From positions 99,438 to 163,437 of the forward strand of contig NMRA01000595.1 in assembly GCA_002633005.1 (NCBI GenBank): a DNA stretch of 64,000 nt. The letters run 5' to 3'. This stretch comes from Phoronis australis (lineage: Eukaryota > Animalia > Phoronida). Each line of letters opens with the position of its first letter. Within the stretch, counting starts at the first letter, position 1. Of this stretch, positions 1-64,000 are shown in pieces. Below the pieces are notes generated by a model. The model did not search any database. It was not told where the DNA came from and was given only the letters and a program-made list of their open reading frames with translations. A program made the translations under genes and the position numbers.

Positions 1-125
1 CTGCCTTAACTACTTCATGGTAGTCTGCCTTAACTACTTCATGGTAGCCTGCCTTAACTACTTCATGGTAGTCTGCCTTAACTACTTCATGGTAGCCTGC
101 CTTAACTACTTCATGGTAGCCTGCC
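1..125. repeat. Minisatellite, 24-bp unit (gcctgccttaactacttcatggta), ~5 copies, runs off window start
   Basis: Directly visible tandem copies. Confidence 0.95.
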
Positions 126-3100
126 CTTATCTGCCAGCTGGCTCTTGCATTGTTCTGTCTATAAGTCTATAAGTCACCATGATTGTGGTAAATACAAAGT
201 GTTACCACTCAACAATCTTCAATGTCCAGCAAGACGAAATTTTGCATTTTGGTTTAAAAACTGATGTATGATGTTTTTTTTACATTTTTCACAAATATTT
301 TTAGCTGTGAATGCGTATTGGAAATCTCATGTTATGTTTCTGTCATTTGCACGTGTTATGCACAAACATTCCCATTCTCATCTCAAGCTTTAAATGTGTT
401 GAAAATTTGAAACTGTGTTGAGTAATATATATGAGCAGTATTCTTATATTGAAATATAGTTTTTTACTTTATGTGTACTAGTATTTTGTAAACATTGTCT
501 TTATGAATATCAGATGCATTCCACTAAATGTACTTAAAATCCATTTATGAACTGCTGTTATCTGGGATGCATTTTTATCAGCTGTGCCCATGAAGACATT
601 CTGCTGTGTCTCGCCATTTGAAGATGCATAGTGTTTACTGAAACCTTTAGGTGGAATTGAAATCTTCGGGGTTGTAATGTGTTAGTGAGGGATTGTGGGA
701 GCATCTTTTTATGTGGGAAACCGTGTTGTACTCAATTCAAACTGTATGTCAGAATGTGCCACTTGAAACAATGTTGAGTATTCCCTGGGTCTTTACATCC
801 ATTATACTTTGATTTGTGATCTCTGTATTTTGAATTCATATTCGTATTTTCATTGTGAACAACGATTTTGTGAATTGTCACTTGATACACTCTTAACAGT
901 GATTAGTCGTGTTTTGATATGGTCCTGTCACTGGATAAGGCGGCATTCTGTCGACTTCAATTTTTAAAAAAATGTTAAGAACAAAATTTGTTTGTTCAAT
1001 TTGTTATTAGCTTTAAACACCAAGGCAACTAGTTTATAGAGAACTGATGAAGATTGTGCTTAAACTGTTTTTTTAATTAAAAATAATGTTATTTATTTAC
1101 TTTAGTGCACGGAGCAGTTGGTGATAGTTATTCGCCAGTCCACAACGAAGTTATTTTCTTTATAATGACTGCATACTGTTATATTCATCAGTTTAGGGCA
1201 ATGTTGTGTGGAAATGGAATTTTATTTTCTCAGTAGGCAGAACCAATTTAGGAAAAAATTCACTTCATTGTCAACGTGGCCTTCACAGTACAGCTGTGAC
1301 CAAATTTTTGTGTATGATAAAATCTCGCTAGTTTAGTCGCACAATATTGCAGGCAGGTGAAATTTTGTTTTCTCATTTTTTCGTAAAAGACATAATGCAG
1401 AAGCGTAATGCTTTATGGTGTTCCAAGTTTCGAATGACAGCTACCAGCAGGCAATGTTTTGGAAAATTTAACAGCACTGGCTTGAAAATTAATAAATGGC
1501 AATATTTTTTTGTCCAATATTGGTGAGAATTTACAAGATTTTTGACAATTTTGTGATACTTTAACGTTGAATTTGCAAACATTTTTGAAGCTTCTTGTAT
1601 CATGTCATGATGACTCTATTTGTTGGTCATTCTCGTGTCACCTTCCACATATTCCGAATTCTTTGGTGACTGCAAGTCCACACTCTCGCTCAACCAACTT
1701 GGAACACTTACAAGCATTTGAAAGCCATCAACTTCTGGAGTTAGTTTGTTTTAAACTGGAGAATTTTTAGTTTGGTTATTGCTGCAAAAAGTAGATTTTG
1801 GAAGTTTTGTTATGTTACATGATGTTGCATACATTCCAGTGTGCAGGTTGGTTTATACTGGGATATTTTCTGGAAGTGATTGGTTTTAAATATTTAATTG
1901 CGTTTGTCATTTTATATAATGTCTAGTCCATCCACTGAGTGATAATATATGATTTATATTTCATACCAATTGAATTATCTTAAACATTGAATTGTTAGTT
2001 ATCATACTGCTGTTAACTAACATGATGTAGACGCCCAGTGACTTCAGTTCTGGGGTCTTGAAAACAGTGTCTATGAAACCTGCAGTCTGACTTGTGACTG
2101 AGATTGCAAAATATTACTAAGCACTCAAGTCTGTGAGCTAAAACAAGTATTGTTTACTCCAAAATGTTACAGCTTGAAAAATGTGAGAAAGACATCTGAG
2201 TGTTAGAAAAATACCTCTGTTTATTGTAAAAAGGTATCTTTTCTCATGATTTTATGCTGGTTTGAGAAGACACACAGAATATTTAGTTGAATTCCAGAAA
2301 CATTAGATTGAGACTGATGAACTTTTGAAATTGAAACTCTTAAATGCAAAGGAGAAGATAAAAACACATTAAAAATAAACAACATTTATTGACAATAAAT
2401 AGACTCTAATGACATCACGTAAATATATTATCAGTAAACTGGGAAAATACTGACAATGAAAAAATCAGCAGGTGAATGTTGAGCGTTAAATTGTAAAACT
2501 GAAATTAAAAAAATCAGCGTTCTTGGCTCATTAAGAAAGTACACAATTGGTAAACTGAATACTTTAACTTAGCAAAACATTCTTTGGTTAAAAACAAAAC
2601 CCATCAAAGCATTTTTTCCGTTTGTCAATGTCGTGACAAATCTTAAGGCAAAATTTTACTGTATCTGGTCAAAATGTGCTGATTTTCGATGGTGGCTGGT
2701 CTTGATGGTTACAATCCAAGGGCGACATCCTTTGGAGCCGGTACTTAAAACTGAGCTCCCAAAATGCTTAAAATTGGTGCATACAGAGTAGCAGTCATCA
2801 TCTGGAATGTACTTTATAATCGGATCCCTTGACTACAATAGCATTAACAGGAAATTATTTCTGACGAAACCTACAGTAAAAATTAGAACCGTGACCTAAG
2901 CCTAAACTCAGACTGACAATGACAAGGTACGACTCACGAGTTCAAGATCCTGCAAGTAGTTGAACATTTCAGGCTTCTCAAATCAGGCCATGTCCAAAAA
3001 ATAGTGGGATGGATTGCGTACAAGCCATCCTGAACTCAAACTTTGTGTCTTCTGCAAGCACAATGCATGAGAAGACACTGTCATGCGTGGTGTCAGTAGA

Positions 3101-3435
3101 CTTCCAACTGCATCACACTGGTCTACAAAATGGGATTGTCCAAATGCACTTTGCTATTTGTGCCACCGACCAACTGTAAATTAGGCTGATCAGAGAACCA
3201 CAACATGCTTACAAAAGTAGTTGCATACAATAATGGCCAATTTTAAAAATTCAAAAAAGGACCAATCACAGACCACTTCAGTCATATTTGCATAATACAA
3301 TACAGAAGTAAACTGCTACACGTTTAAAAAAATACCATTATCCATGACCAAAAAAGTCTCTGACAAGCACAACTATATCATTTCATATACACAGGACGAG
3401 TGGTTACACATTGGATGGTAAACAAACATAAATGT

Positions 3436-6400
3436 TTATTTCCGTTTTTTAGCGCTGGCTTTCCCGCCTTTTTTCTTTCCCTTCTGTTGTTCCGGCTCCT
3501 GCGCCTTTGGGTCCTGCTCCTCAGCACCAGGGGCTGCCACCTTATCCGGTTGCGGTGACTTTGGTCGCATCGCGTCGAACGGGTCTTTTCTATCCTCATT
3601 CGCTAGGGTGCGCTCGAGTGAGCGGACCTTCTCAAGTGCCTCCCTAAGCTGAGTGTCGAGTTGGGCCGCTTTGTCCTCCGCTAGATTTGCCCTTTCTTCA
3701 GCATCACTGGAAGTGTAAGTGTAGACACTCGGTGATAACAGTTCAGTCAATAAAGAAAAAGAATTAAGAATTGAAAAAGAGTTATAACTTACAGCCACTC
3801 AATACAGGAGTCTCACATTTTGAGAACCAGTTTTCTACACTGAATAATGGACAATCAAACTGGTTCTCAAAATCTGGCATCCCTGTAAGTGACAACTGCC
3901 AGAGAATCTTTTATCAATCTGTTCTGTTTGCACAGAAAATTTCAAAGCAGAATGTTTAAACGTTATTATAGTCATTTGCATTAATTAGTCAAAGAAAGTG
4001 ACTGCAGAACCAAAGTGTGGGCATTGTGCTGAGGCTCCTTTAAGGTTTAATAAAAGACTGCTCTGCAAATGCTGAATATTTCAAAGCTTAGCATGAAAAT
4101 TTACTGTTTCTGTTCACTGGATGAAGAGCACAACTTGTGTGGCAAAAATGAGCAAAACACAATTTTCAAAATCAAACGGACAACATTGAAATTTGACAAA
4201 GTTTTGGCACACAAAAACGTTATCAAACACCTGTTTCAAAAACTTCAACAAGTGTTAATTCATGCACTTAGTCAAAATCACGGCAACTTAATGACTGCAA
4301 GTCCAATACATATTATATTATACACTCCGAAAAAAGAAAATTGCTACAAAAAAATTCGACCTAGCTGCCAAATAATTCTGGCAACATATTTATTCGAGTT
4401 TGTAAGAGTCTGCCAGAGTTCTGTCGAAGTCTGATTTGTTTATTTGCAGAACCACGTTGTATAAAGTCCCACTTGCAGTTTAAAAAGGAAACCAATAAAC
4501 ACCCTTGAAACTTGATCATTTTGACGTAATTTTTGGCTCCTTTAAGGGACCAAAAATCATAAATCTACTTTTATGTTTAGGCAAGTACCACATACACAAG
4601 CAAAGACTTCCATGTTTTGCACTTTTTAAACATTTTGTTTTTGATTACTACAAAGTAGAAAAGGTTATGTACTATAACCAGTGCAGGTATCTCGACTTCG
4701 AGGAACGATGGGCCCCTCTAGCACCTTTATTTTAATTTATACTACATACAACCAATGGCCCCCCTGTGTATGAATGTGAGCGTGACTGTGCGCGCGAATG
4801 TTTATACTGTTTGGCTTTATTATATTTGCATTACGATAACAATAAAACTTTTTGACAAAAAAAAAATAAAAAATAAAATGAAAAATAAACACCCTTCATC
4901 TCCATTGTTGCAAGACAACAAAGAAAATGTAAAGTGTGTCACGACATGAACATGAACATAGCTGACAATGTAAAGTGTGTCACGCCATGAACATGAACAT
5001 AGCTGACAATGTAAAGTGTGTCACGCCATGAACATGAACATAGCTGACAATGTAAAGTGTGTCACATGAACATGAACATAGCTGACAATGTAAAGTGTGT
5101 CACGACATGAACATGAACACAGCTGACAATGTAATGACGTGTAACTTACAGTAACTGAATCTGCAGATCGTTGACAGACGCCAATGCCTCAAAGGCTCTC
5201 TTGGTATTGGGCGTCTCTGCGCGCCCCTCCCCAAGGGCCATAGGTGGTGGGGACACAGGCTTAGTGGTTATGTCCTGAAAACCCCAAAAAGAAGACGGAT
5301 AAGACTACCATGTTTATTTTTGATGAACTTGTTAGAATGATTTGATTTCAGCCTAATGCATAAATTAAAATGTTAACTTAATGTAGTCAACATTGGATAG
5401 TAAGTAGTATGCACGATGTTCCAAAGGTAACAATTGAGCTGCAGAACTAATGGTGTTAATCCAACTAACCCTGGACATGGCCAAAATAATAGAATAGGGT
5501 TTTTAGAACTGAAGCCACAATGAATTTTTGTTATTTGTGCATTTATGCCCAAAGCAGTCACTGAAGCGACGGTGAATCTCCTTTCAATCAGATTCCGTGG
5601 TCCAGTCACGCAACAGACTGAACTACCCGCATTCATGCATCTTTAGAAAAAAATTCCTAAAAATGACGATTTTAAGTGGCTTCAAGATGAGTGAACCACT
5701 GTTCTTTGCATCAACAAAGACCTGCATGGATTGGAATCTACGGCACGAAGAGGCTGACTTCCATTTCATGAACACTTCATCTAATCCTGAATACTCACCG
5801 AGGGAATTACTTCCTTTAGTTGTTTTATATGCGTGTTGCTGTCAAAGCCAATGACTTCAAACTTGCGCTGCGTCTAAAACAGGATCAAAAGATAAATTAA
5901 TTAAATTACACAAAATCAACTTGGTTGTTGCTGGCTCACCGCTCATTGTAAAATGTCCGGATATTTTGAAACACAAATCGAGAACTTGCATTAATCGTGT
6001 ATTAGAAATTAAACTGGGCATTAAAACTACTCACACAATCTGTCATGTGGTCAACCAAACTAATTACAATTTGTGCAAGAATGTCTGCCAGCCCCATATG
6101 TAATGTAAAAACTAAAACCTAATGAGTATCTGGCAGAAAAACGCATTAAGGTTTAAGAAACTTCATCGCAAAATGACAAAGCTTACTGTACAATGACCTA
6201 ACTAGGTATTACCATGGGAAATCAATAGAACTGGTAACAGATGGTAAACACATCACAGTCCGTAAGAGCTCAAAGCATGCAGCGTCCACTAGATTTCAAA
6301 CCAGATGACAAAACCTCATTCAAAAACCTTCAAGATCGCCCGTGAATCAGTATCTTTTGAAAAGAGATATCATACTACTTCATAATGCCACACAAAACTC

Positions 6401-9400
6401 ATTCCAAACTGAAGCAAAATCACCCTAAGCAACTGAACGTCACTTACCATTTCAGTGTAGGTAAATTGGAATAAACCCTAGACAAAGCACAGAAAGTGTT
6501 CAATGTACCAATGAAAAGCTCAATTTTATATCGCAAACATTATTTGGCAACACCACTCTTAGGACAAGAAAATCAATAAGCGGATTAGAAATCAGCACAT
6601 TCAAATAGAGAAACAATACGGGCAGGCTTTGAAAGAAATTGTGGGGCTCATTATCTTATCCACTCAAGCAATCTAATTCAGTCAAACACTTTAGTCAGTG
6701 ATTAATTTTACTAAACAGGTAGCATTATAGAGAACTATTTGAATGTATTATAAGAATGGACCTCTACCTCACAAACATGTGGTTGTCTTTTGTCGTAAGT
6801 TGATTTAAAAGGTCATTTGTTTCAATCACTGACAGGAATAAGTACAAGTTCTCAGAGGCTGCCCACCACAGTGATTTTAGTGGCATTTCTAAATTCCACA
6901 ACCGGACGCAAAGTAAATCATGAGTGTTAGTCCAAAACCCGTGCCATGTTAATAAGACTTGAAGGTAGACTGTAGAGTTTCAGGTGCGTTATCGTGAAGA
7001 AAAAATGGTTAAAAAAGCTGTATATATGCAGCAGAAATAGAATAAGACCTACAGGCTCAGGTTCAGTTTCAGCAAGCTCTGGTTCAACATCGTCCAATTT
7101 CTCTTCTTGCTGTTCACCAGCATCTGTCTGCTTCGATTGGTCGTCTGCTGCTGCTGCCATTTGCTCATCACCAGTGGCGACTTCTGGTGGCTGGGCTTCA
7201 TCAGCACTGTCTGGTACCTGCTGAGAGGTCTCTGCGGGTGTTTCCTCCTGGGTAATGTTATCGGCAGCAGGGGGCTGAACGGATTCTACTGGCTCCTTTA
7301 AAAAACAAAAAGCTAATGAATAATTCAACACACAGCCAGTGGACTTTTTGGCGTTCTCATTGTGAATGGAGGGCATTGATCTTTAGACTCCTGGGAGCTC
7401 TGTGAACATTTTTTACGAGCTAACAAAATTCAGAACAAAAAAATTTTTTTTTCAGACTAATGTAATTTGCATATATCTTTAGTTATAAATAATATAAGGT
7501 GAACTTCATGCTGCTAAAATAATTACGTTATTTTTCAAATACAAATGTTGCAGAAGCTTGAAAAAGTTGGCTTTGGCCAGCAAAATGTACCTTGCAAATT
7601 TAAAGTATGTCCAGTAAATAAAATTTTTTCTACACAAAGAACATACTTTGCATTTCATTAATTGTAACATTGTTAAATGTCATATGCCTGGGAAATGACT
7701 AGTATTAGCCACACTGCTGGTGCACTATGTATGCTCCAACAAATTATTCGAAACAGTCTACTAACTGAATCTTTTAAATTTATTTGACGTGTACCTGTTC
7801 AGGTATTGGCTCCGGTACAGATGGCGCCGCTGTAGCATCCGTCGGCTTTTGCAGCTTCTCCTTGTCATGATACAACATGGCCGACTGCTGGGTGGTGGGT
7901 CGACTGTCCCACTCAGTGCCCTCCTTGGGAGGCTTGCCCAAGCCCAACGGGGACTCTCCAGTCAGCTCACAGATCAGTAACTTAGATGTGAACACCCACT
8001 CATCACACTCCACCTAGTGAGAGAAATAGGAACAACAAATTAACATAATTTATGTCAAAGACAAAATTTAATGTTACTACTGTGTGTTGAGACCCAGTGA
8101 CAAGTAACAAATGTCTGAACACAATTAAGTTCATTATAACACTTGAAATATGAAAGACAACCTCATTCTTAGATACAATCTGTTTTGAGTGTACTACTGT
8201 ATGCAACAACAAAGATTTAAATGTGAAAAGAGGTTTTAAATAACAGTACACATCAATTTTCCTTTAAAATTACTGAATCTTTGTTTTGCCATTGTTCACA
8301 ATTTTTTTCAATGAATAACAGTCTCAATTTAAACAACAAAATTATCCTTTATCAAGCTTGGGAGACTTAAAACCCGGCATTTCGGGGGGATACCAATCAA
8401 ATTTTCCACGATTATTGTCACAGAACACACGGATAAAAAACCCTTGACTTGAGATGTATATCATACAAAAATTGGAATGTCTAATTTGAATATAAGTCTT
8501 CTCATTTGCCAAACTCCAGCAACTTAACAGAAAAAGAGTACAAAAATCTTTCAGTCGACAGCAAAGTGTCTTAATGAAAAGATGTCAATATCTTAACATG
8601 TTCTCATGCTCAAGTGAAATAGCTGAACTTTCACCCAAGGTGCAAGACCAGCTCCTAACCGACTGACCTTTAACCTCTTAAGATCTCTATATTCTAGATC
8701 GGCATCTTCATCCATGTTGTCCATCTTTTTCTGCATCCTGTCGTTGACAATGCCGCCACAACAACTAGAGGACACACAGACAGATAACATATTCTAAGTC
8801 AACTAATTGCTAAATGTAGGTATTACTTGAAAGCAACCGGGGCCTGTACATAGTAAAGGTGGCTTTTGCAGTTTAATTGTTTTCATTCTTAAAACCGACG
8901 TTCTGTCTGGCCTCAATTGTTCCTTAACTGCTGAGACGTGAAGTGATTTCTGATTACTGAAAGACCTGACAGTTGGTAAATCCTTGAGACCATGTTCTAT
9001 ACACAAAGTGACAAGCCAACTTATAGAGCCTGGTTTCAAGCAACAACGTAATACTAACAGTAAGCCCTACTGAAACATTGGCTTACTTGGCCAGAACAAA
9101 GTGTCAAACACAGAAACTGGGCACGGTGCAAAATTTGTAAAGTCATGACTTATTGTTTAACCAAATAATAGCTGGGAGTGATAAAGGGAATCATGGTCCC
9201 CCATTTCATGACCAGCAAACTGTTATGTCTAATTGAACCTCTAAGAAGGCAAGGCATGGTTCTGTCGCGTGCTATCAATCAGAGAGGAAACATTACGTTT
9301 AACTTTAGTAACATGAACTGTACAACAGTTCCACACAGCATGCCTCATTTGACCATTTATTACATACAAGGGCAAAAAATAGCACCTGTCAAACAGAGGT

Positions 9401-12400
9401 TTTTGTACATGAAAATTGCTAGTTAAAACTGTGATTCTAATGAAAGGTAAATACTTTAATCAAGATGCACTTACGCAACAACAAACGTAGAGAACTTCTC
9501 GATCTCCATCGAAAGTGACTTGGCTTTCTCCTGGATCTGCGGCACGGTGGCGCTCCCTAGCAGTGCCGCCTCTCTCACTTCCAGTGAGTTAGTTTCCAGG
9601 TCAGGCGCCAGTCTTAGCAGGATTTGCACCATCCACTTCACCATCTCAGTGTGTAGACTCGTCACCTGCTCCACCAGCTTGCCGTCCTCGCTGTCGATCC
9701 CGTTGGTGGTCGCCGTCAGCCATTTCTGTGACATACGGAACACTTCGGCGATGTCCACTCTAAAAATACAAAAAGATCTCCACATGTCATTGTTCATACA
9801 TAGAAGTGCCATACAGACGTACACTGAAAGCCAGACATATCCCTTTAAATTGAAAGCGAAACACATACGACTGTCTTTATGAACATGCAATGCATCTGAT
9901 GGCCAAAATGTCGTTTTTTGTATCAATGTTATAGTTTAAAACTAACTATTATTAATAATACAGCTTTGAGATAATGAAAATCATGCGATACTGTCATAAC
10001 ACTTTGAAATACAGATGAGAAAGATCATTTTGCTTTGTGCTCAATGTGAGATTTTCATGTAGCAATCACGGAAAATGACAATAACAATTAACATCATTCC
10101 AATCAAAAATGCTTAAACAGGAAGTTGTTGTTTTCATAAAGCCAATCAGCCATGGGTGATGAAAACATTAATCTAAAACCTCAGCTCGCAGTTCCAAATT
10201 TCCCATTTCAAATGTGGCCTGCAGCTTGCCAATAATGACCTACTTCACCACTAACTAAGATATCCCTAGACAGACACCAAGTTGGCAACACGATACTCAG
10301 GTCTTGCATGTAGTCATCATAGCTTCAGTCAAAGCCCTTGTCACAGAAAATGTTACACAACACAGTGACTAGTGTACAGAGTGTATCAAATACTTTGCAA
10401 TGATTTAAATGTCAGTATTCTACTGAGGTAAAAAGAGGATCCCAGGCAATGGTGCATAAGCCATTATTCAACCTACTGTTGAATCTTTGTTTCAGATCTG
10501 TAGTATAAAGAGTTCAGGCAGTGCTATCACATCAGTAGTCACCTGGGCCCAGTTCCCAAACGATGGTGGCCATAAGAGTACACCGTATGAGCCATCCCGA
10601 TCCCAATGGTTATAGCTAGACCGTCCCCCAGATGAGATAGGTATGAAATGTTTGTTCTGCACTGCAAAACAAAGCCTGTTTGTGTCCCATGTGACCACCT
10701 ACTTTGCATGTGGAGTTTTCTTCTCACGTTCTTCTTCCTTCTGTGTGGTTCCAATCAGTGCCAGGGCAGCATCTACATTCATGGTCCAGTCATCCAGTAG
10801 CTAAAGACAGTCAAATAATTAGTAAATTAATACCTTAAGACTCATTCTACTACATCCAAACCAATGGTGAACTTATTTGCACCAATTTGAAATTCAAATG
10901 ACTGTTTTCTTGAGAATTTTGACTCATTGTGAAACATTTTCTGAATTCAAGGCTTAGGTGCCTAGGTGGATGGTGAATCAAGGAGCCACCTCAACTTCAT
11001 GCAAGGAACATAATTCGATCATCAATGTGCAGACTACTAGCTCCCTCTAGTAATGCACATTTATTCCTCTTTACAGATTGTCATTTTAATTTGCTTTCGG
11101 CCCAATTAAGTGACATCCTACAAATTCGAGCTTAAAATATTGAGCAGTTTTTATGATAAATGTTTTCATTCCAAGTCATTTCAATCAGTTCCAATACTAT
11201 TCAAGCACGTCGAGATATCGAGCATATCCAAAAGCAGCAGGATTAACAAATAAAGGAGCCCGTTCTTTCATATTTATTCGAGCATGTGCAGGGTGACTCA
11301 AGTTAAACTTTGTAAATACATTACCTCATAAAAGACCTGCCAATCCCTCTCAGCAATTGGTGTCCCCATGCTGGCCTGAGTCAACTTCATGTCCCATGCC
11401 TCAAACGAATTTGACAGCTGTATCAGGGCTCTAGCGACACCTAGAGGGATAACACAAAAACGCTGTCAACATAATTGCACCGAAGCTAGTTCAGTATTTT
11501 TGTTTTCCAAAATTACTCACTAAGGTGAGAAATACAGATTAATAATTAAAGCGCCATCTTGTGTTTCAACTGAAGGATTAAAGGAATTCTGAAAAAGCGT
11601 CCGAGCTAGCTCCATCCAAATGAAGCTTTTTGCTCACAATTATGTAAACTTTCGATAAGGCCTCATTCCATAATTTTCTTAATTTCAAAACTGTGAGAGT
11701 ACCAATTAAAACACTTATCATAACAAATTGTAAATACGTTACCAGAGCCTCCCTCTTACCGTTTTCCCCGAGAACAGCAACCTTTAACTGGGTCAACATC
11801 TCATCAGCCAAGTCGTGCATGTTAGTATTGATATCTTTGGCTACAGGTTGAAAATGAGAATAGAAAGCTGTGCCAGAATAATCCAAGGCCCAGGGCTCCA
11901 ACAGATGTCAGGACAATCAATGATATCGCAAAACTGATTGACAGTGCCAACTCTAGTGAAAGTTGTGTTAATGTTAAGCAATGGATATAACTAAGCTTTG
12001 TTTTTGACAATATGCCCAACATACAGATAACAAATGCTTTACTGACAAAATGTTTTACGATGTACATATTAAGAAGAAAATCATGCTTTATAGCAGTGGC
12101 GAGTCACAAAAATAATTTAATTCCTAGAAACTTCCGATTAAACTCCACCCATTCGGGCTTAAAGTCTCAACCTCTGATAAGACATATTTGTCAGTAAAGC
12201 AGGAAGAAAAAAAATCCAGTTTGCGATACCTTGCATTATATGACATTGTTGAAGGGTGGGCTGGCAATAGCACTCAGATGAGAGAGCAGTTCACACGATA
12301 TTTAATCACACAGTATCTCAAGGTTATAGTCTTATTTGGTGCAGCTCACTAACTTCAAATCAACTACAGTGTTCTAACACTCGAAAATGGTAGAAACATT

Positions 12401-15400
12401 AATTGAGAGGCAACTTTTATGATGAAAAACTTTCTAGTAACCGCAAAAAATATATAATTGTAAAATATTCAGTCATTTACAAAACGGCTCACAAAAAGAA
12501 ATTTGACTTTCAAGTTTGAGTAACATTCACAAAAACATAAAACATAAAATGAACACCAGAACCCAGGTGACAAAACACGCATTGGACTTTTTGTACAACG
12601 TAAAATACTAAAACAAAACAGTGAACAAAAAAGTTTGCAAACAATGCACTGCTGTATTTTTTCAATTCAAAGTTCTTTAATTCCACCAAGAATAAATTGG
12701 AACGTACGTACTTCAAAGTGTAATCCAAAATTTTAAGAAAATGTAGCATTTCCACATTCACAGTTTGGTAAAGGCTGTGTGAAACACAGGGAGATTTAAA
12801 AACGGCAAACATACTAACACACAAACACACAGTGCAGTGATCGTTCTGGGGAGAAGTATCAGAGTGGGGGGAGATGTGACTTACAGGGAAGATGTGACAT
12901 GACAGTTTTAATGACAGAAGTGTCAGTAATTTATACACAGTCAACTGAAATGTTCCTCAGGGAGTAAAAAGCAAGCTTCAAATGTTACCATACTGTATAC
13001 ACTTCAAACATTTATAGGTAAAATTTCATCAATTTTGTACATGCGTCGCAGCCAAAATTAACTGGTTTCATGTTTCAAATTACTTTTAATGCTTACAATT
13101 GTTCAAAATCTTATTAGATGGTAGCTAGGGTAAAAATAAAAACAAACAAGTTCCCGTCATCCCCATTGTGTCCTCAATAGGCAAGATTTTACCAGGAATA
13201 ATTGAAATTAAATATTGATGGTATTCAGATTGTTAGTTGTTTGCTGGCTTCTGTCACTAAAGTTGGGCGATTTTCCTTCAACGGCTCTAAAAACACTGCA
13301 AGAAACTCGGAAACGAAATCAAGTTAGACACGCAGTGGGGTAGACACTTGACGGAATCACAACACAGACTACAAAACAAGAAGCCACACAGTGCCACGGG
13401 ACAGACACACAACGGCCAACTAATACCCAGTTTCCAAGGGGTCAAGCAGACGTGTTCACAACTCACCATTCTCTCCGTCGTTCCTCACGTGTAACTGTTT
13501 CAACAGTTCATGTATACTAGTGTTCAATGTGTTCATCGTGCCCGTCTCACTGTATGTCTTCCCGCCCTCCTTGTGACGGCCGAACACTGTCAGCGCACAC
13601 TCCGTCCAGCCGTCCATCTCAACTTTGACCTTGCCAAGCATTTCCTCTCCGCTCAGCATGGAGTCGCCGCTGAACTTTTCAACTTCATTTTGCATCGACT
13701 GAAAGACCAGCCATTTGGACTTGAAAGCCATTTCAGCAAGGATGACATAAACAGGAACTTTGCAATACACAACATCCTAAAAATTCTCCAGATTAGGACA
13801 ATGAAAAGTTAAGAGGGCCGTCTCCGATTACACAGTGACACACAAATCTCATTACCCACAATGCCGTAAAAATACTTCAGGCACATTTGGCGCCTCGTTT
13901 TCGTGCCACTGGAGTTGTACAAAGTTATTTGTTATTGTCTGATTCTTTACCAGTTCTTCTTGGGATACTTGGCCTTCAAATGCCAATGAAGAATAACTGC
14001 TGTGCTGTGGGCTGCAACTGCGAGGGAGACAGTTTGATAAACTGGAAAAATACCTTTTGAAGCGTGATTTGAAATTGTTCACTTTCCTGACAACAATGAG
14101 AGACACTGCAAGTGCCTGATAATCCAGGATGAACCTCATTGTTTTGGTAAAGGTTAGACCTTGGGCAATATATCTGTCATCCTCAATTCGAGAATTATGC
14201 TTTAATGACAAACGATCATTCAACTTATAGAGATGCAGCCATTTTAACCAATTTGAAGTGCTGTGGCTATTTTCAGGCTATGTGGATGCAAAATGCAGTG
14301 TACAATGAACACAAAATGCAGTGTACAATGAACACAAAATGCAGTGTACAATTGCCCAAATCATAATCTTCAGAAGTTCACTTTTGGGTAGATGCCAGGT
14401 GTCCCAAATTTTTGAGACTGTCCAAATTGGAGATATTTACCTCAATATAGCTACAAAATATTTCATTTATCACAGATTAAGCTCCTAAAATGTGAATTCC
14501 GTGTAATTGTATGGCAGACTGCATACCTTGGTCCACTTTTGAAGGTCTGTGTGTATCTCTTTTATCCTTGAAGACTTTGGAAGTCGAACAAATTGACCAT
14601 CTTTATTCCTGGAAGTGGAAATTCAATAAGTAGAGTTCACTTGGCAGAAAATAAATTACAATGTAGAAACACAAATGAAAACATGCGTATAATAGTACAG
14701 AGAAACAGTGAAGTGATTTATTTCATTTAATTTGTGACAGCAATAATTGTGGTGGTGCGAATAGCAAAATTATTTTTCACAATAAATTTTTAACTAAGGA
14801 TGCATCGTATCAGCTGTCACCAGAGGGCGCTGGTGTAGAAAAATGTTTCCACGTGCAGTAAAGTTTGTTCCAACAGGGGGAGACATCAGAATACTGTGGC
14901 AAAGTATAATTACCATGGAAATTTTGCATCCAATAACTTTCATGTAAGAAATCAAATCAACAAATTAAATTTAAGTCAATTTGGCATCCTACAATAAGGT
15001 TTTTTCCTATTCTACAGTGCAAAACCTGTAATACTCAATGTAGCTTATTCTAGAAAACTGACACGAAAGACTATCAAGCTCTACCACCAAAGATAAAAAT
15101 CTGGCCACCTAAAACGGACAGGCTAATGGCAGTCACGCAGACTATAATATCAAAAAGGGATAAGCAGCCACACAAGATCTAAAAAACTGCATTTATGTGC
15201 AATACAACCCAAAACACACTCAGAAGACTCGCATTTTCTTCTCAAAAGCCACAAACATGATTTGAACACACAATGCATAACACAACAATGAATAATTAAT
15301 TTTGATTCAGAGCCAAATGCCATTTGGTGCAAAAACCATGATGTGGTCCACACTTTCATCCCATTTCATATCAGTTTAGGTTCATCGCGCACACGGACAC

Positions 15401-18400
15401 AGAACAAAAATGTATACAGTGCAAACAAATGTGCAATACTTTTGTTTAATAAACACTCTCCGACAAATTTACTTTGCCCAATGCGACAGCATTAGCAGGA
15501 GTCAAAAACAGGGACAGTTTCATGGCACACATTTCCATATTATTTGCATATAATTAACTCAAGCGCTAGTAAAAACTCTCCAGTGCCACTTTCCAAACAC
15601 ATACTTACGGCTTGGTTAATCTAGAGAACAAAGTGCAACCAGACGGATAACAAACCATAGTGGGAACAGGCCTTGACGTTCAGCAAAGCACAACATCAGG
15701 GAAAACAAAACGTAGTGGAAACAGGCCTTGATAGTTTAACAAAACACAATATCAAGGATAACAAAGCATAGTGGGAACAGCCATGACAGTTCAACAAAGC
15801 GCAATATCAGGTATAACAAACTTTAGTGCGAGCACGCCTTAATTGTTCAACAAATCCTCAGGTATAACAAACTTTAGTGCGAGCACGCCTTAATTGTTCA
15901 ACAAATCCTCAGGTATTAACAAACCTCAGTAGGAACATGACATCACAATTCAATGGTTAACGTTCAATTGATACTTCAACAAAACACTAGCAAGTGACAT
16001 ATTTGCTGACCACCTAGTTACAGTTTGTACCATGTAGTTGGATACTTACAGCAAATGTGTTGCGCATTAAGGACATGTAAAGGCCTATATTTGCTTCATG
16101 CTGGCAGTAAGACATGGTCAGTTGTAGCAGCAAATTTTGCCACAAAGATACAGCACAGTTGCTACACAACGTCAACTGTAGCAAGAAAATTTTCATTCAG
16201 GTTAGAACAAAATTGTGTAACGCTTTCTCAAGAGCTTATTCGCTTGCAGAAAATTTTCAATGCCAAGGATGAAACTGTTCGCTACAGTTCGCAATTCCAA
16301 AGAATCAGCCATGGTTTTGATGCATGCTTAAGACATGTTTTCAGAGGACTAACAGCAAATACAGGAAACCATGGGGCTTGAAAAGCTTTGAATTCAGATT
16401 GTGCAGAACAAAGCTGTTTTTGAGTAAGTAAGTCAGCCAAATTACGTGTGGTGTGTGTATGAGTGTGTGCGCATGTCTATATCTACATGTGCAAACAGGC
16501 TGGACACCTCGTGTCCTTCTGTGTAACTGTTAAATGTGATTATCATTCAATAAATTCAAAAAAAAAACATATAACAAGTCCAGGAAACATTTATGTCATG
16601 GTTTTTAATTTTGGGAATTTACATCAATTTTTTACTGTGAGTTCAAAGTGATGTTTCAGAAGACTGGCATGATTGCAGAAAGTTTACTTTATGTTCACAG
16701 GCCTAAAATAAATTGTAATATTTTTTCAAGTTCTGAATATGTACGGGAGGATGATGACTAAAAACTAAGTACAGGCGACCACTGCACAACACACTGGTAA
16801 CTATGGGAAGAGTCTGAATCATGTCATTTTTAACATGCAAAAGACTGACAATTATAACAAAAACTACTTTAATTTTCAACAGTAGGTGGACATTTACATT
16901 TTGGATGTGAACAAAAAAGGATCTGGGTCACTCTGGAGTGTGATGACCCAAAAACGACAAATACGCATCATCAAAGTCTCATGCAGCGCCATCTATGGTT
17001 CACATTTTGGAGTTGGTAGAACCATGTGTTTTGGATCCTTAACATGGTTATCATCAATGATTTCAAATCACTACACCACGGACTGACCAGAGCTCATTGA
17101 TTCTTTCTACAGAAGATCATCGCTAATAACTCGATTCATTCGAAGAAATTAGTTCTGCATGGGACTTTAAAACTTAGCAAAGAATTTAAACACCTCAGCA
17201 AATCGCTTACATGATTTTGGACTGGAAGTATAGTCTGTACATCTGCAGATCGTCCCGGATCCCCCGCAGAGCCCGCGTCATCTCTGTCTCGTTTTGATTC
17301 AGCTTCCGAATGAAAATCTCCAGCATCTCGCGCCAAGAATCCACGTGACCCTGTAACTGAGTTAACACGATGGTGTCCTGGTCGCTGAGGAGGATGGCGA
17401 AATGGCTAGCAAGCTTCGACCATGTTTTCTCACTCACATGAAGACGCTTGGCTGTGTTGAGGTCCTTCTCCTGGGTAACCTGAAGTGGCGTGAATTACGT
17501 TGAATTTTTAGAATAAACAACTTTGCCTGTCGAAACATACAAATGAATAGCAAATTAGACACAATAGACAATGTGAGTACAAATTTAAACTTTAATGAGA
17601 AGAATTCTACACCAATCATACCTTGAGAGCTAGACTGTAGGCGGCTGTACTCCAAATCTCGCGCTCTTCTGATAACGTGTTGACCAATTTCTCGAGTCGC
17701 TTCCTCTGCAGCTCATAGAGGTCATGATATTCCGCCAAAAGGCTGGCGTTCTTTTGAGACTCAGCTAAAGCAGACTTGAGCTGAAACCACATTTGCAAGC
17801 TGTTGCAGTGTCTGTAAATATGCATTCTGAACCCAAAAGCAATCTTTTAATTTAGGCCACTCATTGCTGTATAATAACTGTTCTCAAATTTCTAGGTTAT
17901 AAATGACTGTTAGAGGATTATTCCTTGCTCAGCTCATAATAACTGAACCGACATTACAAGCCAATCAGCTCATAATAACTGAACTGCCATTACAAGCCAA
18001 TTTCTAGAAACTCGTCTCCAGCAAAAACAAATGGTCAGCTGTTTCAAGCCCATAGAAAGCAGATTTTTAGCATTTGCCAAACGGGTTTTTGTGAAGAAGC
18101 TGACGTGTGTAGATCAGGGTACAACATGAACGGTATGTGATAAATGGACTTAATGGCCCTCTAGCACTCCAAAAGAAAATGAGTCAAAAACCGTCCAATT
18201 ACTTGATTGAATTTTGTTAGTTGACTTCAGGCAAAATTCAGAAAATGTGACCACAATTAGCCAAAAAATGTGTCTTTTGTCTTTTGCATTACTCAAAAGG
18301 TTTTGTCTTCTCTCTAGCAGACTTCAGGTTATGCAAGTCATAGATTTTCTGACATTCAGCCTGTGTCCGATGTTTTAAATATGAAGTAGGCTTAGACATC

Positions 18401-21400
18401 CGAAACATCCGAAGACTGCTTTTTAACCCTCGAGCCAAAAGACAGACGCTCATTGAGAAAAAGGTGCCGGGAGAAGGCAACAGAGCTCTTTTCATCTCGG
18501 CAATGGGCATAAACCTTATCTAAGATTTGGTCAAGATGTATTTTAGAGGGACAGCGTGATACCATGAATGGATGTTGATGACAGTGAAGATACTCTGCCA
18601 GAGTCTGTGCCAAGTTTTGCTTTGGACATTAATGAAGTCAGGACACCCTTTGAAGGTCAGCGTGATTGTGCCTGTTCCAACAAAGACGAAAAAAATAACG
18701 CATTAGATTTGTTTACTGGTCATCCAAATGTCATAAAAAATCACTATAACTATATAATGCTCCAAACGCTACTAGCGCCATCTGATGGTCGTTCAACAGT
18801 AACTCACATCCTCCTGGGCCTTCTCTGCCTCAGATGTCACTTGCTTGTCATGCTCTTTCACCTCGGTCAACTCACTGAAACAACCAATCATATAGTGTCT
18901 CTTATTGTAGTAAATTTACTACATGCAAATTAGCACTGCCATCATGCTTAACACTTCTGATGTTTAAAATTACATTTCTTCATTGTTTAGCTATTAAAGC
19001 CTATCTTCAATGGTAACACATGTAAAATATTGGTTCCTACAGTATGTTAAGAGCATTGCTCTGAGCCCACTAGTGCCATAAATTGTCAAATGTAACGAAC
19101 TGTTAGGCGTATTGGATTGCTTTTGTCTACGTAACCGCGAGAATCACCTTTTAATTCAAACAGCTGCGAAATAACATCCGCACCCAATAGTGTTCTATTC
19201 AGACCCCTATTCAATACAACCTTTTGTTTGTACTGGCATCTCGCGGTGACGCAACATGGCACGAAAAGGCAGCTTCACTTATCATTTGACGGGCTTACAC
19301 GTGATTGAACTAGCGTTTTCTTATTTTACTAAGGTTTTGCTAGGACTATCTGGTTAGCCTAATACATCTAAAGTAACAAAATTTCGTTGAAGTTAGGCTT
19401 AAAAGAAACCCCCATGGAAAAGTGAAACTTGAGCATTTAAAACCAATACGACTCATAATATTTCTTATAGTTATTTCCGTTATCAACAAGAACATCAACC
19501 CGTCAACACCTCACAAAAACATTTCAGAGTTCAAGTTTCACTACCAATAAAAGGCCAATGTCAAGAGTTACACATTGCTTTAGACTTACAGTCTCAGATA
19601 ATTTGTTAGCAGAGTTCTTACCAGTGCACACAACACAGAACTACAGCACATGAGTGAGCTGGGTCTATATATCATGGTTCCTAGCAGGAACAAAATGTGT
19701 TACATCAACCCTTTCTCATAAGGCCACGTGTAGGACCACTTACAATACTCTTATCAACTGAAAACAGCGCCAAGTTACCTTGTCAGTTGTCCTATTGTAG
19801 ACCGGAACCTCATCAACTCTTCAGTTAACCTTCGATCCAATGCTCTCTGTGCCATGACCTCCTCATGGAGACTGTAAATATGAGCATTTAATAGGTGTCT
19901 TTAAATATTGTTATTTCTCACACATTAAAAGCTAACACACCAGGTCTATTACGCCAGTTATCTCATGGTTATAACAAAAATTTGATCTAAAACAGAGTTA
20001 GGAAAATTATTTCGTGGGAATGCATCAGAACGTACATCACATGTTCACGAAATTAAATAAAAAAATCACAAGCACAAAAAGTTGCATAACAAAATACTAA
20101 CAGGGATATCAAATTATATTTTATTACAGTATCTTGAAATTGTTTTTCATTAATTTCTAATAGGCAAAGCTTGAAGAAGGCATTTTTTCAAAAAGGTTAC
20201 AACTGGTTTAATTAGTTACCTTAATTTTGAAACTGTCTATGAGACACAGTACCATCTAAACATCAAGTGCCATTCTGCCTATAACTAGTAACCCAGTCCT
20301 GTGTTCATACCTTTTTATTTGCCTGGGAACCCTGTTCAGCAGGTCGCTATATTTTTCCCTTAAGTCCGACAGGAGCTGCCCTCTCTCAATACATTCCACG
20401 CTCACCTGGGAAAGATGAATCAAACACAATATAATGAATTGAATGCTTAATTCACATCAAAGTTGTTCTCAAGTCAGCGAATACTTATATATGGACTTTT
20501 GAACTCCAAGGGAAACCTCGAACTTTATAAGCAAAGATTAGTCAAAACGCCTAAACATGACCTAGACAAGAAAAGTAGCATAACCAGTACAGGAAAATAC
20601 AGCAAAAAATTCACTTTAGGCTCAGTGCAGAAAGAAGTGATTGGCCTGTTAGGTCAGAATGTTGCATTATGGGACTGAATTTTGTGAAGATTATTCTCTG
20701 TAAGCCCAAACCAATGTGTGAAGTCCATGGAAAGCCCTGCAACATGAGAGCACACAAGAATCAAAGCCAAGACCTCACCTGTCTAATCATTTCATGGAAG
20801 ATGATGTTGTATATGTTTTGCTCCTTCTTGATCAGCTCCAGGAGGTTGTGCATCTGTGTGGGACCTTTGACCTCCAGGTCAAGGTCGTCAACCCCAGCCT
20901 TCTCCAGCATGTTGTCCAACGTCTTCTTTAACTGGAGCACCTCAAACCGACTGGTGGGTTTCCTGAATAAATGTGGAGTTGAAGGTGAAAGCAAGTGGCG
21001 GAAAGCAGTACCGTACAAGATAAAATTCTAATATTAATCAGACAAATTAAATATTATTTCCCCATCATAATAGCTAAATTCTGTTATCAGCAAAATAAAA
21101 CAGTTGAAAATTCTACTTTTAAAGTGGCTTAGCCACCTAACTTTCCAGTCAATTTCCCTTCATTCATAGTCATCAGGGGAGACTACTCTGATGAAGAATT
21201 CAGCTTCTGCCCAGCTGCCATGACAGGGAATTATGGCTCATTTTGTCTGTATACTTTTGGCTTGTTCCATAGGCTATAATTTCCAAAATCCCTTATCATG
21301 ACCCTGGCGTCTCCCAAGGTGGAAACCTCTACAAAAAAATACTATCCTGCCCCTTACCGTGTAGATGAACTTGTAGCCACTGATGCGTTTTATAAGAAAT

Positions 21401-24400
21401 GGTCGATAACAGACCTTGTGTGAGCCATCACCAATGTTTTACTTGGTGACCACGAGTGTATAAAGACATAGAAATTCCTGTAACGCAATTCTCAAATTTC
21501 CTAACGATTTGTCTAAAGGTCATAAAAATGACCTTGCAAAACTAGGGCTAACCAACAATGTTCGTATTGCCTCCCCACTTTTGATCACGATTGCTATAGG
21601 TACGTTCTGTTATAACTAACTGACCTCAGACATACTTACATTGATGGAAAGCTGACAAGATGTTTCTCATGGTCTTTAGCTTGACATGCATATTTACTAA
21701 AAAAGAAATAAGTATAAAACAATAAAAACACATCCACCAGCATACGTCTACAAATTACATTTTAAATTGACACATATATATGATTCAAAAATAGTAACTG
21801 ACATAACCAGTGCCATTGGTATAGTAATAAACTCCATCAAATAGACATTCAGCCAAAACGCAACAGACAGTGCCACCTAGTGTGATAGGAGCCTGCTTCC
21901 TTTACTCAAGGTCATGGGTTCAAGTCTCACTGGGGCACACAGCTAAACCCTTGAGTCAGGCTTCTAGCTCCTCAGCTTGGTTTTAACTATTATATATAAT
22001 AAAGCACCAGATGATTAGTGCAATGGGCTTACGCGTGGCCTGTGGATGTCTAATACAATGTGTACCAAACCGAATGCAATAATTTTTTTCAATGCGCATT
22101 TAGAACGAAACGATTTCAAATGGGAGCAAACAATTAAAAACATTGTACTTATTTTTTCATAAAATTCATAATTTGTACAATTATTTTACATTATCTTTTC
22201 TTTATTCTTCAATGCTTGTTATGAGTGAAATCAATGCTTTATCTAATATTTTGTACAGATTAATTATTAGTTTGTCCTGTAACAAAAATCTAATAACTTG
22301 CACAGTGTGTGTTTACAGATGAAGCGAATATATCAAAAATAATTTTTATTGAGTGAACAGAATATAACGGTACTTCATCTATTTTGCACGAAAATAATTA
22401 CAAAATTGTCAGTTTCCATTTTCAAAGACAGACATGATAACAGCAAATACTGAAAAATTTCACTAAAAGCTGTTTTATGACAACTACATTATACAAACCA
22501 TGCTAGCAATAAAACAGTAAAATTTTGATATTCATTTTTGTGAAAAATAATTATAAAACAAAATTTCACTCTTCAACCATACTATTTGGTAAATAAGTAA
22601 TAAATGACCAATGACAAAAAAGAGTTAAATAGTACAGGTGATGTATCGTTCCACAAATTAGCCTTGTGTAATAGAATATTTTTTGTGTTGTAAAATTTTA
22701 CTGAAATAAATGGTTTTGCATGAATAAAGTCAAAATATGATAAAAAGAGATGAAGAAAGGGGAAACTGGAAATCAAATAAGAGCAAATTGAAACCAAAAA
22801 AAGAGGAAAATAATCCTGTTAAAAGAGGAGACTTTCTGCAGAAGTGCCAACAAAAAATTCTAACTGCAGAATTCATCGGAACTTAACAAAAATATCATCA
22901 TCTTATAAAATCAACTCACTCTTCATTATACTCCAGACCCATCACACCCTTGTTTCGTACAATGTGATATTCCTCTGGGATGAGAGTGTCAGGCAGGGCC
23001 AGAACCTGGTAGCGACAAATACAAAATATCAGCATGGACTCTTATTATCACACCTCAACAGCCAGCATCAATTAGAATTGATATCAAATATCAAATATCA
23101 AACACTGAATCAACTTGAAAATTAAGCATCAACAGCAAAGATCTAAAACATCAAAATGAAAAACCAAATGAATTAATTTTTCATATCAAATGAAATCCAT
23201 CAGTCAGCCTATGGCTAATCTGCTCAAACTGAAAAATATCATGACATCGTACTAAACGATCCCACTCTCCCACTCTCTGACTGGAGAGTAGGCAATCTAT
23301 TTCACTGAAAGAGACATTAAAAATCTTGGACGTTGGATTGAGGAGAGCCATACCTTAGGTTCAGTGTCCGGCCTCCTGGACATACTTTCATCTACACTGT
23401 CTGGGGGTCCAGGGTACTCCTCTTTCTGAGGAATGTCATACAGGAATGATATGTCTCTGTAACATGGAGCACATTCAATGAGAACAGATTAACAAATCCT
23501 CCATTTTGAACATTTCAAAAATGAAGTTTCACCCACACATTTGGGACCAAGCGACTTTGAAAGAAAAATATTAAACATTAAACATCTGTCTGACCACTAA
23601 ATAAAGTGCTGGAAATTCTTTTACATAGAAAAAAGAATTTTTACACTTAAATTCTGTTGTTTTTTATGAAAAAAACAGGAAATTAAATTGAAAAGGTGTG
23701 AAATTTTTATGACAATGGACATACTGAGCAGAGCAGTGCCCAACCCGCCCCTGTCATCAACGTACTTGCCAGCCCCACAGGCGCACGCCGTCTTATCTAT
23801 GAGATGTTTAAACTTGTCCCTTCGTTTGTGATTCCATACATTGTTAGGAGGCTTCCTAGCTGGAACCTGCAGAATAAAAACACATTTCAGGCAATTAGCA
23901 TAGGTTGGAAACAACTTACTACAATCAATCCAATGTCAAACAATGAGCAAACTGCATGAACCACAAAGTGTTAGGACCTGCTTTTTGTTTTTGAATTGGG
24001 TAATATAGAAGGTTGTTTTTTGTCTTCTTTTTCGTAGAAGGTTGTTGTTGACTGAAGTCGTTGCTCAGTTGCCTTACATTACCCTTGTGTATTCTCTTAA
24101 TCACCTCAATACAGTAAATTTTATCTCACCAATTTAGCACACAATATGGCAAAAAAATGAAATTTCATTTCATCATTTTTTTCAAAAACGATGACTGAGC
24201 AGCAAAATTTGAAGCAAAGCTTTTATTATTTATCATTTTCAAGTTCTAAGACACACCTGCTACCTGAAAATACTTCACAGAATGGCAGGGATTTACAACA
24301 TTTAGAAGCATTACAAAAAGTCAATTCCTTTGTTCGACGTAGGTGAGATTTGACACTAATCTGATATATGGATGTGGAAGTGTTGCGTGTGAACTTGAAA

Positions 24401-26827
24401 TACTCAATAATCTCAAGATTGCATGTATGTGACTGTGAACTTGGAATACATTGTGAAACGTGGCAAGTTCACTCAAATAATCACGTTAGTGTTGCACTGA
24501 ACTAAAGCTATATGACAAGTTAATAAAACAACGAAAATTTTAGTCAACCACTTTTCAACTATCAGCGATCTTATTCACCAAACAACAAATTGATTAACCA
24601 TTTGCATATTCTCCAATTCTGTGACACAAGTTCCAGTAAAGAGAAAATGGGTGATCATAAGGCCAATAATTACAAAAAAAGTACGTCAATTAATCAACAA
24701 TTTTACCTGGTTCCTTAACGAATATTCAATTCCAAGTCCAGGCATATGTGATCTTGAGATAACGCAGCAGTCCTAGTTTGCGCACAACAGAAGCACATCA
24801 AAAACTGCATAACAATCACTCAACTGGATGACTTAATTTGAGAGCAAGCAATTTGGCATTTCGCGTAAGTGGAAAAATTGCTTCAGATTGATACCAATTT
24901 CACATGGAAATATTGCAATCGAATAGTATGATACCTACCCCAGTGACAGCTAGGTTTCTTGACCTGGTAACAGGTCCAAGTTGTTCTTGAGCGGGTGGGG
25001 GTTGGGTCAGTGCAAATAGTACATCGTCAGGGAGGAAGTCACTCTGTAGAGATGTGGGGAGGGGCTTAGACCTGTCAATCACTTGGTCAGCATGCCTGAG
25101 ATCCGGTAGGTTACCTGGAACAAGTAACATGTAATTCATGTAACTCAAGAGGATCATGTACATTACTTGACTACTTATTGTGCTGGTAAACACTTTGGAA
25201 TGTTCAAAACTTAAGGANNNNNNNNNNNNNNNNNNNNNNNNNNNNNNNNNNNNNNNNNNNNNNNNNNNNNNNNNNNNNNNNNNNNNNNNNNNNNNNNNNN
25301 NNNNNNNNNNNNNNNNNNNNNNNNNNNNNNNNNNNNNNNNNNNNNNNNNNNNNNNNNNNNNNNNNNNNNNNNNNNNNNNNNNNNNNNNNNNNNNNNNNNN
25401 NNNNNNNNNNNNNNNNNNNNNNNATTCTCTTAATCACCTCAATACAGTAAATTTTATCTCACCAATTTAGCACACAATATGGCAAAAAAATGAAATTTCA
25501 TTTCCTCATTTTTTTCATAAACGATGACTGAGCAGCAAAATTTGAAGCAAAGCTTTTATTTATCATTTTCAAGTTCTAAGTCACACCTTCCACCTGAAAG
25601 TACTTCACAGAATGGCAGGGATTTACAACATTTAGAAGCGTTACAAAAAGTGAATTCCTGTGTTCGACGTAGGTGAGATTTGACAGTAATCTGATATATG
25701 GATGTGGAAGTGTTGCGTGTGAACTTGAAATACTCAATAATCTCAAGATTGCATGTATGTGACTGTGAACTTGGAATACATTGTGAAACTTGGCAAGTTC
25801 ACTCAAATAATCACGTTGGTGTTGATAAAAATTTGCACTGAACTAAAGCTTTATGACAAGTTAATAAAACAATGAAAATTTTTGTCAACCACTTTTCAAC
25901 TATCAGCGATCTTATTCACCAAACAACAAATTGATTAACCACTTCTCCAATTCTGTGACACAATCTCCAGTAAAAGAGAAAATGGGTGACCATAAGGCCA
26001 ATAATTACAAAAAAAATACAATTAATCAACAATTCTACCTGGTTGCTTAACGAATATTCAATTGCAAGTCCAGGCATATGTGATCTTGAGACAAAGCAGC
26101 AGTCCTAGTTCGCGCACAACAGAAGCACATCAAAAACTGCATAACAATCACTCAACTGGATAACTTAATTTGAGAGCAAGCAATTTGGTATTTCGCGTAA
26201 GTGGAAAAATTGCTTCAGATTGATACCAATTTCACATGGAAATATTGCAATCGAATAGTATGATACCTACCCCAGTGACAGCTAGGTTTCTTGACCTGGT
26301 AACAGGTCCAAGTTGTTCTTGAGCGGGTGGGGGTTGGGTCAGTGCAAATAGTACATCGTCAGGGAGGAAGTCACTCTGTAGAGATGTGGGGAGGGGCTTA
26401 GACCTGTCAATCACTTGGTCAGCATGCCTGAGATCCGGTAGGTTACCTGGAACAAGTAACATGTAATTCATGTAACTCAAGAGGATCATGTACATTACTT
26501 GAGTACTTATTGTGCTGGTAAACACTTTGGAATGTTCAAAACTTAAGGATTTGCACAAAAAAAGTTAAAGTTAAAACTTGTTTCATATCCGGCAAAAACT
26601 CAGTTGAGACATTTTCCTTATAAATCTGTTATCAGTTTGTTGAATACATCTGAGGTCATTACTGTTTCCATGACCTAATAAAGCCTGAATACTGTCTATG
26701 ACCACTCACTATCATTGCCATTAACAGAGACCAAAGCCTTGGCCGAAGTCCGAGGTGTACTCTTGGTTGACTGTGGCTGTGACCTGGGCACAGGCGGAGG
26801 ACTGGGGGCAATCTGTACATCAGCCAT
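3436..26827 (-). CDS. AXDND1: Axonemal dynein light chain domain-containing protein 1 (~1126 aa, ~24 coding exons)
   Basis: Phase-consistent GT-AG exons (5'->3'): 26827-26710, 26446-26271, 23866-23766, 23456-23354, 23005-22920, 21696-21640, 20962-20779, 20405-20311, 19871-19779, 18874-18808, 17780-17622, 17479-17211, 14608-14527, 13698-13467, 11440-11325, 10800-10703, 9759-9475, 8764-8668, 8013-7795, 7295-7053, 6477-6448 (tentative microexon), 5873-5799, 5274-5150, 3706-3436. The spliced protein contains GAGKDISFLYD, LIPEEYHIVRNKGVMGLEY and FPSMKPTSRFEVLQL...[27 protein letters not shown], which I recognise as AXDND1/axonemal dynein light chain domain. Confidence 0.9.
3803..3887. mobile_element. 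Very short palindromic MITE-like element; second copy at ~34998-35066
   Basis: Inverted arms ttttgagaaccagttt / aaactggttctcaaaa around a ~20-nt spacer; outer ends tacagg...cctgta; the same core recurs near 35009-35060. Confidence 0.65.
4926..5135. repeat. Minisatellite, 41-bp unit, ~5 copies
   Basis: aatgtaaagtgtgtcacgacatgaacatgaacatagctgac repeated in tandem, next to the donor of AXDND1 exon 5274-5150. Confidence 0.95.
11760..11840 (-). CDS. AXDND1: Putative alternative 81-nt AXDND1 exon (xKDINTNMHDLADEMLTQLKVAVLGENG)
   Basis: Acceptor cctgtag, donor G|GTAAGA, phase 1/1, open frame; the peptide resembles the end of exon 13698-13467 (...ELLKQLHVRNDGENG). Confidence 0.55.
15645..15935. repeat. 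Degenerate ~50-bp tandem repeat
   Basis: Recurrent ataacaaa...tagtg...gcctt...gttcaacaaa units. Confidence 0.7.
21865..21965 (+). mobile_element. Possible decayed tRNA-derived SINE head
   Basis: B-box-like GGTTCAAGTC in a ggtcatgggttcaagtctcac context; no full cloverleaf. Confidence 0.35.
22000..22100 (+). repeat. Interspersed repeat fragment; related copy at ~63338-63420
   Basis: ccagatgattagtgcaatggg...gcctg...atgtct...caa.gtgta..a.accg..tgcaat is shared by both loci. Confidence 0.7.
22580..22830 (-). mobile_element. Interspersed repeat (probable non-autonomous DNA transposon); related copy at 33365-33640 in the opposite orientation
   Basis: gatgaagaaaggggaaactggaaatcaaata matches the reverse complement of tatttgatttccagtttcctctttattcatc at ~33453; the 33365 copy begins with CAGGG. 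Confidence 0.6.
24091..26549. repeat. Near-identical ~1.13-kb duplication (24091-25217 vs 25424-26549) flanking the N gap 25218-25423; probable uncollapsed haplotype
   Basis: Both copies carry the same AXDND1 coding exon 2 (25114-24939 and 26446-26271) and end exactly at the gap edges. Including both copies would shift the frame. Confidence 0.85.
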
Positions 26828-27689
26828 GATGCCTGCTTATATTACGTTACACTGTTCTGTAACAGAAACACAAATGTCAATCAAGATGGAAACTCCACAC
26901 ATCTCACGATATCTTGTACTTTGTCAACATTTGTGCAAGACCAGCTATCATCAAGAAGCATGTTTAAGAAGAGCGCCATTATTACTAGACCATGTGGTTA
27001 ACCTAAGGTGGAATGGCCCTGTCATAAATTAGTGGATGCAACAAAGAATTAATATTTGGAAAAAATATTGATTGCGTGACTGTTAACAGTTGAAGGTGTC
27101 TATTTTCATTTGAAATTGGTAAAAAGTAATATGCCTCTAACACATTAATTAGCCAAAGTGCAATTTGAAAAAAATCTTCCAGAGCGCTGAGTTAGGATGT
27201 ACATGCTGTTGTCTGTATGGTGCTGCTGACCTGAGGTAAACATAAACGAAGTTTATCAATAAAATGTTCAAATCTGGCCCTGCTCATTAAACATGATCAG
27301 GCTGAGTTTAGCTCATCAAAACTGCGATGTATTTTCCTTAGCTAGACACGCTGGAAAACTGTATACAGGGTTACCCTAACGAATTGGCCAAATAACATCC
27401 AACACAAAATTAGTGTCATTAAAAACTGCACTCTTTCTTGAGTGAACTTTATCATTAAGGAAAATTGCAGTTCTACCATTTTTCTGCTACTTGAGTTGTG
27501 GGGCAATGTTATGCAGTCACGGGTTCTTGGCACCATCAAATACATAGATGATGAATTTCAAAGTAAGCGCATCGTTGGTCTTCTCTACTTCTACACATAT
27601 CTTCGATGAAGCTTAGTTGTGAGAATTAAGGTGACTTTGGCGAAGTATTCCAACTCCACTTTTTTGGTTGCCATTGACTTTTTCACCGC

Positions 27690-28689
27690 ACGCGCGATAA
27701 CCACAAAGTATGTCAGCTGCGTTGTCGTGAGTTATGCAAATGCTAGCGCGAGACTGAGCGAAGCGCGTGACACTAGCGCATGACACTTGCAAAATAGCAT
27801 GAGAAGGTATCAGGTGAAATTTGGAAGATTTGTATCCCTTGGACTTTTTATTCATCAACATGCATGATTTCACGTAACCTCCTTAAAATGGCGCCCGGTA
27901 ACTGAGAGAAACTCGAGCAAACCATGACAGATTTTCATTGATTTGTTCAAATTGTTTTGACTGAACCATGTTCAGACTGATGGTATGAGTTGTTTATAAC
28001 TCCATATATGCATGTTTCGACATGAATAACTTTTTGTGGGTATGTTTTGCAGCTTTTTTTAAATGACATGAGTTTTAAGTGTGGAATGGATTTTTGTCGA
28101 GGTGAAAACTCAAAATCAGTGATCGGATTTGGGTTACCGCCCGTTTAAAATACATGTAATGAAATGTGTACAGAAAGCGAATGGAAGTATTGTAGCCCCT
28201 AAATGGCCAACGGAGGGCTATACTTCAGTATACTTGTTGCCTACATTGTGTCATGATGTGGCCAGTGCCCGAGCAACACGATGGGGAACTTGTCTTATCA
28301 GAATGATCTTTAAAACTCGCAAAGAATGAAGTGAAATTCTAATTGTCTCTTCATCTAATAAGACAAATCTAGTAACCCCTCATTGCCCACTGACATTGAC
28401 ACTCAGTCAGTGCACAGCAAATTGAACGCTTGTTATTGGAAGTCCAAGCCGTCAGAAGTTCAGAAATGCCCCCTAGAAATAATTTTGATATTGTGATTGG
28501 CTCATGCACTGTGGCTAACAAATGGTGCCTTTTTAATCGGGATTTATATCTGAACATGATCAAAAAGTCTGGAAACAAAACTTTCAAACTTACTTCATCG
28601 GTTGCTTTATGGAGTCAGCCATATTGTCGTTTGCGACTGTTGCCAGGAAAACGAAGGCATTGTGGGTGTCGATGACGTCATTTTTCAAG

Positions 28690-28690
<1 letters not shown>
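27690..28690. promoter_or_regulatory. Probable bidirectional promoter between AXDND1 and SURF2
   Basis: Divergent gene starts; locally CpG-rich; YY1-like AAAATGGCG at ~27885; CRE TGACGTCA at 28673-28680; weak X-box-like GTTGCCAGGAAAAC at 28639-28652. Confidence 0.5.
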
Positions 28691-34261
<5,571 letters not shown>

Positions 34262-34265
<4 letters not shown>

Positions 34266-34382
34266 CCGGTGGTGTGTTGACCGGTGGTGTGTTGAGCGGT
34301 GGTGTGTTGACCGGTGGTGTGTTGGTCGGTGGTTGTCGGTCGTCATTGTGTTTACCCGTGGTGCTTTGACCGGTGGTGTGTT
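34262..34382. repeat. 15-bp tandem repeat (ttgaccggtggtgtg) starting at the SURF2 stop codon
   Basis: About 8 variably degenerate copies. Confidence 0.9.
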
Positions 34383-36292
34383 AAATGAACTTTAAATGAA
34401 GGATCTGTCCTCCCTTTGCCAGAATTCATTATGGGGTTTTTCTTGTCATGTTATTTGGCAAAATCTGTTACCTTGCAACTGAGTTGAAGCTGAGAAGTCA
34501 AATGAAGTTGGTATTTAATGACTGTTTTAAAATTCTTTTTCCTCTCATAAGTACCTTATAAATTCGTTGTCATTTTTTTGATAATCATTGGTGATAATTT
34601 GAACATCATTAATTTTTTGAGTGCTCTTTCAAAAAGTAAAGGTGAACAACAGAGCCTGTGAAGTCAGATGGTTAAAGCCATCAACACCATTATGAACGTG
34701 TTTGCTGTCTCAGTAGACCTAGGAACAGCCAAAGGCTGATTACCCGACACGCCAAACAAGAAAAGATACAAACACTTGTATTCCAGATAGCTGACATCCT
34801 GCTGACCAAAAACAGTAAGGATTATGGAAATGAACCTTAATACACGAAGACTACATAACTCTCTAATTGGCAGTTTTCTTTAGTAATAGCTTACTTGTGC
34901 AGTTACCAGTGACAAGCTTACATAGACTCAGTCCACATTTCTAAACTATCATTCACATGTTGCTTTGCGGATTCCCAATGCCAGTAGTCAGATATAACAT
35001 GCCGGAATTTTGAGAACCAGTTTTCTCCATTGAATAATGAGGATCAAACTGGTTCTCAAAAGTGGGTATTTTATATCCGACTATTGGCGCACTGCCAGTC
35101 TACCACCTGCATATGTCTATCTACCCAAGCTGTATCACTGGAAGTTTGAAGGTGGCTCTCTCACTTGGACATCTTTCCATGACTTGTTCTGCACCACTAT
35201 GGATTCCAACATTTCTCTGGCCTGTGTGCTTATACACCTTTCTATCAGGAGATGTCAAAAAAAAATGCAAAAGTTCTCATGACAAAGACATTGGCCTTCT
35301 TCAATAATGGTATGACCTGAAGGCAAAATTGATCAACATCCTCGTAAACGCACCACTATATTCCAGGCCCATTAGTTCACTTCTCAAGTCTTCAGGGTTT
35401 CTGGGATGAGGTGGATTCCGGTCATATCCACAATGCTCATGGGCGAAGTGGAGTTTTATGTGTCATAATTTCGCTGATGATTTTTAGGAAGTTACCACAT
35501 GGTATCAAGACTACTATATCGTGAACATGACACCAACTGAAAAGAACATTCCCATTGTTACTGTCTGCCCAGTTTCTTCAACGTCGTCCAACAAAAATAC
35601 TCTTGTCACCCTGATCCTAGTACTGGACTTGTTCTCCTGAGGATCGCCGCCTCTCGAACTCGCCACATATACAAGGGATTTCAGTTTGTGTTCTTGAGCG
35701 CGGAAGCTGACCAACATTCGCCAATCGTAAATTTTAGCGTGAACCTGTGAAGGCAATTGACCTAATCTCCACGTGCCTTCTAGTTCTTGATTAATGATTC
35801 AATTGACTAGAAGATTTGGGTGATGTATTTATTATTCAACAGCATCAAATAATTTTGTGATTATCGCGCACACGCTGCTTTCTTCAAGCGTACTTCCGGC
35901 AAGTAGCATTTTCGTCGATTTGTGTGAATGGAGACAGATGGTGCTGTCTTTCGACAAAACTTGTAATTAGGCGAATAAGTTGCTGGACCGGGGCCAGTTG
36001 AATCTAAAAGAATGCAAAAAGATACATTTTAGTTAAGGTTATGTTGGTGCCCATAAAAATGGCTAAATTTGGCCGACTCCGAGCATATCATACATCACAT
36101 GGCTGATCGGATCTAATTCATGTGAAACTTTCAGATCAGTACTATGCCCAGTCTCAAAGGTGTTATGAATTGTTTTTAAAATGTAACACTTTTGCATGAA
36201 GGGCTATCAAAAAGTAGGACTTTGATGAATTTCATGAAAATTGTATAAAATTGCACAGTCCAGAATGAAATGATCAGTAATTTAGGAAACTA

Positions 36293-36703
36293 AAATTAAA
36301 AACCGGACGATCGCCGCACAAATGAAGACGTACATGTATATGATAAATCAACGTTTTGTCTATTCGTTAGATATCATCAGGATGTTTACATACTTTAGGA
36401 CAACAAGTGCCAACATACATCTCAGGTGACATCCATGAAGTGAGAGATACAGAGTAGTCAGTAGCTGGTCATCACCATAGTTGCAGGGTCACTGAACTTT
36501 GCAGGTTGTTCAGAGAATCAGTAGCTGATTCTGAATGACTACTCTGTATCTCTCACTTCACTTCATGGATGTCACCTGAGATGTATGTTGGCACTTGTTG
36601 TCCTAAAGTATGTAAATATCCTGATGATGCCTAACGAATAGACGAAACGTTGATTTATCGTGACTTCTTCCTTTGTGCGGCGACCGTCCGGTTGTTAATC
36701 TTA
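36293..36703. mobile_element. Fold-back (arms ~36293-36460 and ~36536-36703), probable Penelope-like element pLTR relic
   Basis: Arms of ~165 bp are near-exact reverse complements, and each contains a hammerhead-like core. Confidence 0.75.
36618..36654 (+). ncRNA. Minimal type I hammerhead ribozyme-like motif
   Basis: ATC-CTGATGA-T-GCCTA(acgaa)TAGAC-GAAA-CG-TT-GAT: both core boxes present, stem II has one mismatch, stem III is the palindrome ACGT, stem I is ATC/GAT. The antisense copy at ~36347-36383 has GAAA->AAAA. Confidence 0.65.
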
Positions 36704-37006
36704 CTGTGGCCAAGAACTGATTTAATTAAGATGTGTTTGATACCTCACCTTCATGTTATTGATACCATCAGGGTGTACATTTATGTTTTTACTAAATTTT
36801 ACTAAAAAGACATGGTCACACGTGACCCAATTGGTAACAAAAGGTAAAAAATAAAGTCCTACAGACTTTCTACTTTAAAAAAATATCTACTTTTACTCCT
36901 AATTAAAATCTACACTTTCCTACATATTTTGCTAAATATACTGAGTTGTCAATAACCTTAAAGTACTACTGCCGCGTGTTTTTTTGTGACTAAAGTGTTA
37001 TATTTT

Positions 37007-40000
37007 TCATTGATTATTTAATATACAGTTGTACAAATGTACTCCAAGCCATCTATTTTTACACTGGCATGCATCACAGGTAAGCGAATGTAAAGTAAGC
37101 GGCCTACATTCATCTTTTTCTCGCTTGTTTTTCAATGAGTGTGCCATTGTGAACGCGGGCGATGTCTGGTACAGGTGTCTGTCGGCTAACTTGGTTTGGT
37201 AGTCGCACGGGGACGGAGCGCGGTCCCCCCAATTGTCTCGCCAGAATAAGGAGCGGCCGCATTTCTCGCCAACGGTTACAGACGGGTATTCGTGCGCCGT
37301 TGCTTGGTTCGGCCCCAAAGTAGATTTGTGGTCATAAGTCGCGGGCCCAGGCCACTGTAAGAGTTGTGATTATCCTTTCAACCTGCTCTTTGTCATTTCT
37401 TTGAGTTCAGTAAATAAATGTTCTCCACGTGTCATACAACGAAGCTGTTGCGTGAACTGAGATCTACTTATTTATTCTTACTCAAACCTAATTACTCCGC
37501 AATACGTACTGTCATTTGCATTTACTTAAAATTTTATTTATTTTTTTCTTATGCACGGAAGATCAGTTAATAATTTTCGTTTTATTAGCCGGCTTTGTAA
37601 ACTGCCGAGAGTCACTACGTCATCAGTGTCACCGGCACAATCCACAGAATTGAGACAAATGTCATCGTTGAAAACACGCACTCTGACTGACTGACTAAAT
37701 GATACATCACCTGTGTACAGTGCTGTAGTGGTAAAATTAAAGGTAAGTAGGCGCCAAGAGCCCTCCGTATCACCTTGAGCACTGAACGTAACTTACGGTG
37801 AGTAGGCGCTATGTTTAAATGCCAAAAGGTGGTTGGCTGCGCCTACGTGCACCTACGTCCCACTACAGCACTGCCTGCGTACACACACTGAGATTCTGTA
37901 AATCCTTTTCGCAGGAAGTAGTCAATGACTTGTTCATGAAGCACGCGTTTTGTGGACAGCCTTGAAGTAAAGTGCTCCACAAAACTTTTTATTTGGGACA
38001 CTTTGGCCTACTGTTATAAATGTGTACTTGTGTTCATTACTAAGTTTAGATGTTATTAATCTATGACTGGAGACGAAGTGACAAACACTTCTTCAGACCA
38101 AGCCAATAAAATTTCAGGTCACGCGTAACCTAAAATTTAGGATCTTAGTCTAAAGAATTTTCGACGAAGTGTCAGTTGCTTATAAGCCAAGAATCGTCCC
38201 TATATATTTTTAATAAACAACAGTTTGATACAAATTTCATAACGCCAAGTGGTCTAAATCAATTTTGACACAAAGTGCGTTGTTAATGCTGTCGCTTTGA
38301 ACATCACCTTAATTACCATTTAGGACGCCTGCACGAGCCCAGGCTGTTCTCACAGTTTAAAAAGTAACCACTTCAGTAGTGCAAACGATTCGATTGCCAC
38401 TCCGATCCGGCCTGAACTCCACTCCTGGACCCGTGCCTACAAACTTGCGATACCAACACCCGTGCCACTGATCTCGGCGCACGCACCGACAGTAGGGACC
38501 TAGCCTACATGAAGGTCCATGCTGATCTCAACGCACGCGCCGACAGTAGGGACCTAGCCTACATGAAGGTCCATCAGTGCTGATCTCAACGCACGCGCCG
38601 ACAGTAGGGACCTAGCCTACATGAAGGTCCATGCTGATCTCAACGCACGCGCCGACAGTAGGTACCTAGCCTACATGAAGGTCCATGCTGATCTCAACGC
38701 ACGCGCCGACAGTAGGGACCTAGCCTACATGAAGGTCCGTGCTGATCTCAACGCACGCACCGACAGTAGGGACCTAGCCTACACGAAGGTCCATGCTGAT
38801 CTCAACACACGCGCCGACAATACAGCGCCAGGCACGACCATTTTACTCATCGACATAACAATGGCTTATATCAGTTATGTTAACATCATGGTGTTTGATG
38901 GTATTTTTCTATGCCTACCTACATTTGTTTGCGCGAGGACATCTTTGTGTGAAATTAGAAATGGTTCATTCTCTTCCATTGTGTACCACGTGTGACGAAC
39001 GCCGGTTTCTGAAACTGGAAAAAATACAGTTGATTATAGATCACGAATGTAAGTCAAGTTTTCCTTAGAATTCATAAAAACGGACGTGCAGTACTAAGCG
39101 ATAAAAAGCAAAATTAGAAATATAAAAGCTACGAATACAAACATAGGGTGTCTCAAAATAGACGCATCTCATTAACACTGGAACAAATGTCCACACACGA
39201 ACCCGTGTTAATTACCCCGTGTTTTCAGTTATGTACATTATGTACATAGATTTTGGTAGCCGGACAGACAGTTCTTTTGCAAGTACCAGTTGTTATTTTA
39301 TGTGCAGTAGGCCTGCTTCAAAATAATGCACCAAATAATATAGTTATATAAACAAACTCCTCTGGTTACCTCTTTTGGGAAAGCACAGTTTCCTAATTGT
39401 GAAGGCGGGGGACTTTGTTTCACAAGATCTCACAGGCTGACGATTGACATCGTAGGAACATGGGGAAGGGCCGGTCGATTCAATTTTATACTTTAAACTC
39501 GGGTCACCCGGATTGTAGGGCCTGAAGTACGCCCTCCAGCGAGCGGGTAGAGCCCTAGGCTTCCACGAATTACTCTTTACGGACGCGTGGGATGATTTCC
39601 TGAAAAGCGATTTTTCATATCCTTGCGTGCATCCTATCTAAAGCCCGGCCTGCCGGGAGACATTGTATCGCATCCCGCCGCGGAGAACACAACATTTCTA
39701 TACGCCCACTTGCATGTAGATGGCACGTGAAATCTGAAATCTCGTATATTTTGAAACCATGACACCTTTTTGTGCCTAGTGACTCAGGCAACGTCTAATT
39801 ATAACCTGGACTGTGACTGCATTCCGAACACGAAGTAACGAACTCGTTATAATCGGACCGTCACACACCCTCGGCCTTAGCACGTGGGAGAACAAAAATA
39901 TTTTGTTTTAAGACAAATGATCCGATAACTTTAATATATGTCAAAAAGAGGATAATGTACCGATAAATTCCAAACTTTGAAGAGCCGTTGCTGTTAGCAA

Positions 40001-40997
40001 TCACACTGTTATCTTAGCGCAACTTTTTTGACGCGGCTCAAAAATAAGATGCGGCCGCCAAAGAAGTGAAACTGCCCGAAAGCGGTCACGGTGAATAACA
40101 AGATGTTATGAATGGTGTTTCCAGCTCAATTTCATATTGTAGACATGATGAGGTTCAGTAGTCGAATTAAATACAGAACGTTTTGTTTTTATGTTGTACG
40201 TACAACATAGTCTTTCGAAGAGGACATGTATACATGTACATACCATGAGACGTAGTCAACCACGTCGAATGAGTAGGTCTAATTCAGCATAACGATCTAG
40301 GTTGTCACTTGATTCATACTTGTGATCGTTGTGAGCAACCGCAGTAGGTGTTTGAGGACGCTACTTGTATGGAATAGTTGGATCAAGTAATGCAAACGTG
40401 AACTTACTTTTTATCAGGCATGATTCCCAAAATGCTGATGACGTCACAAACTGAAAAGCCGTACGTCTCAGTGACGTACGTTTCTTCAGTGCCGTATTAC
40501 GTCGCCGTGCAAAATGCAACCCCACGGTTTTCGTAGGCACAGAGGCTCCTTACTGAGTCAAAGTCGTGTAGATCAAAACCGTGTCCCAAATCATAGCTAC
40601 CGGATATAGGGAGATCGATACAATGAGAACTGTTGAGACCGAGGAGTGCAGCGGGAATTGTTGACGCCGAAGGGAGCGGCTCTAGCGTGACGACTGAGGG
40701 GTACAAAGTATTTTGACGGGTGGTTGTGTGGCCACAGTGTGGGGAGGGGCAGGATTTGTGAGGGCAGCGACAGGGCAGGGCCCGGACTTTTGATAGCTGA
40801 GGGACCCCGAGAAACCGGTACAACAGCGTTTCCACAAACGTCCATCTAGCACTTGTCTGCTCGCTGGGACTAGCTGGGAAGCCAATGAACGTACGAAAGC
40901 CTAGAGCGGATTTAATACCCATCGTGTCACTCGATCGCTGGATAATTACATACCAATCAATGGTTTTTAGAAAAATAAAGAAGCCATATGGGCCCAT
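37007..40997 (-). CDS. STPG3: Sperm-tail PG-rich repeat (SHIPPO-repeat) protein, STPG3-like
   Basis: Exons 40997-40501 (5' part and start codon uncertain), 39599-39370, 39008-38923, 37354-37007 are phase-consistent. They encode GPSPCSY...ETKSPAFTI, WPGPATY...TLG, APSPCDY...TSPAFTM. The family is clear; the exact ortholog is less certain. Confidence 0.7.
37718..37873. mobile_element. 156-bp hAT-type MITE
   Basis: TIRs cagtgctgtagtgg / ccactacagcactg; 8-bp TSD cctgtgta / cctgcgta; internal gtaggcgc repeats. Confidence 0.8.
38466..38820. repeat. GC-rich minisatellite, 51-bp unit, ~7 copies
   Basis: gctgatctcaacgcacgcgccgacagtagggacctagcctacatgaaggtcca(t) in tandem. Confidence 0.95.
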
Positions 40998-41323
40998 CTG
41001 TCGTTGAATTTATTTGCTCATGTTTTTTTACCTAAACATCATTCAACAAAGAATGGACTCACCGGAGACAGCCCAAGAGTTGTTATCTCTGCAGCGAAGG
41101 ATGTTAAAGTTGAGTCTCCGATGAGTTGCCAGCAGTCACTGGTACGGCGCGCGGCTTTAGACGCTCTGCGGCTGGGTTAAAGATCTTTTATAGGCCTAAC
41201 TATCCCCAATTCCCGTACCAGGATGAATTTCAAAAAATAACTTGACTTGGCTGCATCAGATGTGATATGCAACGTTGATGTTGAAATTGCGCCATATTTT
41301 TTATGTTGATTTCCTTTGTTGGT

Positions 41324-41475
41324 TCATAATTCATATATTGCAATGTAGGCATCCAGGGGAGGCTTGGATGTACTTATGACTGTAGAGTCGTCAAAATTTA
41401 TCCATTCCCATGCTGACGATTTAACACAGCATGTGTAATGACCACCCGTCGTGTTTCTTCCATGGTGTTCAATGA
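41324..41475 (-). CDS. C-terminal fragment of a ubiquitin-specific protease (peptidase C19) catalytic domain; upstream part lies in the N gap
   Basis: IEHHGRNTTGGHYTCCVKSSAWEWINFDDSTV...AYIAIYEL* matches the USP His box (HxG...GHY...W..FDD) and the terminal AYxxxY motif. Confidence 0.8.
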
Positions 41476-42418
41476 NNNNNNNNNNNNNNNNNNNNNNNNN
41501 NNNNNNNNNNNNNNNNNNNNNNNNNNNNNNNNNNNNNNNNNNNNNNNNNNNNNNNNNNNNNNNNNNNNNNNNNNNNNNNNNNNNNNNNNNNNNNNNNNNN
41601 NNNNNNNNNNNNNNNNNNNNNNNNNNNNNNNNNNNNNNNNNNNNNNNNNNNNNNNNNNNNNNNNNNNNNNNNNNNNNNNNNNNNNNNNNNNNNNNNNNNN
41701 NNNNNNNNNNNNNNNNNNNNNNNNNNNNNNNNNNNNNNNNNNNNNNNNNNNNNNNNNNNNNNNNNNNNNNNNNNNNNNNNNNNNNNNNNNNNNNNNNNNN
41801 NNNNNNNNNNNNNNNNNNNNNNNNNNNNNNNNNNNNNNNNNNNNNNNNNNNNNNNNNNNNNNNNNNNNNNNNNNNNNNNNNNNNNNNNNNNNNNNNNNNN
41901 NNNNNNNNNNNNNNNNNNNNNNNNNNNNNNNNNNNNNNNNNNNNNNNNNNNNNNNNNNNNNNNNNNNNNNNNNNNNNNNNNNNNNNNNNNNNNNNNNNNN
42001 NNNNNNNNNNNNNNNNNNNNNNNNNNNNNNNNNNNNNNNNNNNNNNNNNNNNNNNNNNNNNNNNNNNNNNNNNNNNNNNNNNNNNNNNNNNNNNNNNNNN
42101 NNNNNNNNNNNNNNNNNNNNNNNNNNNNNNNNNNNNNNNNNNNNNNNNNNNNNNNNNNNNNNNNNNNNNNNNNNNNNNNNNNNNNNNNNNNNNNNNNNNN
42201 NNNNNNNNNNNNNNNNNNNNNNNNNNNNNNNNNNNNNNNNNNNNNNNNNNNNNNNNNNNNNNNNNNNNNNNNNNNNNNNNNNNNNNNNNNNNNNNNNNNN
42301 NNNNNNNNNNNNNNNNNNNNNNNNNNNNNNNNNNNNNNNNNNNNNNNNNNNNNNNNNNNNNNNNNNNNNNNNNNNNNNNNNNNNNNNNNNNNNNNNNNNN
42401 NNNNNNNNNNNNNNNNNN

Positions 42419-44378
42419 TCGATTAGAATTCATGAAAAAGGGACGTGCAGTACTAAGCGATAAAAAGCAAAAGTAGAAATATAAAAGCTACGAACATAGG
42501 GTGTCTCAAATTAGACGGAACTCATTAACACTGGAACAAATGCCCACACACGAACCCGTGTTATTTAACCCGTGTTTTCAGTTATATACATTCTGTACAT
42601 AGATTTTGGTAACCGGTCAGGCAGTTCTTTTGCAAGTACCAATTGTTATTTTATGTGCAGTAGGCCTGCTTCAAAATAATGCACCAAATAATATTGTTAT
42701 ATAAAGCAAACTCTTTACTCTGGTTACCTCTTTTGAGAAAGCACAGTTTCCTAATTGCGAAGGCGGGGGACTTTGTTTCACAAGATCTCAAGGGCTGTCG
42801 ATTGACATCGTAGGAACATGGGGAAGGGCCGGTCGGTTCAATTTTATAATTAAAAAACTCGGATCACCCGGATTGTAGGGCCTGAAGTACGCCCTCCAGC
42901 GAGCGGGTAGGGCCCTGGGCTTCCACGAATTACTCTTTACGGACGCGTGGGATGATTTCCTGAAATGGGATTTTCATATCCTTGCGTGCATCCTACATGT
43001 ATCTAAAGCCCGGCTTGTCGGGAGATATTGTATCGCATCCCGCCGCGGAGAACACAACATATCTATACGCCCACTTGCATGTAGATGACAAATGAAATCT
43101 AAAATCTCGTATATTTTGAAACCATGACACCCAACGTCTGATTATAACCTGGACTGTGACTGCATTCCGAACACGAAGTAACGAACTCGTTATAATCGGA
43201 CCGTCACACACCCTCGGCCATAGCTCGTGGGAGAACAAAAATATTTCGTTTTAAGACAAATGATCCGATAACTTTAATATATGTCAAAAAGAGGATAATG
43301 TACCGATAAATTCCAAACTTTGAAGAGCCCGTTGCTGTTAGCAATCACACTGTTATCTTAGCGTAACTTTTTTGACGCGGCTCAAAAATAAGATGCGGCC
43401 GCCAAAGAAGTGAAACTGCCCCAAACCGGTCACGATGAATAACAAGATGTTATGAATGGTGTTTCCAGCTCAATTTCATATTGTAGACATGAGGTTCAGT
43501 AGTCGAATTAAATACAGAACGTTTTGTTTTTATGTTGTATGTACAACATAGTCTTTCGAAGAGGACTTGTATACATACCATGAGACGTAGTCAACCACGT
43601 CGAAAGCGTAGGTCTAATTCAGCATAACGATCTAGGTTGTCACTTGTCAGTACTGATTCATTCTTGTGATCGTTGTGAGTAACCGCTGTAGGTGTTTGAG
43701 GACGCTACTTGTATGGAATAGTTGGATCAAGTAATGCAAACGTGAACTTACTTTTTATCAGGCATGATTCCCAAAATGCTGATGACGTCACAAACTGAAA
43801 AGCCGTACGTCTCAGTGACGTAAGTTTCTTCAGTGCCGTATTACGTCGCCGTGCAAAATGCAACCCCACGGTTTTCGTAAGCACAAAGGCTCCTTAGTCA
43901 AAGTCGTGTAGATCGAAACCGTGTCCCAAATCATAGCTACCGGATATAGGGAGATCGATACAATGAGAACTGTTGAGACCGAGGAGTGCAGCGGGAATTG
44001 TTGTCACCGAAAGGAGCGGCTCTAGTGTGACGACTGAGGGGTACAAAGTATTTTGACGGGTGGTTGTGTGGCCACAGTGTGGGGAGGGGCAGGATTTGTG
44101 AGGGCAGCGACAGGGCAGGGCCCGGACTTTTGACAGCTGAGGGGCCCCTAGAAACCGGTACAACAGCGTTTCCACAAACGTCCATCTAGCACTTGTCTGC
44201 TCGCTGGGACTAGCTGCCGGGGAAGCCAATGAACGAATGAAAGCCTAGAGCGGATTTAATACCCATCGTGTCACTCGATCGCTGGATAATTACATACCAG
44301 CGACCAATCAATGGTTTTTAGAAAAATAAAGAAGCCATAGGGGCCCATCTGTCGTTGAATTTATTTTGCTCATGTTTT
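42419..44378 (-). pseudogene. Frameshifted duplicate of the 5' part of the STPG3-like gene (copy of ~39063-41026)
   Basis: Colinear and highly similar. The exon copy 42959-42728 is 232 nt versus 230 nt. There is a 4-nt deletion near 43895 that creates an early stop, plus further 4- and 7-nt indels. Confidence 0.7.
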
Positions 44379-44379
44379 G

Positions 44380-44700
44380 AATATATAAGCTTCTCCAAAA
44401 CAAAATATTCATAAATTTCTTTTTAAGTATAAACGAGGGCAATTTTTCTTAAACGCATGTTGTGCATGTGTAATTTTGCCTGAAAAATCGAAACATTTTT
44501 TCATCTTTTCCAAAAATATATTCTTAAAAGTTAAATTTAACGGTATTCCTGTTTTATCTAAAATCCAACTTCGAAAGGAATTCCAAAAGGACTGCACTTG
44601 CAATCAAAACAGATGGATTAAAACCTATGGGTCCCTTTTCAAAAAGGACACAAATTTGAAGACAAGATGACAATATTACAAAGGAAGTCAGTGTTACTAA
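44380..44700 (-). mobile_element. Non-LTR retrotransposon (L1/Tx1-like) 3' relic
   Basis: QVQSFWNSFRSWILDKTGIPLNLTFKNIFL resembles the region after the C-terminal zinc knuckle of Tx1/L1 ORF2. Confidence 0.5.
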
Positions 44701-45778
44701 TTATTCTAGGAATAAGTCTAATCTGGAACCAGTTTAATTTAACATCATTTGTAAAATTAACAACCACTACAAAAGCATAACGATGGCGTCTGTCGAGCCC
44801 CCCAAAGCCGCCAGGTCAGCCATATTTACTTCTTTGTAAGAGTGAGGGCAATGTGGGCATACGGAGGTTGTTTCATGAAAGTGACTAACGACTCAAGGCA
44901 GAAAGTTGACCTTACGCTACCACTTGACAATATTTCAGAATAGTTATGCGCGCATCTCAGTCTAGAAATTACTGATAGAAAGTATCTCGGTAACTAGCAC
45001 GGTGTATATTCTCAGACTTCCCACTTTTGGGCAAGTGAGATTTTCAGTTAATTCTCAGAAATAGTTGTTCCCAAAGAAGACCAAATTTCTGACTTAATTA
45101 AGTCAATTTTCACAAATCATGCCCCAGGGTGATGATACACTTCGCACAAAATCAAATGTCCTAGAGAATTTGGGAAAACTAGTATGTTAAACAAACAACA
45201 CGTTTTTATACCATGTCAAAGCCGACTGCATTATACTTAACTTTCTAGAACCCAGTCCAGTATATATTTGGATATTAAATGAAAACTACATTGCTGTGAA
45301 TGGCACTGCGAAATCATATTAACAAGATACTTCGACAATTTATTTATTTCTAAAAACAATGTACAAAATATAAAACTTAGTAAGAAAAGAACACCATGTG
45401 CAGTGACCAGTGCCCAGTTGAATGGAACAGTCCCAAATATGGAATCAGCAACATCAATGAACTTTTATGGCATTTGTGGAGACACCAATTGTCCTTTGTA
45501 TGCTGTTTTCTTCTCAGTCTACTTTTGGCTTTGATAAATACTAAGAGTGAACTCTATGTTGAATTCTCAATGTTATTGAAAATGAGTAGAGATCTTTTCA
45601 TGCAAACAGACCCTAATTTAAGGACCAAGTCCCTTCATATTTTCACTGTCTGACAGAAGGGCTCAGCTTTTAGGTTAATTATTAGAAAATGTCATTGAGT
45701 CAAAGAGGAACCCACAATAAAGACAAAATGATAGAAACACATAACATTTGTAAGTAAACATAGACACAAACACACAGA

Positions 45779-48700
45779 TTAAGTGATCTTAGCCGAGTCC
45801 CTATTTGGCACTGTTTCATACAACAGGGTGATGGAGTACAATCTGTGAAATGAAGCACTGACATACATATGATATGTTAAAACATAAATATGCAAACAAA
45901 ATAAATTACTAAGCAAATTAATTTTTATCCAGATTTCCCTAAAACTAAGAAAATTAATAAAATTTATTCATGTACTATTCAGCAGGAAATGTTTGATGAT
46001 TTGATGTAGCTGATAACCAAGGACATTTTATAGTGGAAAGGTTTTAAGAAAATAACACAAGTCCCTGCGAACAAGGAAACACTATGATGACTCATTCAAT
46101 TTCTTAGAAACAATCTTGCATCCGACAGTAAAACTACTAACTTTTTGGAGCTGTTTATAAATATAAAGGTTAGAAAATGAAAAATTGTAGCTGAAAAATT
46201 CCTTCAATCATAGTGTACTAACGCAATTAAGTTCAGAGCAATAAACATTTCTCTGAAATCGACTTAAAAATATTTTTAATAACGAATCAACATTGCTCAA
46301 AACTTTCAGATCAGAACCAAAACAGTTTTAAACTAATACAACCCTAAAACATAAATACAATCTCATGTGGCGTACCCCAGTCACAGGTCTCTGTTGATGT
46401 TTCAAACGATAAAGTATTTCAATGCAGAACAACTGACAGAAAAGTATGGTTAAAAAATAATCGCTTCCAACTTAATGCTAGACCATTACGAACATTGAGA
46501 AATTTGCAATTACTGAGTAACTAGCTGCAAATGCCAAACAACATGGCCGCCTTGGGATCCAAAAAACATTACAATAATAACATAACACTTAGCAATTCTT
46601 AGCACCACTTAAAGATCACTCAACTGACAACATTACAATAACTCTCCAATTTGGGAAACAGAAAATTTACTATTTGCTCAAGGTTGTAGTGTAGCTTGTG
46701 CAAATTTTAGAAATAGACAATACTGGCCGTTTCAGTTTCAAGAATGATAGTCTGCAACATACGACCATTCACCTTGATGTCAAAAATTAAGGGACGCATG
46801 AAAACCTTGTGTCGCCAGCTATCTTTTACAATTTTAAAAACTGTTATGACTATATTTAGACTCTATTCAAAACGCTACGATTAATATCAGAGAAATATGA
46901 CGAGCGCCAAAATCGCCCACGTTCCAATCAATAGAATCCAGAAAATTCATAATTGGCCTGAATTTTGTTATCGTAAATTTTAGAGACTGTTCCAAACTGG
47001 AGAATTATATCGAAAAACAAGAACAATTCTCAAGAAACAACATGAACACCAATTGTAAGATAATCACTTAGTACTAAAAACTTCGAGAAACAAGATGCAT
47101 CCAGGGGTGAACTTGCAACAGGTTGATAATCTTTCCAACAAATTTGTCAGTCAACTCCTGGTGGAGTCACTGAGGTCACGACCTGCTCAGGATACCTGTT
47201 AATAGATTCCTGTAGTCTTCTCATCTCAGCTAGGTGGAGCCGCTCTTGCTCAATTATGATATGCTCCCTGAGTTCCTGTGGGATACAACAGCATTAAATC
47301 GTGTACAAAAACAAAGTTTTCATCCGGCTAAAGAAATTTGTCTATCACAGCTCATCTCAATAAGATTATCACACTTACTTAAAAGTTCCACAGCAGTCAC
47401 AAAACAGTTTCAACAACATTTGAAAATTATTATTAAAATCTCTTGGTCTATTTACACCGACCTCTAGTCTATATACACTGTCACGACGTTTCGGTTGGTC
47501 TCTTCTTCGGCCATCGTCAGGTGTTCCCGCATTCTTAGAAGAACGAGCACGGATACATGGTACACTCATGGTGTGATTTTTGTGCTTCGACCGAAACATC
47601 GTGACANAAACAAGAACAATTCTCAAGAAACAACATGAACACCAATTGTAAGATAATCACTTAGTACTAAAAACTTCAAGAAACAAGATGCATCCAGGGG
47701 TGAACTTGCAACAGGTTGATAATCTTTTCAACGAATTTGTCAGTCAACTCCTGGTGGAGTCACTGAGGTCACGACCTGCTCAGGATACCTGTTAATAGAT
47801 TCCTGTAGTCTTTTCATCTCAGCTAGGTGGAGCCGCTCTTGCTCAATTATGATATGCTCCCTAAGTTCCTGTGGGATACAACAGCATTAAATCGTGTACA
47901 AAAACAAAGTTTTCATCCGGCTAAAGAAATTTGTCTATCACAGCTCATCTCAATAAGATTATCACAATTACTTAAAAGTTCCACAGCAGTCACAAAACAG
48001 TTTCAACAACATTTGAAAATTATTATTAAAATCTCTTGGTCTATTTACACCGACCTCTAGTCTATATACACTGTCACGACGTTTCGGTTGGTCTCTTCTT
48101 CGGCCATCGTCAGGTGTTCCCGCATTCTTAGAAGAACGAGCACGGATACATGGTACACTCATGGTGTGATTTTTGTGCTTCGACCGAAACATCGTGACAT
48201 TGTATATAGACTAGAGGTCTGTGTAAATAGATCAAGAGAGTTTAATAATAGTTGTAATACGCCACCACCTCAGAGCGGTTTTAGGAAGTCAACACTTGAA
48301 AAGTACAGTTATCAAGCATTCACCTTACTTTGGTCATTACCTGACCCAAGACCACACAATAAATTGCAAAAGATTGACAAATTTCACCAAAACTTATCTA
48401 GCTTAATCAAGCTTATATCAAATATTGTGAAACAAATAACGATTTAAATAATATGAGAATTAGCCTAAAATACTTTGAAAAAATTGCTGATCTTTGCACA
48501 AGATGCTTGCCATTTTTTAGGAAAAAATATTTTAAGGAAAGCTACACTGTAACAGTTACTGTATTTCTACCATCCTATTCGTTTTTAACTGTTGATTAAA
48601 ATTATAACTGAGAAGTGTCCATTAATATCAAACTGTATTTCCTTCGGCAGGGTATATACATTATGTACTAGACAACTGAAGCTTTATATCAACCTGAGTA

Positions 48701-51700
48701 GAGACTTGTCTTGTATTGGCCCCAAAGCGGCAGTAACAAGCGCCATCTGCAGCCGTGTACACTTTGTTGTAGTTCTCGCTAATCTTGACCTCTATGACGT
48801 AACGGTCTGGCACGTACTCCCGGGTCGTGGGGTCAGCGTGACCTCGCTTATATACGACGGGCGAGTAGGTGATATCATACATAGTGTGCATGACAGGGGG
48901 GATAAATCTGGTGATGGGAAAGATGTTTTAGTCAAACAACAATATTCCATTCAGTATCATCAGAAGTTGATGCTGTGAGATAGTCATTCTTCATTACAGC
49001 AGATGTAGTTTCAACTAGTCATAAAAAATAAAAAAATTGCTTAGTTAGTCAAATAAAGTTTAGTTGGCAGTCATGTCAGGAGCAAACACATATCAAAATC
49101 CCACTAAACTGTCGCTGATCAAAACTGTGAAAGAAGAAAGTTAATAATGTTGATTTTTGGTTGGAATTATTCTGTTTTAACCTGACTTATGTTAATGAGG
49201 TGGGTAATTAGGTCATTCAAGGTGACAAGTAAACACCACTCTCATTGGTTAATGTCTGGCAAACTCAGATGTTCAGTAACTTGTCCACCTCAGACAAAAC
49301 TCACTCTCTACAGCAGGATACAGTCCGGACCTACAGACAAGACCACCAAACTGGCTCTTCATTGGATGGTACAGTCACAACCAGCAGACCACACCCCAAA
49401 CCCACCTGTACAGAGCCCATGCCCAGACAAACCTCACTCTTTACAGCAGGCTACAATCCCGATCCACAGACCAGACCATGAAACTCACTCTTCACTGCAG
49501 GGTACAGCCAGGGCTTCATCCAGGATTTCAAACATAGGGTGTTCAAAATGGGTTCCCAATATTCCAGGGCGTCCATGATTCCAACGACGCATTACCCCCC
49601 CCCTCCCCACCACCATTCACCAGTAACCCCCCTAAACACACAGTGAGTTTTAATTTAAATTAAAAAATGCGTTGAACAAGGCTTTTACACCTAAGTTTAC
49701 AAAAACAGCTCCCTTGTATTGGGCTTTTTTAAGTACTAAAAAAATTGTTGATAAAGACTTTTATGTTTAAATTTACGAAAACAGCCAAAAAGCTTACCAA
49801 ACAGGTATTACAGATATTACAGATATTGGTTGAACAATGAGTGCACTGTTTTTGGTCATCTCAAGTCAAATTCTGTTATAAAGTTTATTATATCAACTTC
49901 ACTAGCTTTATATGCTGTACAATGAGTCATCAAAGCTGCAGTTACCAACAAAAGAAAAATGCACAGATGATGTGTGGTTTATATTTTGGCAACAGGTGTC
50001 ACTGCTGCTCCATTTTAGACGCACATACAAAAGCATGAAACGGGCGAAAACTTAAACATTTTAAATGGGGATATTCTTGCGGCACATCATATTATTAAAA
50101 TAATGACATTTATTTCGCTTTTGGTGTGTTCAAAAAAAGATGAAGTAGATGAAACTACAGCTCTGAAACACCAGTTTGGAGTTGAGCAAGGTCCGTGTCC
50201 CTATATAAAGTACAGAATTGCAGTGGCACATAAGTCTACTGAAAGCAGACACTCTGGCAACCAAACACCTGCTAATGATTGACAGATCTACCAAATACTT
50301 TGAAAATAGTTTGAACATTGCAACATTTGAAATACATTGTATATTTCTTTCTGAGTTGAAAGGGCCAACTTCTCTCTTTGATTAACTGAGAGTCTTAGTA
50401 ATCTTACAATTCGGGTGTCCAAACTGAAGAAATTCTGATTGACAGGGCGTCCAAATGATACATTGGGCGTCCTTGCCAGAGTGTCCACATTAGTGCTAGG
50501 ACGTACGCTGCATGAAGGCCTGGGTACTGCCCCAACCAGCAGACCACACCCCCAAACAAACCTGTACAGTGTCCATGCCCAGATGAAACTCACTCTCTAC
50601 AGCAGGGTACTTTACAGACTTGCAGACCACTCCACCAAACCCACCTGACAAACTCACTCTCTACAGCAGTGTACACTACCGACATGCAGACCACACCTCC
50701 AAACTCACCTGTACAGTGTCCATGTCCAGACAAAGCTCACTGTCTACAGCAGGATACAGTACCGACAAGCAGACCATACCACCAAACTCACCTGTTCAAC
50801 AACCTGTCCACCCCTAGACGGAACTCATCTCTAGTGTTCCTGTCCACCAAGATGCCCTGCACCACATTCTGCTCGTCCATGCCAAAGTAGATGCTTCCAC
50901 CTTTCCCTAATAAATGACACAAGGAGGTCATGTTTCATGACTATGTATGACAAGGCAAGGGAAAACAAAAATTGTTTAAAAGCATGATTGTATAATTAGG
51001 CCAAAAAAGCACATTTTTACTAATTGCTTATACAGATTTCCAAACACATTAATTTGGTGTTTCATTACCTTTTATAAAAAAATGAGAAAGTAAAATTTTT
51101 CTTGTCCCAAAAATTCTGCAGAAAATTGGTGTAGAAAATTTTTCATAGTATAAGGTAAAAATAAGATAATCTGTGCAAGTAATTAATTTTAATTCACAGC
51201 AAAGAGATCTGGATATACCAAAGAACTGCGCACAGTAAATTTTGCATTTTGCAAAAAACCTAGATCAAGTAAATCACGCAATTGAAAGGAGATTGTTTTG
51301 TGAGTATGCTCAGGACTTTCCTAGCGTATCCTAGCAAATGGCTGAAACTGAAGTGATTGGTTGGTGTGGTTGGGATGAGGAATTGTGGGATAAAATTGAC
51401 TGTTTCTGTTCCACAAGCGAGTCTTTCTAGCTGTAAGGCTTAGCAACTGTCTTGTATCAACAAAACACAGAACTTAGTAATTAATATGTTTCCTCAGGTA
51501 TACTCCAAAAACACAAATAATGGAAGGGCCACAGGTGCCAACAAAGGCACAGCAAATTAATATTTAAGCTGTGGTCGAACTCCTTACCACTGTTGAGGAA
51601 GCTGACTACAATTCTTGATAATGTACGGCTGGAGATATGAGTAGCGTCTTTTGTTGGTCGAAGCTCGTGAGAGGAGTCATTCTTCACTTTGACTGGAAGC

Positions 51701-54700
51701 CCTGGAACCAAAAGAGACGGTAAAAGTAGTAAATTAATAAAAGCATTGAAGTGACAAATCTGACTGAAGCTTGACACATGATGGACTTGGGGATCTGTTT
51801 AATGAAAAGTGACTTATGATTTAGGGCACAGCCCTTCCTGCATAATTAGATCTCATTTATTTAGAAAAAGTACCGTCACTGAGAGTATACTAAAACTGCT
51901 ATAATTTTATAAATTATTTTTAAGCTGTAATGCGCTAATAATTACATGTCCAAACTTTTATTCAGAATCTGCCACGTGTGAAATGTAAGACCAAAATTCT
52001 GCCACAAAAATTTAAGCCATTTTTCACAAAACAGACACCTCAGAGAAGCAAAATTTAAAATTAGTCGATCGATCAATGAAGGTTTGCTATAAATGGGAAC
52101 ACAATGGCCCTGTTCACGGACGCATTGCGGAAATTAAGTTACACCGAACGGAACAATAGGCCTCTTCAATTGTAGGGAAATATGTAAAAAGTCTACAAGA
52201 ACACATCAAAATTCATGACAATCTTTTGACAAACAATTACCAGGTGGCGCTGCACTTACAAGGTAACAATGAACTTAAGTAACTAGCCTAACACGCTAAT
52301 TCAAGATTTTTTTACAGGCCTGACTTTTCTTACTGAACAGCTGTCTTTTTCAAGCTATTGCTAACCATTGGTTTAAAAGGGAACATGGAAATTCAAGCTG
52401 GAGAAAACTATTGAATAAAGGGAACTTAATAGCTCAGAAACCATTGTACACACAGCTGAGCAATACAAACATGCAAATATGGTAAAAATTCTGCAAGATC
52501 ACATTAAAATACACTGCAATCTTTCAACAAAGAATTAGAAGGTGGCGCTGCATTTACGAGGTGACATGCCACAAATATTGACCAAGCTTGGTCAAGAACA
52601 GGATGTTGTACATCGACAGCATGTCTGTGATAGTTGACGTCATGGTAACAAACAGCTAGGTTAAGAACAATTAGGGTAAACCAACACCGAGATCCAATCT
52701 TGGTTAGTACCTTGTATAAAGAAGACAGTCTCTGTTTTCTCTTTATAATGTCTGGCTGCATCCACCAACACAGTGTTGTTTACACTCTTTCCTGCAGTTG
52801 TAAAATGACATGAAATAGTTTTAAAACACATCAAAGACAAATTGACAATACCTTCTAAATAACACTACACACCAAATATTTGGCTAAAAATGTACACTAA
52901 GTCTTGTAAATGAGGTCCTATGTAACATTATGTGACAATCTGGTATAAAACTGAACTCGTTAAGTCCTCCTCCAATGATAAAAGCCAACGATAAAATATG
53001 CTTTGGTGAGGGTCATTAGCGTACAAAGTTCTGCATTTTTGTAACTACTAAAGCATTAGGAAAATTTCCAGCATTTTTCGTCTGAATTCTGTGCAAACAC
53101 CGGCCCATCAACCTCTAGAATATTGTTTGGTGGCATACTCGAGCAATTGAAACAAAACTCTAAATTTGAAAATGAAAGACATTTCGTTTGTGTAAATCTA
53201 CATCAACTCAGCCCATATTGGGAGGGTATAAACCAGACTATGCCAACAGCTGGCCTTTGGAGATTGTGGCGATTGTTTTCTTCAGCATCGCGACTACGCC
53301 ACGAGTATTAATTTGTGAATCGATTAGGACGGATTAGTCACAGTCTGACTTAGGCGTTGAGCTAACACAACTCCAAATGTTAGTGTAGGAGTTGTCTCAC
53401 GACTGACTGAAAGGATATGACTGATTGTGAGGTCTTGCTTTTCTCGCAAGAAGCTAGGTCTTAAGTACACTGTCCAGTAAGAGCCCCAACAGCCATACCT
53501 TTTCTCTTGATGATGGTTTCACCTTCTGAGTCTCCTGATAAATATTGTCCCCGAGACAAAATGGTGTCCTCGTCCGAACTACTGTCACTCTGTAAAACAT
53601 GGCAATGTAGTGGGCCAAAGACAGTGATGTCACATGACCTGCCCTCAAGCCTGTTGTGAACTAATCATAGGGAGGAAGTGATAGCTCTGACAAATTTACA
53701 TTGTCTGCCACAGCATTTGAATATGACACTTGCAAGGGCACTTATCTAGTGCAAGTACTGTGTATTCGACGCCCACATTAAGACATCTTTCATTCCAACT
53801 AATAAAGAACTTATCAAAGGCTTTTCCAGAATCAATGAAGTGCTTTGAGTGGACGAGATAATGTTTGTGAGACACAGGAGCTTGCTGCCTAGGATCGATT
53901 TCATCAAAGTCACTTAGGACTCCAAACAGAAATTTGGTCTCACGCTCCCACAGCCAGGCTCAACAAGTTGACTTGGACAAGGTCTCAAGATATAACAAAG
54001 TGCTTGTTGGCTTGGACAAGGTCTCAAGATATAACAAAGTGCTTGTTAGCTTGGACAAGGTCTCAAGATATAACAAAGTGCTTGTTGGCTTGGACAAGGT
54101 CTCAAGATATAACAAAGTGCTTGTTGGCTTGGACAAGGTCTCAAGATATAACAAAGTGCTTGTTGGCTTGGACAAGGTCTCAAGATATAACAAAGTGCTT
54201 GTTGGCTTGGACAAGGTCTCAAGATATAACAAAGTGCTTGTTGGCTTGGACAAGGTCTCAAGATATAACAAAGTGCTTGTTGGCTTGGACAAGGTCTCAA
54301 GATATAACAAAGTGCTTGTTGGCTTGGACAAGGTCTCAAGATATAACAAAGTGCTTGTTATTCCCAATAACAGAAATCCTTTCAAATCTGAGTAAGAAAC
54401 ATGTAAATACCAATTTTACAAAAAATCAGTGGCTTAAATAGCAAGCAATTTTTTTCCACAGGCCGGATTATAGGATATCCAATATTCACCAATTACCGAA
54501 TTTGCCGAAATAACTGCTCATGCCCCTATAAGCGCCCCCCACACGTTTTCAGACTTTGCTAAAATAAACGCCCAGTCCATGAACGTGTACATGCAAAAAA
54601 TGCCTTACCTACAGTCCTAAAATTCTACAGTAACGTCTTCAATTTATCAATAATATCTGACAGTCCTGAAAAAAATCATTGTGCGCAAAATTGTAGACCA

Positions 54701-57700
54701 CGAGCCTCGCTGCTATGTCGGTATTTAGTCATGACTATACACTTCAAACTTCCGCCATGCCTCAAAACGAACACAAAAGTTCTGCTGATCTTGCGAGGAC
54801 TAATGGCCTGGCCTTTCAGAGCAGAAGTAGTGTACTTGTCTATGGGATTGCTTTGTAGATATTTCCCGCTTTCAACAGGAATCCAAATTTCTTTGTACAA
54901 GTGAAAACCGCCAATTGAAGACTAATAAAAAGCTTGACCAGTGTTAAAAGCACGTGGCCAGGAAGCTACATAGTACATGAACCTGTCATCAAAGACATTA
55001 GTCGGGAACTATCCATTCATGAAATGGGTAGCATAGCATCGACAAGAAATTAATATTGGCACTCATTTCTGACAGTTTCTAATACTAACTATAAAAATGT
55101 TTGCGTTATTTTTAAGATGAATTGTTTGATTAACCATAATTGGTGTTTTTAAGCCAAATATCCGATAAAATGACCACTGACAGTGAATGCTTACGCACCC
55201 TTACACCGAAAAATAACTGTCAGATAGTCAGTAGTCCCGTACGCATCCAGCCACACAGCGACTAATATGGGCCTTAACGAGACAAATGTCGAACGTTTTT
55301 AGCACGAGACCAGCAAGTGCTGAACGAAACACGCTCTGGTTTAGGCCTACTGCTTGTGCAATTTCTTTAGATGCAATGCACATCTAGCTCGTTAGATAGC
55401 GTGGCTCTGGCCAAAAGACGGTCTTTGCTCTGGCAAATGAGCTCTGGTGACACGCAAGCGCTGGCTTACTCACAAACGCAGACGAACTTCAAAACAAACG
55501 TCACGTGACAACAGCATGTGTATTCGTCCAGACATTTTTCTCATGTTGCCGATTATACATGTAGATGGCACGATGTAGCACAGATTTGTACTTAAGCCTG
55601 CTGTGATCCCGACTCCACGGGAACTTAAAAATCTTAAGGACGCTACTTGGAAAACTTAAGGAGGATTTCAGGTAATTTGATTGAGACGAAACTGTATTTT
55701 TATTCAAGCATTCAAGTCGCAATTGCGAGGCAGCACAATTTTCTGTAAAAAGATCGTAATTTAGCAGCAAAGTTTGACAGCAATGCACCACGGTTTTGTA
55801 GAAAGTCTTTCATAGATTACAGATAACTCACACAGCATAAATATGATGAATCTTAGCTTCCAATTTCACCCGTTTCGGAGACCAGGTTTCAACGGCCTTG
55901 GGTTATAATAAGCACCCCCCCTGAAACAAACTTTTCTAAGCACCCTGGGTGGTTATTACAGCGAATACAGTAATCAACTGCATTATAAATTTGGTCCTAT
56001 GATTGGACCATTCGGCCATCTGCACTTCACCAAAAACAATAACTATAAGTTACAATTAAAGAGAAATTCTACGATGAACAACCAACCTGAGTTTGCCTGC
56101 TACGTGAAACAGACCTCTGACCTCCGACCCTAGGTGCACTCGCTGACCTCCCCCGTCTGGAAGGAGGACTTGTGTCCGGATCACTGACGTATTGGCGTGC
56201 ACTACGTCGTCTGCCACGTCGATGTCTGCTTGCCACATCGGGTCTCATGGAACTACTTTCAACTTTCGTGGCTGCCAAGGGTTTGGAACCAGCAGACTGG
56301 GGCACAGGACTACGAAAGGAAAAAAGCTCATACTGACCTTTGATAGTTTACAGGGCAGCCACTATTCCTCCCTCGCACACCACAAGGACATTCTCATCAA
56401 CAGTGTTCTGTTGTCACGAACACAATTCTGACAATATCAGCTGTAGTATGCGTCGTGCTCACGCATCTCTTTTCTTATAATCCACCATTTTTTGTGGATA
56501 ACTACTTGAAAGAAAAACATTACATTGCTGATGAAAACCACGCAATCACCCTAGTTGCTGAAAGTAACCAATTAAATTGACAAGCTATTGACATCATTCC
56601 CAGACACAGGATTAGGAAAATCTAGGGATTCACACTTGCTGACATGCCAACTAATGTCCAGCAGGTAGACTGAGACAATGGCATTAAGCAGAGCAAGTTT
56701 CTCTCAAATTTGTCGAGAACACTAGCACCTAAAATGGCAGCCACTTACAGATTGGTAGGTGAGAATGCAATGCTGAATTGCAGGATAGAATTCGTAGACA
56801 GTAAAAAAGTGCTATTGTATCATTATACCACGCCCCCCCCTCAAACAGAAGACACACCTGGCCTTCGTACATATTTATACTACGCCCAATGCGGTTAGTC
56901 TCCATTCACCTGAGGTGTGAACATACGTGATTGGCCCAAATTTTCACATTTGACGGCTGATGGGACGCCTTACGAACATGTTTTAAGTGCCTGGTCTCCC
57001 CTCTTATCAGACATTCAATCTAGCTTCTCATAAAAGCAAGGGATAATATTTCATAGGTAAAAATTACCAATCCCCATTAGTATTCTATCAATTATTTTTA
57101 ACAACCAAACAAACTAAAACAGTTGCAAACTAATATAAACATTCAACTCACTCAATGATCTTACCATACCTATTTACATCGTCTCCCTTGAGCAGCATGT
57201 CAACAGACAATTTCATTTGACCGACAAAGATTCTCAGTGTCTTTATGGCTGCAGGGCGGATGAAGTTAGTGTCTTTTCTGGCCACCAGGTGCAACAGAAG
57301 TTCCAAACCTAAAATTGAATAATGATGAAAATAGAATCCGTCAAAGACTGGTAAATTACAATAGATACGGACTGATGACCAGTAAATTACAATAGACATG
57401 GATTGATGCCTGGTAAATTACAATAGATATGGACTGATGACCGGTAAATTACAATAGATACGGACTGATGTCAGTGCAAGAACACATTAATTATTGATAT
57501 GCACTTGGGTTCTTCATTCAGTCGTCCAGTTATTATTTACAGTCATATTATGCTACAATTTTCTACGTTTCCAGGATATAATTTCAATTTTCACAACCTG
57601 ACTTTCCTAGTGCAAAACATGGAGACTCCAACTATTGTTGCCAAGTACAATTAAATGCAAGAGCCTGTAACATGAACCATAACTTGAAATAACTTGAAAT

Positions 57701-60700
57701 TTTCTGGATCAGTTTTACTCTAAGACTTGCATTTTCCACCCATTCCATGTATGGAGGCTATCTTTGTAATTTGCGGGTCATCTTTGTAATTTGTGGGTCA
57801 TCTTTGTAATTTGTGGGTCATCTTTGTAATTTGTGGGTCATCTTTGTAATTTGTGGGTCATCTTTGTAATTTGTGGGTCATCTTTGTAATTTGCGGGTCA
57901 TCTTTGGTTTGCAGGATGAGTGTCTAAACATGTACTGTTGGGGAATGTTTTTGACAGGCAAGATAGCATTGGATAATGTTGTCCGTCCCAAACAGCTACA
58001 TTGCATAAAACATCAATCAAACATAGACTTGTGGTTTGCTCAGCAATTCTCACTACGACATTGCATCATGACTGTAGACTGTGTGGTCCTCACAGAGTAT
58101 TTATTGTATGTTAACACTACTCCCCCTAAAGTCTGCTGAATAGATTAATAGCAGACCAGCCACAACTACACAGATAATTCTTTAAAGATGTATCTGCATG
58201 GTCATATAATGTATAGCAGGAACTAAACAACAATGCTATTTGAACACCATCTACGCTCAACAAAGTGCAGTTGAAATCAGTTACAACTTGACAATGTGAA
58301 TTAACCAGAAAAATCTTCATATAGGTGACCTTCAAACTAATGATAAACCTTGGGGATTCACATTACCCACACCATGCAATGTTATTCCCCAATACCAGGT
58401 CACCATACTTGCAGGAAACGGTTAAGGGATTTACGGCGGAAAATTTCTGACATAAAACTCATTCTTCAATACATTTGGCAATTTTCAACCAACATAATAT
58501 TCACATCATCGCTATAGGTTGCATTTGTAATGCTTTTGTCTAAGCAGTCACAGAGATAAGAAATTTGCATGCAAATTCCACTTTAAATTTGTCATAAAAA
58601 TAATTCATTTCAACAAAAAAAGGAAACTCTACAACAAGTCAACAAACAGGTATCTGGTATGAAATGAAATTGTCCACATTTTAATTTTGGAGTTTTATGT
58701 TGACTGAATGAAAAATAATCATAATATGTGAAACTCATACTGTACCCCTGAGGTCAGCAAACAACTGTTTGTTGTCTGCGCAGTTGAACATAAGATTGGT
58801 GAGGGCGTTCAGACCCACTTTGACCACTCGTGACATGGCAGTGGTCAGCGACAGCACACACTTCTGACAACAAGCTGTAGAGAGAAGGCAGTCTTCAATA
58901 AGCTATATACCATGTAATGGAAAAACTCACCAATGCAATCCAGTTTCACAAAAACATTGACAAAAAGATAAAAATCCATTATGCAGTGAAAGTGTACCCA
59001 GAATACACAGCTTTACGATTTTTAGTTTAGTGGCAGAACAAAAACACAGTCTGTACCTTACGTGTGACACTTTGTTTATTGGACTGCACAATAAATGTGC
59101 AAAATCTTACACTTTTGAAAGCAGGTGACTGGAAAGTTTCCTTTTTTGAAAACTCATGAATCATAAGCAGAAATGTGTATGATATGGTACAATCTCATCA
59201 ATTTTGGACAAAAAAAACAAAAAACAATTAACCTCAATTCCAAAGTCTTCTAAAATTGCTGTGAAAGTCCACAATTTTCAAAATATTGTCAGATAGAGAG
59301 TATAGTACAGACCCTCAACATGTAAAAGTATTACGTCATTGCTGTGCATCTTTCATGAATAAAACAAAAAATAGAATACGAGTCCGCTACATTTGATTCT
59401 AAATTGGTAAGGTTATAGATATTTTTCTGCATTGAAAGTATTCATAATTCAGTTTAATTTAATAAAGTTGTTTAAGTCATGAAACCAGGACATATAGAGA
59501 CATGCTGTTGGGGACACTGAGTACACACTTTCGGGAGACAAGAAGTTTTTTATCGCTGGTAAAATTTTAGCCTCTTTATCGTTTTTTTCCTAGTTAACGT
59601 CGTTCATCAGACAAAAAATATGTTATTGTAGCATGCATACAAACTTTTGCAGAAATACAACAGAATTATTATGCAAGCAAATACAACAGAATTATTATGC
59701 AAGCAAATACAACAGAATTATTATGCAAGGAAATACAACAGAATTATTATGCAAGCAAATACAACAGAATTATTATGCAAACAAATACAACAGAATTATT
59801 ATGCAAACAAATACAATAGAATTATTATGCAAGCAAATACAACAAGATTATTATGCAAACAAATACAACAGAATTATTATGCAAGCACAAAACATTGTGA
59901 AAAGGTGTTGAAAGTGAGTAGTACTATAATTATGATTGTACACAGTAGGGCTAAACCAATAACTTAACTTACAACACGGTTCTAGAGATTTTACAAAAAC
60001 TAATCTTGCATTCCCATCATAATGAAAACTCCGGTCTACCAACGATCCACGCAACTCCACCTCCCTTTCCATTCACTGGTGACATCAGAGTTACCATTAG
60101 TTCTCTGGATTTAACACCAGATGGCGCATTTCAATCATAGAGGAAGATTAACGGAATTGAGATTAATGAACATGTCCTGCCATTTATGATGAGTAAAGCC
60201 AGACTGATCAGTGTTCTTTGTTGTCAGTTTTCTGTTCTCTTAATCCTTTATGAGCGGGAATGACATTAGTGATTGATATCGCGACCTCTGACCAAAGTGG
60301 TGTTAACATTTCCCACTTAAATTCACATATTTTGAGTGGAGCTGCGTTCGCTATTTAAGGTCGAGAGTTACGCTTCCCATAAAGCTAAACTCGGTAAAAC
60401 AGGTGAGTACCGGTGCTGGTGGGAAAGTGGCACTAAGTACACAGGCCATATTTAGATAAAGGACTAAACTCACTGAAATAAACAATTTGTCTTACTTAAA
60501 ATTTTCTTGACACCCCCTATTTGACCGAGATTCAACCGTATCCTAGGCGATCGTGCAGCATTGGCAATGATGGATATAGCTAACTCTGCCACCTTTGGAG
60601 AAGATGGGTTAACAAGACTGAAGAAGACCGCAGCTGTTTCCTTAGAGTACATGACTCCCTCTGAAACCAAATCAGCCACATTACTGCAAGCATAAATAAT

Positions 60701-63700
60701 GCTTAGGCACACAGGGGGCGCTGTAACTGTACTCAGTTGGGTTTATACACAGATTAAATTCAGAAACTTAAATAAATAAACAGCAGGCAGGTATGGGTAA
60801 TGTACTATGCAAATGACAGATTTGAGGAAATGCACTTATAAGCAAGCATGTACTTAAAATGCAAGAGTTTAAGTGAAAGCAAATATAAGATATAATATAC
60901 CTATACCAATATTACAAAATCATCAAGAAGGTCCTTAAAAGGGTGTAAAAAGTGCGTGTCATTACAACTCAAGTACATACACAAAAAACAATGTAGATGG
61001 AACAAACTTAGAAAAACAAAAATGAACAACTTTGTACTCTTCGTCAGCTTTGGAAGGAAAGACTGACACAGCGCAACTGTTGGAATACGGATGTTTTTTT
61101 CAAGATTGCATGGTCTCCTAATCTTTTTCTTAATTAGAGTTAAAACAACAGCATGTTTGTGTTGTTAGATTGAACATTAATACATGCTAATTATAGTTTT
61201 GTAATACTTGACAGAAAAACAGCATTTTAAAATTGTACAATGATAGTGTATATATTGTATACTGAAGACTAGCTTCCTTAAACCACCTTCAGGTGGTGAT
61301 GGAGTAACATTGTATCTTTTCTAAAATCTCTTGGTCCAATTCAGACTAACTTCTAGCCTATTTACATTCTGTTGGCATTATGTTTTAGTTCATCATTCAT
61401 CCAGCCACTTTCATGGGTAAAAGAATTTTAGAAGTACAAGCGCGGGTTTTTAATAATCTTGTGGGGTCAATGATGATCACTTTCAGTGAATAAGGAACTT
61501 TGTCGGTCAAGCATTTTCGTCACTAGACCACTGAATCATCCGGTAGTTGTCAGTTGAGCACTCTCATCACTAGACCACTGAGTCATCAGGTAGTTGTCAG
61601 TTGAGCACTCTCATCACTAGACCACTGAATCATCAGGTAATTTAGGAATTTAATAAGTTTATCTTGTAATGTAAGACTGAAGACTTGTTCACATCATTCA
61701 TCGAACACAGAGACATACCAGCAGCAGTGACGTCCTGGCACACGGTACAGATGGTCTTCAAGATGGCCACCAACATGTCTTCACTGACCGGCGGTGGAAT
61801 GGCATCTGAAGCAATGAGAAATGTCATGTTATAATATCAATATCAATATCAATATCATCTATTGTACATCGTGGGCATTGCCTACGAATACATAAATTCA
61901 AAAGAACATGTTCTAAGTATTTACACAGAGCAGTTCCTGTCTTTAAGCCATAGCCCTCTGAATATACAATGCAAGGCTCTGGATACTGTCATGATTCTTA
62001 TGTTGGAATAACCTAACAAGAGAAGAGTTAACATTCATAAGCTTTGGTGGATTTTTCTAAGGTCTCCAAGAACAGGACATCGACACATGAAATGAGGCTC
62101 ATCTTCCATTTCATCACGATTGCTCGATTGCTTATGCCGCATTTTCTCTCACTTCCAGGAATACCCATATGTCTACCTTTCTCTGCATTAAGTGAGTGAC
62201 CTGAACATCAAACTGTGAAATCATTCTTCTCGAATAAGCAATTAAACAATTCACATATTGCTTGCTAACTACATGTCATTTAAGAAGACTATTAAATTCA
62301 TATTGATCTGAACTACCTCTTTCCAGTTGCCATTCTTGTACTCCACAATCTAGTGAACCTCTCCTTGAAAGCCATAATAAATTCAACAAACACTACCTGG
62401 GCCAAATAACCACACCTTTCCATATTACCTGAGCCAAATAACCACACCTTTCCATATTACCTGGGCCAAATAACCACACCTTTCCATAACCGTACCAACA
62501 CAAAATTTCTTTGACAGGGTGTGCCCAGTTACAATTACCGTTTTCACCCTGTTCCCTAAGCATACTATAGCACTTCAGTGGGAACCTAATTATGTTCTTC
62601 CATATCATGTAATATTGTCCAAAAGATAATTGGTTTACACATTATATTTTGTAATTAACAATCGTCACATTCACCAGCAGCCACCACATACTCAATCTGA
62701 GAAAAATATTTTTACAAGAATCACTATTAACTTCTTTGATTCACATATTGACGTGCCCAATATTTTTACACCATATCTTAGTATGGGCATTATCACGGAG
62801 CCAAAAAGTTTAAAGTGCACTGTATGGGAAGTACAGTTCATTGCCTTTCGAGCTTGGCAAGCAAGTATTCTACAACACTCTGTTCTTTTAAGTCTGCAGA
62901 ATGTGACTCCTAGGTACTCGTAGTCGTACCATTTGGTACATGTATCTATTTCCTTGTGGCAAAAAAAAACACCTTTCAGTATTTGAAAGTATGCCCCCTC
63001 GCTTAAATACTACAACATTTGTTTTCTACCAATTAATTTGCAAGTTCCAATCTCAACAAAACTTTTCGAGGACAATGAGCTTCACCTGTAGCCCAGCAAC
63101 AGTATTCAAAACCAGAAGTGGACATCAAATAAAAATGTAACCTTGGGTTAAGGAGATTTACCTGGTTTTCATTTTAAAAGAAAATATAAAAGCATATTAC
63201 TGAAGAACAAAAATGGACTAAAAGATTTCAGGAGCATCAATCAAATGGGGGTTGTCAGTGATGGATGTGAATATATTGGTTACACAATTTCATAGGGTAT
63301 ATATTTAAGCACATATTAATAAAGCATAAAAATATTTCCAGGTGATCAGTGCAATGGGTCCACATGTGAGGCCTGCGCATGTCTGGTACAACGTGTATCA
63401 GACCGCCTGCAATTATTTTATATTTTATATTGTTCGGAGGGAAACTTTTAAAAAAAGAGTGACGTCACAAAATGCATTGTTACCTTTAACAGAACAGAAA
63501 GTGACTTGAGGGACGATACTCTTCAGTTTTTCAGGTAGCTCATATATATCCTGAGCAGAAACTTGAAATTTCCGCCCATAGTCAACGGCCAAAACAGTGA
63601 AAGTGTGGTCTCCTCCACCAACTACCATGCAACGAACAAACTCTGATTGGCCACTGAGAGTGACGCTGCAGCAGACGAGCTGTCCAGTCACTGGACTGGA

Positions 63701-64000
63701 AGAAAGTTTTCTCCGTTCATTTTCAGAAGTCAACTCTGATCGGACAAATTCGACTTGCTGAAACATTTTCTCCCCAATGTGGGCGAAAAAGTTTAAATTT
63801 GGTAAAACGTGCACCACTTCTACACTGTCCCACACAGAGGAGGATATGTCACTGTCAACAGTCCATATTGAGCCAGCTTCGACTAGTTCATCTCTCACAG
63901 TCACATCTGTTTCAGGGTTTGTTGTGTCAAACAGTTCCACCTGGTAGCACGTGATGACACTGCAGTACTTAACTGCCAGGGACCCGTTCAAATGTAACTC
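45779..64000 (-). CDS. Tudor + ARM-like repeat + Schlafen/AlbA_2 domain protein (5' end outside window)
   Basis: Phase-consistent exons: >64000-63484 (extended Tudor: GQLVCC...EFVRCMV...VLAVDYG...IYELPEKLKSIVPQ), 61805-61719, 60720-60496, 58874-58746, 57308-57170 (ARM-like: LGQIGGVKKIL, ALTNLMFNCADNKQLFADLRGLELLLHL), 56309-56087 (R/S-rich), 53589-53499, 52791-52711, 51701-51588, 50906-50792, 48907-48694 (AlbA_2: HELRP...IVVSFLNSGKGGSIYFGMDEQNVVQGI...RDEFRLGVD...FIPPV...YVIEVKI...VY...CYCRFGANT), 47868-47789, and a tentative last exon 45842-45779. Confidence 0.82.
47015..48199. repeat. ~590-bp near-identical direct duplication (47015-47606 vs 47608-48199) joined by a single N; probable assembly artefact
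   Basis: The copies differ by a few substitutions and meet exactly at the N at 47607; they duplicate exon 47868-47789. Confidence 0.85.
48018..48253. mobile_element. Fold-back (~70-bp inverted arms) with a hammerhead-like core; probable Penelope-like element relic
   Basis: ctcttggtctatttacaccgacctctagtctatatacactgtcacgacgtttcggt is mirrored by accgaaacatcgtgacattgtatatagactagaggtctgtgtaaatagatcaagag. Confidence 0.7.
48075..48116 (-). ncRNA. Degenerate minimal type I hammerhead ribozyme-like motif
   Basis: Minus strand CAC-CTGACGA-TGGCCG...CAACC-GAAA-CG-TC-GTG: core boxes, GUC cleavage triplet and 3-bp stem I; stem II is partly mismatched. Confidence 0.55.
49290..50800. repeat. Degenerate ~80-bp tandem repeat (49290-49508 and 50523-50800) split by a MITE
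   Basis: Recurrent cagacaaactcactctctacagcagg...cagaccacacc..aaac.cacctgtacag units. Confidence 0.75.
49509..50522. mobile_element. ~1-kb non-autonomous hAT-type DNA transposon
   Basis: TIRs cagggcttcatccag / ctgcatgaaggcctg; 8-bp TSD ggtacagc / ggtactgc; subterminal gggtgtcc/gggcgtcc repeats. Confidence 0.8.
53970..54358. repeat. Minisatellite, 39-bp unit x10
   Basis: cttggacaaggtctcaagatataacaaagtgcttgttgg in near-perfect tandem. Confidence 0.97.
54496..55970. mobile_element. TA-flanked non-autonomous Tc1/mariner/pogo-like DNA transposon carrying a HIRAN-like relic
   Basis: Ends TA|ccgaatttgccgaaataac and gttattacagcgaatacag|TA form an imperfect TIR; subterminal ataagc.cccccc repeats; the minus strand at 54676-54910 reads GFHLYKEIWIP...NPIDKY...PRKISR...LRHGGSLKC...GL. 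Confidence 0.65.
57348..57470. repeat. Minisatellite, 31-bp unit, ~4 copies
   Basis: gtaaattacaatagatacggactgatgacca-type units. Confidence 0.9.
57760..57906. repeat. Minisatellite, 20-bp unit (atctttgtaatttgtgggtc), ~7 copies
   Basis: Direct tandem copies. Confidence 0.95.
59652..59886. repeat. Minisatellite, 26-bp unit (aaatacaacagaattattatgcaagc) x9
   Basis: Direct tandem copies. Confidence 0.95.
61520..61640. repeat. 47-bp tandem repeat, ~2.5 copies
   Basis: tcactagaccactgaatcatcaggtagttgtcagttgagcactctca. Confidence 0.85.
61832..63140 (-). mobile_element. Decayed non-LTR retrotransposon 3' portion (RTE-X/L2-like RT C-terminus)
   Basis: Minus-strand pieces DYEYLGVTF (YKYLG-type RT motif), KLFGSVIMPILRYG, NWAHPVKEILCWYGYGKVW and EDEPHFMCRCP; (GATATT)n microsatellite tail near 61832-61856; internal 33-bp tandem at 62392-62487. 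Confidence 0.75.

Follow-up and report, generated by a model that had tools for sequence, protein, structure and literature searches.

The window, a stretch of 64,000 nucleotides from contig NMRA01000595.1 of Phoronis australis, contains one spliced and transcribed gene on the minus strand, which encodes armadillo (ARM) repeats, an extended Tudor domain and a Schlafen (AlbA_2) fold in one chain. The protein belongs to an old animal family without prior study, which is shared by corals, molluscs, a brachiopod, an acorn worm, and amphioxus. We tentatively propose, at somewhat less than an even chance, that it is a non-cutting adaptor that would serve another protein, an active Schlafen nuclease with a single fold; the most plausible pathway is small-RNA (piRNA-type) processing.

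Gene structure and transcripts

The twelve exons (E1–E12, minus strand) were separated by GT-AG introns and formed an open frame of 667 codons, whose sole stop was terminal. All 11 junctions were seen in stranded RNA, with first mates on the plus strand only, which corresponds to a minus-strand transcript. The three RNA runs (X1, X2, and X3) share the species label with the window, and ~18–19% of each was scanned. The junction reads in X1/X2/X3 were 8/5/0 for E1-2, 7/4/2 for E2-3, 4/0/6 for E3-4, 0/4/4 for E4-5, 5/1/0 for E5-6, 10/2/2 for E6-7, 0/4/4 for E7-8, 4/0/0 for E8-9, 14/4/7 for E9-10, 5/0/2 for E10-11, and 8/0/7 for E11-12. The open frame and its junctions confirmed the original prediction that the Tudor and AlbA_2 exons are a single gene; the link between the two domains consists of chained short-read junctions, with no one read covering both, and of orthologues in the same order.

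Exon 1 in the window (63484–64000), which is open at its 5′ end, encoded the end of an SN-like subdomain (aa 1–47) and, from aa 56, the N-terminal part and core of the Tudor domain, as placed by Pfam, alignment to Tudor-SN 2WAC, and junction reads. The Tudor insert ended in exon 2 (61719–61805), where the ARM array restarted and from which the family profile matched ARM proteins. Exons 3 (60496–60660) and 4 (58746–58874) each encoded an ARM repeat and exon 5 (57170–57308) the final one; exon 3 matched Pfam ARM_ARMC5 at 3.2e-5, below the cut-off as a single exon, and exons 4 and 5 were assigned by orthologue alignment. Exon 6 (56087–56309) was an Arg/Ser-rich low-complexity linker by composition and by a pLDDT <50 in the orthologue model, exon 7 (53499–53589) a Ser-rich acidic linker, and exon 8 (52711–52791) comprised, by alignment, the linker end and the start of the Schlafen fold.

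The degenerate Schlafen active-site motif was aligned in exon 9 (51588–51701), which encodes Asn485 (51681–51679), Asp486, His489, Glu490 (51666–51664), and Arg492 (51660–51658). Exon 10 (50792–50906) held the Schlafen box, Glu527 and a conserved Arg-Asp-x-Phe-Arg helix. The C-terminal half of the fold was located in exon 11 (48694–48907), which retrieved orthologues, and a conserved C-terminal helix in exon 12 (47740–47868), with junction reads to 47868; in the orthologue model this helix spans residues 760–791. The 5′ end of the gene lies beyond the window; by comparison with the orthologues, so do the first ARM half and ~150–200 N-terminal residues.

At the 3′ end, exon 12 either reads through to a stop at 47740 or uses an internal donor at 47789 leading to a probable exon 13 with a stop codon (45779–45842, minus strand). 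Exon 13 was phase-compatible with this donor, restored a family-typical Leu and raised the family-profile score by 2 bits; judged from sequence, it is likely genuine. The C-terminal 15–20 residues are provisional because exon 13 lies outside the stretches scanned for RNA reads. Position 45779, given earlier as the start of the feature, is the stop of this probable exon. The exon 12 region occurred a second time at 47015–47606 (no strand assigned), 593 bases from the first copy and with a single N at 47607 between them. The copies differed at 6 mismatches, and at one site the loose ends of RNA reads at the E11 donor carried the letter of the second copy. The duplicate probably represents two alleles that were merged where contigs overlap. 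An AATAAA was also observed at 45348, downstream of the probable exon 13.

Family range, predicted ARM solenoid and Tudor domain

Orthologues in corals, molluscs, Saccoglossus, and amphioxus shared the order ARM, Tudor, ARM, linker, single Schlafen fold, and helix, and partial orthologues were found in Lingula and an anemone. Conservation outside nematodes, as had been suggested, was supported. The orthologues included ones from Nematostella and Acropora as well as Mizuhopecten LOC110449866 and Branchiostoma LOC109476115. All orthologues were without described function. Seven of the eight compared were collinear with the window protein (25–31% identity over 450–740 columns), and the chiton one was in two pieces. 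P0018 was excluded from alignment A2 as an apparent chimera of gene models, and the WD40 protein P0008 was dropped as a false match of the exon 11 orthologue search. No vertebrate, arthropod or nematode member occurred among the named matches, at a search sensitivity too low to show loss. Word-indexed protein searches missed the family, with exon 1 retrieving only a generic multi-Tudor protein and exon 11 nothing. PDB sequence searches with exons 10, 11 and P0035 returned chance matches only, as did a plasmid search with exon 10 (one match). The literature searched, with subscription papers and most supplements outside its scope, gave no account of the ARM-Tudor-Schlafen family, in line with the earlier statement that no characterised protein is known to have this architecture. 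Six orthologue locus tags appeared in no main text of the papers searched, and a study of scallop gonad gave no match in five of its supplementary files.

The model of the scallop orthologue P0011 had a mean pLDDT of 75.4, and its residues 6–497 superposed on designed ARM proteins with the Tudor domain skipped (Z 27.4, rmsd 2.1 Å, 247 residues). Both ARM halves are predicted to form a single solenoid, about six repeats long, in which a 220-residue Tudor insert occupies a loop. The family profile matched beta-catenin (7.5e-14) and importin-alpha (2.7e-14). Profile and model together gave three-helix repeats arranged in a solenoid with an Asn in helix 3, and the ARM asparagines Asn357 and Asn400 were invariant in 9/9 lineages. 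About three ARM repeats had been called in the window; these are present, but they are only the C-terminal half of the array because the first half lies outside.

Of the 105 linker residues of the window protein, 17 were Arg and 23 were Ser; the linker is predicted to be disordered, and that of several orthologues was also Arg/Ser-rich. Such a linker, together with a solenoid that resembles importin-alpha and beta-catenin and keeps its asparagines, would suit a scaffold of general use in RNA granules, splicing or transport. In that case a basic peptide, perhaps the protein's own linker, would occupy the ARM groove, and the Schlafen fold would do no more than bind RNA or oligomerise, without any partner nuclease. 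However, the linker was the least conserved part of the protein and was not Arg/Ser-rich in several molluscs, and no test pointed to splicing or transport, so that we regard this explanation as improbable.

The Tudor domain in exon 1 matched Pfam TUDOR (PF00567) at 1.6e-9 (38.3 bits, cut-off 23). The P0011 model displayed the strands and helices of both the barrel and the SN-like subdomain, as in an extended Tudor, and Foldseek aligned it with SND1, TDRD1, TDRD2, and Papi (E 4e-5 to 3e-4, rmsd ~3 Å, 116–129 columns). A single-sequence fold of exon 1 (pLDDT 36.6) was too low for use. The cage residues of the window protein were L/V/A/Y, with Arg for Asn. With the first position as the least certain column, the four-residue aromatic cage retained one aromatic in 17/21 rows and two in 4/21, and the Asn in 0/21; a control multi-Tudor protein had complete cages in 5/7 domains. 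By alignment, the methylarginine cage is broken throughout the family (21/21 sequences). Tudor targeting through methylated PIWI arginines, as originally predicted, is unsupported because of this degenerate cage.

The SN-like helix and strands precede the barrel, and the extended Tudor thus appears to be circularly permuted. On a control protein with seven Tudor domains, a Tudor profile with swapped blocks scored 211.3 bits, compared with 188.7 bits for Tudor only, 182.7 and 194.6 bits for the native orders, and at most 199.7 bits in 40 column shuffles. The SN-like block alone was weak (6.2 bits vs. 5.0 bits for the best decoy), and its 3/3 matches fell just after Tudor domains. The idea that the residues before the Tudor domain were the end of a second, upstream Tudor was rejected because the orthologues have one Tudor. 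The domains themselves had been listed correctly, but the position of the Tudor inside the ARM array and its apparent permutation had been overlooked. A circularly permuted extended Tudor within an ARM solenoid was not found in the literature searched; as predicted by the model, this arrangement would be new, apart from any function.

Schlafen fold and its catalytic motif

Window exons 11 and 10 matched SLFN_AlbA_2 (PF04326) at 0.005 and 0.04, both below the cut-off singly; taken alone, the exons scored 17.7 and 14.9 bits, each on a different part of the profile. The cut-off of 25.3 bits was passed by all eight long orthologues, and the spliced window domain scored 244 bits on the family profile. 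These matches, with those of Pfam to the other domains, upheld the calls of Tudor, ARM and Schlafen/AlbA_2. The family profile matched chains of SLFN11, SAMD9, SLFN5, and SLFN12 (7fex 1.2e-5; 7ksp 4.7e-4). Whole-model structure searches barely probed the Schlafen part because the matches were mostly ARM and Tudor chains.

Those four proteins were the best structural-sequence matches of the domain, which would fit a somatic innate-immunity or stress factor like SLFN5, SLFN11, and SAMD9. Here the ARM and Tudor parts would act as sensors of ribonucleoprotein that is viral or damaged, while tRNA or rRNA would be bound by the Schlafen fold or cut with its help, without a connection to piRNAs. In bacterial defence, fusions of a sensor to a Schlafen are the rule, as described in PMC13056530, and the transcripts came from three bulk RNA runs without stated tissue. 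We consider this rather unlikely. Extended Tudor domains are found mostly in piRNA and RNA-granule proteins; the PDB matches were SND1, TDRD1, TDRD2, and Papi. Among the matches, there was mostly one orthologue sequence per species, with a fixed architecture from corals to amphioxus, in contrast with the immune Schlafen clusters that 10.1101/2024.01.12.575368 describes as expanding.

None of the 24 family Schlafen domains fitted Ex4(E/D)xK vs. three of four outgroup domains, in a register taken from sequence alignment via P0031 to SLFN5 and PDB 5yd0 (E 0.025–0.09) rather than from residue-level superposition. The window motif N485/E490/R492 read N/E/R, with Glu527 in the third-acid place. Across the family, the first acid varied (E, D, N, Q, K), the motif Lys was kept in 0/24 and replaced by Cys, Trp or Gln in 4/24, and the third Asp was absent in 24/24. 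Ex4D was kept in eight of the 24 (amphioxus, Pocillopora, Stylophora and their kin), and seven, from amphioxus and corals, had E/D/R. The domain tree had no resolution at its base; it neither places Phoronis nor tells whether E/D/R is ancestral. The single-chain Schlafen nuclease of the original prediction is unsupported because the protein has one Schlafen fold, in which Asn485 replaces the first metal-binding Glu and Arg492 the essential Lys.

Near the motif, an Asp at −4 (23/24), a His at −1 (22/24) and an acid at 0 (24/24) were kept. These could make up a variant site, which counts against the non-cutting view. The Schlafen fold was also the best-conserved part of the protein (mean modal frequency 0.54 vs. 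0.32–0.51 elsewhere) and is therefore under selection for something; Arg674, 677, 681, 750, and 764 were kept in 8–9 of 9 lineages. Accordingly, an active ribonuclease, close to the single chain first envisaged, was weighed: its site would combine these residues with Arg for Lys, it would be steered by the Tudor and ARM parts, and it would probably be a homo- or heteromultimer. Besides the conservation of the domain and the E/D/R sequences, this could draw on Glu490 and Glu527 of the window protein, on the activity of the bacterial Schlafen RorSlfn5 with the motif Ex4DxK (PMC13056530), and on the dispensable D252 of SLFN11 (PMC9482658). However, the first acid varies freely and the Lys and third Asp are missing throughout. 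According to PMC9482658, SLFN11 requires E209, E214, and K216, its E209A and K216A mutants are dead, and members short of one of these residues are nuclease-deficient. The residue at the third-acid equivalent, an inferred equivalence, appears essential in Avs9 (PMC12680541). We therefore consider this ribonuclease possible but fairly unlikely. Part of the family may still cut, because 8/24 keep Ex4D and an Ex4DxK Schlafen is active.

Proposed adaptor model and comparison with known systems

As a non-cutting adaptor, the protein would bind RNA through the conserved arginines of its Schlafen fold, which may pair with another Schlafen fold. Known Schlafen nucleases are multimers in which one active site suffices, as in SLFN11 dimers (PMC9482658). 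The complex prediction for two copies of the P0011 Schlafen domain and helix gave 0.04 (mark 0.32, alignment unused) and speaks neither for nor against such pairing. Clusters of short Schlafen-only proteins, mostly molluscan, are candidate partners. The Tudor domain may bind proteins without methylarginine through its SN-like surface, by analogy with TOFU-6, and the ARM groove, with its conserved asparagines, could hold an extended peptide. RNA and partner proteins would thereby be presented to the active single-fold nuclease, in a pathway that may be small-RNA biogenesis.

In C. elegans, PUCH replaces the absent Zucchini (PMC10567574). Animals of the ARM-Tudor-Schlafen family, by contrast, probably have Zucchini, which counts against the adaptor model. 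A bolder proposal, which we hold to be unlikely, is that the family is an ancestral animal counterpart of TOFU-1/TOFU-6 in one chain: a cnidarian-bilaterian Schlafen arm of piRNA precursor processing that survived beside Zucchini in marine invertebrates, has kept its catalysis in corals and amphioxus (E/D/R), became a pseudo-nuclease in the window lineage and molluscs, and holds the first circularly permuted extended Tudor. Whether Schlafen folds serve small-RNA biology beyond nematodes has been asked in PMC10567574 and 10.1101/2024.01.12.575368. The family is a concrete and old candidate for this question: from corals to amphioxus, a single chain joins the Schlafen fold to the extended Tudor, and the natural near-intact (E/D/R) and broken (N/E/R) sites allow direct comparison.

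The closest parallel is C. elegans PUCH (TOFU-1 and TOFU-2 together with SLFL-3/4) on PETISCO, which likewise has a single Schlafen fold per chain and couples a catalytically empty Schlafen fold to a degenerate-cage extended Tudor: TOFU-1 docks on the SN-like surface of the PETISCO protein TOFU-6 (PMC10567574). There, the coupling is between two proteins, a third has the active site and a fourth the membrane helix (PMC10567574), whereas the present family has Tudor and Schlafen in one chain, an ARM solenoid and an apparently permuted Tudor. Alignment and profile searches detected no sequence similarity to TOFU-1, TOFU-2, or TOFU-6; the likeness is a functional analogy, and the piRNA role is putative.

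Vertebrate SLFNL1, testis-enriched according to PMC10567574, also has one AlbA_2 fold at its C-terminus. It differs in that its catalytic residues are kept (10.1101/2024.01.12.575368), and the accessible text of that preprint and of PMC10567574 describes no Tudor or ARM in it. One scallop orthologue was auto-named "Schlafen-like protein 1." SLFN11/12/13/14, SLFN5, and SAMD9/9L share the homologous nuclease lobe but carry a pair of lobes in each chain or STAND NTPase parts, and their Glu-Glu-Lys site is intact except in SLFN5; the present family has a degenerate site and neither helicase nor NTPase. SND1/Tudor-SN, TDRD1, and TDRD2/Papi share the Tudor barrel and SN-like strands, whereas the family Tudor has lost the cage, carries the SN-like part before the barrel and is inserted as a unit in an ARM repeat. 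Importin-alpha, beta-catenin, and p120 superpose over ~240 residues of the predicted model (Z 24–27); compared with them, the family has only about six repeats, which the Tudor insert splits and to which a Schlafen fold is joined.

Gene structure and transcription

The gene encoding the Armadillo (ARM)-Tudor-Schlafen (AlbA_2) protein is a real gene. Splicing of the window sequence yielded 12 exons (E1–E12) on the minus strand, with GT-AG introns, which formed an open frame of 667 codons; by comparison with orthologues, roughly 150–200 N-terminal residues fall outside the window. In three stranded RNA runs carrying the same species label as the window, all 11 E1–E12 junctions were present, with 4 to 14 reads per junction in its best run, and no opposite-strand reads were found over them. 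Junction reads at E5-E6, E6-E7, E7-E8, and E8-E9 connected the Tudor and ARM exons with those of the Schlafen fold. The original prediction that the Tudor and AlbA_2 exons belong to one gene was thus borne out, the connection being a chain of short reads only. Four exonic differences separated the RNA from the window: two silent changes and two substitutions, Ser to Thr and Met to Ile. All four lay away from the Schlafen motif residues.

The exon 12 region occurred in two copies on either side of an N; these differed at 6 sites over about 590 bases and would most simply represent an assembly overlap of two alleles. A donor inside exon 12 is in phase with a candidate further exon (45842–45779), inclusion of which fitted the family slightly better and would explain why the original prediction starts at 45779. 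Deep, two-strand, diverged RNA coverage marked dispersed repeats in the introns (48050–48300, 49500–50500, 54500–55750, 58200–58300, and 63300–63420), and eight tandem arrays were observed in 45000–64000, the longest being 39 bases × 10 at 53967–54359.

The window contained further features. Downstream of the Armadillo-Tudor-Schlafen gene, minus-strand exons at 37007–39637 encode sperm-tail PG-rich (SHIPPO) repeats (Pfam E about 0.01, below the cut-off) and probably form part of a ciliary gene of the ODF3-like type. Another long gene on the minus strand (3436–26564), with many exons, some coiled-coil and some acidic, gave no Pfam match in nine exon frames and is reminiscent of axonemal dynein light chain domain protein 1. 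The same exon frame occurred at 24900–25217 and 26232–26564, on either side of the gap 25218–25423, likely a second assembly overlap. On the minus strand at 41327–41473, a fragment with the His box of ubiquitin C-terminal hydrolases (Pfam UCH 9.4e-8, above the cut-off) adjoined a 943-base gap; similar frames flanked it at 40497–41009 and 43894–44244, which suggests a mobile element.

Family distribution and predicted fold

Of the 12 proteins found by a full profile-free search with exon 11, all but one belonged to the family; these 11 included proteins of a chiton, three bivalves, Lingula, Saccoglossus, Branchiostoma, and the anemone Exaiptasia. The Schlafen-domain profile returned 19 proteins: 14 family members, among them additions from Stylophora, Pocillopora, Acropora, and further bivalves, and five unrelated Schlafen proteins that served as the outgroup. 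Precomputed Tudor and AlbA_2 domains were recorded in 12 of these 14, and the spliced window protein aligned collinearly with family members (E 1e-39 to 1e-75). The architecture was common to cnidarians, lophotrochozoans, and deuterostomes, which implies that the family would have originated before the cnidarian-bilaterian split. The Stylophora protein P0018, named adenylate cyclase type 6, combined tubulin, the Armadillo-Tudor-Schlafen gene, and a cyclase in one gene model, probably a mis-joined annotation.

Armadillo-Tudor-Schlafen is a new architecture built from known parts. The constituent domains were already known and databases record their co-occurrence automatically. Family proteins are labelled "uncharacterized" or "hypothetical," or bear names assigned automatically from their domains. 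The literature searched described neither this family nor a permuted extended Tudor, and the Schlafen evolution preprint (10.1101/2024.01.12.575368), the SAMD9 evolution paper, and the bacterial Schlafen paper (PMC13056530) nowhere use the word "tudor" in their main text.

For the scallop orthologue P0011, an AlphaFold2 model built from 32 aligned sequences had a mean pLDDT of 75.4, with low values in the linker only. In this model, helices before (7–114) and after (346–495) the Tudor formed one predicted ARM solenoid, of which about 240 residues superposed unbroken on designed and natural ARM proteins (Z 24–27). The predicted insert (about 122–342) was an extended Tudor. Sequential alignment to SND1, TDRD1, TDRD2, and Papi covered 116–148 columns of about 200, and the helix and strands left unaccounted for stood in front of the barrel. 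On one control protein with seven Tudor domains, a block-swapped Tudor profile scored higher than either native order and than every one of 40 shuffled controls, and the block on its own gave three weak matches, each directly after a Tudor domain. Together with the predicted model, this supports a circularly permuted extended Tudor.

Tudor cage and Schlafen active site

Relative to Drosophila Tudor-SN, three cage positions of the window Tudor were non-aromatic and Arg replaced Asn. Every one of 21 family sequences, a set that includes several near-copies, had Ala or Ser at the third cage position, no cage Asn, and at most two cage aromatics, whereas five of seven control Tudor domains had a complete cage. 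Given the established cage mechanism, this degeneracy makes symmetric dimethylarginine binding unlikely. The Asn position was occupied by an aromatic residue in 17 of the 21, so the pocket may have been remodelled.

The family profile matched the nuclease lobes of SLFN11, SAMD9, SLFN5, and SLFN12, and language-model features led to Schlafen clusters. SLFN11 requires E209, E214, and K216, D252 being dispensable (PMC9482658), and bacterial Schlafens have Ex4(E/D)xK in common (PMC13056530). With the motif placed by alignment through the outgroup protein P0031, this pattern fitted none of 24 family rows vs. three of four outgroup rows. At the first acid, second acid, and Lys positions, E/D/R (7 rows) and N/E/R (5, including the window) were the most frequent states; D/E/C, Q/E/R, D/E/R, and K/D/R had two rows each, and N/E/W, Q/E/Q, N/D/R, and E/D/gap one each. 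Three unnamed eukaryote-like Schlafen proteins (P0030, P0032, and P0033) kept the Glu-Glu-Lys motif intact, two of them with an RRM; an RRM-Schlafen cluster was also present in the Atlas.

Family domains retained an acid at position 0, Asp at −4, and His at −1, coral and amphioxus copies departed from an active motif solely by Lys to Arg, and conservation along the protein was highest in the Schlafen domain, which bears a set of near-invariant arginines. These features oppose a simple "dead" verdict. An active nuclease with a variant site, for which they speak and against which the lack of fit to Ex4(E/D)xK speaks, was considered rather unlikely and ranked below a non-cutting adaptor. The residues fit a Schlafen fold that, at least in the window lineage, would have been retained to bind RNA and to pair, not for catalysis. 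The domain assignments of the original prediction stood; its mechanism, a Tudor-targeted Schlafen nuclease, was in part incorrect.

Comparison with the PUCH complex

To our knowledge, piRNA biogenesis in C. elegans is the one setting where a non-catalytic Schlafen fold meets an extended Tudor. There, TOFU-1, which is without catalytic residues, forms PUCH with active TOFU-2 and SLFL-3/4, and binds the TOFU-6 Tudor, whose cage is degenerate, at its SN-like surface (PMC10567574). This precedent and the residue pattern favor, tentatively, a protein that would serve a Schlafen nuclease complex as a non-cutting adaptor in small-RNA processing. A somatic immune factor was ranked below this adaptor as improbable, and a general scaffold as more improbable still. 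No sequence relation between the family and the TOFU proteins was found; its likeness to TOFU-1/TOFU-6 is one of functional analogy.
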